Positions 1-64,000 of a stretch of 64,000 bases of DNA are shown here, one piece after another. The position numbers and the translations under genes were made by a program. The stretch lies in NCBI GenBank assembly GCA_002269645.1, contig NIVC01001580.1, positions 114,003 to 178,002 on the forward strand, in the 5' to 3' direction. The DNA is from Macrostomum lignano (taxonomy: Eukaryota). The notes under the pieces are model-generated. The model was given only the letters and a program-made list of their open reading frames with translations. It ran no database searches and was not told where the DNA came from. Position 1 is the stretch's first letter. Every line of letters begins with the position of its first letter.

Positions 1-1978
1 CGTTTGAGACGCCGTCGGCCCCCACAGACTTTCCCGACTTGAGGCGACGAACGGCTGCGCGGAGCTCGTCGATAGAGAAGAGGGCATCCGGGCCGTGAGC
101 GGGGGTTCGTCTGTGACTGTCGTAGCCTCGTTGGCTTCGTAGCGGATTGAGGTGTCCTGGCGGCGTCTGGGGACTCGGCTCACTTCCGCGTACATCTGGC
201 AGAAAAGCTCTGCCTTTTCCTTGTTAGTGCGGGCCGTACGCTCGGGGCGTTTTCAGAGGTCTGACTCAATGACCTTCAAGTCTAAATCAGGCGGGTCTAT
301 AGTAATCGCTGCGTGGTCCGCAGTCTTGTGCCCTTCGCCTCTCATAGCGCAGGGTAGGCCAAAGATGTCGGAGCCTTGGTGGAAGTGCGCCGCCCTTTCC
401 AGCAGGAAGGCTTTCTTTTCCTTGTTGAGGTAGTCTGAGGCATTATGTCGGGCCCGAGCGGCTGCGGAAAGATTCTCCTGGGTCGGATCTGCTTCGACGG
501 CCTGGCAAGCGGCTTTGGTCGCTTTCGTGGCATCCTCGCATGCGTCGTTCCAGAAAGGGAACCGGCGCATTGGCTTTCCTGAGCTGCGCGGGATGCTGTG
601 TCGCGCGGCTGAGAGTATAGCCTCGGAGAGCCGAGTAGCCTCATCGTTAAGCGCGACCGTTTGTAGATCGGAGTCGACCCAGGCAGTCAAAATATCCCGG
701 AAGACGGCCCAGTTTGCTTTTTTGTAGATCCAGCGTTTCTGTCCCTGGCGGGTTGGCGTCCGGCGTTGGAAGCTGGGATGTCGCAGAGGATGGGCAAGTG
801 GTCGCTACCCCAGTCGGGGCCTGTTCTCCAGGAGTCGGTCAAAACGCCGGAGAGGGCGCTGCTGCAGATCGTCACATCCGGACTGCTGATGCGACCTGTG
901 CTAGGGCACGTTCTCGTGTGGTTGGTTGAGTTGCAGATGGTCAGACAGTTGCGAGCAACCCATTCATCAACCGTTTGGCTCCTGGCGTCCTCGTCGAGGT
1001 GATGTTTCCAGCTGCCGTGGGCGTTGAAATCACCCCCGAGGATGGCTCTGCCGGTGACCGTCAGATTGTTAAAGGTTGGCTGCCAGGTATCGTCAGGGCG
1101 TTTGTAACTGGTGGGTGGGGCGTAAATGGAGGCCACCACGGTTGGCTGTTGTTCTTGTAGGCGGATGCGGCAGGCGACGACATCCAGGAGTTCGTGCTCG
1201 CGGTTGATCGATAACCTATCGTATTGGAAGTCTTCCCGAACGAGCACCAGGGCACCGCCACGCCCCGTGATTCTTTTTTCGGTTTTTTGGATTGGTTGGG
1301 GCTGACTAGCAGGCGTCGTGCTGGTAGGGCTCGCTCCGGGTTGGGCCGGCTGGTGGGAGTTGGGCCATGGCGTGAAACGGACGCTGCATGCGGTGCGGCC
1401 GCTGCGGCATCCGGGGCACGATTCTGCACGGAGGCTGGGGTATCTGAGGCGGCAGCGTGGGTTCTTGACGCGGCGCTGTTTCCCGGCAGTGCCAGCGGGG
1501 GGATCGGGCAGAGGTGGAGTAGGCTGGTCGGCAGTGTCAGTGACGTTAGCGCCGGTTTTAGGCCTGTCCAGGACGGCGCCGTCCGCTCTGGCTGCTACCA
1601 CATACCCTCTTGGTAGATTGTACTCTTCGTTATGCCGTAGCTTAGTTTCCTGAAGGAGGGCCACGGCAGGGCGTAGGAGAGTGAACCTGTGAGCTAACTC
1701 CGTTTGGCGGCTTTTAATGCCGTTGCAGTTAAACTGCACCAGGAGTTCTGGGCCCAGCTCGGCTCTGTGCGATGCTGTGGCTTCTCGGCGCCTCCCACGC
1801 CTCCGGCAGCGATGCGCTTTTTGGGCGTCGTCGTTTCCTCCGCGGAGGCGCATGACGGTTCGAAGGTTGTCGATGGCGCTGTCAGGTGACGCGTTGTTTC
1901 CAGCTTCCTCGCAGACTCGGTGGTTGTACGGTCCTTTAGAATGATCCAGAGACACCTCATGGAGGTGGGTCGTGGGTC

Positions 1979-1982
<4 letters not shown>
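1..1982 (-). mobile_element. Non-LTR retrotransposon (LINE), APE endonuclease + pre-RT region of ORF2, frameshifted; RT lies off the left edge
   Basis: ORF 687-2138(-) has the EEP/APE motifs QFNCNG, LLQETKL, ILGGDFNAH, SPDVT and SDHLPI. Frameshifted continuations (253-690 and 1-250) read ...KEKAELF...PFSIDELRAAVRRLKSGKS.GPDG, the typical linker just before the RT domain in I/Jockey-type ORF2. Confidence 0.92.
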
Positions 1983-2055
<73 letters not shown>

Positions 2056-4059
2056 CTGCTCAACCGGCGATCTCTGTTCCACTGGCCTCGGAGGAGCGGC
2101 ATAGTGCAGCTACTAAAATGGGCTGCAATATGGAGCAATACGAACCGGAAACCGTCAGCTGGATGAATCAGTCAGTGAATCCGTGCGAGTCCATGTACGA
2201 ATTCGCCACTGGAAATCTGCCCCATGAAGACCTGTTCAAGCAAGCTGATGAGACAATGAGAAACCGACTGCACAAGCTGTTGACAAACTCAAGTAATGGA
2301 GTGCAGCAGCAGGACGAAATGATCTCTAATCCGACCAGAATTGCCAGTAGGCTGTACGGTAACTGCCTCAGCTGGTGGAACGGCTCTGACGCAGAAGCGA
2401 TGCGTGGCGCGTTTCTCAGATCCGCTTTTAGCCAGCTGCTCAACAATCTGGAGACCGAATTTAGACATCGAGGCGAAGTTCTTGAGCTCGAGTCTCTGCT
2501 AGCGACTCTTGCCTGTTGTAGAGCCTGTTTCCACCTGTTGGCAGCCAGGTTCAAAGTACTTTCACACCGATTCGCCAATATTAGCGGACCGAAACCCAGA
2601 GCCATGAAGTCGTCAAAGATGATTAAATTTCTGCGATTCCTTCGGAAATGGAACGTAACGAATTCCGTTGAGCTGGAGGCGACGAATATTGTGCAAAAGC
2701 TGGCCTCATTGGATGAACTGTCGAAGTCGGATTCAGTGTAGCTTAAGCTTGAGAGCTGCATACAGATACAGGGCTGGGGATGAAAAAGAAAACCTGATGT
2801 TTACAGCCAAGCAGCTTGAAAACTTTACTAATTGCATTTCGGCTGATACTCGAGTTTCATTTTCAAGGACAAATTTTTTGAAGAAGTGGATTCGAGTTAT
2901 GAAGGTGGCCGTTTGTTACTTGCAGCCTCTGTTCAGATTGCCTATTTAGGTGCATTCATAAATTTAACATCCGATGGTATGCTACGTAATGGGAATTTCA
3001 AGTCAATACTCGAAGCAACCAGCACTCAGATAATTTTGTTTGACTGGCTCTTCAAACTGTCGAAAATGATCCCGAGCTGGTTTATCAAGAATAATCACTA
3101 TTGTCTTGACGCTGCAAAAAAACTGCTCCGAGCAGTGGTATCCACAATGTACAATGTGGCATAATATAACTCAACTGATGCAGCCAATGTGGAGTCTCAG
3201 AATTGGTGGACGGAAAGCGATATTGATGAAGTTAGACAGCTGAGGTACACTAGCAACTTTTTCGAACTTTCGGATCAAGGAAGTTCGGCTGAATTCCTTC
3301 CAGCTCTAAAGAGTATCTACGCGCCTCTTGCTTGAACCTATATGCCGAAAGATTTGAAGCTTTGAAGCTGACGAGGAAAACAACTTTGGCGCTCTGAATT
3401 TGATGAGCCTCGCTTTCCAGCTGAGAATCCGGTACTTTGCGGCCAGAAATACAGTACTGCTTTCTTTATGAGGAATCCTTTTGATGTTGAAGAAAAATAT
3501 GCAAACACAAAACACGGGTTTAGAATTTTCTCCATCCCTCTGCGTCGGCTCACGCCACCAATATTTACATTAATTTTATTTACATCATTAATTGGGCCCG
3601 CGGCTGGTCAACTGCATTCAGCATACCGATTTGGCAAGCTGTGAAAGAAATAAACCAAATAAGTGAAAACAGATCTTTAATTGTAGAGCAGCAGAAACTT
3701 CAAGCCCATTCCAGTTACCAAGCGTTCGTCAAGTGACCCCGCAGCAAATCTGCAACGTGCAGATACTGGTTTAGAGCATTCAATCAGCTGAGCAACTCCA
3801 GCCAACCGCAGATGAACTCTGCGCAGCCGAACCCGCTGACCAAAATCAACTCAATCGAATGTTTTTCACACTGATTGCGCAACTCTTTTACCAAACCGGG
3901 ATGACAGAACAGATTAGCGAGCCTTTCAAACCGTACAATGCTCTCCAAGTCAAGTTTGACAGCGCCATGTTCAACAACAAGGAGTTCGCCAGAGCATTCG
4001 AATGCAGCGAATCGTGCACTTTAAATCGAAAGAATAAATGTACCTATTGGAAGAATTAA
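1959..4059 (+). pseudogene. Intronless neprilysin/peptidase M13-like gene, disrupted by stops and frameshifts
   Basis: N-terminal VNPCESMYEFATG resembles the M13 motif vdPCddFy.yaCg. The internal IFSIPLRRLTPPIF resembles the IPagILqPPFF motif. The C-terminal NNKEFARAFECSESCTLNRKNKCTYW matches the M13 terminus. In-frame stops occur at 2739 and 3162, plus shifts. No HExxH was seen. Confidence 0.75.
1983..2054. repeat. (CTG)24 microsatellite; reads poly-Leu on + and poly-Gln on -
   Basis: Perfect CTG run seen directly at the junction between the LINE and the M13-like gene. Confidence 0.98.
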
Positions 4060-4317
4060 AGCTGAGGTATGGGTGTTGCCTGCCAGATAACTCGATGCAG
4101 CAATATTTAATCAAGTGTTTGACTTTCACTTTGAAAAGAATGCGAGAGTGAAGCGAGAACTTTTGATGAAAATAAAAGCAAACTTAGTCAAGTAAAGTCA
4201 TTCAAATCGGCACTGCTATGTTGTTTAAAATATTTTATTTATTTGAAAAATTAACCATCCTTAGCAGCATAGAAATTGGGAGACAAATTTGAGTAACTTT
4301 CTCATTTAAGATCTTCA

Positions 4318-4875
4318 CAGCATCCAGACCCGCCCAGCTTTACAGCTTCATTCAGACCCACTCAGCCTCGCAGCTTCATCCAGACCCACTCAGCCTCGCA
4401 GCTTCATCCAGACCCACCCAGCCCACAGCTTCATCCAGACCCACTCAGCTTCACAGCTTCATCCAGACCCACTCAGCCTCACAGCTTCATCCAGACTCAC
4501 TCAGCTTCACATATAGCTTCATCCAGACCCACTCAGCTTCGCAGCTTCATCCAGACCCACTTAGCTTCGCAGCTTCATCCAGACCCACTCAGCTTCACAT
4601 CTAGCTTCATCCAGACCCACTCAGCTTCACATCTAGCTTCATCCAGACCCACTCAGCTTTACATCTGGCTTCATCCAGACCCACTCAGCCTCACAGCTTC
4701 ATCCAGACCCACTCAGCCTCACAGCTTCATCCAGACCCACTCAGCCTCACAGCTTCATCCAGACTCACTCAGCTTCACAGCTTCATCCAGACCCACTCAG
4801 CCTCACAGCTTCATCCAGACTCACTCAGCCTCACAGCTTCATCCAGACAAACTCAGCCTCACAGCTTCATCCAAA
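4318..4875. repeat. ~28-bp minisatellite (AGCTTCATCCAGACCCACTCAGCCTCAC), ~19 units, some with a 4-bp insertion
   Basis: Tandem units seen directly. Confidence 0.95.
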
Positions 4876-5080
4876 CACACTAAATAAACTGGCGTGGCCT
4901 GTGCGCAGCTTTCTACTCACCTGGTCTTCAAAAACCAGGAGTTCTAACTAGTCACCCGTACAGCAACCCGACGTCGGCAACGGTCTAAATTGCACCGACG
5001 TTCGGCCGACATATGACGTTGTTAATGTTATATTTATTAGTTCAAACAGAATAATTTTGGCCTTGGGTTGACGCTTTCGA

Positions 5081-5356
5081 CAGGGGCGTCGATCGCCACC
5101 AGGGGGGAACAGGGGGACATGTCCCCCTCCAGATACTCCCATTAAAAGTTATGGGGGGACATGCCAATGCTTTGCCCCCCCCTCACCCCGCCTTTGTTGA
5201 CTTGTTATGGAAATCAATAATTTTGCTTCAGGGCAACAAAACATATATAGTGCTTGCGTCCAAAATGATTGTTAACAACATCAATTCCTAAAATGATGTA
5301 CATGTAGAATTCTTGGGCTTTGTCCCCCCACCATGAAATCCATGGCGACGCCCCTG
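5081..5356. mobile_element. MITE with 11-bp TIRs CAGGGGCGTCG/CGACGCCCCTG (hAT-like)
   Basis: Perfect 11-bp inverted termini. Flanks GCTTTCGA / GTTTCCGA are a possible decayed 8-bp TSD (6/8 match). No coding capacity. Confidence 0.7.
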
Positions 5357-6059
5357 GTTTCCGACATCTCGTATCGACGTCACTGCAGGGTTAGGGTATT
5401 TTAAGTATATGAACTCAAAGTGTGCAATAACACGGTAGTAGTGTGACACCCAGACATTTGTGTTTTCTCTAGTTCCATCTATCAGGAACTGTACGTGTTG
5501 TACCCACTCAGTTCAGTAAAACGTGACACTTGACAGATTTACTGAACTATCTTGGCAACTCACACTGGGGTACCTGCAATGCGTGCCTAATTTAGCAGGG
5601 CTTGCATGTCAGTAGGACGAACAGAAGTATAAAATGGATACAAGCCAGGCTTAAGGGCAATATTTTCTCGTTTAAGCTGATAAATCTAAACCAACTTTAA
5701 GCGTTTATCAAAAACATTGGTTTGGCGAATTATATGTATATCTAGACTCTTTGGTACTTCTCGTGTGGTAAGTTAATCGGCAAAAATACTTCGTACATTG
5801 CTTTTGCAGGGGCATACTCAAAAATTTTTATATAAGGGCCTCGTACATAAAGGGGCGCCAACATTCTGTAAGACCAGAATTGCGAGAGAAATACACACTC
5901 AAAGGCCAAAGTTAGTCGATATATATATTTGTCACGCACGAAGTATTCATGTACATGTAATCGATATTGACGCAGGTAAATAAAAGCGTGCCCAACCCCC
6001 CCCCCAGCGCCGGCCAACCCCAAAACAGCCAACACAAAACTCACAATTCGAATGCTTGG

Positions 6060-8400
6060 TGTCTCGGTGGGCGCCCTGCTGTCTGTTGGTGGGCGCCCTG
6101 TCCCTTGTTGGTGCATGGGCACTCCTGTCTCTTAATAGTGGGTCCCCCTGTCTCTTAATAGTGGGTCCCCCTGTCTCTTAATAGTGGGTCCCCTGTCTCT
6201 TAGTGGGCGCCGCTGTCTCTTAGTGGGCGCCCCTGCCTCTTAGTGGCCGCCCCTGTCTCTTAGTGGGCGCCCCTGTCTCTTAGTGGCCGCCCCTGTCTCT
6301 TAGTGGCCGCCCCTGTCTCTTAGTGGCCGCCCCTGTCTCTTAGTGGCCGCCCCTGTCTCTTAGTGGGCGCCCCTGTCTCTTAGTGGGCGCCCCTGTCTCT
6401 TAGTGGCCGCCCCTGTCTCTTAGTGGGCGCCCCTGTCTCTTAGTGGGCGCCGCTGTCTCTTAGTGGGCGCCCCTGTCTCTTAGTAGTGGGCGCCCCTGTC
6501 CCTTGGGTATGGGCACTCCTGTCTCTTAATAGTGGGTCCCCCTGTCTCTTAATAGTGGGTCCCCTGTCTCTTAGTGGGCGCCCCTGTCTCTTAGTGGGCG
6601 CCCCTGTCTCTTAGTGGGCGCCCCTGTCTCTTAGTGGCCGCCCCTGTCTCTTAGTGGGCGCCCCTGTCTCTTAGTGGCCGCCCCTGTCTCTTAGTGGGCG
6701 CCCCTGTCTCTTAGTGGGCGCCGCTGTCTCTTAGTGGGCGCCCCTGCCTCTTAGTGGGCGCCCCTGCCTCTTAGTGGGCGCCCCTGTCTCTTAGTGGGCG
6801 CCCCTGTCTCTTGGTGGCCGCCCCTGTCTCTTAGTGGGCGCCCCTGTCTCTTAGTGGCCGCCCCTGTCTCTTAGTGGGCGCCCCTGTCTCTTAGTGGGCG
6901 CCCCTGTCTTTTAGTGGCCGCCCCTGTCTCTTAGTGGGCGCCCCTGTCTCTTAGTGGGCGCCGCTGTCTCTTAGTGGGCGCCCCTGCCTCTTAGTGGGCG
7001 CCCCTGCCTCTTAGTGGGCGCCCCTGTCTCTTAGTGGGCGCCCCTGTCTCTTGGTGGCCGCCCCTGTCTCTTAGTGGGCGCCCCTGTCTCTTGGTGGCCG
7101 CCCCTGTCTCTTAGTGGGCGCCCCTGTCTCTTAGTGGGCGCCCCTGTCTCTTGGTGGCCGCCCCTGTCTCTTAGTGGGCGCCCCTATCTCTTAGTGGGCG
7201 CCGCTGTCTCTTAGTGGGCGCCCCTGCCTCTTAGTGGGCGCCCCTGTCTCTTAGTGGGCGCCCCTGTCTCTTAGTGGGCGCCGCTGTCTCTTAGTGGGCG
7301 CCCCTGTCTCTTAGTAGTGGGCGCCCCTGTCCCTTGGTGTATGGGCACTCCTGTCTCTTAATAGTGGGTCCCCCTGTCTCTTAATAGTGGGTCCCCTGTC
7401 TCTTAGTGGGCGCCCCTGTCTCTTAGTGGGCGCCCCTGTCTCTTGGTGGCCGCCCCTGTCTCTTAGTGGGCGCCCCTGTCTCTTAGTGGGCGCCCCTGTC
7501 TCTTAGTGGGCGCCCCTGTCTCTTAGTGGCCGCCCCTGTCTCTTAGTGGGCGCCCCTGTCTCTTAGTGGGCGCCCCTGTCTCTTAGTGGCCGCCCCTGTC
7601 TCTTAGTGGGCGCCCCTGTCTCTTAGTGGGCGCCCCTGTCTCTTAGTGGCCGCCCCTGTCTCTTAGTGGGCGCCCCTGTCTCTTAGTGGGCGCCGCTGTC
7701 TCTTAGTGGGCGCCCCTGTCTCTTAGTAGTGGGCGCCCCTGTCCCTTGGGTATGGGCACTCCTGTCTCTTAGTAGTGGGCGCCCCTGTCCCTTGGTGTAT
7801 GGGCACTCCTGTCTCTTAATAGTGGGTCCCCCTGTCTCTTAATAGTGGGTCCCCCTGTCTCTTAATAGTGGGTCCCCCTGTCTCTTAATAGTGGGTCCCC
7901 CTGTCTCTTAATAGTGGGTCCCCCTGTCTCTTAATAGTGGGTCCCCCTGTCTCTTAATAGAGGGTCCCCCTGTCTCTTAATAGTGGGTCCCCCTGTCTCT
8001 TAATAGAGGGTCCCCCTGTCTCTTAATAGTGGGTCCCCCTGTCTCTTAATAGTGGGTCCCCCTGTCTCTTAATAGTGGGTCCCCCTGTCTTTTAATAGTG
8101 GGTCCCCCTGTCTCTTAGTGGGCGCCCCTGTCTCTTAGTGGCCGCCCCTGTCTCTTAGTGGCCGCCCCTGTCTCTTAGTGGGCGCCCCTGTCTCTTAGTG
8201 GCCGCCCCTGTCTCTTAGTGGGCGCCCCTGTCTCTTAGTGGGCGCCCCTGTCCCTTAGTGGGCGCCCCTGTCTCTTAGTGGGCACCCCTGTCTCTTAGTG
8301 GCTGCCCCTGTCTCTTAGTGGGCGCCCCTGTCTCTTAGTGGCCGCCCCTGTCTCTTAGTGGGCGCCCCTGTCTCTTAGTGGGCGCCGCTGTCTCTTAGTG
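6060..8400. repeat. ~2.3-kb satellite of 20-bp (GTGGGCGCCCCTGTCTCTTA) and 23-bp (GTGGGTCCCCCTGTCTCTTAATA) units with higher-order blocks
   Basis: Tandem units seen directly. The junction block GTCCCTTGG(T)GTATGGGCACTCC recurs near 6100, 6500, 7330, 7745 and 7790. Confidence 0.97.
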
Positions 8401-8641
8401 GACCGTGGTGCCCCTTACTCTGCGTAAGCCACGGTAGTTTAGCTGCCAATGTTTTAAAAGTTCACTACTGAAAGCACGAGTTTTGTAAATACCGTTTCAG
8501 TAGATTATGTACCTTGTGCATGCATTTTAACCAAGTGTAATTCCTAAGCCACTCTGATTCACTCACGAAATAAAAACATCACTTGAATCGCAGGCTGCGC
8601 TGGTCCTACAACTGCATTGTCCTGAGTACCATTTGATCAAT

Positions 8642-11600
8642 ATGACGACTGCAGTCGGTCCGCCTGCAGCAGCGCAGTTACAGAATGAGAAGATCAGAGG
8701 AAGCCTGCTTGTTGAAGCCAAACGAGGCAATTTCGAAGTTTCCATCGAGCACATTAAGCAGGCTTTCAGTTTGGAAAGAGACGAGGAGGGTCGAACTGCG
8801 GCTCACTTTGCCGCCATGAAACCAGGAGGCTTCCGTTTGCTCGAGGAACTGTCTCGCAGTGCAGGACTTTCTTGTCTTGACATGGAAGATGAACACAAAG
8901 CAACTCCGCTTCATTACGCCACCGCAAGCTACTCGCTCGAGCAACTCAAGCAACTCTGGCCGAACGTGCTTCGTTTTTTATGCAGCTACCGGCTCAGAGA
9001 CAAATACGGAAACACACTGGCCCATTGTGCCGCTCGGAACTGCAGCCACGAGGAGGTCATTCTAGAAATTTTACGAGCATCAGACGGCAACCAGCGGACC
9101 AACTGGCCTGTCACAAGAGGATTTATGCTGTGGAAGAATAGCAAAAAACAGACCGTGCTTCACATAGCCATGGAGCACTGCAGTGTAGAGACCGCCAAGA
9201 CTTTTCTAAATCATGCATTGGAATCTGATGAACTCGGTGCTCCTAAAAATCTGGTTGATGACGAGGGCGACACTCTCGCTCACTATGCAGCTAGGAACCA
9301 GCACGTTCATTTGGATGCATATTCAGGGAAACAGCATGACAGCTTTTTCAATTCAGTGGCTCTGGCATGTTGGGGACAAAAGTGCTTGAATTGGAAGAAT
9401 GCCAACGGTCAGTCAGTGATGCAGGCTATCATTAAGTACCTGCCTGACAGCGCAGCAGAACAAATGGCTGACATAGTCTCACTGGAACTGTTTAGACCCG
9501 ATAAGTCCGGTAACACGGTTCTGCATTACACTGGGCTGTATGGGAAGCCCAGGACTTTCATGAAAATTATCAGACGGATGATCATGACGCCAGTTGAAAA
9601 TTTCGCTGAGAAAATAGCAGAAGATGCCAATAACGACGGCCAGACACCGATACATTTTGCTGCGCAGGACAAAGGCGTTATGGACTTTCTCAAAGAAACA
9701 AGCGACATCAACTGGTACTCAAGCAAGCAGGACCGATTCGGCAGGAACATGCTGTTTTACGCATGCATGGGCTGGAATTTCGAGTTTCTTCTCGCTACTG
9801 ATGCACCTAAGAAGGACTTTCGAATTTGTGACTTGGAAGGAAACAGCCTACTTCATGCTGTCATGCTCGGCAGTGGAAATAGCGAGTCAATCAAGAATTT
9901 CAATGCCGCTGTCCAAAAGCTGATCAACAACTTTGGCATCGATCAGAGAGCTGAGAACATTCTGGGACAAAACTGGCTTCAGTGCAGTCGCCTGAATGAA
10001 GACGTTCTTAAAGCCGTGCTATCATCGGCTTCAAAGCATGTCAAAGTGTCACTAAACTTGAACGCTTACAACTCGTCAGGTTTTCATATTCTTCATTTCT
10101 ACTCTGGCAGGTATTCTCTAGAGAACATTGTTAACGTATTTAAGACCCAGTTGAACACAAAGTCGTACAAACTTGTAAGAGAGCAGGTCCTGAAAGGCCC
10201 CAGACTCGGCGCCACCTGCCTACACTTTGCTTGTCAAGCTGCTCACAAGAACAACATTGACTTTCTTTTGAAGAAGCGGCTAAGACTTACAGATTTAGAC
10301 AGCGCAGGGCTCACTTGCATTGACTATGCAGTTGAAGCCGGCAAGCTAGAAAGCCTTTTAGAGGCTCTCGAAATCCGCGTAGTTGACGCGCTTCGTTTTA
10401 CTGACCCAATCCGATGGTCGCTAGAGCTACCTGACTATGACAGCGCATGTCATGTGCTGTCTGTGGCAGACAATGGATCAACGGTTTCCACTCTGGAGCA
10501 GCAGCTTCTTGTGGTATCAAAACAACAGATGCTTTTTGCAGACGCATTTCGCCAAGCTTGGTACCTAGACTCTTCTGTGGCTTTCAGAAGTGCACTCAGA
10601 CTAAATCTTATTAGTCCAGACGCGGAAACAAAGTTCCTCGACTATCTGGTTGAGCAAAGTCGATCAAATCTGCTTCCAGGCTGTCAGCAAACAAATTCGC
10701 AGTCGGAGCTACAAATAGTTGATATCGCCCTAAAAGCTGGCAAGTTCGAGCTTCTACCAGATCTTGTCATCACGAGACAGTTTGACCTGATTCCTGCATG
10801 CCTGCGTCTGATCATACAGCTGCAAAATCAGCGGGGTGAGACTTGCAGCGGATATGAGCAACTCGAAAACCTATATAAAAGAGTAACAAGAGTTCTCGTC
10901 GTTGTCGTCAACCATCTGTTTGAAAATGCTAGCTGGAGCGAGAAACAGATGCTATTCCGGTACATCCGGGGCAACATTTGTGACGACCAAGCTCAAGCTG
11001 GTGGGCCTCGTTTTCCTGGAGCGAACTGTAGTACTTGTGAAATTTACCACACCGCTACGAGTGTCACCATCATGGATCTGATTGAGGAGGCCGACTGCGA
11101 CGAGCTTCTAGCAACAGATTGTCTTCATAGGATGACCAATGATGAATGGCGATCTTCATGCTATGAAAGGCGAGGCCAAGGAACAAGTTCCAGCTCCTGG
11201 ATTTATAGCTTCGGACTTGCAATGTTGTTTTATGCGCGTCTAGCCGTCCATGCAGTGTTCCTACTTTACTTTTCGTGGTACACAACTGACTTTGCGCGGA
11301 CTTTTAACTCATGGACAATTGACGCGATTTTAACAGCCTTTGCTTCGTTCTTCCTAATTCTACAAGTGATCGATGTTGTCATGGCTTTGATGCCTCACAC
11401 CTGCCGCAGATGCGGGACCAGCGCCAGACCAAGAAGACTTGGAAGCTGTCCGCCGTACTGCAGAGACTTCTCTAACTTGATAGACTGGTGTGCTCTTATT
11501 CTACTCTGGTTGGGAATAATTTGGAAGTGGTGCATCTTTCTCAGGCCCACTGATATCACCGTGTACGCTTGTCAAGCCACAATGTCGGCCTCATGTCTGT

Positions 11601-12942
11601 TGTTTGGACTTCGGCTAATTGCTTTCTTGAACTTTTCATCGACAGTAGGACCCATGATAGCTATGATGAAGTGCGTTGTTCTGAAAGACTTTCTGCCTTT
11701 TCTAAGCATCGTTGGAATTATTTTTTACTCATTCGGAGTTTTCTACTTCAACTTGTTGTTTCCTGTGACTACGTCAGTGCAGAGTGAGCTCAGTGCGAAC
11801 ACCTACTGGTGGCGAGTGATTCTACAGATAATCACCCTGCCACTTGACCTGCTGTTTACAAAATTTGACCAGATCAACTTCGACACACCGCGTAGCGGCC
11901 TCGACCAATCTGTAGGATCAGTTGCCAACGCGATCGGGCTCTCCTGGTTTCAAAATCTACTCGTGTTTGTCTTTCTCAGCCTGGTAAACATCGTGATGCT
12001 GTACCTGCTCATTGCCAGGTTCAGTAGCCGCGTCAATGAAATGCGTGACAAAGCGGTCGGGCTGTGGAGGCGGTCGTATTTTGAGCTGCTGCGTGAGCAT
12101 CAGAGACGAGTGGCGCTCTTTACCTGCTGGTCTTGTGGCTGCTTCAGACGGTTGAAAGTTGATTGTGACAATGAGGTACGTCTGTTTGTTGTTGTTTATT
12201 GTAGTCACCACGGGAAAAGACAGTAGAAATATTGTCCTCCCAGTAAAGCTATATGTGGCGGACAAAGATAGTAATCGGTTTGCTTTTTGGACGCCAAAAT
12301 GAGTGCCTGCAGTTAAAAAAATCAGTGTACTAACGACACTGATCCTAAAATATAATGTATGGTTTGTTCGTTTAGGAATTTTTCCCACCTTCCACCTTCC
12401 CTTGGACTTAATTTCTACATGTATTCGCGGTTGCAAGACGTAAGTATGCACTCAGTTCTGCAGCTATGTGCGTATATTCTACACTGCAACAGACAATGAA
12501 AAGTAAGTGACGCAATTATTATAATCCTATGCTCGTAATACAATGTGCATCATTGCAATCCAGATGCACGAAACACACGTAAATCGATAGAACTAACGAA
12601 AATGATTTACCTTGGCGTATTATCAAAGCCTCACATTCGTCATGTAACTCACTCGCAATATAAACCCCTCGCTAGGGCTGGTGGAACAATGAGCATCAGT
12701 ACCCGCTGGAGTACCTGCGTTATCTTGGCTTCCAAGCCAACCAGCTCCGCCACCTGCGCTACCAGCTGGGCAGTCTCTTGGAGCATCAGCCGCGTTGGCG
12801 CTCGGCATTCCAGCCGGCATTGCCGATGACAAGCGGTCAGACTTCCAGAATGCCGCAAGAAAATCGACGATACAATAATGCTCAGAAACCAAAAAGCTGG
12901 CTGCCTGTCGCTACTCAGACTGCAAGAAAGAAAAGGGGTTGA
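8642..12942 (+). CDS. Ankyrin-repeat TRP cation channel, copy 1; exons 8642-12175 and 12676-12942
   Basis: About 14 ankyrin-type motifs (GRTAAHFAA, ATPLHY, GNTLAHCAA, QTVLHIA, GDTLAHYAA, GNTVLHY, GQTPIHFAA, GATCLHFAC and others). Six TM segments with GPMIAMM..DFLPF and LLIARFS, followed by a TRP-box-like WRRSYFELLREH. Donor GAG|gtacgt at 12175 joins acceptor ctag|GGCTGGTGG at 12676 in frame, giving WWNNEHQYPLEYLRYL, homologous to the last exon of copy 2. Confidence 0.9.
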
Positions 12943-13019
12943 AGCGAATCTACGTGGAAAAGATTATTAACGTCCATGACAGGAGATTTTCAATGTCCAT
13001 GTACAAAGAGAGACCTAAG

Positions 13020-13540
13020 TAGAACAAATTATCCACATCCACGTAGAGAAGATTGTTCATATAGATGTAGGGAAGATTGTCAATGTCTAAAAGAGGAGAT
13101 TATCAATATCTTTGAGTTGAGATTATCTATATCCATGGGATGAGACTAATAATGGGAATGAAAATCCATTTGAGATCATGTGAGATTATCCACATCCATG
13201 TAGAGTAGATTACTCAATCTAGGAGAGGAGATTATCCAACCCATGAGAGGAGATTATCTCTAAATATAAAAGAAGATTATCCAGATCGATGAGAGGACAT
13301 TGTCCATATTCATGAGAGGAGATTTATCCATATCCATGAGAGTAGATTATCCCTCTGTCTATAGGGAGAAAAAAGCAATTATTTTTATCCCTGCATAGAA
13401 GATTATCTATTCAGAGGAGATTATCTATTCAGAGGCGATTATCTATTCAGAGGATATTATCTATTTAGAGGAGATAATCTATTCAGAGAAGATTATCTAT
13501 TCATAAGAGATTATCTATTCAGAGGAGATTATCTATTGAG
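13020..13540. repeat. 18-bp minisatellite (AGAGGAGATTATCTATTC, ~8 units at 13397-13538) preceded by a decayed related array
   Basis: Clean units seen at 13397-13538. A degenerate GAGATTATCCATATCCATGAGAG motif recurs from 13020 to 13400. Confidence 0.85.
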
Positions 13541-14354
13541 AGTATCTATGCGGAGAAGATTATCTTACCGCGAATTGGAAGTTCTGCATGACTACGGCGC
13601 CTCCTGTTTTAGTGTCCAAATAAAAGGTTTGCTGCTTCTCTATGGTTTACTCAAAAAATCTTATTTAACTTTCAACTGACTAACGCTGACTTGCAGCGAA
13701 ACTGTCCGACCCATATTCAGAATTATTATTCTCGATTAAAATCTTAAATACAAATTGGAGAAAACATTTAGATTGCTAAAATTCAATGTTAAATAATTTA
13801 GTAAGCGTGGAGAAAATAATAATTCGTCATTGTTTCCTTGCATCAATTCTTTCTGATTTACTGATGAACAATTAGAACGTAAACAAATTGATAATATCAT
13901 TTTCTGGTATCCTAGTTTGTCCAATAATAGCTGAATTTCATCATCGTTATGTATTAAAAAGTCTCAATTTTTGAGAACGATGTTCAAATTAAGCGCAGTC
14001 TTAATACTCGTAAATAGCATTTACGAGCTAAATTCAAGTGCACGTGAAAATAAGGTAGTAAGAAAACAAAAGCCAACAGAAATATATACGAGGAGTGAAA
14101 CTCCTCCTACGGAGGAGAAAGGGGAAGAACTCCCACCGCCAGAATTCCATTACCTGAAATCCATCAGATGAAATCTCATGACTTGAATCCCATCTTCCAA
14201 ATCGTCTCCAAATCCTCTACAAAACCTACAAATACTTGCTGAGCTGCAAGTAGTCTAGGAGGAGTTATGCAACACACAAGCAAACAGACAAACAAACAAA
14301 CAAACATCGCACCACTTTTAGTATTAAGAAGAAGAGCATAACTTTTATTTGTTG

Positions 14355-14397
14355 CCAATGCGTTTCGTCGATCATATACATGTAGACGTCCTCAGGG
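14355..14397 (-). ncRNA. Degenerate minimal hammerhead-ribozyme-like motif (Penelope-type)
   Basis: The minus strand reads CC-CTGAGGA-C-GTC...GAC-GAAA-CGCATT-GG. The CUGANGA and GAAA cores and a 3-bp stem II are present, but stems I and III are imperfect. Confidence 0.35.
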
Positions 14398-15404
14398 TCT
14401 ATTCAATCCAAGTGATCCCAAAACATATCAGTATAAGTCGTATTTATGAACAACAAGCTGTGCAGTCCGAAGACGGGTCAATACAGTCCGGTAAAGTTTC
14501 AAAACGAGCCTAAGTACAGAACGGTGGGAGAGAGATAGAAGACTCACGGCACTGCTCACAGTATTCTGAGCTCACGCTCCACCCCTTGCCACAATACAAT
14601 GACATGAAAGCAAGGTGGAACTATACGCTTCTTTTGGGACACGTGCAATGAATTCTCTTAATACCATCTAGTTAAAGATATGAGTAGTTGAGTAGTTTGT
14701 CTTACCCCTAGAAGTGGTATACACCCGTAGAATAACGACTAAAATACTGGCAAGGTACAGTGCAACTATCTACCGTTGCCAGGTTGCTTAAGTAAAGAAG
14801 AGGCAACGAATGAATGAGTTCTTTGTATCTTTTCAACCTTCTTATAAACCCATAAAAAATTTGAGGCAGTTTTTTTTCTAGCAAGCATTATTAAAGCACA
14901 TTGGTGCTGCTGGTTGCTGTATTGCTTTTTACATTTTCTCCTTTAAATTCGAAGTTAGTTTCCCCCAATAGCAAACTAAAAGTGTACTAGAGGTAAGCAT
15001 ACCGATTTTTTGCATTTGATTATTTTTTATTATTCAATATAACGATTTAAAAAATCTGACTTCGATACCTACAAGCGTTTCTGTGTACTATAACTTATTA
15101 TGGTTCAGTCTGTTTCATGTAGTTTAGACCCGAATTTCAATCATATCTTTTTCTAACAAGCCTTCACTATGCTGCTGGGAATGGAAGGCCTAAAGATGGG
15201 AGACTTTTGTCGTCAAGTAAATAGGGAAGAGTCGGGAAAACTCGATAGAAAAAGACTCGACCTTTATTGCGATCGTAGAAGAACACCAGCTATGTACGAA
15301 TACTGAACATTCTTTTGTAATTGGGTAGATTGCTAAAGTAGATGTGCTTTAAACATACTGGCAGTAGTTCCCGTTTGGGCAATGTTAGTAGACAAAGGGA
15401 TAGA

Positions 15405-15760
15405 TAGAGGCAGGGGGGTTGTGTGCACCCTGGCGCACTTTAAGCGACATAGGCACACAACCGGCGAGAGGCATTACTGCCCATTCCGCCGACTCCCTGA
15501 GCAGGCATACAAGCGCGCGGATACGTACGCAGGCACACACTCACACAGGAGTGTACAGCGGCCCTAACTTTATATTATCGTTAGGCATGTACACTTCACT
15601 GCGCCTTGGGGGGTTGCATGGCTCTCAAGGCCGTTAATTGCACGAGCAGAGCCAAGCCGAGATTCCAATTCAGCCCCAAATTAATGTGACTGCACTTGGA
15701 ATCGAGCCTGGGTCGCTGGCTCACCAGAGCAGCTGCGCTACCGCTGGGCTACGGCCCCCC
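15405..15760 (-). mobile_element. tRNA-derived SINE (356 bp) with 16-bp target-site duplication
   Basis: Exact direct repeats TAGACAAAGGGATAGA at 15389-15404 and 15761-15776. The minus-strand 5' head has A box TAGCCCAGCGG (15741-15751) and B box GGCTCGATTCC (15698-15708). Confidence 0.88.
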
Positions 15761-17064
15761 TAGACAAAGGGATAGACAAAAGGTTTAAAAGTTTCTATAT
15801 CAGTGTCTCTACAGAGCAGTTGGGATTAGGGAAACGCAGACTTCGTCCACACTTACAATTTGGAGGCGAATTACGAGTAATTGAGAGTTTGGGTTCCGCT
15901 GAGAGTAGCGAGGTAATGCATCTCAAGGTAATTTAGGTAAGAGACACAGGACGCCCATCAAAAGTAGAAGTTAATAAGGGATCCTTATTCTAGGTAATAA
16001 CTTAATACCTTGTAAAACTTATTGTATGCTTATTAAAAATTGAACATCTGTCTAATTAATGAATACGCGCAATCTTCAGATTTCTGCTTTCATTCTTTAT
16101 AATTATTAATTAAATATTCCAATATAGAGATTAAACATCCAGACAGTTCGTTTCATAAGAAAGATTTAATAAGGCTGTGATAGTCGGAGAAATATGTAGA
16201 TGTCTGTGAACTATAGATTTTACTGGTTGAAATCACACTATTGCCTTTACAAACACATTAGTAATACGACTAGTTGAAACCTTATTGCTGTCGCCATACA
16301 AGCTGTAGCTATTGCACCTCTTTAGCATCGCTTAGTAGCTGTAGAATAAGCTCAATTTGCATCAGTTCTATTCGTTCCGTACAAAGAGCCGCAGCTGTGA
16401 CAGCAACTCTATAGCAGCTATTTGTTGGGCTCGCTAGATTCAGGCATAGTTTTTGTCATTTTAGTTGCCTGGCCGAAGTGAAATATGATGAATAAAAAAA
16501 GAGAGGATAGCGGCAGACCTTAAATAATGAATGAGTCGCTAAAGAGCACAGAACAAACAACAGACGGAGTAGATAAGATACAAGCCATAGTTACTACGTT
16601 AGGTTTGATAGCGTCGACCGAGTCTGAATTATTCATAATCAATGTATGCTACTGATAAGTAGCAAGTAGAGAGTTCTTTGGCATTAGGAAAATTATGGTT
16701 AAATAATGATATTCATGAGAACTAGGATTCAAATGTAAATTTATTACGCTGTAATTAGAGTAAATACGAGTACACTGAAGTGATTAAGTAGCTCTAACTG
16801 CACTGTAAACACTGTACACCGGTAATTACGAATTCATTTCTCATTAATTATTTTTGATGATTTCGTGAATCTTAGGTAGATTCACTAGCGATTTATTAAT
16901 CAATTTAAAGTCGTGTGCTTTGACTATCTTGAAAATTGTTTATGACAATTCTATACTAACTTAGATTGATGGGTAAGCTTTCAAGCCAACCAACTGTTTT
17001 GTGGTTATCCGATCAATCATTTTGCTGGACAAATTAAAAAAAGGAATGAAACTCAAACTATAAA

Positions 17065-20000
17065 ATGCAAAAACCCATCACAGAAGCGGAAGTTCAGCGC
17101 GAGTGCGACTCAGCTGGTTGGATAATGCAGCAGCCGGAGTCGAGCGTGAGTGTTCAAGGAAAGCACGCGGTCTACTATGACAGCAGCTCTTGTGACGAGA
17201 CCGACGGTGATACGCTGCCACCAGGACTTCCCGACGCGAGGAATTCATATAGAATACAATTTCTGAATTTAGAAGAACCTGTGGTCGAGAACTCAAAATT
17301 ACAAAAGTCTGCAGTCGATTCTCCTACAGAGGAATCGCAAGAAGAAGACGATCCAAATTTGTTACTTCTTAGGTATGCGAAAGCGAAAGAATTCGAGAAA
17401 GCCATACGTCTCTTAGAGAAAGAAAAAGAGAAAAAGGAAAAAGAAAAAGAAAAACAGCCGGAAAAAAAGCTGGAAAAACTGGTGAAAGACTATACAGAAG
17501 AAGGATGCAAGAGAACTGCAGCGCACTACGCCGCAATGACTCCAGAGGGCGGAAAGACGCTTTTAAAAATTATAGAACACTTCAAGCATAAAAAAACTGC
17601 ATGCTGAAAAAAGACAGCCACCAGACAACGCCACTGCATTACTGTATGAGTTGTTTCTCAAAAGAATCTCTGAAAGAGATTATTGATAAGGTGAAACCAG
17701 CCAATTTTTACGAACGAAACTGCGATGGCGATACCGTGTTCCATTTTGCCGCCGTCAACTTAAACCGCCCAGAAGAGAAAAATATTTCGACTGATTACTC
17801 GCGCGATTCAGACAGCAGCGAAGAAAACGCAGAGAAATGTGAAAAAATGAAGGTTAAAAACCAGGTAACCGACTACCAGGAAAGCGTCAACAAGGAAAGT
17901 AGCAGCAAGAAAAGTGATAGCGAGGGGGAAAGTAGCAGCACGGAAAGTGACAGCGAGGAGGAAAGTTTTGGAGAATCTAGCTGCGTTCGCTGGATTCGCG
18001 GCGCGAGTTCCTGTTGCAGCGCTACTGTTACTCCTGATGACGGAAGCAATCAAGCAGCCAACGAAGGGGAACGCAAAGACGGTGATGAATCGCAAGATAA
18101 AACGAATGAAGAACCATCTACACTATTTGGGTTAGTTCTTGCAAAAATACGAGTACTCGTACATACTCGTAAAAAAGATGGCGGAGAAGTGAAAAAAGAG
18201 GCGGAAAGTGCAAAAAAAGTTCTCTTGTTAAAGAACAAAAAGGACCAGACAGTGCTGCATCTGGCTGCAATGCATGCGAGCCCTAAGGAACTCAGTTTTC
18301 TACTGAAAACTGCCTGCAATCTCGACAAAGAATGCCTGGAAGCACAGGACAGAGATGGCTACAACTTTTGTCATTATGCAGTTCAGAACAAGAACCAAAA
18401 TGATAAAATTGTGGACGAACTGTTGTCCGTTCTTGACAAAGTGGACAAAGAACTGGTCTCCACACTGATAGGCGAATACGCCACTACAAATGAAAAATCT
18501 CAAAAAGCTCAAAAAGTTCAAAAAGCTCAAAAAGCTCCGAGACTCACGCTACTCCAGAGAGCAATCGACAGTAAAAGTTGCAAAGATCAGACGGTAGTAA
18601 AAATCTACAAAAAACTGGAAAGTCTTGGAAACGAAGGTAGGATCGGTTTCAAGAAGTACATCGAACAAAGAGACAAGTGTGGAAACACAGCCCTTATTCT
18701 GGCTGCAATGGGTTTCAACAAAGAAGAGAAAAAGTACGAAACAGCGAGTCAGTTATTTCATTGCACCGATAAACATCACTGGTCTCTCCTGAATAACCAA
18801 GGCAAAAGTGCGTTACATCTCGCATATCAAAATTCGCAATTTACGGAACACTTGAGGAAATGGCACACCGACACCTACAATGAACTGATTTCTGAGAGCA
18901 CACTCGACGGAGATGGCAGATCGTGCCTTTTCTACGCGTGCATGGGGTGGAATTTTGATCTTCTGCCCAAAGGAAATGGTTTCAAAATTTTGCCGTGCAC
19001 GGACTTCGACAAAAATACCCTGCTCCACGCACTGTTCTTCTATACCGGAAAACTTGCAGATGACAGCCAAGACGGACCTGACAAACGTGCTGAAAATTTT
19101 ATGGAAGTATTTTTGAATATTGCGTCAGTAACCGAAATAGCAGAGGAAAATGACCTCGGTCAGAACTGCCTACACGCTTCGACCCTAACAGAAGATACTT
19201 TGGAAAAGATATTGAGTAAAGCAGCTTCGGTAGGAAATGAGGGGAAAGACTCAAAGGAAGACAATACATGCCTCGTCGCGGATTTTCGCAGAGAATTAAA
19301 AAAGCTTCTAAAGGCATTAAACGGCTTTCACGCCATCCATTCGTTTGCGAGCAAATACAAACTCAAAAAAGTAGCTCCACTATTGGCCAAACTGTCTGAT
19401 TCGCCAACGGAGTCCCTGCTGCAGCTTACAGTAAGCAGCGGTCCGCTCAAGGGTGCCACCTGTCTGCACTTCGCCTGCGAGACCAACAATGAAGAGAACA
19501 TCAAATGGCTTATGCGTCGAAGAAATTGGCAGGCCCTCGCCGCTGCTACGCATTCTGGGCTGACTGCTCTCGACTTCGCCAAAATCATTAGCCGAATGAA
19601 AGTTGTTGACAAAACTTTTAAACGCCAGGAAGAGAAATCTAAGTTAGAAATTCTGTGTCTAATCGATCCTGTTCACCACGGACTCCAATTGCCGCGCGGA
19701 ACTAAAGCTCGTCAACTTCTTGTCTCCATGCTGGACAAAGCATCCCGCGATAAAGTTGCCAGAGGCAAAGATAGCAAGCAGAGTAAATTCATTGGAAACG
19801 TAAATGTTGAGCTTGGGGAAGGCAATGAAGATGATGAACGCACGGATGAGTGTATCTTGTTCCAGGCGTTAGATCTTGATTCGCCAATCATGTTCCGATG
19901 TGCTCTCCGACTGAAACGGGTTACTCGAGAAGTTGAGGCACGACTTTGGGACTACTTGCAGCACAAAAGCAACAACGGAAAAGAACAGATAGAAGAAAGT

Positions 20001-22842
20001 AAACAGGTAAAAGAAAAAGGAAAGAAACGAGATACCTCATTGGCCAAGTACAAGCAGCTCCCTCGGATCCATTCACCGACCGGATCATCGGAGATGCTGG
20101 TAGTTGACGTCGCTCTGTTCCTCAGAAAACTGAAAATCTTGCCGGACCTTATTCTGACACGGCAGTTTGAGTTGATCCCAGTGACACTAAGCCTGCTATT
20201 GTACCTGAGGTTGGAAATCGCTAATAGCGAAGACACCACCACGCAGAATCAACTGCTGGAACTTAAAGCAAAGCTCCTTCAAATTGCAGTGAATGCTCTT
20301 GAGTGCTTGTACGCTAATATCGATAACGCTAAAGATAAGAAGCTATTAATGAAGTATTTAAACGGAAAAATTGGCAGTTATAAAGAGGAAAAATCTGAAG
20401 AACAGCCTAATGGCAATGATCAAACGCAAAGCCAGCCGTCTGACAACAAAAGAGCAAAAAATCTGGCCAAACGGCAAGACAGCAAAAAAGCTGATCAAGA
20501 GACAAACTCTGAAGAACAGCCTAATGGCAATGATCAAACGCAAAGCCAGCAGTCTGACGACGAGAAAAAAGTCGTACTCGGCCCAAAATTTCCGAGCCGG
20601 TACAAGGAGAACCAACGTTCCATCTACGAAAAGGATACTGAAAAGAACGCTGTGGAGCCAGAAAAGGATACCGTCAATTACTACTCCGTTTACGAAATGG
20701 TCAAGCTGCTCGATTCAAAAGATATTTTTGCAACTGAGTGCATCCACCGACTCCTTAAGAAAAAATGGAACGAAGCACCAAAAGACAACTGCCTTTCTCC
20801 TAAAACTAACTACTCTATAAACTTCTTTGCATTCATTGCCTTTTTAGTGTTTTTTGCGTGGTACTTGATTGATTTCCGGGTGACTTTTGACTGGGCTATT
20901 CCAGACGTGATAATGGCACTCTACCTGGCTTCATTTACGCTGCAAGAATCGTTTGAAATTTACAAGGGCGCTAGCAAACGACACTTTTTGAAAGGCAGCA
21001 AAGCATTTATGTTGCCGCGATATTTTAAGGAACAGCTCAATATGTTTGACTGTGCCGCGATTCTATTCCTGTGGATCGGTCTGGTCTGGAAGTGGATCAT
21101 CTTCTCACACGGCATCTCCTACCCCACTGCCTATTCCTGCCAGATGGTTCTCAGCACCGCATTCTTGCTGTGGGGCTTCCGGTCAGTGTCCTTCCTGAGC
21201 TACTTTGAGACCATCGGACCAGTGATCTCGATGATGCGCAGCCTGCTTCTAAAGGACCTTTTGCCTTTCGCCGCTATCACCATTGTGATATTCTACTCCT
21301 CCAGCGTCTTCTTCTTCAATCTGCTCTTCTCAACTGTAACCGCTACCGCATCCGAGCGGGAGTCAGAAGGCTACGCCACCAGCGTGTTCCTGCAGGTATT
21401 CACCCTGCCGTTCACCCTGTTCCTGGATAATCCTCCAGACTACACGGAATCTGGCGGCGGAACGGACCAAGAAATCGGATCCGTTGGCAACAAGACCGGC
21501 GTCAGTGCCTTCAAAAATTTCTTCGTATTTGTCTTCCTGATTGTCGTCAACATAGTGATGGTGAACCTATTGATCGCTCTGTTCAGCCTCCGCGTGAGCA
21601 CAATGGTCAGCAGGGCCCGCTGCATCTGGAGGCGAAAGTACTTTCACCTGATGCAGGAGTTTCAGCATGCCAGTCCTGTCCCTCCGCCTTTTTCATTTAT
21701 TTACTACATTTTAGCCTTCTCCAGGGAGGTGAATACTCGTAAGTGTAAGGAACGGCAGAAAGCTAAAAGTCAAGAGAAGGTGAGTGAGCGAGATTTTGCA
21801 TCCTATTTTTTTCATATTCAGAAACGGATCCAGGGTTTTTTAGGTGGTCGACTGTTTCATTCTTTAAGGGGTGAATTGGAGTTTCATGTCATGACAGGCT
21901 ATAGAGTTTCGTCAGTGCTACGAGCGTATTTCAGAGCAACAGGTGACCGTTTTTACTGGACTATTTTTCCCGCGGTCAGTTGACCCTTTGATCACAATTG
22001 ATCCACTACTACATAGCTCGTACGTTGCAAGTACTATATTTTAGTACTTTTAATATTTTAAAGTTTAACTCCCCCTACCACTGTACTTCTCGTCAATTTG
22101 TGGACCACAATATGGACGAATTATATTAGGTTTTGAGAACAAGTAGCTGCCCATGGCTTTGTACAGTAGATAAGCTTGGGATTACAGAGGTGGGAAGTGA
22201 AGGAAGAATGATATAAGATTTAAATTTAAATGTAGCTATTCCGAATGCATCATACTTTGGTCGCTGCTCGAAACTTTCGCATTCGAAATTCTGAACGAAT
22301 TACCGTGGATGTAGGCCATTTTAAACCGTTTTAGAGGCCATGTTATCGAAACCACCTGAAAAACCTTCACTCAAAATACTACGGTAAAGCAGAACCCCAG
22401 AGGACGACTAGAAAACCTAGAGCGTTCCAATTTTTTTAAAACGTGCTTTCCTAAACTTCAGGAGTGGTGGAAGTCGGATGGCAGTTCATATCCAGAAGAC
22501 TATCTGAAATTCCTGAGGATCCAAGCCAGCTGCTTCAGCAGAAACCGAGCCAATTTTCTGCAACAGCTGGAAGAGAACCAGCCGGACTTTGATGCTCTGA
22601 AGGCCTTCACACGCAACTCCCTCGCTCAAATGCGCGACAAGCTGGGAGAAACTATAGAAAAGCAGGAAGAGAAGCTGGAAGGGATGAACGAGAGTTTGCG
22701 CTCGGCAATGCTGGACAGGATGTACAAGCAGGAAGAGAAGCTGGAAGTGATAAACGAGAGTTTGCGCTCGGCAATGCTGGACAGGATGAACAGCTTGGAG
22801 AGTAAAGTTGACCAGTTGGTTCAACTAATTTCAAAGAGTTGA
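17065..22842 (+). CDS. Ankyrin-repeat TRP cation channel, copy 2; exons 17065-21779 (1-bp frameshift near 17590) and 22462-22842
   Basis: The 14 ankyrin motifs are colinear with copy 1. TM region reads GPVISMMRSLLLKDLLPF and NLLIALFS, then WRRKYFHLMQEFQHASPVPPPFSFIYY. Donor AAG|gtgagt (21779) joins acceptor ttcag|GAGTGGTGG (22462) in frame to a coiled-coil last exon. ORFs 17065-17607 and 17601-21983 join if the A7 run at 17590-17596 is read as A8. Confidence 0.88.
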
Positions 22843-23524
22843 TGGACAAGGCTGCAAGAAGAGCTACTGCAGGTGATAGACGAATGAGTGCACAGTAAAT
22901 TTTGACTGACATATTTTAACTCGATTTTTATTTTATCGTTCCTATAGAAACTTTACGAGCTAATTAAAACGAATCTGTACAAATTTTGCTTATTTGCTGC
23001 AGCAAAAGATTTATTTGTTTTAATAATGTTATATTTTTGAGAGTCAAAAGCACCTTATGGTGACTGAGACTGAATAAGATGCTGCTTAAAAGTAGAAAAG
23101 ATCTGAATTAGCACAATTGTCTATTTTATCAATAATTAACTTTATCAATAAGATCTTTGACTCTTAAGGACTCAAGTCCCCATTAAGGAAAGTTTTAATG
23201 TAGGACAAATTTTCTTAAGAATGTTTTAGGGCTATAAGTATTACCATACCATAAAATAGAAAATACGGAAAACGCGGCTTTAGTGATTACGAGCTAAATA
23301 ATGTTGTGGGCCGCATTCCTTTAGTGAATTTTTCTAAGATTTACGTTGAAGCAGAGTTTGCCGTACCTTCTATCTACAGTAATATATCGCAGAGGTTCAA
23401 ATTTTAGCTAATCTTTAGTAATAATGCTTCCATATTATATTATACATTATCATATTTCTTGAAGCGTGTTTGTAGCTGTTTATTTAGCTAGCGTGTTTTT
23501 ACGTTTAATTTAGTATTGAATTTT

Positions 23525-23922
23525 ACGTATGAAACATTCACCGACACTTGTTCAGACACTTCTACAGACACTTTAGTTTCTGTCATACGAATTGTAGGAA
23601 CAAGCAATCAATTTGTTTATTCCTAACAAACTATCAGTAAAATGCTTTATTTTAAGCATTTTTTGCTTTATTTTATTAAATATGAATTAGGAAGTGTCCT
23701 GGACAAATTTAACATTCTTCTTCACGTGAAGAGAATCTATGCAGAATAACAAATTTCATGATTCATATTTAATAAAATAAAGCAAAAAAGCTTAAAATAA
23801 AGCATTTTACTGATAGTTTGTTAGGAATAAACAAATTTAATGCTTGTTTCTACAATTAGTATGACAGAAACTAAAGTGTCTGTAGAAGTGTCTGAATAAG
23901 TGTCGGTGAATGTTTCATACGT
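23525..23922. mobile_element. 398-bp fold-back MITE with ~165-bp inverted arms and 8-bp TSD
   Basis: Arm 23525-23690 (ACGTATGAAACATTCACCGACAC...) is the near-perfect reverse complement of 23760-23922. TGAATTTT flanks both sides (23517-23524 and 23923-23930). Confidence 0.88.
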
Positions 23923-25179
23923 TGAATTTTTCTAGATTCGTGTTTTAATAGCTCTTTGTTAGAATGCTCCAGTAGCTATTCTTTATATAATGTTATCTAT
24001 TTCCCAGATGCGGTTTTAGTAGCTTTTGTTACAATTTTCAATAGCATACAAACAAATCATTTTTGGTATATGGATGTAATTCCATAACTGTTTGAGTAGC
24101 TATTTGTTAGCGTGTTCCAAATTCTACATAAAATTATCTGCTTCTCAAGATGTTGGTTCTCGTAGCTTTTCTTTAGCATTTTCCCATATTCTTTATATTT
24201 TCTAGATGCGCTTTTTGCATGTAGTTGCGTGCTTAATTACTTAGAAGTTAGTTACATTTTACATTATTTTTATACGCGTGAGTGCCTTTTATCTTAAATA
24301 AGTTCTCTATACATGTACAGTACGTAGTCTTTAACACTATCTATAGATTTTTCTAATACTCTTAATCTCGCTATGTACTTTTGAAATAAAATATAGTTAG
24401 CAGTTTTCATCATTAAGACAAGTTAGTTTTTTAATGTAGATAGATTTTTTGCTGAATAAGGATTTTTTCCGCTAAATTCCGTTCAATGAATTGGTTTCAT
24501 TACAAAAAAGAATATATTCGAACAAAAACTCATATTAAGTCAGCATAAATTTAGTGAGAATACGACTGACGTTTATTTGCAAAAATAACACTTGTGGCAA
24601 ATACTTTGAATTGTTAAAACAACGATAACAAACAAGTGATTCTAGTCGACTCAGGATGAGAATCAATAAAGAAATTATAAATCCTAAACAGATGTACATG
24701 TACATGTCTAAAGTGCATCCAATCGCTGAATGATTTAAAATAAATGGTGCCCGCTGCTCAGCAGTAGGCGACGCTCACATTCTACATGTTAAAGTAAATA
24801 AGCAAGTTTTTTTTCGAGCTCCTGGCCCTCAAAAATTGAAACTAGCTATAATAACGTTGATGAATAAAAATACATGTACCTGTATTGAAAAAAGACAGCA
24901 GAAACTGGCTAAATCTAGGTGATCTGCAGATTACTATAGACTAACGCAGCTATTTCACATGCTCTCAAATGGAGATCCACAGAATGGCGCGTGAAATTAA
25001 ACAATTAAATGTCGGCGTATAGCTGGAAAATTTTGGTTGCGACTTGTGCGATTTACGTACATGTTTGCCAACCCTAATACATGTATCACAGAGAGTATAC
25101 AATGCTTGACAATATGAAAGTCAAGGTCGCGGTGCACCCTGTGAGTGTTTCTGCATTCTCTAACTACTCGTATAACGAA

Positions 25180-25204
25180 CTAACTAACTAAGTAACTAAC
25201 TAAG

Positions 25205-25235
<31 letters not shown>

Positions 25236-25276
25236 GTAAATAACTAACTAACTAACTAACTTACTTACTAACTAAA

Positions 25277-25351
<75 letters not shown>

Positions 25352-25352
25352 A

Positions 25353-25397
<45 letters not shown>

Positions 25398-25412
25398 TAC
25401 TTACTAACTAAA

Positions 25413-25457
<45 letters not shown>

Positions 25458-25472
25458 TACTTACTAACTAAA

Positions 25473-25521
<49 letters not shown>

Positions 25522-25541
25522 TACTTACTTACTAACTAAAC

Positions 25542-25599
<58 letters not shown>

Positions 25600-25600
25600 T

Positions 25601-25655
<55 letters not shown>

Positions 25656-25656
25656 T

Positions 25657-25687
<31 letters not shown>

Positions 25688-25688
25688 T

Positions 25689-25734
<46 letters not shown>

Positions 25735-25810
25735 GCTAACTAACTAACTAACTAACTAGCTGATTGACTAACAAACAAAGTAACTATCTTGCTAACTATC
25801 TTACTAACTA
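25180..25810. repeat. (TAAC)n tetranucleotide microsatellite, ~630 bp
   Basis: Seen directly, immediately 3' of the LRRC45 stop codon. Confidence 0.98.
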
Positions 25811-25956
25811 ATTAAAAATTACAAAATTGGTAAAAAATGACTTATTTTAAACTTGTCCACTGCGTTACCAGCGTAGAATGCCTTCATTGCTCCGTTCAAG
25901 TTCTCCAAACATTGCTGGAGTGGCAGCGGAAGGTTAATATTGTATACATTTTTGTT

Positions 25957-26860
25957 CTACTCGCTGTTGGCAGCCTTGGCGCTGCCGCCCCTCCTGCAGA
26001 ACTGCATGACGGCTGTCTGCAGCGCTGCTGCCCGCGCCTCTTCGTCCTCGCGCCATCGACGCAGCTCCTCGCCCCTGGCGTTCAGCCGCTCCTGCAGCAC
26101 CGCCAGCTGCGTGTCCTTGGCAGCCAGCTGTTCGCGAGACTCGTCACGGCAGCGCTGCAGCTCCGACTTCAAGCTGGCAATCTCTTCGTGCAGCTCTTTC
26201 TGACTGCGGCGTTCAGCCTCGAGCGAGTTCAGCCGCTCCTGGTGGTTTTGTTTAGGTTGTTTGTTGTTTTTTTTAAAGTGCTTGTTTACACCGCACGCCT
26301 TGAATTGAAGCATGGCAATTTCAAACCTCAAAGCATCGACTTCCATAGATCATTTTTGTTCACTGATATCTGATAGCAAAGTTTTGATAATAAAGTGATG
26401 TCGCTAAAGGCGTTGAGCCACTTTGTGCCCACAGCCTCGATTCTATAAATTATAATCATTAACGAGTGACCCAGAGTTTCACAAATATTTTTAAAACGAC
26501 TGATTCTCATTGATCACTCGAAAGCAAGGTTACTCTCGTATAAAGCTATTCTAATAGAATCGGTTCAATAACGATCTTTAGACTCTTCAAATCGAAGCTT
26601 GAAAATGAGGCTTAAGCAGGGCTGGCCATAGACTATCTCTGCCATTACAAACATTTCTATGGCTTACAATGACTTGGCTGTATACTGTACTGTACACTGT
26701 ATACGGTCGAGCTATTATAACAAAAAGTAGTTGCAGCTAATACTACTACTACTACAACTACAACTACTACTACTACTACTACTACTACAACTACAACTAC
26801 TACTACTACTACTACTACCACTACTACTAATACTGCTACTACTACAACTACAACTACTAT

Positions 26861-26892
<32 letters not shown>

Positions 26893-26893
26893 G

Positions 26894-26945
<52 letters not shown>

Positions 26946-27629
26946 GCCACAGAAGCTTCAAAATACATGTAATACGTACAGTTTATTAGGGCTTTGTGAG
27001 TATGTGGGATACTCACGAGCTCACGGCATTTGACTGCTCTCTACTTTCAACTCAAATAATTTTAAACCCAACATCTACCCGTGGCCGCGGGCTATAGTAC
27101 GAGCTATTGTATATAGTTTCCCTAGTTATCAATCAGCAAACAAGACAGCCCCGCAGTGACTCACCTGCATCTCCAGCCGTACCCGGGCCGCCTCAGCGTG
27201 GCCCTCGGCCCTCGCCGCTGCCAGCTGCGTTGCCGCATCCTCCAGACGCCTCTTGCCGGCTTCCACCTCTGCCTGCTGGGCCGCCTGCGCCCGCTGCTGC
27301 TCCGCCAGCTGAGCCGCCAGGGCCGCCGCCCGCCCGGCCGCCTCCTCCTTGCCCGACTGCAGCAGCCGCGCTCGCTCCTCCAGCGCCGCCACTCGCTGCT
27401 CCTCCTCGGCCCTGAGCCGCGCCCGCAGCCCCGCCTGAGCCTCTTCGGCTGCCAGCTTCTCCGACTGCAGCTGCGCCCGGAGTCGCGCCGTCTCCGATTC
27501 CAAATCGGCGCGTTCCCGGTCAGCGCGCGCCTGTCGGTCTCGATGGGCTCTGTCCGAGGATTCGAACTCCGCACGCAGCTGGTTGAGCTGTGGGTTTTAG
27601 GGATTAGTAGTAGTAGTAGTGGTAGTAGC

Positions 27630-27691
<62 letters not shown>

Positions 27692-30600
27692 CAGTAGTAG
27701 TAGTAGTAGTAGTAGCAGTAGCTCACCTCCCGATCCCGCGCGCTCTCCATCTCCAGCAGCTGGTCCCTGCACTGCTGCCGCTCCGTCTGCAGACGCTCGT
27801 CCAGCTCCGCCTGTCGCAGGCGCTTCTCCGCTTGCACGGCGGCCACTTCCTCACGCAGCTCCAAGTTGGCCGCCTTCAACTGCTCAGCCCGCTGCTCACT
27901 GTCCGCCACCTGGGCCTCCAGCTGGGCGCACTTCACCGTCAGGTTGTCAAACTCCTTGCGCAGCCCGGCCTCCTGCTGCTGCCGATCTTCGCGCTGGCGC
28001 TGCATCTCCAGTGCGTGCGAGCGGATCAGCTCCTCCTTGTCCAGCAGCATCTGCTGCAGGCTCTTCTGCAGCTCGGTGTACTTTGTCTCCACCACGGCCA
28101 GCTGCGACTCGGCAAGGGACAGCCTGGGCGGACAGTTGAGGGTTCGGCTGTGTCAGGGGCGTGACCGGGGGGGGGGGCAAGGCTGCCCACATTATGGCAA
28201 CACTGTACAGCAGGTTTGGCACTTTTGCTTCTAATTTTAGTAGCTCCCAACAACTTTTTTTGCTTTGAAACCACCGCCGCTGGCGCCCCTGGTGCTAAAA
28301 CCCCATGGTGCTAAAGCTCCTGGTGCTAAAACCCCTAGTGCTAAAACCCCATGGTGCTAAAACCCCTAGTGCTAAAACCCCATGGTGCTAAAACCCCTGG
28401 TGCTAAAACCCCATGGTGCTAAAACCCCATGGTGCTAAAACCCCATGGTGCTAAAACCCCTGGTGCTAAAACCCCATGGTGCTAAAACCCCATGGTGCTA
28501 AAACCCCATGGTGCTAAAACCCCTGGTGCTAAAACCCCATGGTGCTAAAAACCCCATGGTGCTAAAACCCCATGGTGCTAAAACCCCATGGTGCTAAAAC
28601 CCCTGGTGCTAAAGCCCCTGATGCTAAAGTCCCTGGTGCTAAAGTCCCTGGTGCTAAAGTCCCTGGTGCTAAAGCCCCTGGTGCTAAAGCCCCTGGTGTT
28701 AAAGCCCCCTGGTGCTAAAGCCCCTGATCCTAAATCCCGATATTCAATCTATGTATACAAAAAGCGTTCAGGTTAACTTTTATTAGGCAAGTGAGTTCTC
28801 AGTTTTTGACTTATTCATCAAACTCATATCCAAAGTCTCACTTTGCCTGCTGCTGGCTGAACAGGAACTTCTTCTCATCCAGAAGGCTCTGCAGCTGCTG
28901 GATTCGCTGGTGGCTTCGGTGCGACTGCTGGCGCATCGAGCTCTCCGTGTTGTCGAGTCGAGTCAGCAGTTTTGACACCTGTTGGCAATAGATGAGGTAA
29001 TGGACACTGGCATGAACTTTTGATTCTTAACTTTTATTCAATTAGTTGGTCCCCGTTGCAACTCGTATCCAAGGAATCAAAAACCGCTGCTATGCGACTC
29101 GTATCCAAGGAATCATAAACCGTTGCTATGCGACTCGTATCCAAGGAATCATAAACCGTTGCTATGCAACTCGTATCCAAGGAATCTCTAAAACCGTTGC
29201 TATGCAACTCGTATCCAAGGAATCACAAACAGTTGCTATGCGACACGTATCCAAGGAATCCATAAAACCGTTGCTATGCAACTGGTATCCAAGAAATCAT
29301 AAACCGTTGCTATGAGACTCGTATCCAAGGAATCAAAAACCGTTGCTATGCAACTCGTATCCAAGAAATCTATAAAACTGTTGCTATGCGACGCGTATCC
29401 AAGGCATCACAAACCGTTGCTATGCGACTCGTATCCAAGGAATCTCTAAAACCGTTGCTATGCAACTCGTATCCAAGGAATAACAAACAGTTGCTATGCA
29501 ACACGTATCCAAGGAATCATAAACCGTTGCTATGCGACTCGTATCCAAGGAATCATAAACCGCTGCTATGCGACTCGTATCCAAGGAATCATAAACCGCT
29601 GCTATGCGACTCGTATCTAAGTAATCTATAAAACCGTTGCTATGCGACTCGTATCCAAGGAATCTCTAAAACCGTTGCTATGCAACTCGTATCCAAGAAA
29701 TCACAAACCGTTGCTATGCAACACGTATCCAAGAAATCTATAAAACCTTTGCTATGGGACTCGTATCCAAGGGTATTATCCTGTTGCTATGTCTCCCATT
29801 TGATTCATTTGTTATAAAGCTTTATGTGTAGCAAGGAGATTGAGCTTTGAGTTACTATAGCAACCAAGAGGCAAATCACCTCGCGCTTCTGCTCCCGATC
29901 TCTGGCGTTCAGCTGCTCAGACAGCATCATTGAGCGCTGCGCGAGGCCTGACGACGACCTGGCGACCTCCTCGTTGTGCCCGGCGGCAATTTCGATGGCT
30001 CTGGTCAGGTCCTGCGGCACGTTGTTGCCCGTCAGGTCCAGGCGGGCCAGGGTTCGATTCTTCGACATGCCGCTCAGCAGCTCGCGGGCGCCGAGGAGTC
30101 CCACTGTATTCCAGCGAAGGTCTGGGAGGTTCGCGGGATGAGCTCGCTTAACCTGACTGACTCAACCTGACTGACTCAACCTGACTGACTCACCGATAAC
30201 AGTGAGACTGGAGTTACATCGAACGACCTTGGCGAGGTCAGAGGCGCACTCGTGGTTCAGCTGGTTGTTTCGCAAATCCAAAATTTCCAAGCCGGAATTT
30301 TTTGCCAGGCCGTCGCAAAACGCGGCGAAGGATTTCTCGAGCATGCCGAGCTGGTTCCACTCGAGGATCAGGCTGCGGGCAAGCATTTAAAAGTCATTTG
30401 TTTGGTGCGAATTCAAAAAGGATAATGCAAAATCTTTGAATGTTATTTAAAGTTTCTTTCAAGTGATGAACATTTATGTGACTAACTAGGATCAAAACAC
30501 GGATGTCAAAACAGTCAAGTTGAATGTCAGGATAGTCAAATTGGATGTCAGGATAGTCAAACTGGATGTCAGGATAGTCAAACTGGATGTCAGGATAGTC

Positions 30601-32387
30601 AAACTGGATGTCAGGATAGTCAAACTGGATGTCAGGATAGTCAAACTGGATGTCAGGATAGTCAAACTGGATGTCAGGATAGTCAAAATGGATGTCAGGA
30701 TAGTCAAACTGGATGTCAGGATAGTCAAACTGGATGTCAGGATAGTCAAACTGGATGTCAGGATAGTCAAATTGGATGTCAGAATAGTCAAACTGGATGT
30801 CAGGATAGTCAAACTGGATGTCAGGATAGTCAAACTGGATGTCAGGATAGTCAAACTGGATGTCAGGATAGTCAAACTGGATGTCAGGATAGTCAAACTG
30901 GATGTCAGGATAGTCAAACTGGATGTCAGGACAGTCAAACTGGATGTCAGGATAGTCAAACTGGATGTCAGGATAGTCAAACTGGATGTCAGGATAGTCA
31001 AACTGGATGTCAGGATAGTCAAACTGGATGTCAGGATAGTCAAACTGGATGTCAGGATAGTCAAACCGAATGCTAGAGCAATTGCTCAAAACCTTTCTTT
31101 ACATTGGACAATACCGCACATCCTCATCCGCTCACCATTTCAGCGACTCATTGTGCTCCAAATAGCTGCCCAGCAGTTCCACTGTCCTGCCGCGAATCCC
31201 GTTGCCCTTGAGGTCGAGCCGACGGCAGAACGCATTCGTGCGCAGGCCGCCAATGATGGCTCGAAGGGCTGTCGGGGATGGAGAATGTTATTGATGAAGC
31301 TCCAAAGATGAACAAGAATTGTGTCAGAATCTTTCTGGGGAGTAGGTTGAGTTGAATACATATACTCGTAACTACCTAATCTGACAAATAAAACTGGCTG
31401 CAGAACAGAACAAATTTAGTTGACTCACCTTCTTCAGAAAGCTGGCAGTCAGCAAAGCTGACCTCATCAAAACAGGAGTCCACGCTGAGACATTCGGCCA
31501 ATATTCCGGCCGACTCTGCACTCACTGATGCATTGGTGAGGTTCAGGACTAAGCCCTCTGTGCTTGTGGACACTGGTGCTCTAGATGTTAGGTTTGTAAT
31601 GTTTTTTAGTATTTACTTGGCTTATAATTTACATAATAATAGTGCACCATGTCTTACACGTGTATTATTTTTTATACTATACATAATACAGTGTATTCTT
31701 TATATTCTATTATATAAAACACTATAACCACAATACTAAAATGGTTTGTCCATATATTGGAGCATATATTTTTCATTTTTATTTAATACATTTAAACATA
31801 TTTATATCATTTTATTCATTTCTTTCAGTAGCTGGTATCATCAAAGTATATTTTCTGTATTTTCTCAAGTTTATTTCAGAATTATTATATTTTAATGTAT
31901 AATTTTTAATTTTATAATGACATAATTATAAAGCCATAGCTTGTAAAAAGCATATATAAGCATACTGCATTCAATATGCATCCAACCTTAAAAGACAATA
32001 AAGTCAAGAAGTAAAATCTGTCTCACTGTGAGAAAGCCTTTTTTCCAAATACTCTAAAACATAGAAGTATAAGTGCTCATAATACAATGTGAAACTATGC
32101 TCAAAATAAGGAATCTGAATAAATTATTGATACGATGAAATTTATTTGGACAAAGTTTTCTGTTGTCCATAGTATTAGATTGAAACCAGGTCAAAGCAGA
32201 ATATGATTGGTTGTTTGATCAGTATTGAATGTTTTTCTATTCAAGAGTCGTACCTTTTAATTGCTAAAATAATGTGGTCGTTCGGCTTAATTTCATTCTT
32301 AAAGCAGAGTTGCTGATACAAAGCCAAGAACTCGGTTTGATTGGGCTGCGCGGCATTGCCTTGATTTGAATAATTATTGTCTTCCAT
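25957..32387 (-). CDS. LRRC45: Leucine-rich repeat-containing protein 45 (centrosome linker), 9 exons: 32387-32254, 31580-31429, 31268-31136, 30372-30194, 30121-29880, 28978-28842, 28123-27727, 27587-27165, 26238-25957
   Basis: All junctions are GT-AG and phase-compatible, totalling 2079 nt = 692 aa + stop. Peptides EFLALYQQLC, FADCQLSEEG, RLDLKGNGIR, LILEWNQLG, LDLRNNQLNH, DLRWNTVGLLGARELL, LDLTGNNVP and the C-terminal EDEEARAAALQTAVMQF match LRRC45 as I recall it: an RI-like LRR followed by a long coiled coil. Confidence 0.93.
26737..26945. repeat. (CTA)n/(CAA) microsatellite in LRRC45 intron 8
   Basis: Seen directly. Confidence 0.97.
27605..27721. repeat. (TAG)n microsatellite in LRRC45 intron 7, reverse-complementary to the intron-8 (CTA)n tract
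   Basis: Seen directly. Confidence 0.97.
28154..28291. mobile_element. MITE-like segment with CAGGGGCG/CGCCCCTG termini in LRRC45 intron 6
   Basis: 8-bp inverted termini shared with the 5081-5356 element, with a G-run subterminus. No TSD is visible, so the right end is uncertain. Confidence 0.45.
28283..28727. repeat. 15-16-bp minisatellite (GGTGCTAAAACCCC(A/C)T) in LRRC45 intron 6
   Basis: About 28 tandem units seen directly. Confidence 0.95.
29054..29775. repeat. ~36-bp minisatellite (GTTGCTATGCGACTCGTATCCAAGGAATCATAAACC) in LRRC45 intron 5
   Basis: About 20 tandem units seen directly. Confidence 0.95.
30501..31066. repeat. 21-bp minisatellite (GGATGTCAGGATAGTCAAACT) in LRRC45 intron 3
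   Basis: About 27 near-identical units. Accounts for the FDYPDIQ/LDVRIVK repeat ORFs. Confidence 0.97.
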
Positions 32388-33297
32388 GTAGTTTTTATAC
32401 CTCTATTTTTGCTGTTGTCCAGGGGTGTAGCATAGTTTTATTTATGGTAGCAGGGTAAACAATTTGATGTTTAGTGGGATCGCAAAACGGTAAACCTAAA
32501 AAAATGAGGTTAAGTAAGCAGATTAAAAAGGTAAAAGACTCAGAATAAGTACGTAATTTTGCTTATTTTTATACCTTAATAAAACACTAGAGTAAAAAAT
32601 TACGTCCCTAATTAAAGAAAACAAGTTTCAGATTTTAATTTACTATTTTTGCATTTCGCTTTGTTATATTTTTATAATTAGCAAATGTTATACTTTTTAG
32701 CCGCTAATTGTAACACCGGCGACGTGGGGGGTGCAATTCTGGCGCTCTGATCACAAGCTCATGTCCTTTCATCTGATGGCCGTGCGTAGCGCAAATCATA
32801 TCATGTGGAGACAAAACTCCACGAGCACTAGTTAGAAATTTAAGCTTATCATGCAGCGACTCGCCCTGCTGGGGGAAATCTATGCATGCAATATATCAGT
32901 CTTCGCGCCAACCATCCACGATCACGTCGTACCAGAAGCGAATGAATTTGCAACTGTAGGGGGCAGATTTTAGCATTTCTGATACTAATAAAAAGCCTCG
33001 AGAGATGCCAGTGACTTGAACACATTTCTAATAATGGATACATGTTACATTTACATGTTAGCCGATTGTACATTTGTCGCACAAGCACAGTGCAGTTGCT
33101 CGCATGATGCCAACAAACAGCAAGCTGAGTCTTAACAGCTCGCCTGCTTCAAAGCCATGCACTCGCAGCCACGAGCTGATGCGAGGAAAAGAAGCACTCA
33201 TGGCCACAGCCACACCGAAGAGCCGTGGCAAACTGCTTTTTGTGGCAAGAAACCACAGATGACGACGCCTTCGTCTCTTGATCCCAACTATAGCAGA

Positions 33298-33372
33298 TTC
33301 TAGTGTCTGTTCTATTCAGTCTAGCAGTACTGTGCTATTTGTTCTATCAGCATTTTTCTGTCTGTTCTATAG
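33298..33372. repeat. Decayed relic of the 23-bp TATCAGTATTGTGCTGTCTGTTC satellite upstream of FReD copy 1
   Basis: GTCTGTTCTAT, GTACTGTGCT and GTTCTATCAGCA fragments match the arrays at 38.9 kb and 46.7 kb. Confidence 0.6.
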
Positions 33373-33783
33373 TTTATAATCTATATTAGTTTATATCTTT
33401 TAATTGTTCAGTAGGCGATATGCACTGAAAGCAGAAACATAGAAAAGCCAACAAGTAACGTTATGAAATTTTATTGTTTACACGATGTAGAACGCCTGAC
33501 GCAGAAACCGATCGAGGTCTGAGAAAAGCCGATGCGACGTTACGCATGCGCCGGTTGACAGCCATCTCTAAAAATGCCTGGAACCGCTGCGGTCGGCAGT
33601 CACGCGCCGCACGCAGATCTTGAAATTTTTACTGTTCGCAGAAACTTCAACTGGTGCAGCACAAGTGCACCGGCACTAAACAGCTAGACTTTGGCTGAGG
33701 GTTCGGATGCACCCAGCTGAGGCTTTGACTGACTCACGCCATGTCTATTGGACGGCATGCCCCCCTAAAACTGCATTGAGCTC

Positions 33784-33790
33784 TATATAA
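33784..33790 (+). promoter_or_regulatory. TATA box of FReD copy 1
   Basis: TATATAA in the conserved context GAGCTCTATATAAGCC, shared with copy 2, ~140 bp upstream of the (mutated) start. Confidence 0.55.
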
Positions 33791-33928
33791 GCCGATGCAG
33801 CGCACAGCCCGCATTTCGCTTCTGACTTGGCTGCGTTCAATCTGCGAGACACAGCAGCAGTATTCTATTGTGCAAATCAAAGCAATAAAGCTTAACTGCA
33901 TTCAGGCCCTACGCTTGCATCTCAAGCC

Positions 33929-36601
33929 ATACAGCTCTTTCAGTTGCGAGTTTCTGCAGCGTTGGCTCTGCTGCTCTGCTCGCTGGCAGCCGGCCAGGTC
34001 TCCCAGTGCGCTCCCGCTGACTCTCCGCGGCTCCGCTTCGTGGCGCAGCTCAGCGTGAACGGCTGCGCGCTGTTCGTGCACGACACGGGAGCGAGCGACG
34101 GTCCGCACTTGGCAGTCGAGCCGCTCATGTGCGTGACGGACAGCCTGAGAGGCATTGTTCCCCGATTCGACTTCATCACCCAGCAGCTGTACTTCAGCGT
34201 TCCTGTATTGATGAGGGATGCTGGGATGCTCGCAGAGGCTCAGCGTCAACTGCGGCATCTGTCAACGAGGTTTGTGAGCTTTGCCACGGTGACCAACATC
34301 AGCGTCTCAGCCGACAACCGCTCATCAATTCGGGCTTTGGGCTTCCTGTGGACTCCGGATGAGCCAGTAGCCACTCTGAGACTCGGCTTTGGGCAAAAAA
34401 CAGAAAAGAAATTCTAAATCAGCGAAAAAACATGTCAGGACTGGTGAATATCAACCAAATGAAATTTTTTTGTTAACAAGCGCCAAGATAAACGATCGAG
34501 AAAAAATTGAAAATTCCGCAATCGAGACTCTTTGAAAACTAAAACTCTCCGCTACTCTTCTGTCGAATGGCTGTTTCCACGAGGTTCAGAGCAGCTTCAT
34601 GCTGCAAAACGACAGCTTAATTGAAGTTGGCTTCTACAGAAAAAGGTTCCTACCCCTGTGCTCCGTATCCCCTGAGCTGCTATTCATTCGGTACGTCAAT
34701 CACGATAACTGCTCTGCCCGAGTGCACCAGAGACTCGACATCAAGGGCCACTTCCTCATCGAGCCTCTGCTGTGCCACAACATCTCCAGCTTGAGCAGCG
34801 AGTCAGTCAGGTATGACTACAGCCGAGACATGCACTACCTGAAGCTGGATCTGGTGCTGCAAGATGAGGCCACACGCGATGCTGTGAGGACTCAGTTGGC
34901 CGACTTGTCGCCTCGCTCGGTCGACTTCATGCGGCTGTGGACTGCTGAGAGATCGGTGAGCTCTTTGTTGAGTGCTCGGTTCGAGGTAGGTCCGCTGATG
35001 GCGTCGGCAGACTGGAGGTCCGCTCAGCTGCGGCTGCTCTGTGGAACCTTGACGAAGTGCCGCGATCTCAGGTTGGCTGACATGCTTGTGAGCTTCTGAT
35101 GCCTTATTCTAGACTAGAATTTACATGTATTCATGCGAATGTCACTTTCAGTACGAGACTAGAGTTTGTTACGGTTTTATTTTGTAGTGTTTTGGTTTTT
35201 AGCCGTCAAATTAGATAATGATCTGAATTGGTCCAAACAGCTGCCAACAGCTTCACTGACACTGACTTCCAGGACTGCTGTGCTGGCGGAGCCCGCTGAC
35301 CTGTGGCGACACGTGCAGTGGCGGGTGACTTCGCTGGTTGCTTAGCAGTGCCTCTTCAATTCCAGCCGAATCACTTCATCATGGAAAATGAAATCGTCTG
35401 TAGCAGCTATAGGTGCTCCAGCCCGAAGTCCTGTGCCAAGCTGCAATGCGCCTCTGCTCAACACACAGCGTACCCTTCCAGTGCGTTTCAACTGCAGCCA
35501 GACGGTCGCTGCTTCCTGAAGATTCAGCAGCGACTTACTGGCAGAGTGAGTTTCCAACGAGACTGGACTGAGTACGAGACTGGGTTCGGTGACCGCACGG
35601 ACTTCTGGATCGGTGAGCGGCAGTTTTGTATCAACTAATATTTGTGACGGGTGTCATAACAGATCTTGTCCATCTTATGACAGAGTGCTAGCTGACTCAA
35701 GCGCTTTCAATTGATGCGAGATGGATGCACAGCAGAGTACATTTACAGAAAGGAGTTAGATGTCTACTTTACACTAGGCTTGCTCCCTGGACCTCAGTGT
35801 AAATTCTGCTAACCCCCAACCCCATTGCGCCTCCTCTCCTCCGCGTGCCGTAGGGTTTCAAGCCTCTTGTTCACAGGCTCGGCCTGACTCCTATTGCTCC
35901 GACTCCAATTTTACTTTGCTGTCGCTGCTTCGCGCTCCCTGCCACCCGGCTGCCTTTGCCTTCTGCCTCTGCTGGTGGGTTGCGGATCCTTCTGTTATCA
36001 GCTGAGCCATCAACTCATCATCAACTAATATGACACTAAAAATGATGATCAAAAACGACTGCAGCCACTCAGAAGGAAGAGAGAGAGAGAAAGAGAGCGA
36101 TCTCTGGTGGTTGTCCATAAGGAGCGTCACTGCAGGCTGACAGTGTGACTGAAGTGACTCAGACTCAGCCGCTCTCCTCCCGCAGGTCTCTCCGCCATCC
36201 ACTCGCTCAGCCAGGGCGGCGCCACCCTCAGAGTGGAGATGAAGCTGTGGAACGGCTCTGAGCTGCATTCGGAGTACGCGGGATTCCAGGTGGGAGACGC
36301 CAGCACTGGGTATCGGATGACGTACCGAGAGATGCTGAGGGACAGGTCCAGTGTCAGCTTTGACGCTTTGAAGACCCAGAAAGGCATGCGGTTCTCCACG
36401 GCGAAGTGGTAACTGTGGAGTTCTGAATGCTCTGACAGAAATGGAGGGAGAAACAGAAGAAGTGGAGGCTGGTGGTTTACAAACTGCTATTATACCAACC
36501 CTAACGGAGCCTATTTTCCTTCAGTTGCTCCAGTTCCGGTCTGGTACTCTGGCTCTGCTCTGCTGTCTCTGTGTGAAGTGCGACTGATGCTGCAGGTTTG
36601 A
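33929..36601 (+). pseudogene. Fibrinogen-related domain (FReD) gene copy 1, pseudogene; exons ~33929-35071, 35273-35612, 36186-36601
   Basis: Near-identical to copy 2 over the signal peptide and domain 1, with the same splice sites. Lesions: start ATG>ATA (33929), stop/frameshift near 34417, GAG>TAG near 35345, and indel/stop near 36410. FReD motifs FQRDWTEYETGFG, FWIG, GMRFST and GGWWFTNCY remain. Confidence 0.88.
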
Positions 36602-38175
36602 GCATCAGAAATTAAGCAACTCAGTGAAGCAATCTGTTAATTAAAATACAGTTTTTATCGGATTTATGCTATTTTACCGGTATATTTTTAAACACTAATA
36701 TCCAACCAGGGAAGCTTCCATAGAGGCTTCCCTGATCAAACCTTCCCAGATTATTAACCATAAAATATAGATTTTTGAAATTTTTCTGGCTGTAAGAGAT
36801 TTACTGACTAAGAACAGTCGAGCGTAAAATAACGGAAAACAATAGTTTTTGTGATTTTCAACTCAATAAGCTCATATTTTCAACAATTTTTATTCAAATT
36901 AACAACAAGCATAATCGAAAAGATTAACCATCTTAAATATAGAATCATGTGTAGCTCAAATACACTCATGATCTCAGTTTATTTAATTTTTTACAGCAAA
37001 ATTTGATTTGGTGTAAAAAGTTGAAACAAAACAGACCACAGAACAGAACAGAACAGAACAGAACAGAACAAATGAGAGGAGAGCAGAACTAAACTCAAAT
37101 ACCAACTCAAATACAGTAGTCTAGTTTAGTCTATAGACTGTATTTGAGTTGAAATTCCGACTAGAAAACCCCTGCGGGAAAACCTCGCTGTGGGACAACC
37201 TCGGCGGAGAAATCTCGGCGGGATAACTTCCTGTGGGAAATTCTCATGCTCCCGATCAGTTCCCGTTGAAAACGATGGTTGCTCGTAATACTGGGGGGGG
37301 GGGTTAATTAACCAATAGCTTGAAGGTTGATTAACGTGGTTTCAGGTAAATAAACGCTATTTGACGTTAGTTTACTTCACGGAGGGTAAGTTTACGTAAA
37401 TTTACGAGTTTGTCAACCAAAGTCAGTGCCTACTTTTACGCTAGAGTTGCAGTCTCGTGGAAAATGACTGTCGCATATATAGATACAGCCTGCGACTCTG
37501 CTTGGAAAGGCAGAAGTTTAGGATGAGCGGGAGAAGCGAGATAACTGTATGCAGTGGGGAGCGCTTCTATTCTATGCTTTTCAATAATTACAGGCATTTT
37601 ACCTGTCTCATTAAAAAAGCAGAAAAACTACCCAAAATCTGTGCCAGTCTGTGAGATTCTGTGGGGTTCATCATCGTGAGCACCCGCCAAAAGTGGACAC
37701 TTTCCATGTAGAGAAGGGCCTATAGGGATAAGTGGAGTGCAGGATGGACAGATGAGATTCCCAGTCTCAGTTTTCAATAGGCTGTTTAATAATTCTCTAC
37801 CCGTAGAATTCTCTTTTTTCTTTTGCAAAATCTTTAGGAGAAGTAATTTGATGCGGTCTGTACCAGCGGTGCTTTGGAAGGAACTTGAAATGCAATTTGG
37901 GTGGGGGGGGGGGGGTATTGTGGGGCGCCAGCACAGGGTCGCCAGCGGTAGGGCTCGATCTGGCTCGATCTGTGGGTCTCGCTTTCCTGTCCCGCTCTGA
38001 GAACCTTTCTGTGCGTTCTCCTTCTGTGCCAGATTCGTTATGCAGCTATCTTGATTTTCACCCTGTTTATTGCTGCAACCCTTGTTGCTTGGCTGCTGAT
38101 TGCAGATCTCGAGACTGGTGCACTCGACACAGACATTCGTCCCCAACATGACAGAGGCCTCTCCTTGCTTCAGCG

Positions 38176-38580
38176 TTCAGGCAATGCACTGAAAGCAGAA
38201 ACGAAGAAAACATAGAAAGCCAAAGTGTTTACGCGATGGATAACGCTGACAGAATCCGAGGTCTGAGAGAAAAGCCGAATGAGACTTACACATGCATGCG
38301 CTGGAAGATAGCCATCTCGAAATGAAATGCTGCGGCCTGCGGTCACGCGCAGATCTTCACATTTTTACTGTAAGAAGAAATGGAACCGTGCCTTGTGGCG
38401 TTACTTCAACTAATGTAGCACGAGTCGCCAGTCTAGCTATATGGGGTTCGGATGCACCTAGCTGAAGGCCGAAGGGTATATCAGCTGGTGGTATGGCTCT
38501 GCCCGGCTGTCTCTTCGTGAAGTGCGGCTGATGCTGCAGATTTGAGCATCAAAACTTGAGCAACTCAGTGGCCCACTCTG
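38176..38580 (+). pseudogene. FReD copy remnant: upstream region fused directly to the last ~25 codons and 3' UTR
   Basis: 38176-38466 matches the upstream regions of copies 1 and 2 (ATGCACTGAAAGCAGAAAC...GGTTCGGATGCACC.AGCTGA). It then jumps to ...SLREVRLMLQI* (TGA 38543-38545) and GCATCAAAAC.GAGCAAC. Confidence 0.82.
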
Positions 38581-38913
38581 TTGAATCAGATACAGATTTT
38601 CGAACTTATGCTAAACATGTTTAGGAGACTAACAAGCCTGCTGCTGCTAATTATTAATAACAAAAAATATTGATTTTTACGTCTCCCTGATTGCAAGAGT
38701 CTTACTGACTGAAAACAATCTAGCGCATAAAAAGTGAAAAAATATTTATACTCTATAAACTCATTTTAATAGACACAAACTATTTGTAACAAAAAGCTAA
38801 TTATAAAAGGCTGAACACCCCAACTCAGAAATCTGTGCAACTCAAACAGACAGATATTGTTTACAAATTTCTCTGTCATTCATTTTCGCACGGGAATTTC
38901 CAGTAATGATTTT

Positions 38914-39199
38914 TATCAGTATTGTGCTGTCTGTTCTATCAGTATTGTGCTGTGTGTTCTATCAGTATTGTGCTGTCTGTTCTATCAGTATTGTGCTGTC
39001 TGTTCTATCAGTATTGTGCCGTCTGTTCTATCAGTATTGTGCTGTCTGTTCTATCAGTATTGTGCTGTCTGTTCTATCAGTATTGTGCTGTCTGTTCTAT
39101 CAGTATTGTGCTGTCTGTTCTATCAGTATTGTGCTGTCTGTTCTATCAGTATTGTGCTGTCTGTTCTATCAGTATTGTGCTGTCTGTTCTATCAGTATT
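38914..39199. repeat. 23-bp satellite (TATCAGTATTGTGCTGTCTGTTC), ~12 units
   Basis: Seen directly; same unit as 46658-47272. Confidence 0.97.
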
Positions 39200-39544
39200 T
39201 TAACAGTATGAATAGCAAGCCATTTTATCAAACATGAATCAAAGTCGCCAGTCTTTAGAGACACAGTGGAGCTGAATTGATGCAGTTCGCTGTATAATGA
39301 GGCGATTGAAAATATTTTGATACGAGTTGCGCTATATTCACATCCATATTTCCCCTCTGGCATTTCCTTTCCCGCACTGTCACTCAATCATTCCCTCCTG
39401 AAAATAGTAAACTTTCACTCTGGCCTTCACCTCTGACATTTCCCCTCCGCCTCTGCCCTTTCATATTTTCATCCATTCCGACACTTTCTCTCTGGAACTT
39501 CTCTTCCGATCCGGCATATTACCTCCGGGACTTCACGTTCAGCA

Positions 39545-41600
39545 CTGCCCCTCTGGCGTTTCTTCTCGGCGTTTCCAATCCAGCACTTCCCCTCTGGCGT
39601 TTCTTCTTCGGCGTTTCCAATCCAGCACTTTCCCTCTGGCGTTTCTTCTTCGGCGTTTCCAATCCAGCACTTCCCCTCTGGCGTTTCTTCTTCGGCGTTT
39701 CCAATCCAGCACTTCTCCTCTGGCGTTTCTTCTTCGGCGTTTCCAATCCAGCACTTCCCCTCTGGCGTTTCCTCTTCGGCGTTTCCAATCCAGCACTTCT
39801 CCTCTGGCGTTTCTTCTTCGGCGTTTCCAATCCAGCACTTCCCCTCTGGCGTTTCTTCTTGGGCGTTTCCAATCCAGCACTTCCCCTCTGGCGTTTCCTC
39901 TTCGGCGTTTCCAATCCAGCACTTCCCCTCTGGCGTTTCTTCTTCGGCGTTTCCAATCCAGCACTTCCCCTCTGGCGTTTCTTCTTCGGCGTTTCCAATC
40001 CAGACTTCCCCTCTGGCGTTTCTTCTTCGGCGTTTCCAATCCAGACTTCCCCTCTGGCGTTTCTTCTTCGGCGTTTCCAATCCAGCACTTCCCCTCTGGC
40101 GTTTCTTCTTCGGCGTTTCCAATCCAGCACTTCCCCTCTGGCGTTTCTTCTTCGGCGTTTCCAATCCAGCACTTCCCCTCTGGCGTTTCCTCTTCGGCGT
40201 TTCCAATCCAGCACTTCTCCTCTGGCGTTTCTTCTTCGGCGTTTCCAATCCAGCACTTCCCCTCTGGCGTTTCTTCTTCGGCGTTTCCAATCCAGCACTT
40301 CCCCTCTGGCGTTTCCTCTTCGGCGTTTCCAATCCAGCACTTCCCCTCTGGCGTTTCTTCTTCGGCGTTTCCAATCCAGCACTTCCCCTCTGGCGTTTCT
40401 TCTTCGGCGTTTCCAATCCAGACTTCCCCTCTGGCGTTTCTTCTTCGGCGTTTCCAATCCAGACTTCCCCTCTGGCGTTTCTTCTTCGGCGTTTCCAATC
40501 CAGCACTTCCCCTCTGGCGTTTCTTCTTGGGCGTTTCCAATCCAGCACTTCCCCTCTGGCGTTTCTTCTTCGGCGTTTCCAATCCAGCACTTCCCCTCTG
40601 GCGTTTCTTCTTCGGCGTTTCCAATCCAGCACTTCCCCTCTGGCGTTTCTTCTTCGGCGTTTCCAATCCAGCACTTCTCCTCTGGCGTTTCTTCTTCGGC
40701 GTTTCCAATCCAGCACTTCCCCTCTGGCGTTTCTTCTTCGGCGTTTCCAATCCAGCACTTCCCCTCTGGCGTTTCTTCTTGGGCGTTTCCAATCCAGACT
40801 TCCCCTCTGGCGTTTCTTCTTCGGCGTTTCCAATCCAGACTTCCCCTCTGGCGTTTCTTCTTCGGCGTTTCCAATCCAGACTTCCCCTCTGGCGTTTCTT
40901 CTTCGGCGTTTCCAATCCAGCACTTCCCCTCTGGCGTTTCTTCTTCGGCGTTTCCAATCCAGCACTTCCCCTCTGGCGTTTCTTCTTCGGCGTTTCCAAT
41001 CCAGACTTCCCCTCTGGCGTTTCTTCTTCGGCGTTTCCAATCCAGCACTTCCCCTCTGGCGTTTCTTCTTCGGCGTTTCCAATCCAGACTTCCCCTCTGG
41101 CGTTTCTTCTTCGGCGTTTCCAATCCAGCACTTCCCCTCTGGCGTTTCTTCTTGGGCGTTTCCAATCCAGCACTTCCCCTCTGGCGTTTCTTCTTCGGCG
41201 TTTCCAATCCAGCACTTCCCCTCTGGCGTTTCTTCTTCGGCGTTTCCAATCCAGCACTTCCCCTCTGGCGTTTCTTCTTCGGCGTTTCCAATCCAGCACT
41301 TCCCCTCTGGCGTTTCTTCTTCGGCGTTTCCAATCCAGCACTTCCCCTCTGGCGTGTCTTCTTCGGCGTTTCCAATCCAGCACTTCCCCTCTGGCGTTTC
41401 TTCTTCGGCGTTTCCAATCCAGACTTCCCCTCTGGCGTTTCTTCTTCGGCGTTTCCAATCCAGCACTTCCCCTCTGGCGTTTCTTCTTCGGCGTTTCCAA
41501 TCCAGCACTTCCCCTCTGGCGTTTCTTCTTCGGCGTTTCCAATCCAGCACTTCCCCTCTGGCGTTTCTTCTTCGGCGTTTCCAATCCAGCACTTCCCCTT
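39545..41600. repeat. ~2-kb satellite of 42-bp units (TTCCCCTCTGGCGTTTCTTCTTCGGCGTTTCCAATCCAGCAC) with 40-bp variants
   Basis: About 49 units seen directly. The 2-bp-deleted variants cause the frame-switching in the repeat ORFs. Confidence 0.98.
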
Positions 41601-42412
41601 TGGCCAGAAGGAATGATGCCAGATTCCCTCTGCTGCCAGAGGGAAATTGCTGGCAGGTAAATTCCGGAGGGGAAATGCCGGAGATCAACTGCCAAAGGGA
41701 AATTCCCGTAGTTCGTTTTAGTATTCCGTTTGATTGATTTTTGTGTGCCATGTACTCGTAAATTCTCGATTGACTGTCGAAATGAAAACAACTGGCTATT
41801 TAATTAACAGCATTCAAGATAGACCAGCGCGACTGACTGACTTTAATCTGTAAACGAATAAGAGTAGCGCTACAGTCGCCAAGTTGCAGTTGCTCGGATT
41901 CCCACTTCAAAGGTTTCCCGTCATTTATTTATACTCTACTGCTGTCTCATCATTTCTGAGGCTCTCCTCCTGATCTGTGAGTTTGCTCGCAGGCGTTTGG
42001 TGCACTCGACAAAGACAGATTCAGACAGACAGATTACAGACGCCTCTGTTGAATTTATATTTAAGAAATGTATTTCGTTCAGATGATGCGCTAAAAGCAA
42101 AAACGAAGAAGACTAAGAAAACCTGAGTTAATAAATTAATTTGTTTACGCGATGCGCTGGTTGACAGCCATTTCTAAATGGAATGCTACGGCCTGCGGTC
42201 ACGCGCAGCTCTTCAAATTTTTCAGTTCGCAGAAACAAAGCCGTGCCTTGTGGTGGCCAGGGACTTCAGCTGGTGCAGCACGAATGCACAGGCACTAAAC
42301 AGCTCGACAGTTTGACTGGGGCGTTCGGATGCACCCAGCTGAGAGGTTCGACTGATTTACGCTATTGCGACTTTCACTATTGGATGGCATGCCCCCAACC
42401 CTGTGTGAGCTC

Positions 42413-42419
42413 TATATAA
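42413..42419 (+). promoter_or_regulatory. TATA box of FReD copy 2
   Basis: TATATAA about 100 bp upstream of the ATG at 42516; context conserved with copy 1. Confidence 0.6.
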
Positions 42420-42515
42420 GCCGGTGCAGCGCACAGCCCGCATTTCGCATCTGATTGTGCAAATCAAAGCAATAAAGCTTAACTGCATTCAAGCCCTGCA
42501 CTTGCATCTCAAGCC

Positions 42516-45500
42516 ATGCAGCTCTTTCAGTTGCGAGTTTCTGCAGCGTTGGCTCTGCTGCTCTGCTCGCTGGCAGCCGGCCAGGTCTCCCAGTGCGCTC
42601 CCGCTGACTCTCCGCGGCTCCGCTTCGTGGCGCAGCTCAGTGTGAACGGCTGCGCGCTGTTCGTGCACGACACGGGAGCGAGCGACGGTCCGCACTTGGC
42701 AGTCGAGCCGCTCATGTGCGTGACGGACAGCCTGAGAGGCATTGTTCCCCGATTCGACTTCATCACCCAGCAGCTGTACTTCAGCGTTCCTGTATTGATG
42801 AGGGATGCTGGGATGCTCGCAGAGGCTCAGCGTCAACTACGGCATCTGTCACCGAGGTCTGTGAGCTTCGCCACGGTGACCAAAATCAGCGTCTCAGCCA
42901 ACAACCGCTCATCGGTTCGGGTTTTGAGCTTCCTGTGGACTCCGGATGAGCCAGTAGCCACTCTGAGACTCGGCTTCAAAAGGATTGTTTTCAAGAACAA
43001 TTCAAGTAAATTTTCACGTCCAAAGATTTTACAGGAAGGTTTACCCCTCCGGCATTTTCAATCAGTATATACCCAGCTGAAGCGCAGTGATGACTTTGGA
43101 AGCTCACCACAAGAGGCTCTTGAAAAAGTGAAGATATCAGCTTTTATCATTTCAAACGGATCTTGTCATGAGGTTCAGAGCCGCGTCCTGCTGCAAAACG
43201 ACAGCATGTTCGATCTGGACTTGCACCGGCAAAGATTCTTACCTCTGCCGACATGCCGACAGCTGAAATTCATCCGCACCGTCAAACTAGAGAACTGCTC
43301 TGCCCGAGTGCACCAGACACTCGACATCGAGGGCCACTTCCTCATCGAGCCTCTGCTGTGCCACAACGTCTCCAGCTTGAGCAGCGAGTCAGTCAGGTAT
43401 GACTACAGCCGAGACATGCACTACCTGAAGCTGGATCTGGTGCTGCAAGATGAAGCCACACGCGATGCTGTGAGGACTCAGTTGGCCGACTTGTCGCCTC
43501 GCTCGGTCGATTTCATGCGGCTGTGGACTGCTGAGAGATCGGTGAGCTCTTCGTTGAGTGCTCGGTTCGAGGTCGGTCCGCTGATGGCGTCGGCAGACTG
43601 GAGGTCCGCTCAGGTGCGGCTGCTCTGCAGAACCTTGACGGAGTGCCGCGATCTCAGGTTAGCTGACATTTTGTTTTGTTTAATAGATATTATTTACTGA
43701 GCAGGACTTAGCAGTCTTAGCGAGAGTACTAAAAATTCTTTCAGTACCAGCTTGGTTGCTATTTAGCTATCGGGTGCAATAGAATTATTTGATTTGATAG
43801 TAATTTATAAGAAACAAGCTGTTGAAACCCGCGGATATTAAACCTAGGGAATTCCATTTTGAAACCTGGGAAAACAGGACTATTTTTGCATGTATTCTAC
43901 GCTCGTACAATCTAAGGTCAAACTCAAACAAAAATCTGTTAATAGTTAGGATAGAGTTAATTTAAAATAGAGTACATTCATGTAAAATTATTATTTGAGG
44001 CAAACACAAGTTGCCTCAAAAGGCAAAGGCAAACGCAAACACACAGAGACAGAGTTTTCATTTTTATAGGTAGAAATCTCTATGTAGAACTGCACCGTTC
44101 AAGAAATGATTTGACGATTTCCAGGACTGCTCTGCTGGCGGAGCCCGCTGACCTGTGGCGACACGTGCAGTGGCGGGTGAAATCGCTGGTTGCTGAGCAG
44201 TGCCTCTCCAAGTCCAGCCAAATCGATTCGTCATGGAGAATGAAAGCGTCTGAAGATGCAGTCAGCTGCTCCAGTCTAAAGTCCTGCGCCAAGCTGCACA
44301 GCGCCACTGACCAACGCACATCGGTGTTTCAAATGCTTCCAGATGGTCGCTGGTTTGTGAAGATACAGCAGCGACTTACCGGCAGAGTGAGTTTCCAACG
44401 AAACTGGACTGAGTACGAGACTGGGTTCGGTGACGGCACTGACTTCTGGATCGGTGAGCGGCAGTTTTGTATGAACTAATACTCGTATTGTATGACGGGA
44501 GTGGTAGCTGATCATGTGAATCTTATGATGAAATGCTAGTTGACTCATGCACTTTCAACGGATGAAAGATTGATTAAAAGCTTAGCTGCTCGCCCTATTA
44601 ATAGGATATTAAGTCTAATTTGCGGCATGACGGCAATGCTCTACATTGACCTTTCCCGCCTGATTTGCGTTTCGGGTCCTCGGGCTGCTTCAGGTAAACC
44701 AGTAAGCTGCTGCCATTATTTTCCTCGAGCTCACCAAAAAGATGAGACCATCCGTTCTTCGGTTCTGAGTACGAGGAGAGTCCTGAATCGAAGTTTGGGT
44801 TTCCTTGGCTCAGGACTGTGTGCGCAGTCTTGACTGTGGACTGACTGTGGTTTTTATACCGCTAGGACCGTCGATGGCACAATAGTTTCCTTCAGATGAA
44901 GTAAGATGAAAGATAAAAGTTTTCTGGACTTACCAATGAAAATAATTTTGAAACTCCGTTCAGACAAAGAAAATTTCGAAAAATAGAAGTCCCAAAGCTA
45001 ATCTGAAGCGAAGAGCAGTGAAAAGCAGATCGGCCCTTCACAAGCTGTTCGAACAAGAAACTCGGGCTTGCTGCGTTGGCAACCACAGTGCATTTGTTGA
45101 AATGGAGGCGCACCAGCCAGAGCAGCACCAGCCAGAGCAGCACCAGCCAGAGCAGCACCAGCCAGAGCAGCACCAGCCAGAGCAGCACCAGCCAGAGCAG
45201 CACCAGCCAGAGCAGCACCAGCCAGAGCAGCACCAGCCAGAGCAGCGCCAGCCAGAGCAGCACCAGCCAGAGCAGCACCAGCCGACTCGGTTCTGGTGGT
45301 GCTGCTTGAAACTGACTGATTGTTACATTATTTGTTACTTATGATTTTTCATTTTTTCAGCTAAGGAGCTTTACTTACAGTTTAATTCATTTTATAGAAA
45401 TACAGTATCGTCAATTTTGTGACGATAAACACTGGTGTACTTCAGCTGCGAAGATCCGCTTCCCACTGGTCAATCATTCTCCTCAACCCCACAATAATCG

Positions 45501-46422
45501 CTGCAAATAAAAAGCTTTTGCGTTTATTTCTCTATAGTTTGCAGAAAGCCTGGTCCTGGAGCCATTTCTTTAACTAATAAAGATTTGCACCTTTAATGCC
45601 ATGTAAAAGATAAAAAAATTAAAGCCTCATAAAAACCGTATAATAGATACGAGTACATGACGTACTTTTGAGAAAGTGTGAAGTTAGCTTGTCTCCGACA
45701 AGTAATTTATCTGAGTCGCAGTCAAGAATGCAAACCGAAGTATTTAGATAACAATTCGTTTCAGTCCTGATCTGATACAATTTAAAAACCCAAATTGCTG
45801 TGTTAGAAGAGCAAAAAAGCTGCTCATCTGGGATATCAGAAGGCTTAAAATGGAGCATTTAGCTTTTGCAATAAACAAGTTTAGCTCCACTGTCTGCTAT
45901 GAAACGCACACTGGTAAAATTTTATCCTCAACATCCGAATGACGATTCACCTGGCAGCAGCGGCGACAAGCCGAGCAGAAGTGACTCAGACTCAGCCGCT
46001 CTCCTCCCGCAGGTGTCTCCGCCATCCACTCGCTCAGCCAGGGCGGCGCCACCCTCAGAGTGGAGATGAAGCTGTGGAGCGGCTCTGAGCTGCATGCGGA
46101 GTACGCGGGATTCCAGGTGGGAGACGCCAGCACTGGGTATCGGATGACGTACCGAGAGATGCTGAGCCACAGGTCCAGTGTCAGCTTTGACGCTTTGGCC
46201 CACCACAAAGGCATGCGGTTCTCCACGATGGACAAGGAGAATGGCTCTGGTTTATGCTCAAGCACTCCTGGAAAAGGAGGCTGGTGGTTTAAAAACTGCT
46301 ATAACGCCAACCCTAACGGACTTTTTCCTTCGCGAGGTAGACGAAATTACGGCTATATGATATGGCACTCTGGCTCTACTATTGTGTCTCTTCGTGAAGT
46401 GCGGCTGATGCTGCAGATTTGA
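42516..46422 (+). CDS. Secreted fibrinogen-related domain protein (626 aa) with a duplicated unknown N-terminal domain; exons 42516-43657, 44125-44453, 46013-46422
   Basis: ATG plus signal peptide (MQLFQLRVSAALALLLCSLAAG). GT-AG junctions are in phase 2 and phase 1, totalling 1881 nt with no stops. The C-terminal FReD reads KIQQR..GRVSFQRNWTEYETGFG..DFWIG|VSAIHSL..LRVEM..GMRFSTMDKEN..C..GGWWFKNCYNANPNG. Confidence 0.9.
45111..45283. repeat. 15-bp minisatellite (CACCAGCCAGAGCAG), ~11 units, in FReD intron 2
   Basis: Seen directly. Confidence 0.95.
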
Positions 46423-46657
46423 GCATCAAAACTGAGCAACGCAATAATGCACTCTGTTCATTGAAGTAGTTACTTATTCACATGCTTATGCCAATACGCT
46501 CGTATACAGATGCTGTTCGCAGTTAATTCAAAGTTTTTAGACTCGGATTTCCAATAAATTGAAGTACCAGCTGAAAACATTAACGTTTTGCTGCTACGAG
46601 CGCAAGAGGCTTTTCTGAAGTGTTTCATTACTGATACTGATTTAATCTACTAAGTAA

Positions 46658-47272
46658 CTGTTCTATCAGTTATTGAGCTGTCTGTTCTATCAGTATTGTA
46701 CTGTCTGTTCTATCAGTATTGTACTGTCTGTTCTATCAGCATTGTGCTGTCTGTTCTATCAGTATTGTGCTGTCTGTTCTATCAGCATTGTGCTGTCTGT
46801 TCTATCAGTATTGTGCTGTCTGTTCTATCAGTATTGTGCTGTCTGTTCTATCAGTATTGTGCTGTCGGTTCTTTTAGTATTGTGCTGTCTGTTCTATCAG
46901 TATTGTGCTGTCTGTTCTATCAGTATTGTGCTGTCTGTCTATCAGTATTGTGCTGTCTGTTCTATCAGTATTGTGCTGTCTGTTCTATCAGTATTGTACT
47001 GTCTGTTCTATCAGTATTGTACTGTCTGTTCTATCAGCATTGTGCTGTCTGTTCTATCAGTATTGTGCTGTCTGTTCTATCAGTATTGTGCTGTCTGTTC
47101 TATCAGTATTGTACTGTCTGTTCTATCAGCATTGTGCTGTCTGTTCTATCAGTATTGTGCTGTCGGTTCTTTTAGTATTGTGCTGTCTGTTCTATCAGTA
47201 TTGTGCTGTCTGTTCTATCAGTATTGTGCTGTCTGTTCTATCAGTATTGTGCTGTCTATTGTCAGTATTGTG
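46658..47272. repeat. 23-bp satellite (TATCAGTATTGTGCTGTCTGTTC), ~26 units
   Basis: Seen directly. Confidence 0.97.
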
Positions 47273-48069
47273 TACGGCGTGGACTAACGTGGGGTTGTTT
47301 GGCTCCACCCGTGGGGGTGGGTTTGCGGCGTTGGTGTGGGTGGTTGGTTGTGTTCTGTGCCTTTTTAGGCCTCGTTTTGAGTTGAAATCGCTTGTTCTCG
47401 CTGCGTTGAATTTTTTTACCCCTGCGTAGCAATGGCTGACTCAAACCACAGAGTGCATATGCCCGAGACTGTGAAAGGCCTGAAGGCCGCGCTTATACAG
47501 GCAGATCTCTCTACAAACGGCCGAAATGCAGTACTCAGGGAACGCTTGGCTGCTCACCACGAAGCAACGCAACTGGATCTCAACGCCCCGACTGACCCAC
47601 GTCGAGAAGAACTAGACACGGACAATAGTTCCAGAAATAGCAAAAGGCAGAGGACGTGGAGATGCCCCACGAGGAGCTCGCAGAGAAGAGGGTGCGCCTT
47701 CTGACTCTGCGCAAGCAAGAAGCCGCTCTAGAAGCTGACGCTCGATCTACGGAGACGCAATGATCCGCCCGGTGAGATGTCGTGCCTTTTTGAGAGGGTT
47801 TTGAATGAAGGCCCCAACCTTGAGTCAGAAGGGACAGTTGTCGGAGGGGCGTACAGGCCGGTGGAACACCTAAGTAGCCGTGAGCAGAAGGATGCCGGGT
47901 TGGCCACCACAGTCGATAAATCGGGCCGATTGAGTATGAAGTCAAAGTCAGCGGCTGTTGAGTCGATGTCATTCGGTGACTGGATTATTGGAAACGAAAA
48001 GGTGCTGATTCACATGTTGCATGACGGCAAGCTGGTGCGTCTTTCCGAGACGGGAACCGTGGATGTGTC

Positions 48070-51000
48070 TATTGGATTTCCAACGAATGCAAATGTAAAT
48101 GCTTATTTTATATCTATGGCTCAGTCATGCTTAAATATACAGATAAGTGAGTCGCAGCCCCAGAGGCTGATCATTTTCTTTTCTAGCACGAATCGACGAA
48201 CAGCCAGAGCGGCGTCATTGAGAAGCACGTCTCCGACCCGAGCACCGTCAATGCAGTCGGACAGTCAAAATGACCAAGAGGATTCCCTAAATCGAAGAAA
48301 ACTGGAATTGACAGCAAGCAGTTTCCCAGAAGAAAGTCCAGTGCTCGCGATGTCTGTAGCCGCTGTGGAAGAAGCTCACATACAGCAGAAAACTGCTATG
48401 CGCGCAACGATACTTGCAAGAAATGCAACAAGGTGGGACATCATGCTAAGATGTGCAGAACCAAACTACCAACCAAAAGTAAACTTCAAGTTTACGAAAC
48501 GAAAAAATCAGGCGTGACTGAATCGTCAGACTCAGAGGAGATTCATACGATAGCAAGCGTTAGCGCGAAGAAGAACGGTGCAACAAAGCAAGCTGTCATC
48601 AACGGCAGAAAATGCGATGTACTAATTGACTCGGGCTCCAATCTAAATCTAATATCCTACAACACAGTTGCTAAAATGGTGAGTCCGGATCAGATTAACT
48701 CGAGATCATGTATCAAGATTTGGTCGTACGGGGCCAGGATCCCCATCGAAACCCAAGGCACAGTAAATCTGGAAGTTACTCTCAACGGAAGTACACAGCA
48801 AATGAAGTTTCACGTAACCCCAGTAAAGGATGCACGCACTATCATTGGATTTGAGGATGCCTTCAAGCACGGTTTCCTGACATGGGGCTCGGATAAAAGC
48901 TGCCTTCATATCGAGAACATTCAGCAGCCAACGCAAGTGATTCTGGAAGAGTTCAAGGATGTCTTCCGTGGAATAGGAAAACTCAAAGACAGCAAAGTTA
49001 AGATTCGCCTGAAGGAGAACGCCAATCCTATTGTTCATCCACCATCGCGTATACCAGCACACCTCCATCAGAAATTGCGCGAAGAACTAGAAGGGCAGTT
49101 AAAAGATGATATAATCGAGCCAGTCAAGGGAACTACTGAATGGGTGTCAAGATTAGTGGCTGTTCCGAAGGCCAACGGTAAATTGAGAGCCACGGTTGAT
49201 CTCAGAAACATAAACAAGGCTACTAGAAAGGAGCACTACCCACTGCCCAGCATCGACGAACAACTGATTAACGTTGGCGATGCTAAGTACTTCTCCTACT
49301 TGGATGGTAACAAAATGTTTCATCAGCTAGAACTGCACGAAGACTCCAGGATGCTCACGACATTCTCAACAGGCTTGAAAGACTGGCCACTTATGAGATA
49401 CAAGAGACTACCAATGGGCTGGGTGAACTCATCGTTTACACTCCAATCGGAAATTCATTGAGTTCTTGCTGGCATTTCAGGAGTTCTGAATATCCAGGAT
49501 GACATCGGGATCTACGGTTGTACTTTGGAAGAGCACAATGACCGCTTGAGAAAAGTCCTGCAACGACTGAAAGAGAATAACATAACCATCGGGAAGGAAA
49601 AGTGCAAGTTTTCAGTGGATAAAATAACCTTCATGGGAATGCTACTGACTCGCAAGGGATTGCAAATTGGTGACGCAAAGGTGCAAGCCATTCGGACTTT
49701 CAGAGAACCTACAAATCCCAGCGAGGTAAGGTCATTCATGGGCCTAGTGCAATTCGTCTCACGCTTCATCCCTAACTTGGCGACCATCGCAGAACCGATT
49801 CAGAAGTTAACGCGAAAGCAGGTCAACTGGAACTGGAGCACAACACAGAAAGAAGCCTTTGCAGAAATCATCAAACGAACTTCTACCTCAGAAACACTGG
49901 CCTACTTCGACACTTCAAGAACAATCGAACTGCGAGTCGACGCTTCACCGGTGGGTCTCGGAGCTGTCCTAACCCAAACAGACAGTCGAGGCACCATCAA
50001 TCCGGTATGCTACGCAAGCAGGACGCTAAGTGACGTCGAAAGAAGGTACAGCCAGACCGAGCGCGAGGCATTAGCAATAAAATGGGCGTGTGAAAAGTTT
50101 CAGATCTATCTACTGGGCGCTCCAAAATTCACGGTTATTACTGATCACAAGCCACTGCTTGGTTGTTTTCGCCCAGGTTCCAAACCGCCTCCGAGAATCG
50201 AGAGATGGGCGATGCGCCTCCAGCACTTCAATTTCAAATTAAATTACGAACCAGGAGAGGCGAACGAGGCAGACTATTTATCCAGACAACCGATGAACGT
50301 GGAGAACCCCAAAGCATCAAGTGCCAAGGCAGACGAACATCTCATCCAGCAAATTTCTACGGAAGTTCAATATTGGGGAATCTCTAAAAGTGACATTGAG
50401 ACGGATTCGAAAGACGACCCGTGGATTCAATCAGCTTTGAGATCGCTACAAACGGGACAATGGAGTAAATCCAACACGTATTACAACGTCAGAAGCCAAC
50501 TTTCCAGCACAAATGGAGTCCTGTTGTACCAAGACCGCTATGTAGTTCCGAGAAAGTCTGTTATGGCAGTGTTAGAGACAATGCACGAAGGGAATTTGGG
50601 AATCACCAAAATCACTGAGCGGCTGAAAAGATGCGTTTGGTGGCCTCTGATGGCAGAAGATGTACAGAACTTTGTATCATCATGTGAAAGTTGCTCAAGA
50701 GCACTTCCGGAAACGAGAAAACCATCAATCATTCCGACGGAGCTACCAGAAGGAGCCTGGAAGCTAATAGGTACCGATCTAAAAGGACCTCTTCCGTCTG
50801 GAAAGACACTATTAGTCATCGTAGACTACTATTCTCGCTACCCGTTAGTTTACGTGTTGCCGAAGGCTGACGCGACGGAGGTGAGCAATAAAATGAAGGA
50901 AGTATTTCACTCGTACGGTGCACCAGAAGAATTAATCACAGACAATGGTCCACAGTTCATATCCGAAGAATTCAAGAATCTAATGCGAGAATTTAACGTA

Positions 51001-51872
51001 AAGCACCGAAAGAGCACCCCATACTGGCCTCGTGGCAACGCAGAAGTGGAACGCTTCAACAAAACTCTAAACAAGACCCTGCAAATCTGCAGTCGGGAAA
51101 GGAATAACCTGAAACAAGAACTTGGACGGTTATTGTACAGCTACAGATCTTCACCGATCCGCGCGACTGGAGAATCCCCAGGGATGCTATTCTTTAAGAG
51201 AGAATTCGACAGGAAGTTACCAATTCCGAAAAGGAGAACCATGACTCCAAACAGCGACATCAAAGCTCGTGATGACGAGTACAAACGGAAAATGGCAGAA
51301 GACGGACTAGCCAAGTACCAGAAGATGTTCTGCCCTGGCAATCAGGTCATCTGGAGACGAGAATTTCGCAACAGCAAGTACGAACAGCCTTATGAAGTGC
51401 AACCGGGAACGGTCGTCGGGACTAATGGCACGACTGTGAGGATTCAAACCGAAGACGGCAGAATAGTGCGAAGGAACTTCTCGCGACTAAAGAGAGTTAA
51501 TTGGAAAGACTCCCCAGAAGAAAAATGCGAGACGGAGGTTCCCTCAAGGCTCAAAGCAGCAAACCAGCCAGTACAGGAGGAGCCTACAGTGAGAGATCGA
51601 CAACGAGGAATCGGTCTCCGACAGAATCCAAAGCCGCCGGAGAGATTCGTGCCTGGATAATTTGGGCAACGATTCCTGAACATTTTTTGGTTTGTCTGAC
51701 TGTATTTGTTCAAAGGGGGGAGAGATATTGTGTTTCCAACGAATGCAAATGTAAATGCTTATTTTATACCTATGGCTCAGTCATGCTTCAATATACAGAT
51801 AAGTGAGTCGCAGCCCCAGAGGCTGATAATTTTCTTTTCTAGCACAAGAGCTAGTACACCAATAATACAACA
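48070..51872 (+). mobile_element. Ty3/Gypsy LTR retrotransposon (Mag-like), internally deleted; 5' LTR fragment 48070-48189, 3' LTR 51726-51872, TSD GTGTC
   Basis: GTGTC flanks both ends (48065-48069 and 51873-51877). The two LTR copies differ at 5 of 120 shared positions. PPT AAAGGGGGGAGAGA at 51712-51725 abuts the 3' LTR. Domain order is PR-RT-RH-INT. Confidence 0.93.
48190..51660 (+). pseudogene. Gypsy gag(C-term)-pol in a single frame, with in-frame TGA at 48271 and 49459
   Basis: Two CCHC knuckles (CSRCGRSSHTAENC, CKKCNKVGHHAKMC). Protease LIDSGS; RT with NIQDDI; RNase H VDASPVGLGAVL and TDHKPL; integrase H/C zinc region, GTDLKGP, ITDNGPQF and GNAEVERFN. Confidence 0.92.
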
Positions 51873-52339
51873 GTGTCGGAGCTGGCTGAGTATCTTCGCT
51901 TTAATGCATGGGTTGGCGAAATGTTCGACCTTGGCTTTGATCGGCCGAAGGTGTTGCGGTTGGATTACGAGTGTCGCACACAGAAGCAACAGAATCAGAG
52001 TTGGAATCAAAAGGATCTGACCTAGGGCTTGAGGCAGCGTACCTGATTCTGTTGCGCTGTGTGGATGGCGCCAGCTAAATCGGATCAGGCGAATGCTCGT
52101 GCAACTCGAAAAGTAGGCCAGGGAATCTGCTTTGACTTCAACGGACTGGTAGCTGCTCCAGAGCTCAGTGCCGATTTGCTCACCGATGCCGCCGTACGGC
52201 CAGAGCCACTCCGAAGCCTCCTTCCACCGCGAAGGGGATCCGGAGTTTCCACGCCAATGACTCGAGGACTTAGGGGCACGGGAACATCAGGAGTCGCCCC
52301 TGTGTCCCATTAGTAAATCAGCTAAATTACGAGTATAGT

Positions 52340-53083
52340 AATTTCAGATCGTCAAGAGGGTCGCTATACAAAGTGTAACATCTCAGAATTAAGGTCAAAT
52401 CAAACCATTAAACGAATTCAAAGGCTAAAATACACTGCTGACTTTTTCGAACTGTCGGACGAAGGAGAATCGGGCGAATTTGTACCAGCCCTGAAAAGAG
52501 CCTATGCTATGCGCCTCTTGTTCAGGCCTATGCCAAAAAATCCAAATTGTTGTTTTTGACTGTCTTTGCTCCAAGTGGATGGTAAAGTATTTATCTGTTC
52601 AAGAATATCCACAACATCGATTCTGGATCAAAAACCCTTTCTTCGACAGCTTTAGATAGATTTATCAACGACAGCTACCCAGAAGGAGCCAGCTTCAATG
52701 CAACAAAGCTGAAACTTTCGGAAAGCAAGCGGATGCGTCTTCCATCTCATATGCACGCCTTCGTGCAGGATCTGCAAATCCTAGAGCTGGCTACTAAAGC
52801 ATTCATTGAGCTGAGCAACACCAGCCAAGCCGCAGGTGGACTCTGCCGAACTGGATCTGCTGACCAATTCTAGCTCAATCGGCTGTTTTTTACACTGGCA
52901 GCGCAGCTCGCTTATAGACAGATGATAAAAATTAGGGGCTGCAAATATTTTGAACCGCACGAAATCACCCAGTTTAGAGTTGACAGCGTCATGTCTCACA
53001 ACAAGGAGTTCGCCAAGTCCTTCAACTGCAGGGCATCGAGCCGCATGAACAGGGGGAACAAGTGCGCCTATTGGAAGATTTGA
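52340..53083 (+). pseudogene. 3' fragment of a second M13/neprilysin-like paralog
   Basis: Clear nucleotide similarity to 3170-4059 (e.g. ACTTTTTCGAACT.TCGGA; AACAAGGAGTTCGCCA). Ends ...HNKEFAKSFNCRASSRMNRGNKCAYWKI* (TGA 53081-53083). Confidence 0.8.
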
Positions 53084-54242
53084 GTTGAGGTGTTCCCGCT
53101 TGAAGCAAAAAACTGACCAAAATTTGAATATCTTTAGCAAACCTTTCAACTCAGAAAAGAGTTCCAAAGCAAAAAATCATGTTGTCGCATTGAAGCGAAT
53201 AAAAGAGATTTCAATAATCAACGGATTAAATTTAACAGCAAAACAAAACTGTACTTCCTTGTTTTGAATACTTTAAGTAGTACGGGTTAGCAGAACCCTG
53301 CCATGGAGATAGAAGAACGGGCGTGCGGGTCGATGGGGGTAGGGGTGCCCGTACCCTCCCCGTACTGAATTAAATTTTTAGTTCCGACAAACACGTTTAC
53401 AAAAAAGCAATATTTTACAAAGGGCATATTATACGTACTGAGACTGTTCAATTCTATGTAGAATAACTACAAACTAAGATCGCCTATCGTAATGGGGGCG
53501 GTTGAGCTGGGGTGGGGGGCATGAGGTTTTCGCTGTGTGGCACTGTGGGGTTCGAAATGGGGGATATTTTCAATTTTTGTGTAAACAATTATAAAATAAT
53601 AAATATTTTCCCCAATTAACGCCGCTCTAATGCTTTTTTAAAAGCATATATAGTATGACCCCGCCCCTCCTAGTGTGTCTTTCAAGCCCCCAAAAGAGTA
53701 TATAAAGCCCATTTAATTTTTTATTCAATTGAAATTTAACCGCTAAAATTAAAACAAAAAGCAGCAGTTCCGCACAACTCAACGTTTGCCTGACCTGCAA
53801 CAAAGTTGTTTTGGGTCAGCTAAGGACCCGAAATGATAGCTGCAGAAAAACCGCTTCAACGTGCGGATGAAACGAATTAAAGGTCGGGAGGTGATTTCGG
53901 AATAAGATAAATGGATTAGCAGCTGTCTAGAAGAACTCGATTCAATTCGAAGAGTTCGTCGATTGGTGGGTTCGCCAAGTAGGAGCCTGTGAGCGAATAA
54001 TTGATTGCCTAAACGCCAATGATAGGGATCGGACCCTTGATGCTGCTAATGTCTTGGGTGTCTGTGTTTCTCAAGGGGATTAGAATTCGGTTTTACATTG
54101 GCCGAACGCACTGCTCAATCTGTCTCCAGCTGGCCACAGTAAAAAAAAGGTTGCAGGCAGTTTTGTGTCCACTGAAGTTTTTTACTCAACTAGAATTTCA
54201 GAATTTGACTAAACAGGTGACACCTTTAGTCAGGAGTCTTAA

Positions 54243-54417
54243 GGCCCATTCACACTGCCATTAAACGCAATGCCGGACTACTAAAGTTGTGCTTTAGTTG
54301 TTCTCGATCAAACGAGTGACCAAATCACACGAACAATGTACAAAGGAATCAAATTTGACGTACAAACTGTGTGGTCACACGAAATGCTGTCTTATTTGAT
54401 GGCTGTGTGGACGAGCC
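54243..54417. mobile_element. 175-bp MITE flanked by TTAA (Harbinger- or Kolobok-like termini GGCCCATTCACAC / GTGTGGACGAGCC)
   Basis: Imperfect TIRs (10/13 match) with TTAA on both sides (54239-54242 and 54418-54421). Confidence 0.65.
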
Positions 54418-55430
54418 TTAAAGCATTGTATTGCATATACCAGTCGTATTTGTAATTCATACAAGACAAGTATTAAAAATGAGACGCAAGCTCAAATATA
54501 ATAAGGGCAAAAAGCAGCTGCAATAATGTACGAGTACTATAGAGTAGAGGTAAAGACGCAAGGGGCCAACGCAAGTAAATGGTCGCACAGTGGTGAGTAG
54601 ACATACTAGCGATGACTCTACTCATCTCCCTCTCCTCACTATACCCACTCCCTCTCCTCACTATACCCTCTCCCTCACCTCACTCCCTAGCCCTTGACGG
54701 ACAGAAGCGCTTTGGAAAGAATAATTAAACAAACTTATGTTGCCTCTGCCTTTTTATTTAATCTCTTCTGCAGCGACTTCGGTGACAAAAATAGACCCAC
54801 AGGGTACATAGAGCCGAGTTTAGTTACAATAGCGCCAGGTCGGGATGCGTCACGAACGATCTGGTCATTGACGATTCGATAGTACTCATCAGAACCAATT
54901 AAATGGATATGGACGCGCGCTGATCGAAGGGATCTGCCGGATCCTGGTCTTGATCGCTGCGGTTGCTGCGTCATTACGAATAGCATTAAGGCAAATTCTT
55001 GTACGAGTAAACGCGTTTAAAAATAACATTTTCTGCTGTTTAGAGGGAAAACAGAAAACAATTAAGGATACGTCATTGCTCCGATTGCACATACATGCAG
55101 TCAGCTTTATTTTTTTCTGGAGATTTACAGAATAAAAGTAGAAAGAGAATGTCTTACGCACAGAAGTTCATTCGCAAATACTATCAAGGAAAATATACAT
55201 TGAAACGCTGTTGGGATGAAGAATAAATTTTTTTGGAATTCGGGACGAGAAAGGCTGAAGCAAAAACAGTTTTGCCTACAATTTCGGTCAGTCAATTTCA
55301 AACGCAGACTTCTCTAACCGGTTAGTACTTTAGGCTTAGGTATACATGCTTGCTAGTTGAAATTTGTACGTATTGATCTGACTCTAAATTGCGTTTCCTA
55401 CAGTGCTCTGCTCAATTGCTCAATTCGCAC

Positions 55431-56273
55431 TCAGCCACGGACAAAGAATTCGCCGCTGCTTTCGCTGCTGAGGGCGGCCGGGACCGCAGCGAACTCAAGC
55501 AGGTGGCACAGGCGCTGCTGCTGGCTGAAGATCACCGCCTGGCAACCGGAACCTTTACTGGAGCACAGATACGTGCAATGGATCAAACTCGAAGCGCTGA
55601 CAGTCGTAAAGTTCGGCGCATTAGCGTTGTTGAGCTCGACGAAGGTCCGGTTGCCGTGGACGAAAAAGTTGTTACCTTTAGTTTAGAATGAAATCATTTA
55701 AAGTTAAACAAATCGCGCCAATCAAAGGCATTTGAAATTTGAGTTACTGCTTTAAACTTAGTTTTGTCGCCAACATACAATGTCGCAACATAAGAGAACA
55801 GGTGTCGAACATATAGCCACCAGCAGCAGCAACTCACCGTTGGTGTAGGTCAGCCGGAGCACCCGGTTTCGGTAGTGGCCTCCGCAGTTCTGCGTGTGGT
55901 TTCCACTGCAAGCATGAGTGCAGTTCGATTCAGGAGCAGTGCCCAGCGACCCGTACGAGTTGCCGCAGAAGCACCAGTACATCGATTGCAGAGCCGCGAA
56001 TTGGAAGCCTCCCAGACCACAGACGCTGCCGCACAGCTCGTGGGTCATTATCGAGTAGCTGCCGACAAAAGCGTTACCGCCTTCGAATATCGGAGATACT
56101 TCGGAGCTGCCGATTCGTGTGAGGTTGAGGTGCTTCATGTCACCGACGTCTCTCGTTCCATTCGTGTAGTCAACAAAACAGCCGACGTCCGATGTCTGGA
56201 ACTGACGGCAGAGAGCGGCGCAGATCAGGCAGCTCAGGATCGGAGCAGCGCAGAGGATCCTGCTGAGAAGCAT
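55431..56273 (-). CDS. Small secreted WSC + PAN/Apple-like domain protein (226 aa); exons 56273-55838, 55675-55431
   Basis: ATG plus signal peptide. WSC motif GCFVD...MTHELCGSVC...FAALQSMYWCFCGNSY...CTHACSGNHTQNCGG. A phase-1 GT-AG intron leads to exon 2 with CTYLCSSKGSGCQAVIF.QQQRLCHLL (PAN-like Cys spacing). Total 681 nt. Confidence 0.85.
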
Positions 56274-56766
56274 GGCCCGGCTGGACTGTGTTTTGTCACT
56301 GTTGCATTAGACAGAAGTTTTATATAGATTCAGGCCGAAGATATTAGGCCCACCGTCTGTTTGCATCGGCAAATGAATTTTACTGTTAGCGAAGCACTCA
56401 GTTCGTGAGTCAGAGCAGCTGAAATGAAGCTGTCTGTTTAGGCCCATTATTTACTTATCTACCTGTCTTCTCGTCTGCAACGATGTTTTCATCGTAATTA
56501 CCATTTTAAACAAGAGCTTTGAAAGAGCTGACAGTAAGCAGCTCTAACTACAGGTAAGTGTCTCCAGAGCAATTACTGGGTGCAGGTAATGGATTTTTAT
56601 CCTATGCAAATCCAGCTGTGACGGTCCCTACTTACCTGTAAGCGGATGAGTCCCAACTCGATCTGGATCACACTGGCAGCGAAGCGAAGCAGCTCTATTA
56701 GAGTAACAGAGCAGATCAATCTTTCTCCGGTAACCATGACCTCTCAATTGGCTGGTCAGCGGGTAC

Positions 56767-57142
56767 GAGCGTACCGCTAACTCCCAAGGACGAGCGTACC
56801 GCTAACTCCCAAGGACGAGCGTACTGCTAACTCCCAAGGACGAGCGTACTGCTAACTCCCAAGGACGAGCGTACCGCTAACTCCAAGGCGAGCGTACCGC
56901 TAACTCCCAAGGCCGAGCGTACTGCTAACCCCAAGGCCGAGCGTACCGCTAACTCCCAAGGCCGAGCGTACTGCTAACCCCCAAGGACGAGCGTACTGCT
57001 AACTCCCAAGGCCGAGCGTACTGCTAACCCCAAGGCGCGAGCGTACTGCTAACTCCCAAGGCCGAGCGTACCGCTAACTCCCAAGGCCGAGCGTACCGCT
57101 AACTCCCAAGGCCGAGCGTACCGCTAATCCCAAGGCCGAGCC
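56767..57142. repeat. ~25-bp minisatellite (GAGCGTACCGCTAACTCCCAAGGAC), ~15 units
   Basis: Seen directly. Confidence 0.95.
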
Positions 57143-57829
57143 TATCACTAATTCCCAAGGAAATCCTTATTGAGGAATGACCATTCTGCCTCTCCAGTTT
57201 TAAGAATGCGGAGCAGATCCTCCTTGACTTTACTCGGACAGGTGTTTGAAGCCAATTCTGTCTGCAGAGCGCTTGAATTGGCCTCAAAGATATTCGGATA
57301 AGTTGTCGCAAAACCGTCTGCTTGTACATGACACATGACGTTGCCTCTTCGTAGCAGCTCAACAAGTTTTGATGCACCGAATTCTCAAGCTCAGATCTCG
57401 GTGTGTTTGCCGAGCTGTACGAGTATCAGATCGGTTTCATTCAAGTGAGCTCTTGTTTTATAAAGCAGCAGCTTCTCGAGCAACATCAAAATTGGTGAAT
57501 CAAGCTGATAACTGATCAATGCACTTGTGAAGAGTTCACGCTTGCGACTGTAATTAATTTGTCAAGAATCCATCGTGACTTCGTCCTGTAGAGACATCAT
57601 CCCATGTGACGTGGCTTTTGGAAAAAACGCTTCTCACTTGCCATTTGTAACTTGCCGATATCTCAAGTTGAGCTTCATTTTTTATGAAACTCATTACTTT
57701 GCAGAATTTCCCCACATCACTTGTAATTTGTCTGAAATGTACTTCATAAATTGGCTTGTACTGGATTGGACGTTTTTACTTCCAGTACTAGAGGTTTGTA
57801 CCGGACTAGAAGTTTGAGAGGGATAGGGT

Positions 57830-58822
57830 TAGAGGAAGAGGAGGGAGAGGATTTCTGGTAGAGTGAGGAAAGTTAGAGGTTAGAGTGAGGAGAGGGAGAT
57901 GGGTAGAGGGAGGAGAGGGAGAGGGTCAGTGAGAAGAAGAAGAAGAAGGTTAGTGAGGAGAGGGAGAGAGTTAGAGTGAGGAGAGGGAGGGAGTTAGAGT
58001 GAGGAGAGGGATAGAGTTAGAGTGAGGAGAGGGAGAGAGTTAGAGTGAGGAGAGGGAGGGAGTTAGAGTGAGGAGAGGGATAGAGTTAGAGTGAGGAGAG
58101 GGAGAGAGTTAGAGTGAGGAGAGGGAGGGAGTTAGAGTGAGGAGAGGGAGAGAGTTAGAGTGAGGAGAGGGAGAGAGTTAGAGTGAGGAGAGGGAGAGAG
58201 TTAGAGTGAGGAGAGGGAGAGAGTTAGAGTGAGGAGAGGGAGAGAGTTAGAGTGAGGAGAGGGAGAGAGTTAGAGTGAGGAGAGGGAGAGAGTTAGAGTG
58301 AGGAGAGGGAGGGAGTTAGAGTGAGAAGAGGGAGAGAGTTAGAGTGAGGAGAGGGAGGGAGTTAGAGTGAGGAGAGGGAGAGAGTTAGAGTGAGGAGAGG
58401 GAGAGAGTTAGAGTGAGGAGAGGGAGAGAGTTAGAGTGAGGAGAGGGAGAGAGTTAGAGTGAGGAGAGGGAGAGAGTTAGAGTGAGGAGAGGGAGAGAGT
58501 TAGAGTGAGGAGAGGGAGAGAGTTAGAGTGAGGAGAGGGAGAGAGTTAAAGTGAGGAGAGGGAGATAGTTAGAGTGAGGAGAGGGAGAGAGTTAGAGTGA
58601 GGAGAGGGAGAGAGTTAGAGTGAGGAGAGGGAGAGAGTTAGAGTGAGGAGAGGGAGAGAGTTAGAGTGAGGAGAGGGAGAGAGTTAGAGTGAGGAGAGGG
58701 AGAGAGTTAAAGTGAGGAGAGGGAGATAGTTAGAGTGAGGAGAGGGAGAGAGTTAGAGTGAGGAGAGGGAGAGAGTTAGAGTGAGGAGAGGGAGAGAGTT
58801 AGACTGAGGAGAGGGAGAGAGA
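57830..58822. repeat. 23-bp purine-rich satellite (TTAGAGTGAGGAGAGGGAGAGAG), ~40 units
   Basis: Seen directly; the plus strand has almost no C. Confidence 0.97.
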
Positions 58823-59619
58823 GTAAAAAACTATCGCACATACGCTCGTATTAGAGAATTTCTGAAAAGTTCCGACATCTGATATAAGTAGTTTTAGGGA
58901 AACCATGCTACTATTAGTAGGTTGTTCGATTTTCGTGAAAAAACCCGAAGCAAAATATTTAACTGCGTGCGCGTAACTGGAAGGCCAGCAGATCTTTTGT
59001 CACTAATAAACATATGTTTTGTTCTAATCTATTGTCCTTTTATTTCAACGGAAAAAATTATTTAGATCAAAACTATAGATAACAAGAGCTGTTTTCAATT
59101 TAAATCTTTTAGGCGTACTTTGGCGCGAAAAATAGAGAATCACAAGTTTTCAAAACAATAACTTTATTTATTAATTATGTTGGCTGGGTTGGTAGGATAG
59201 TTTTTTGCGTGTGAATTTTGTTTCAATGTTTTTCTTCTCTTTTGTTTTCTGTTATTAATTATGATAGTCCAGTATTAACAAAATTTTTCCAGCCAACACA
59301 AACTTATTTATCGAAGCTAGTTACGGTGACACAAAGTCGAGGAAGTCAGAATACCTTACACTACGCACCCGAAATCCACGTGTCCAGTTATGGCGTACAA
59401 TTCTAACAATGTTGGATTTGTGAGTTGGAAGTTTTTTAATTTTGTTTTGAAACCTTTCAACCAGGGAAGAGAAGAAAAATAAGAAAAGATATATTTATTG
59501 TAGAATCGGGCATCAAGGAAAATCACAGCGGAAGATTCTGTGTCCCCTTTATCATACAGTAAGTAGTCAGAGTTATTTAAGCTGTTCACGATTGGCAGCA
59601 GACATGATAATCACAGTCC

Positions 59620-62600
59620 TCACTTGCAGCTTCGGCAGCCGCAAGCCCGAATCACCTGGTACTTGAACGTCTTGGTGACTCCGCCAGCTGAAAGTTAAAT
59701 AGTTCATGTAATTAGTTGTTTGTTCAAGGCTGACCACAGAATGAAACCCCGGCCTAGGCTACCTCAATTGAGCAGGGTGCAATTGATACATGATTGAACT
59801 AATATTGGTATTATTTGCTCAAGTCTGGAACTCCAAGACTAGCTCGAGAGAACTTTGCTTTGAACGAACTGAACCGAGGAGGCACTCACGGCAAGACAGC
59901 TGCGTCTCCATAGTGCTCGTGGATGTTGGCTGGCAGCAGGCGCACTGACTGACCAGCATGCCCGTAGCCTCGCTCACGTAGGCACCGCTGGAGCAGCCAC
60001 CCGCGCAGGCGGTCAGGGCCACCGCCTTGGTTGACACGCAGTCGCCCTGACGCAGCACCTTGGCCGCAGTTGTCACCGGCTTGCAGTTGGATGGCGCCTC
60101 AGTTGTTGTAGCATTTGTAGTTGTTGTGGCAGCCAGAGTGGTTGTTGTAATGGCGGCTGTAGTTGTTGTTGTAGCGGGAGTTGTTGTGGTGCAGGCCTCG
60201 ATCATCTCGCAGACGACGTTGCCAGACGACAAATTGCGCATCGTGTAGCCGGCTGGACAGACGTAGCCGCAGTTTACGTAGCCTGACTTGATGCACTTGG
60301 ACCGGACGTCGGTCATGTTGCTCATGGACTCGGAGCCGCATGGCAGTCGCAGAGGTGTAGCGTGCAGACTGGCGCAGTGGTTGTGACGATAGCGGTAGTT
60401 GTCGTAGTTGGAGCAGTCGTGGTGGTCACAGGCTCGCAGTAGCAGCACTTGTTGCCCTTTACCACAGGTGCCATGCCGTTGGCGCATTTAGCTGGGCATT
60501 CTGTGATCTTCTCTACCAGCCTGGTTTCGCCCGATGAGGTTCGTCGGCACTCGAGCGACTTGCACGGGCCGTCAGACCACACCGTGTCGAGAGGGTGCTT
60601 CACGCCCTTGTACTCGCAGTACTTGATCGGCACGCACTCGCAGCACTTACCATCGGCGGGGTCGTCGTTCTTCATCACATATCCAGATGGGCAAGTTGAC
60701 AGATGGCAGCCAGACTCCTTGCACACGGCGCCCTTTTCCATGGTGCACTCGCAGGAGCGGCACTTGTCAGTCCATTTCTTTCCAACTGGATACTTTACAC
60801 CCTCCATCTCGCAGGGGCAGCTGGGCACGCACTTTCCTGAGGCCTCGTCCATGTAGGTGCCCTTCGGGCAGGCGCAGCCAGGCTTGCAGGTTGCGAGACA
60901 GGCAGCAGACATCTTGCGGTGCTTGCAGGTCTTGTGGCAGTCTTTGCACGGTGTCCACTCCATGCCACCGGCTGAGGGACGAGTAGATTTGCAATTGTTT
61001 TTACCTGCGTATATAGAATTAAAATTAACTGGCAGAGGCAATGCTCAAAACTTACTGCAATTGTGGCATCCGTCACGCTCTGTGTTCACTTCACGCACCA
61101 GTCCGCTAGCTGTGCACAAAACATCTGTGCAATTCTTCGCACTCGGGATCTTCTCACCAATCTGAATAATCAAAGGATGGTGGGTTGTACCGCTATGTTA
61201 TCATGACATTAATATCCAAAATATGAAGTGAAGCTACATGTATATTGATGCAAAGATGAATATTACAAACCTTGAGTACTCTGCTCTGAACGCTGTAGTA
61301 ACACGGGCACTCCGTTCGAGCGATGCATTTTCCTCCGTTCATTACCATTCCCTCCGGACAGGTGCAGCCTGGCAGGCAAGCAGATCCTGTCGGGCACTCG
61401 GTCTTGTCGCAGGTCTTCACACAGGTGCAGTTGGTGGGCACCATTGGCGATTTGCACTCGGGCGGGCAACCGTAGACCCGGATGTTGAGGCCGGCGGCCA
61501 AATCTGACCTGATGCGCTGAATGTTGATGCGCACGGCGAGCGTATCGATAAGATCCGCCTTTAGCATGGCCAGCCGAATTCGCTGATATTCGCCAAACTT
61601 GTCGTTCATGTTCCACAGCCGGATGGCTCCAGAGGCATCTTTGACAGGTGTAAATACTCGATTATCGGTGCTGACGTCAATGGATACGGAACGGATATTG
61701 TACGGGCTGATGTCAATGTGCGACAGCTGGATGGTGTCTCTGAAGCGAACGCTCAACGACGGGTTGGAATCGCTGGAGGCTGAACGCCAGCCTGTAGAGG
61801 TTGGCGCTGCGTTGCTTACAGTTCTGCCTTCCTCTGTTGAAGAAGCGTCAAAGCGCAGGAAGAAGCCGCTAGATACATCGCTGACAACCTTGTCACACAC
61901 TGGTGGCGGAGTCGGAGCCACTTTGTCTCCAAGACTGTAGTTGTTGCAGGCGTGGTGCGTGGTTGTAGTTGTAACAATCTTAGTTGTTGTTGTGATTGGC
62001 TCCGCTGTGGTCGGGCGATGCGATGTGCAGACGCCGGCTCGGCAGTTGCTCCAAATCTTGCCTCCCTTCTTGGAGTCCCAGCGGCACTGGCACTCTCTGC
62101 AGTCACCCATGTCACACCACTCATCAATGCGGATGTCAGTTGTGGTTCCGTTTCTGAACTTGCACTGGCAGGCTCTGAGACATGTATCTGAGCCTGGGTA
62201 CTTGACACAATATCCCTTCATGTTGTTTCGATATCCAGTTGGACAGATAGATGATCCGCAGTTCGACAGAATGCTGTGACATTTGGAGTTAGAGTTTACA
62301 GGCTCACTGAATCTCACGGATGTCATCTCTTCGCATGTCACTTCTTTTAGGCAGGTGCTTGGAAGTGGCGACTTACAATCGATTGGAGGCGTTGTAGTGC
62401 AACCAACCGTGTCCTTGACGCAGAATTTGTCGACCTTGCTGTAGCCATCTGGACAGCAAGTGACTGTCTTTGCAATGCACGCAAACTGCTCTGAGATGGA
62501 TCCCTTAAAGTCAGTCAGCTGAACTGAGGACGCACCACCAGGGGCTCGCACTTGAGCGTTTCGGTCGCAGCCGAAGTCCAACAGACAAGTCTCGTCGCAA

Positions 62601-64000
62601 GCTGGGCTAGTAGTAGTTGTTGCTGCTTCTGTAGTAGTAGTTGTTGCTGCTTTTGTAGTAGTAGTTGTTGGCGCTGATGTGGTTGTTGTAGTAGTAGTTG
62701 GCGTCGTTGTAGTTGTCGGAACTGGTGTAGTTGTTGTTGTTTTTGGTGTCGTTGTGGTTGTAGGAACTTGTGTTGTAGTTGTAGTTGTCTGCGGTGTTGT
62801 TGTGGTAGTCGTTGGCTCTGGTGTGGTCGTTGTTGTTGGTTCTGGTGTTGTTGTGGTAGTTGTTGGCTCTGGTGTGGTTGTTGTTGTTGGTTCTGGTGTT
62901 GTAGTGGTAGTCGTTGTCTCTGGTGTGGTTGTTGTTTTTGGTTTTGCTGTTGTTGTAGTAGTCGTAGTCGTTGGTATTTCTGTAGTTGTTGTTGTTGGAG
63001 TTGTAGTAGTGGTTTTTGGAGTGTTGTTGTTGTTGGTGTTGTTGTGGTAGTAGGGACTGGCGTTGTTGTTGTTGCTGTTGTTGTTGTTGTTGTTGTTGTC
63101 GGCGCTTCCGTTGTTGTGTAACGAGGAACAGTTGGTGGTTTGAACGGCGTCTTCGCTGTGGCTGTTGCAGTTCCAGCAGTATTAGTATTAACGCCATTCA
63201 TTTTGCAGATCTTAAGGCTAATAGTAGCAGTAACATCTGCTGCAGATGGGAAAGTAACATTTGTGAACCTTATCTTTGTAATTTTAGCCCTCGGGGCAAC
63301 TTCAAATGTAAGTCCGGATGAAATAGTTCCCTTCGGCTTGCCAACTTCATTGATTGGGGTCCAAGCTGTCTCGTTGGCATATATGTACTCAGCCACGACT
63401 GATCCGGCGACTGGCGAGTCCACGCGAACCTAGAACAATGTAAGTAGTGTACAATATTGAAAATAGAAATAACAAATACTTTATTTAGCTTTTACTTTTG
63501 AAAATAGAGTCTCGGTGAGTTACAAACCTGAGCCAATTTTAGAGAGCCGTACATGCGGTTCATGACGACCTCAATACTAGGCGACTTAGCGGAAGCTGGG
63601 ATTGTCCATTTATTCTGAGAGAACGATCCCACACTGACTGTAACGGCTGTCGCAGGAATGTAGCTCGGGTTATTGATGGCTTCTTCAAGAGTGTCACAAT
63701 CGATAATAGTTGTGGTTGTTACTGCGGCTGTGGTAGTGGTTGTTGGTGCAGTTGTCGTCGTTGGCGCAGCAGTTGTTTGTTGTTGTCATTGGTTTTTGAG
63801 TTTGTAGTAGTGGTTGTTGAAGCAGTCGTTGTAGTAGGCGTTGTTGTTGTTGTCGTCGGCAGCGGTTGTTGTGGTCGTCGCAGCTGTTGTTTGTGTAGTA
63901 GCAGCAGTGTTGTTGTTGCTGCAGTTGTAGTCTTGTCCTTGATTTCGCTCAGTTGGAGTGGGGAGTTGTTGTTGTTAGTTGGCCGCAATGGTAGTTGTTT
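59620..64000 (-). CDS. C-terminal part of a large gel-forming mucin/hemolectin-like secreted protein; exons >64000-63528, 63429-61271, 61161-61056, 60971-59890, 59687-59620; two apparent 1-bp frameshifts (~63020, ~60365)
   Basis: Thr-rich tracts and two FA58C/discoidin-like domains (one ending LNIRVYGC). TIL domains CVKTC...CLPGCTCPEGMV and CHKTC...CKPGCACPKG; VWC-like GKKWTDKCRSCEC. The C-terminal cystine knot CAGGC...CACCQP...C|PGG...VIRACGCRSCK* ends at 59620. Confidence 0.85.

What the first reader, a model, noticed from the sequence alone, without database searches (positions are those of the whole stretch)
8642..22842. Tandem pair of hybrid-architecture TRP channels: TRPA-like 14-ankyrin N-terminus on a TRPM-like channel module
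Seen: both proteins have 14 colinear ankyrin motifs. They then carry a TRPM-like pre-S1 region (LLQIAVNALECLY; YSVYEMVKLLDSKDIFATECIHRLLKKKW, compare TRPM TCL.LA..A....F.A....Q.LL...W), the S4-S5 GP.i.Mm..DL.pF motif and a TRP box. Copy 2 also has the post-TRP-box PPPF motif and a C-terminal coiled coil. Known: TRPM/TRPS lack ankyrin repeats; TRPA has many ankyrins but no PPPF-type TRP domain; TRPC has only ~4 ankyrins and TRPN ~28. Inference: this is a lineage-specific chimeric or unclassified TRP subfamily in which ankyrins replace the TRPM MHR1-3 region.
Basis: partly seen in the sequence, partly recalled or inferred. Interest (0 to 1): 0.8.

Follow-up and report, generated by a model that had tools for sequence, protein, structure and literature searches.

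The report
Flatworm TRPM channels carrying ankyrin arrays
Two neighbouring genes of the flatworm Macrostomum lignano encode ion channels whose pore half descends from the TRPM ("melastatin") family but whose usual N-terminal nucleotide-sensing domain is replaced by 14 ankyrin repeats, a combination the literature I could search says TRPM-type channels lack and that also occurs in flukes and tapeworms.

Summary
Window 8642-12942 and 17065-22842 (+) hold two colinear, two-exon paralogues (25-35% identical) of Macrostomum lignano. Each encodes 14 ankyrin repeats, a helical linker, S1-S6 and a TRP helix. Copy 2 is broken by a one-base A-run indel at 17590-17596, which may be an assembly error.

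The channel half matches only TRPMs: a family profile hits TRPM1-8 at E=3e-35 to 1e-20. The linker is a diverged TRPM MHR4, shown by a stepping-stone profile chain (8e-9, then 1e-21) and by a Foldseek search in which 49 of the top 50 PDB hits were TRPMs. No SLOG/MHR1-2 domain is present.

The genes belong to a M. lignano expansion of about 30 clusters. Its sister group is flatworm-wide (Macrostomum, flukes, tapeworms) and has ankyrins + MHR3/4 + TRPM channel. A one-residue S4-S5 insertion, shared only with a flatworm SLOG-bearing TRPM lineage, argues for a secondary SLOG-to-ankyrin swap within flatworm TRPMs.

I found no published description; Himmel 2020 states that TRPM and TRPS lack ankyrins. 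Channel function, ligand or stimulus, and the rooted phylogeny remain untested.

The parts
8642..12175 (+). Copy 1, exon 1 (1178 codons): ankyrins, linker, S1-S6, TRP helix. Ends at donor GAG|gtacgt.
   Evidence: ORF; donor site; 100% identical to UniProt M. lignano model P0002
8789..10369 (+). Copy 1 array of 14 ankyrin repeats (aa 50-576)
   Evidence: Pfam Ank families; motif count against shuffles; 14 helix pairs in the AF2 model
10370..11206 (+). Copy 1 helical linker. Its C-terminal ~180 aa (aa ~685-864) is homologous to TRPM MHR4/pre-S1 and includes LPDLVITRQFDLIP (10754-10795) and the pre-S1 motif (11066-11149).
   Evidence: HMM and hhalign chain; AF2 model plus Foldseek, 49/50 TRPM
11207..12157 (+). 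Copy 1 channel module: S1-S6, pore helix, TRP helix (aa 856-1172)
   Evidence: PDB matches to TRPM only; helices in the AF2 model
12176..12675 (+). Copy 1 intron (500 nt, gtacgt...ctag, phase 0)
   Evidence: junction used by P0002; 99.8% identical in L001
12676..12942 (+). Copy 1 exon 2 (88 codons + stop; GWWNNEHQYPLEYLRYLGFQA...). Short, Pro/Gly-rich tail.
   Evidence: tblastn with the copy 2 tail
17065..21779 (+). Copy 2, exon 1 (1572 codons once the frameshift is bridged). Ends at donor AAG|gtgagt.
17590..17596 (+). A7 homopolymer causing a -1 frameshift in copy 2. The second haplotype (L001) has A8 and an intact frame.
17509..19607 (+). Copy 2 array of 14 ankyrin repeats, interrupted between repeats 3 and 4 by an acidic/Ser-rich low-complexity insert (17763-18251)
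19608..20807 (+). Copy 2 linker (MHR4-like), with a Q/E/K-rich low-complexity insert at 20382-20669 and the pre-S1 motif at 20682-20768
20808..21692 (+). Copy 2 channel module: S1-S6, TRP box and PPPF
   Evidence: TRPM2 E=1.3e-12 with printed alignment
21780..22461 (+). Copy 2 intron (682 nt, gtgagt...ttcag, phase 0), at the position homologous to the copy 1 intron
22462..22842 (+). Copy 2 exon 2 (126 codons + stop): EWWKSDGSSYPEDYLKFLR..., then a helix-prone tail with an internal 66-nt duplication (22660-22792)

Best explanation
These are two old tandem paralogues of a flatworm-specific branch of the TRPM channel family. In this branch the N-terminal SLOG/MHR1-2 nucleotide-binding domain (and here most of MHR3) has been replaced by an ankyrin-repeat array, while the MHR4 linker, the S1-S6 pore module and the TRP helix are kept. 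Shown: the architecture, the TRPM affinity of the linker and channel, the absence of SLOG, and the family's distribution. That distribution is about 30 clusters at 50% identity in M. lignano, plus a less derived sister group (ankyrins + MHR3/4 + channel) in Macrostomum, trematodes and cestodes. Inferred: each protein assembles as a tetrameric non-selective cation channel gated through the MHR4/TRP-helix interface as in TRPMs. The S2/S3 Ca2+ site (E/Q...D/E in S2, invariant N...D in S3) is retained in copy 2 and most members, so cytosolic Ca2+ probably modulates gating. ADP-ribose or nucleotide sensing by SLOG is lost. In its place the 14-repeat ankyrin array supplies the input domain, either as a protein-docking or tethering module or as a compliant element, as in NOMPC and TRPA1. 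The large species-specific expansion suggests diversification as sensory receptors. Copy 1 is the more derived subunit: Q at the S2 acidic site, Y for the S6 Asn, no PPPF, short tail. It is nevertheless under purifying selection. Copy 2 keeps all the TRPM hallmarks but may be decaying.
For: Single uninterrupted ORFs join the ankyrins to the channel. Pfam finds Ank only, with no SLOG/LSDAT. PDB sequence hits for the channel half are TRPMs. The family profile hits TRPM1-8 and nvTRPM2 at E=3e-35 to 1e-20, and all 60 listed hits are TRPM. An exhaustive HMMER search gave 34 family representatives at E<=1e-26, then SLOG-less ankyrin proteins, then canonical TRPMs. All sampled family members are M. 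lignano. The intermediates carry Ank + PF25508 'TRPM2-like domain' + Ion_trans and come from Opisthorchis, Dicrocoelium, Schistocephalus, Paragonimus, Hymenolepis and Echinostoma. A canonical-only MHR3/4 HMM hits all 12 intermediates at 1e-22 to 1e-5 with Z=1e6, and a canonical+intermediate HMM reaches family members at colinear positions. hhalign gives family vs intermediates Prob 95.8, E=8e-9; intermediates vs canonical Prob 99.4, E=1e-21; family vs canonical score 28.7 against 9-17 in shuffles. A linker-only AF2 model built from a family-only alignment gave 49 of the top 50 Foldseek PDB hits as TRPM. In the distance tree the family has 100% support, the intermediates 80%, and the two together 70%, nested among TRPMs when rooted on a choanoflagellate TRPM. 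The S4-S5 one-residue insertion is in 20/20 family members and 12/12 intermediates, but among SLOG-bearing TRPMs only in the flatworm P0056 lineage. The Ca2+-site and S6/TRP residues are conserved. pN/pS for copy 1 is 0.35 (P=0.02), and 0.19 for its linker+TM (P=0.003).
Against: The tree has no non-TRPM outgroup and no labelled TRPS, so placement inside TRPM rests on a provisional root, 70% bootstrap and one indel. The direct family-to-canonical linker similarity is weak (P=0.005), and individual Foldseek E-values are 0.1-2. There is no expression, localisation or electrophysiology. The selectivity filter has diverged from FG(Q/E) to F(T/G)xF(D/E), so permeation cannot be assumed. Copy 2 has a frameshift in this assembly and a mobile-element insertion in the other haplotype, and its pN/pS is 0.71 (P=0.13). 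The coiled coil is not confirmed.
Confidence: 0.8

Rival explanations
1. Relic rather than swap. The ankyrin + MHR3/4 + channel form is a surviving pre-SLOG stem lineage of TRPM/TRPS that kept the ancestral ankyrin array of group-1 TRPs and was lost everywhere except flatworms.
For: Himmel 2020 infers that ankyrins were lost before the TRPM-TRPS split. MHR3 and MHR4 are reported to contain degenerate ankyrin repeats, so a continuous ankyrin-to-MHR3 array is conceivable. The backbone of my tree is unresolved and its root is provisional.
Against: All identified members are flatworms. SLOG-bearing TRPMs already exist in choanoflagellates (P0072), so the relic would need many independent losses. 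The S4-S5 insertion is shared with a SLOG-bearing flatworm TRPM lineage but not with other TRPMs.
Confidence: 0.1
2. It is a highly divergent TRPN (NOMPC-type), TRPA or TRPC channel whose pore region merely resembles TRPM.
For: The whole-model Foldseek top hits are NOMPC (2e-20) and Drosophila TRPA1 (2e-15). NOMPC is the best sequence hit of the ankyrin region. Copy 2's TM detects NOMPC at 2.9e-6.
Against: Those hits are driven by the number of ankyrin repeats. TRPA1 never aligns to the channel half. Copy 1's channel half finds no NOMPC, TRPC or TRPA even at E<=10. The profile search is TRPM-only down to 1e-20. The linker model finds TRPMs and no NOMPC or TRPC linker domains in its top 50. The intermediates pass the Pfam gathering threshold for the TRPM2-like domain.
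Confidence: 0.04
3. The genes are pseudogenes or assembly/annotation artefacts (a fused ankyrin gene and channel gene) with no function.
For: Copy 2 has a frameshift here and a Maverick/Polinton-like insertion in the S4-S5 linker in the other haplotype, and its pN/pS is 0.71. L001's copy 1 has its own frame change. The region is rich in repeats and retroelements.
Against: Copy 1 is an uninterrupted 1178-codon ORF with canonical splice sites, and pN/pS is 0.19-0.35. Apart from one homopolymer base, copy 2 is open for 1698 codons. The same architecture recurs in about 30 paralogue clusters and in other flatworm genera, with invariant pore, S3 and TRP residues. One isolated indel per haplotype, each in a different gene, is typical of long-read homopolymer error.
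Confidence: 0.06

Closest known systems
TRPM channels (TRPM2 is the closest solved structure, e.g. 6drj, 6mix)
   Same: S1-S6, pore helix, S6 motif N-x-x-M-x-N-L-L-I-A-x-F, TRP box W-(K/R), TRP box 2 PPPF (copy 2 and the family consensus), the S2/S3 Ca2+-site residues, and an MHR4-type helical linker with the pre-S1 motif ...F.(A/S)....(Q/H).LL...W
   Different: No SLOG/MHR1-2, and MHR3 largely gone. Fourteen ankyrin repeats sit in their place. No NUDT9H or kinase domain. Filter FG(Q/E) is changed to F(T/G)xF(D/E). There is a one-residue insertion in the S4-S5 linker.
Flatworm ankyrin + MHR3/4 + TRPM-channel proteins (e.g. M. lignano A0A267ES81/P0045, Opisthorchis viverrini OON13731/P0131, Schistocephalus solidus A0A0V0J4K6/P0173); uncharacterised database entries
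   Same: N-terminal ankyrins, no SLOG, TRPM-type channel with the same S4-S5 insertion. Sister clade in the TM tree.
   Different: They have fewer ankyrins detected, keep a recognisable MHR3/4 (Pfam PF25508 at threshold), have a longer MHR4-to-S1 spacer, and are found across Neodermata. The window family is a M. lignano-specific, more derived expansion.
NOMPC (TRPN) and TRPA1
   Same: Overall build: a long N-terminal ankyrin array on a six-TM TRP channel. They are the best whole-model structural matches.
   Different: The channel and linker sequences are not TRPN- or TRPA-like. Repeat number is 14 against 29 in NOMPC and 16-17 in TRPA1. TRPA1 lacks the PPPF-type TRP box 2.
Choanoflagellate 'TRPW' channels (bioRxiv 10.64898/2026.06.15.732245)
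   Same: A precedent for a TRPM-related pore module whose N-terminal SLOG is replaced by a different repeat domain in a lineage-specific expansion
   Different: That case has WD40 propellers, not ankyrins; it occurs in choanoflagellates, not animals; and it is an independent event.
TRPS (soromelastatin; ced-11)
   Same: Sister family of TRPM with a similar pore
   Different: TRPS has SLOG and Nudix, no ankyrins, and a divergent TRP box 2. The window family has ankyrins and a TRPM-type PPP box.

Membership tests
TRPM | Six-TM pore module with its closest sequence similarity to TRPMs | tested here: met
   TRPM2 1.3e-12 (copy 2) and 1.1e-8 (copy 1); family profile 3e-35 to 1e-20, with all 60 listed hits TRPM
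TRPM | TRP helix with TRP box 1 (W-K/R) and proline TRP box 2 (PPPF) | tested here: met
   Copy 2 has IWRRKYF...PVPPPF. Family consensus is W-R...LPPPLSF. Copy 1 keeps box 1 but has lost box 2 (RRVALF).
TRPM | N-terminal MHR1/2 (SLOG/LSDAT) domain | tested here: not met
   No Pfam LSDAT or other non-Ank hit at E<=1. A phmmer search with TRPM2 MHR1/2 finds 25 canonical TRPMs but no family or intermediate member.
TRPM | MHR3/MHR4 helical region preceding S1 | tested here: met
   MHR4 is met via the stepping-stone HMM and hhalign chain and by fold search, 49/50 TRPM. MHR3 is not detectable in the window family but is present in the intermediates.
TRPM | Absence of canonical ankyrin repeats | tested here: not met
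   14 repeats in each copy
TRPM | C-terminal tetramerising coiled coil | tested here: inconclusive
   No Pfam TRPM_tetra hit. The crude heptad test was not significant. Copy 2's tail is helix-prone and copy 1's tail is Pro/Gly-rich.
TRPM | Phylogenetic placement of the TM region inside the TRPM clade | tested here: inconclusive
   NJ/Scoredist tree: nested among TRPMs when rooted on a choanoflagellate TRPM, with 70% support for family + intermediates. S4-S5 indel shared with a flatworm SLOG-TRPM. No non-TRPM or TRPS outgroup was available.
TRPA | Long N-terminal ankyrin array (14-18 repeats) | tested here: met
   14 repeats, but the repeats are generic by sequence
TRPA | TRPA-type transmembrane/pore sequence | tested here: not met
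   TRPA1 aligns only to the ankyrin part and never to the channel half
TRPN (NOMPC) | About 29 ankyrin repeats and a TRPN-type linker and pore | tested here: not met
   14 repeats. NOMPC TM hit is 2.9e-6 against TRPM2 1.3e-12 for copy 2, and there is none for copy 1. NOMPC is absent from the top 50 of the linker fold search.
TRPC | Four ankyrin repeats + LHD + EWKFAR TRP box | tested here: not met
   No TRPC structure among the listed sequence hits or the top 50 fold hits of the linker. 14 repeats.
TRPS | SLOG + Nudix, no ankyrins, divergent TRP box 2 (Himmel 2020) | tested here: not met
   No SLOG or Nudix; ankyrins present; TRPM-type PPP box. Tree placement relative to TRPS is not testable with these tools because no labelled TRPS sequences were available.

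The most novel reading that the evidence does not exclude
The flatworm ankyrin + MHR3/4 + channel proteins are not a secondary swap but the last survivors of the ankyrin-bearing proto-TRPM that existed before SLOG was fused on. If so, the N-terminal ankyrin array is continuous in origin with the degenerate ankyrin repeats buried in MHR3/MHR4. That would give a living intermediate for how TRPM/TRPS lost their ankyrins.
Probability: 0.1. Interest if true: 0.85.

Novelty: new variant of a known kind. Interest (0 to 1): 0.6.

Why it matters
Reviews and the main TRPM/TRPS phylogeny state that TRPM and TRPS are the group-1 TRP families without ankyrin repeats. Here a whole clade with a TRPM-derived pore and MHR4 carries long ankyrin arrays instead of the SLOG ligand-binding domain.

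This matters in three ways:
- It is a natural domain-swap experiment on how N-terminal sensor modules couple through MHR4 and the TRP helix to a TRPM gate.
- It adds an uncharacterised TRPM-type channel class to flukes and tapeworms, organisms in which TRPM channels are the targets of praziquantel and meclonazepam.
- In M. lignano, a transgenic model flatworm, it forms a repertoire of about 30 clusters that may be a lineage-specific sensory receptor family.

It also shows that TRP surveys which classify channels by N-terminal domain will misfile these proteins.

Tried and rejected
- Searching the named protein database with full-length copy 2 was swamped by low-complexity and ankyrin words and gave one hit. 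I repeated it with the channel half only.
I redid it with exon-exact references.
- I tried to recover the NOMPC channel segment from a printed PDB alignment, using a composite ankyrin + channel query, so as to root the tree. NOMPC did not reach the list and I abandoned this.
- A crude heptad-contrast test for the coiled coil was not significant, with 42 of 300 shuffles scoring as high.
- The iterative HMM search on the small local set could drift, so I replaced it with non-circular profiles that excluded the family, and with hhalign plus column-shuffle controls.
- The profile search of the named database with the intermediates returned only 5 proteins because of the word index, so the taxonomic breadth I report is a lower bound. 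Schistosoma and planarians were neither found nor excluded.
- Literature searches found no description of ankyrin-bearing TRPMs. Subscription journals are not covered.
- I considered and rejected a fusion artefact (single ORFs, recurrent architecture), TRPA, TRPN or TRPC membership, and TRPS membership.

Full report
**What is there**

The window is Macrostomum lignano DNA. Copy 1 is 100% identical to a UniProt M. lignano entry (P0002). A second M. lignano contig (NIVC01002175.1 = L001) is about 97% identical over the locus and carries the same tandem pair.

On the + strand there are two long ORFs, 8633-12226 and 17601-21983, plus an ORF at 17065-17607 that belongs with the second.

Gene models:
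- Copy 1 is 8642-12175 (donor GAG|gtacgt) + 12676-12942 (acceptor ctag|GGC). It encodes 1266 aa. The independent model P0002 uses exactly this junction.
- Copy 2 is 17065-21779 (donor AAG|gtgagt) + 22462-22842 (acceptor ttcag|GAG). It encodes 1698 aa once a single-base problem is bridged.
- That problem is at 17590-17596, where the window has seven A's. L001 and its protein (FKHKKNCMLKKD) have eight.
- The intron is phase 0 and sits at the homologous position in both genes (...DCDNE|GWWN, ...SQEK|EWWK). This is a duplicated two-exon gene.
- The copies are colinear but only 25-28% identical in the ankyrin half and 35% in the channel half, so the duplication is old.

**Checking the observation**

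- Pfam finds only ankyrin families: Ank_2 at 5e-27 and 2e-18.
- Ankyrin core motifs number 14-15 in each N-terminal half, against about 3 expected and at most 8-9 in 500 shuffles.
- An AlphaFold2 model of copy 1 exon 1 (24-sequence family alignment, mean pLDDT 73, ankyrin region mostly 80-93) has exactly 14 helix-turn-helix pairs between residues 53 and 576. After them come a helical linker, six TM helices with a pore helix, and a long TRP helix.

The additions are the second exons, the copy 2 frameshift, and two low-complexity inserts in copy 2 (17763-18251 and 20382-20669).

**The channel half is TRPM**

- Copy 2 against all PDB sequences gives TRPM2 at 1.3e-12, from S1 through the PPPF box. 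The other TRPMs score 1e-8 to 1e-6, Chlamydomonas TRP1 1e-6, NOMPC 3e-6 and Nanchung 0.016.
- Copy 1's post-ankyrin half finds TRPMs, Chlamydomonas TRP1 and a few sub-threshold unrelated proteins, but no other TRP family, even at E<=10.
- A profile of 13 family sequences hits TRPM1-8 and Nematostella TRPM2 at 3e-35 to 1e-20. All 60 listed hits are TRPMs.
- TRPA1 aligns only to the ankyrin part.

Residue level:
- The S3 N...D pair of the TRPM/TRPC-type Ca2+ site is invariant.
- The S2 acidic position is kept in copy 2 and most members. Copy 1 has Q.
- The S6 motif N-I-V-M-x-N-L-L-I-A-x-F and the W-R of the TRP box are invariant or nearly so.
- The family consensus keeps LPPPLSF.
- The filter FG(Q/E) has become F(T/G)xF(D/E).

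**Relatives**

An exhaustive HMMER search of 1.84 billion representatives with copy 1's post-ankyrin part gave 116 hits, with a sharp break in scores.

- 34 representatives score E<=1e-26. Every one I could name is M. lignano, and the full-length ones have 10-25 ankyrin motifs.
- Next comes a group without SLOG, which I call the intermediates. It includes more M. lignano proteins, Opisthorchis 'ankyrin repeat protein', Dicrocoelium and Schistocephalus. Paragonimus, Hymenolepis and Echinostoma were added by a profile search.
- Several intermediates show Ank + PF25508 'TRPM2-like domain' (just above the gathering score) + Ion_trans.
- Only after these come canonical SLOG-bearing TRPMs from vertebrates, molluscs, flatworms and choanoflagellates.

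**The linker is a diverged MHR4**

- A profile built only from canonical TRPM MHR3/4 detects all 12 intermediates at 1e-22 to 1e-5 (Z=1e6) but no family member.
- A profile of canonical TRPMs plus intermediates, with no family member in it, reaches family members at colinear positions just before S1. P0006 scores 1e-5, three others score 2e-3 to 9e-3, and copy 1 alone is sub-threshold.
- hhalign gives family vs intermediates Prob 95.8%, E=8e-9 over 191 columns.
- hhalign gives intermediates vs canonical Prob 99.4%, E=1e-21.
- hhalign gives family vs canonical score 28.7 (P=0.005), against 9-17 in 20 column-shuffled controls.
- Independently, an AF2 model of copy 1 residues 576-852 was made from a family-only alignment (pLDDT 72.5). 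It returned TRPM1/2/3/4/5/8 and chanzyme structures as 49 of the top 50 Foldseek hits in 350,542 PDB chains. Probabilities reached 1.0 and TMq was 0.35-0.49, although individual E-values were only 0.1-2. No TRPC, TRPN, TRPA or TRPV appeared.
- No SLOG is present.

So in the intermediates ankyrins replace MHR1/2. In the window family they replace MHR1/2 and most of MHR3.

**Origin**

A Scoredist/NJ tree of 80 channel modules (265 columns, 100 bootstraps) gives these supports:
- the family is monophyletic at 100%;
- the intermediates group at 80%, with a parasite subclade and a M. lignano subclade at 100% each;
- the two together group at 70%.

Rooted on a choanoflagellate TRPM, this clade sits among canonical TRPMs, but the backbone is unresolved.

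A rare change supports a flatworm TRPM origin. A one-residue insertion in the S4-S5 motif (GP...M..x-KD(L/F)xPF) is present in 20/20 family members and 12/12 intermediates. Among SLOG-bearing TRPMs it is found only in the Clonorchis P0056 lineage, together with its close relatives P0049 from Dicrocoelium and P0101 from M. lignano, neither of which has a detected SLOG. It is absent from the 22 other canonical TRPMs.

I could not add TRPC, TRPN, TRPA or TRPS outgroups, so the rooted placement remains provisional.

**Whole-protein resemblance**

The full model's best PDB matches are NOMPC (2e-20) and Drosophila TRPA1 (2e-15). Next come ankyrin proteins, then TRPMs at about 4e-8. By sequence the ankyrin array is generic: NOMPC, DARPins and TRPA1 score roughly in proportion to repeat number. 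The protein is built like NOMPC or TRPA1 but its channel half descends from TRPM.

**Are the genes alive?**

- Between the window and L001, copy 1 has pN/pS 0.35 (P=0.02), and its linker + TM has 0.19 (P=0.003).
- Copy 2 has 0.71 (P=0.13).
- Copy 2 has the A-run frameshift here.
- In L001 copy 2 is open from the first ankyrin to '...SYFETIGP'. It is then cut in the S4-S5 linker by an insertion of at least 8.8 kb. That insertion encodes an rve integrase, an adenain-like protease and a P-loop ATPase, so it is Maverick/Polinton-like.
- L001's copy 1 has its own frame change near residue 235, which the window lacks.

Copy 1 is therefore most likely functional. Copy 2 is either functional with an assembly error or a very recent casualty.

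**Literature**

- Himmel et al. [quoted passage not shown] Flatworms other than acoels are not mentioned.
- The 2026 MBE TRPM survey does not mention flatworms.
- Flatworm TRP papers do not describe ankyrin-bearing TRPMs.
- The closest precedent is the choanoflagellate TRPW clade, which has WD40 in place of SLOG.
- Database names are only 'ANK_REP_REGION / Ion transport / TRPM-like domain-containing protein' or 'hypothetical'.

**Verdict**

This is a derived, flatworm-specific TRPM branch, a new variant of a known kind. The ankyrins are not shown to be TRPA-derived. Function as a Ca2+-modulated cation channel with an ankyrin input domain is inferred, not shown.

Noticed in passing
window 6136-8401: A 2.3-kb satellite of a 20-bp unit (TAGTGGGCGCCCCTGTCTCT, about 109 copies, 89% matches, GC-rich) ends 240 bp upstream of copy 1's ATG. 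The start of L001 carries the same array.
   Followed up: partly
L001 13863-22646 (homologous to the point after window 21222): In the second haplotype, copy 2 is interrupted inside the S4-S5 linker (after ...SYFETIGP) by an insertion of at least 8.8 kb. It encodes an rve-type integrase, an adenovirus-type cysteine protease (Peptidase_C5), a P-loop ATPase, a PC4-like protein and unassigned ORFs. It looks like a Maverick/Polinton-type element. I did not reconstruct it.
   Followed up: partly
L001 about 1749-1752 (copy 1 homologue, near aa 235): The L001 version of copy 1 changes reading frame near residue 235, whereas the window's copy 1 is intact. With the copy 2 A-run in the window, each assembly has one isolated indel in a different gene, which suggests long-read indel errors.
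   Followed up: partly
window 17763-18251 and 17893-17966: Copy 2 has an acidic/Ser-rich low-complexity insert of about 160 aa between ankyrin repeats 3 and 4, with a 33-nt tandem repeat. The insert is longer in L001/P0001, where a block is duplicated, so it is length-polymorphic.
   Followed up: no
window 20382-20669: Copy 2's MHR4-like linker carries a Q/E/K-rich insert of about 95 aa with an internal duplication (EEQPNGNDQTQSQ twice). Copy 1 lacks it.
   Followed up: no
window 22660-22792: The last exon of copy 2 contains a 66-nt tandem duplication, 95% identical, giving two 22-aa units (KQEEKLE(G/V)(M/I)NESLRSAMLDRM).
   Followed up: no
P0002 (UniProt model of copy 1) against window 11220-11560: The public gene model of copy 1 skips about 110 residues covering S1-S3 (...SFGLAM|PTDITVYAC...). 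This is either a mis-prediction or an alternative splice that would destroy the channel.
   Followed up: no
window 687-2138 (-): ORF with an endonuclease/reverse-transcriptase-type domain (Exo_endo_phos_2, 6e-14), so a LINE-type retroelement fragment. It has a long CAG/polyQ run.
   Followed up: partly
window 47777-51660 (+): LTR-retrotransposon-like gag-pol. RVT_1, RT_RNaseH, Integrase_H2C2 and rve are spread over three consecutive ORFs.
   Followed up: partly
window 33944-35099 and 42516-43700 (+): Two copies of a gene for a secreted-looking protein share an N-terminus (...SAALALLLCSLAAGQVSQCAPADSPRLRF...) and have no Pfam match. Large tandem-repeat arrays lie between them, at 39469-41791 and 30394-31311.
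   Followed up: no
window 55758-56273 (-) and 59819-63423 (-): A WSC-domain ORF, and a run of Cys-rich ORFs (TIL, F5/8 type C) with Thr-rich mucin-like stretches. This is probably a multi-exon secreted or adhesive protein gene.
   Followed up: partly
P0046, P0062, P0083, P0041, P0094 (Logan or unnamed sources): Several sequences at key tree positions come from unnamed read-archive assemblies. P0046 is sister to the window family, and P0062 is sister to the parasite subclade. Their organisms could show whether the architecture exists outside the named flatworm genera.
   Followed up: no

Follow-up and report, generated by a model that had tools for sequence, protein, structure and literature searches.

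What stands in front of the fibrinogen head? That is the question raised by a gene (here gene A) of the free-living flatworm Macrostomum lignano, which we analysed within a 64,000-nucleotide stretch of DNA, referred to below as the window. Chimeric lectins, in which a recognition head is carried on a repeated stalk, recur in invertebrate immunity, and to our knowledge such stalks have so far been drawn from a small known set, namely IgSF, collagen, coiled coil, and EGF. Gene A places a fibrinogen domain (FReD) behind a duplicated unit for which neither the known domain families nor the solved structures offer a match, and which has been undescribed until now. The explanation that we favor overall, as probable rather than secure, is that these are disulfide-clasped, glycosylated units that would serve as stalk or presentation modules for lectin heads.

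The gene itself is intact and probably TATA-driven, with three exons that encode a predicted secreted glycoprotein of 626 aa (Table 1). The open reading frame at 42516..43700 (+) opens with ATG and is cut by an AG/GT donor at 43657/43658, so that exon 1 ends exactly where the initial annotation had placed it. The M. lignano database proteins P0001 and P0002 match this exon at 94-100%, and all of the first-round protein matches (21/21) were from M. lignano, the best being 94% identical. The acceptor of exon 2 preserves the frame RTALLAEPADLW, which is conserved in all paralogues; these read R-TALLAEPADLWRHVQWR..., and the database model P0001 uses a frame, SPLTCGDTCSGG, that is not conserved. 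Once spliced at canonical sites, the coding sequence comes to 1881 nt with no internal stops. AF2 models aa 2-20, within the predicted signal peptide, as a helix, and the remainder of the protein carries 14 cysteines (an even number) and 9 N-x-S/T sequons. In the promoter region, identity to the upstream paralogue is 70-93%, and the window at large is rich in minisatellites and transposons.

A further, candidate intron deserves mention. Its removal is predicted to give 606 aa in place of 626. P0001 and P0002 read KNNS/IYTQL across it, NCBI models of paralogues keep it, and P0018 and P0014 have short in-frame introns at a similar place.

Table 1. Features of gene A and its tandem paralogue, in window coordinates
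Feature	Coordinates	Strand	Basis
Gene B, tandem paralogue, pseudogene	33929..36598	+	tblastn, reading frames, binned identity
Candidate core promoter, TATATAA box	42413..42419	+	~100 nt 5' of gene A ATG; read from sequence
Exon 1 (aa 1-380 + 2 nt): signal peptide, unit 1, unit 2 core	42516..43657	+	
Predicted signal peptide, aa 1-22, MQLFQLRVSAALALLLCSLAAG/Q	42516..42581	+	Inferred from sequence: hydrophobic h-region, then small residues
Repeat unit 1, aa 27-243	42594..43244	+	HMM domain aa 31-155 (core), E=2e-59; unit alignment
Variable AT-rich center of exon 1, aa ~156-200	42981..43115	+	Unalignable between paralogues; low model confidence
Candidate in-frame GT..AG intron, 60 nt, in variable center of exon 1	43006..43065	+	
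Unit 2, exon-1 part, aa 245-380	43248..43657	+	HMM domain aa 246-371, E=2e-60; AF2
Exon 2	44125..44453	+	Acceptor tccag/G at 44124/44125; donor G/GTGAGC at 44453/44454
Unit 2, exon-2 part, aa 381-421	44125..44245	+	Unit alignment; AF2
Short variable linker, aa ~422-449 (true linker about 30 aa, 422-451), with C429 and C435	44246..44329	+	
FReD, first part (exon 2 end)	44330..44453	+	PF00147
Exon 3: remainder of FReD and TGA stop (46420-46422)	46013..46422	+	Acceptor cag/G at 46012/46013

The head is the familiar part of the protein. The fibrinogen domain that the initial annotation had called is borne out by PF00147 (Fibrinogen_C; 115.5 bits against a Pfam gathering cut-off of 22, E=4e-33), which matches aa 450-622 over profile positions 35-216 of 221 and leaves the first ~35 positions unmatched. 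The nearest solved relatives are the FBG domains of tenascin-R, angiopoietin, and ficolin. As in those proteins, the signature GGWW(F/Y)..C..N(L/P)NG is present, here as GGWWFKNCYNANPNG in the form GGWWF..C..NPNG, and in the tenascin-R alignment (E=2e-24) the P-domain disulfide C572-C586 falls on both tenascin-R cysteines; on these points it is a bona fide FReD. Unlike them, gene A has none of the A-domain cysteine of 'YCDM' (the 'VYCDM' position aligns to 'VF-QM'), and its Ca-site motif (FSTxDxDxD) reads FSTMDKENG, so that DxDxD has become DKENG (D, E, then G), where paralogues have FSTMDRDND. By profile, then, the head is a FReD with a reduced A sub-domain, and the degenerate Ca2+-site motif and missing A-domain cysteine make the lectin activity of the gene A copy uncertain. 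The upstream region also sets gene A apart from ficolins, tenascins, and angiopoietins: it holds no collagen stalk, coiled coil, EGF, or FN3, and new units stand in their place. Of ficolin-type collagen in particular, the 626-aa protein shows no Gly-X-Y run and no Collagen match in Pfam.

Exon 1 does encode two diverged copies of one module, as had been proposed. Compared by BLASTP, its two halves share 29% identity over 102 aa (E=7e-12, single comparison), the alignment covers every segment previously listed, and each full-length paralogue shows two units when searched with an HMM made from the two copies. The size given to the module, 100-130 aa, was too small. With the full limits defined from an alignment of 26 units, the real unit is ~175-215 aa and runs on to take in 'LRLxC-x5-C', then a helix, a strand, and one more cysteine. 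Since unit 2 spans the exon 1/exon 2 junction, the 'Cys-rich linker' formerly placed before the FReD belongs for the most part to unit 2, as its C-terminal sub-domain, and the true linker is the short segment of Table 1. Please note that the unit family is provisional and defined in this analysis, with cysteines numbered C0 to C5 and putatively paired C1-C2, C3-C4, and C0-C5.

The motifs of the unit are (G/N)C..V(H/Y), F..EPL.C,.D(Y/F), Y.x.x.L.D, SV.F, LRL.C-x5-C..L, and a last cysteine after a strand. Unit 2 of gene A (aa 245-421) has all of these and all six cysteines; its exon-1 part holds strands b1-b8, helix a1, and C0, C1, C2, C3, and C4, and its exon-2 part the end of helix a2, helix a3, strands b9-b10, and C5 (C407). 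Unit 1 has cysteines at 27, 46, 68, and 217 and so keeps C0, C1, C2, and C5. Its tail is degenerate in the gene A subfamily, having lost the C3/C4 pair, and is variable and modeled with low confidence. Across the family, cysteines come and go in pairs: C1/C2 and C3/C4 each co-occur in 26/26 units, and C0/C5 in 14/15 units checked by eye. From this co-occurrence alone we infer that the canonical unit has three disulfides, C1-C2, C3-C4, and C0-C5, the last of which would clasp the ends of the unit. Near-invariance across the 26 units is confined to E34 and P35, and conservation elsewhere falls mostly on hydrophobic residues and cysteines.

Is the unit truly new? The initial annotation did not recognise it, and neither do the databases. 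Pfam gave no match in exon 1 at E<=10, no family came up repeatedly in the 26 units at that same loose threshold, and a Pfam domain already known from FReD proteins was looked for and did not occur. Profile searches of the PDB found no credible match (one at chance level, E=1.8; a second search was empty). For structure, AF2 run on the whole of exon 1 with 11 near-identical paralogues gave a model too poor for a fold search (pLDDT 51, with aa 156-199 below 50), and the single unit 2 was therefore modeled with 26 diverse units aligned, which gave pLDDT 92.7 and pTM 0.86. This rise from 51 to 92.7 indicates real covariation. The predicted fold is alpha/beta with three helices, in the order b1-b5, a1, b6-b8, a2/a3, b9-b10, and this order agrees with the independent low-depth model of all of exon 1 mentioned above.

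Structure comparison covered the PDB and BFVD (viral predictions). Against the PDB, Foldseek found no neighbor of the unit 2 model (best E=0.045, TM<=0.23); the best 50 matches were antibodies, kinases, MHC chains, and similar (probability <=0.38), and none of these 50 was a pore-forming toxin of the aerolysin/ETX-MTX2, MACPF, or actinoporin kind. BFVD gave one match, A0A7S7YF07 of Medusavirus stheno T3 (E=2.2e-4, probability 1.00), with a query-normalised TM of 0.60 over 173 aligned columns at 13% identity. It is an uncharacterised protein of 417 aa from a giant virus of amoebae and the only structural neighbor found in PDB and BFVD; the likeness lies between predicted structures and is not detectable by sequence.

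Relatives of the unit are few. In an exhaustive search of 1.84e9 representative proteins, on which the distribution given here rests, the unit profile (126 positions) had 15 matches at E<=1e-3, and about a dozen are genuine, nearly all from M. lignano. The other three, all unassigned, comprise one SRA transcript and one fragment from Logan and one contig from a JGI metagenome. A match in the sponge Sycon ciliatum (P0031/P0053) was rejected as spurious low complexity, as it consists of a repeated ~20-aa 'HF..EPLMCSTRI' that covers profile positions ~13-47 alone. Metagenome contigs scanned with unit-2 patterns gave 54 pattern matches, of which 0 were confirmed. Literature on Macrostomum fibrinogen and fibrinogen-related proteins and on the gene IDs yielded no description of the family.

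Across the family, the unit occurs singly before a FReD (P0028), twice before a FReD, and six times before Lectin_C (P0022); in P0034/P0035, which also join units to Lectin_C, five units were scored. The six-unit M. lignano proteins PAA78245.1, PAA78696.1, and PAA72931.1 are annotated only as 'C-type lectin domain-containing'. Similarly to gene A, they show the unit at a period of ~200 aa (5-6 copies scored by the HMM) with a matching cysteine pattern; they differ in their head (PF00059), in having more units, and in often lacking the C1-C2 pair. Mlig-tuf2, a species-specific gene with a weak CLECT match, has different gene IDs (Mlig020807.g2-g5) and is unrelated to them as far as known. The unit thus looks like a lineage-restricted scaffold for sugar-binding heads.

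How the copies differ is informative. Gene B is dead: its ATG has become ATA, it carries a frameshift near 34390-34404, and in-frame stops lie at 34533, 35343, and 36410. Its unit cores are 98-100% identical to gene A in DNA, and in the center of exon 1 identity falls to about 42% between flanks of 98-100%. More generally, copies are nearly identical to one another across their unit cores and the N-terminal FReD half (dS of 0.055, 0.075, and 0.09 in conserved blocks), whereas three stretches are divergent: the tail of unit 1, the linker before the FReD, and the C-terminal FReD half, which binds the ligand. dS in the three variable blocks is 0.84 (aa 140-255), 0.63, and 0.34; among close copies the linker has an aa identity of 0.59-0.66 and dS of 0.63. 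dN/dS is about 1.05 in the C-terminal FReD half and about 1.2 in the unit-2 tail. The family lies in tandem arrays, which are found at three other loci as well. Evolution of the family is mosaic, with unit cores and the N-terminal FReD half apparently homogenised by gene conversion, even in a dead copy, as the near-identity of the pseudogene cores to gene A suggests. In part, the low dS of the cores could reflect very recent duplication instead.

What, then, would the units do? Arguing from architecture, we suggest that they are rigid, disulfide-clasped, N-glycosylated stalk or presentation modules that would space and orient the carbohydrate-binding head. They may add a secondary binding or self-association surface, and the unit could itself bind ligands. 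We would not expect them to be catalytic or toxic effectors, because the same unit is used once or twice before FReDs and six times before C-type lectin domains, and because its conserved positions are mainly structural. An 'effector' or 'toxin-like' role was the initial suggestion, and a broader form of it makes the N-terminal module the working part, as effector or as a second variable recognition domain, with the FReD merely targeting it. Such a role might seem natural for a novel module with no assigned function, whose unit-1 tail is hypervariable from one paralogue to the next, in the way that one might expect of a recognition surface, and whose unit-2 tail has a dN/dS of about 1.2. We consider it unlikely nonetheless. 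No pore-former, enzyme, or toxin fold was matched in PDB or BFVD, conservation beyond E34 and P35 is mainly hydrophobic residues and cysteines, and spacer repeats typically show such varying copy number and interchangeable heads. The hypervariable piece was modeled with low confidence and is probably a disordered loop, and as its dS is also high (0.84), it speaks for old divergence rather than clear positive selection.

The role of the family as a whole is the weakest step. With stalk-borne heads, it may be extracellular recognition of glycans, most simply of non-self or microbial ones, and the evolutionary pattern makes an immune role plausible. The closest parallel is in the snail FREPs (Biomphalaria), in which one or two IgSF domains precede a C-terminal FBG. 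Both are secreted, with one or two N-terminal non-lectin modules, a short variable connector, and a C-terminal FReD, and each forms a multigene family that has diversified in a mosaic or conversion-like manner, with ligand-binding halves that diverge. It is important to remember that the FREP side of this comparison, including immune function and somatic diversification, is established knowledge of that family, and that the gene A side is known from sequence and models. The modules themselves are different: neither exon 1 nor any single one of the 26 units matched an Ig family of Pfam at E<=10, and the unit is mixed alpha/beta with three helices, with Fab and MHC chains reaching a TM of only ~0.2.

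A reproductive role stands as the alternative to immunity, since other FReDs of M. lignano are prostate-limited seminal-fluid candidates: transcripts RNA815_9549.1-.6 are limited to the tail, and ISH puts RNA815_9549.4 in the prostate glands (Weber 2018, Arbore 2015; PMC4490696, PMC5977470). The family would then be secreted seminal-fluid, egg, or female-tract lectins evolving fast under sexual selection, with the stalk-plus-head anatomy kept. A lineage-restricted, tandemly expanded family with dN/dS of about 1 in the FReD binding half would also fit. RNA815_9549.4 is a different FReD gene, however (33% identity over 43 aa, with no N-terminal units), it has no DNA match to the window or related loci, and RNA815_9549.x was rejected as the identity of the gene A family on its published partial sequence. 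The same literature on Macrostomum fibrinogen-related proteins and gene IDs gave no expression data for the unit family, an exact-sequence look-up of P0002 in transcript assemblies returned no record, and we regard a reproductive role as improbable.

Returning to the stalk itself, the unit might be no new fold but belong to some known class of extracellular alpha/beta domains, so extremely diverged that Foldseek, HMMER, and Pfam all missed it. Structure comparison was confined to PDB and BFVD, and the Medusavirus match shows that flatworms are not alone in having the fold; AFDB or the Pfam DUFs may therefore contain a wider family, perhaps one already catalogued. A best PDB TM of 0.23 for a model of such high confidence, together with the lack of any recurring Pfam family in the 26 units, makes this distinctly doubtful. 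Finally, that the likeness of the halves, or gene A itself, is a chance alignment, an assembly chimera, or a non-coding ORF is scarcely credible, even beside a pseudogene and among so many repeats, given the E-value between the halves, an architecture kept in >10 paralogues (some only 44-60% identical) and seen, at 49% identity, in a multi-unit protein of separate source, the gain in AF2 confidence with diverse units, and a frame intact over three exons.

Taken at its widest, our reading is a tentative one that we put forward with low confidence: the unit would be a new extracellular fold, either born in or near the Macrostomorpha or an ancient or horizontal relative of a giant-virus protein, and used by the flatworm as the scaffold of a diversifying FReD and C-type lectin repertoire, with the scaffold homogenised by gene conversion and diversity kept in three segments, the sugar-binding site among them. 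As to where the fold came from, the Medusavirus protein, as the one structural link, offers an unexpected lead. The unit, whose predicted structure is confident and has no solved neighbor, is a clear candidate for structure determination and for listing as a new domain family.

M. lignano is a model flatworm open to transgenesis and RNAi, and flatworm innate immunity is poorly characterised. To the stalks of chimeric lectins the window would add an undescribed domain. In addition, the family offers a clean natural case of segmental gene conversion beside preserved diversity, apparently reaching into a pseudogene, which is the very pattern sought in candidate repertoires of non-self recognition. 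If our reading is true, this would be a flatworm counterpart of the snail FREPs, built on a different chassis.

The intact three-exon gene with exon 1 at 42516-43657 (gene A) has a stop-free spliced CDS of 1881 nt that encodes 626 aa. The initial annotation had placed in this exon an internally duplicated module followed downstream by a fibrinogen-related domain (FReD, PF00147), and both its coordinates and the FReD are correct. The duplication is real: compared half against half, the exon-1 protein is 29% identical over 102 aa (E=7e-12), in an alignment that takes in every segment originally named. All 21 protein matches of the first round came from Macrostomum lignano; the best were 94% identical, and their shortfall from 100% is one 20-codon stretch that is skipped. 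Database protein models differ on the splicing of the candidate intron listed in the table. Directly 3' of gene A lies an LTR-retrotransposon-like gag-pol region (RVT_1, RT_RNaseH, Integrase_H2C2, rve; ~47400-51660, +), which is probably degraded, since it is broken into several ORFs.

The repeated module, or unit, is larger than first thought. A 126-column profile, prepared from aligned copies of several paralogues, finds two units in each full-length protein of the family, and the full unit, as defined from an alignment of 26 units, is ~175-215 aa long rather than ~100-130 aa. Its ~125-aa core, (G/N)C..V(H/Y), F..EPL.C,.D(Y/F), Y.x.x.L.D, a helix, SV.F, and LRL.C, runs on into C-x5-C..L, a helix, a hydrophobic strand, and a last Cys. 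At this length unit 2 (aa 245-421 of the gene A protein) crosses the exon 1/2 junction, so that what had been described as a Cys-rich linker is the tail of unit 2. Unit 1 (aa 27-243) still has the core; in the gene A subfamily it has lost the C3/C4 cysteine pair, and a variable, AT-rich segment (pLDDT<50 by AF2) takes the place of the helix region.

Cysteine positions C1 and C2 of the canonical unit are jointly present or jointly absent in 26/26 units, as are C3 and C4. Similarly, C0, which directly precedes strand 1, and C5, which follows the last strand, are found together in 14 of the 15 units checked by eye. This pairing suggests that a canonical unit has three disulfides, of which C0-C5 would clasp both ends. 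The mature protein of gene A has 14 cysteines and nine N-glycosylation sequons, and the encoded N-terminus resembles a signal peptide, which suggests secretion.

Coordinates of gene features (window positions) and substitution rates by region of the gene A protein (aa), the latter from six close genomic copies
Feature	Position	Strand	dS	dN/dS	Remark
Gene B, second family copy	33929-36598	+			8.6 kb 5' of gene A, same strand
TATATAA box	42413-42419				~100 nt 5' of gene A ATG
ORF, exon-1 frame	42516-43700				
Candidate in-frame 60-nt intron	43006-43065				inside variable unit-1 segment of gene A
Gene A exon 1 splice donor AG/GT	43657/43658				interrupts ORF
Gene A exon 2	44125-44453				defined by acceptor 44124/44125 and by frame 'R-TALLAEPADLWRHVQWR', which paralogues keep
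Gene A exon 3	46013-46422				terminates in TGA
Signal peptide and unit-1 core	aa 1-139		0.055	0.45	
Unit-1 tail/centre	aa 140-255		0.84	0.45	
Unit-2 core	aa 256-371		0.075	0.41	
Unit-2 tail	aa 372-421		0.072	1.20	
Pre-FReD linker	aa 422-451		0.63	0.62	
FReD N-terminal half	aa 452-551		0.09	0.47	
FReD C-terminal, ligand-binding half	aa 552-624		0.34	1.05	

Pfam returned no match to gene A exon 1 even at E<=10 and no recurring family across the 26 units at the same threshold, and profile searches of PDB sequences gave a single, chance-level match (E=1.8). An AF2 model from near-identical paralogues alone was poor (pLDDT 51); with the 26-unit alignment, unit 2 was modelled at pLDDT 92.7 and pTM 0.86. 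The fold is mixed alpha/beta in the order b1-b5, a1, b6-b8, a2/a3, b9-b10, an order on which the low-depth model agrees. When this model was compared with 350,542 PDB chains by Foldseek, none matched at E<=0.001 (top TM 0.23). Half of the initial interpretation, an undescribed module joined to a recognition domain, is borne out. The unit is without a solved or curated relative, although with PDB and BFVD as the structure libraries compared this does not prove a new fold. In the BFVD viral library one neighbour was convincing: A0A7S7YF07 of Medusavirus stheno, an uncharacterised protein of 417 aa (E=2.2e-4, probability 1.00, TM 0.60, 13% identity). This modelled likeness may be due to homology, to horizontal transfer, or to convergence.

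When the repeat profile was run exhaustively with HMMER against 1.84 billion representative proteins, 15 of them matched at E<=1e-3. The named matches are all from M. lignano, bar one from a sponge (Sycon) that was rejected as spurious; the others come from SRA run SRR30276812 (a 4.7-kb contig), from another Logan fragment, and from a contig of a JGI metagenome. Three architectures were seen: one unit with a FReD (P0028, 452 aa); two units with a FReD (the gene A family and four more divergent subfamilies); and six units, with a period of ~200 aa, before a C-type lectin head (P0022, 1462 aa, from the SRA run). In M. lignano the proteins of this last type, P0034 and P0035, scored five units. 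P0022 is only 49% identical to them, which we take to mean that it probably comes from another species. The environmental contig L002 (JGI metagenome 3300040801) carries two units at 231-674 and 1040-1435, ordered as in gene A (28% and 38% identity), so that sample contains a related animal.

In gene A the head is Fibrinogen_C (Pfam, aa 450-622, E=4e-33), with its closest solved relatives among the FBG domains of tenascin-R, angiopoietins, and ficolins (E down to 2e-24). It retains the P-domain disulfide and the GGWWF..C..NPNG signature. Because the A-domain 'YCDM' cysteine is absent and DKENG stands at the Ca site, as against DRDND in paralogues, the binding competence of this particular copy is uncertain.

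Gene B, the upstream tandem paralogue, is a pseudogene: ATA replaces the start ATG, the frame shifts near 34390-34404, and in-frame stop codons lie at 34533, 35343, and 36410. Its DNA is nevertheless 98-100% identical to gene A in the unit-1 core (42513-42812) and 97-98% in the unit-2 core (43345-43584); exons 2-3 are ~81% identical, and the exon-1 centre and the introns are unalignable. That even a pseudogene shares this near-identity at synonymous sites favours gene conversion over purifying selection as the cause of the near-identical blocks. Conversion either bypasses the variable blocks, or their diversity is maintained. Further tandem arrays occur on three other contigs. One locus (L004, NIVC01001149.1, 6698-16176) holds three members in tandem, P0018 and P0014 together with another copy that contains an internal stop; P0018 and P0014 each have very short introns (~60-90 nt, in frame) in the tail of unit 1 and at the unit-2/FReD junction, versus introns of 467 and 1559 nt in gene A. 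A 42-nt minisatellite between genes B and A (39540-41604; 49 copies, 97% identity) yields long spurious ORFs in all frames. A 23-nt minisatellite (unit TATCAGTATTGTGCTGTCTGTTC or a rotation) lies ~240 bp 3' of gene A (46658-47272) and ~2.3 kb 3' of gene B (38914-39199), with a trace 5' of gene B (33320-33370); being found by both genes, it seems to be included in the duplication unit.

Elsewhere in the window, two long uninterrupted ORFs, 8633-12226 (+) and 17601-21983 (+), encode ankyrin-repeat proteins of 1197 and 1460 aa and look like another tandem pair. ORF 687-2138 (-) encodes Exo_endo_phos_2, the endonuclease/reverse-transcriptase domain of a non-LTR retrotransposon. ORF 61193-62581 (-), adjoined by a 51-nt coding-like tandem repeat (62637-63010), matches F5/8 type C (discoidin) weakly, just under the Pfam cut-off (E=7e-6), and may be another secreted lectin-like gene.

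What does the unit do? There is no evidence for the effector or toxin-like role proposed in the initial annotation: in the PDB and BFVD, Foldseek found no toxin, pore-former, or enzyme fold for the unit model. Only E34 and P35 are near-invariant across the 26 units, the other conserved positions being mainly hydrophobic residues and cysteines. This structural conservation, together with putative secretion, disulfide richness, occurrence in one, two, or six tandem copies, and two unrelated, interchangeable lectin heads, points to a rigid stalk or presentation module that would space and orient the glycan-binding head, and that possibly bears a secondary interaction surface.

Diversified recognition-lectin families show a mosaic similar to this family's, which is no proof of an immune role. 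Our literature search found no paper describing the unit-bearing family. A reproductive role is a serious alternative to immunity, and is kept open by another FReD: the transcripts RNA815_9549.1-.6 form a separate, tail-limited group, and one of them, RNA815_9549.4, among the putative seminal-fluid proteins, is prostate-gland specific by ISH (PMC4490696, PMC5977470). RNA815_9549.4 was itself rejected as a family member, since its partial published sequence is only 33% identical over 43 aa to the gene A FReD and is without units.

With its lectin head on what would be a repeated stalk, the gene A product is a new variation on a known design that uses a lineage-restricted domain. The unit is an obvious candidate for structural work and for curation as a domain family, its structural link to a giant-virus protein is unexpected, and the family, in a flatworm that is tractable, offers an accessible model for lectin repertoires shaped by conversion.
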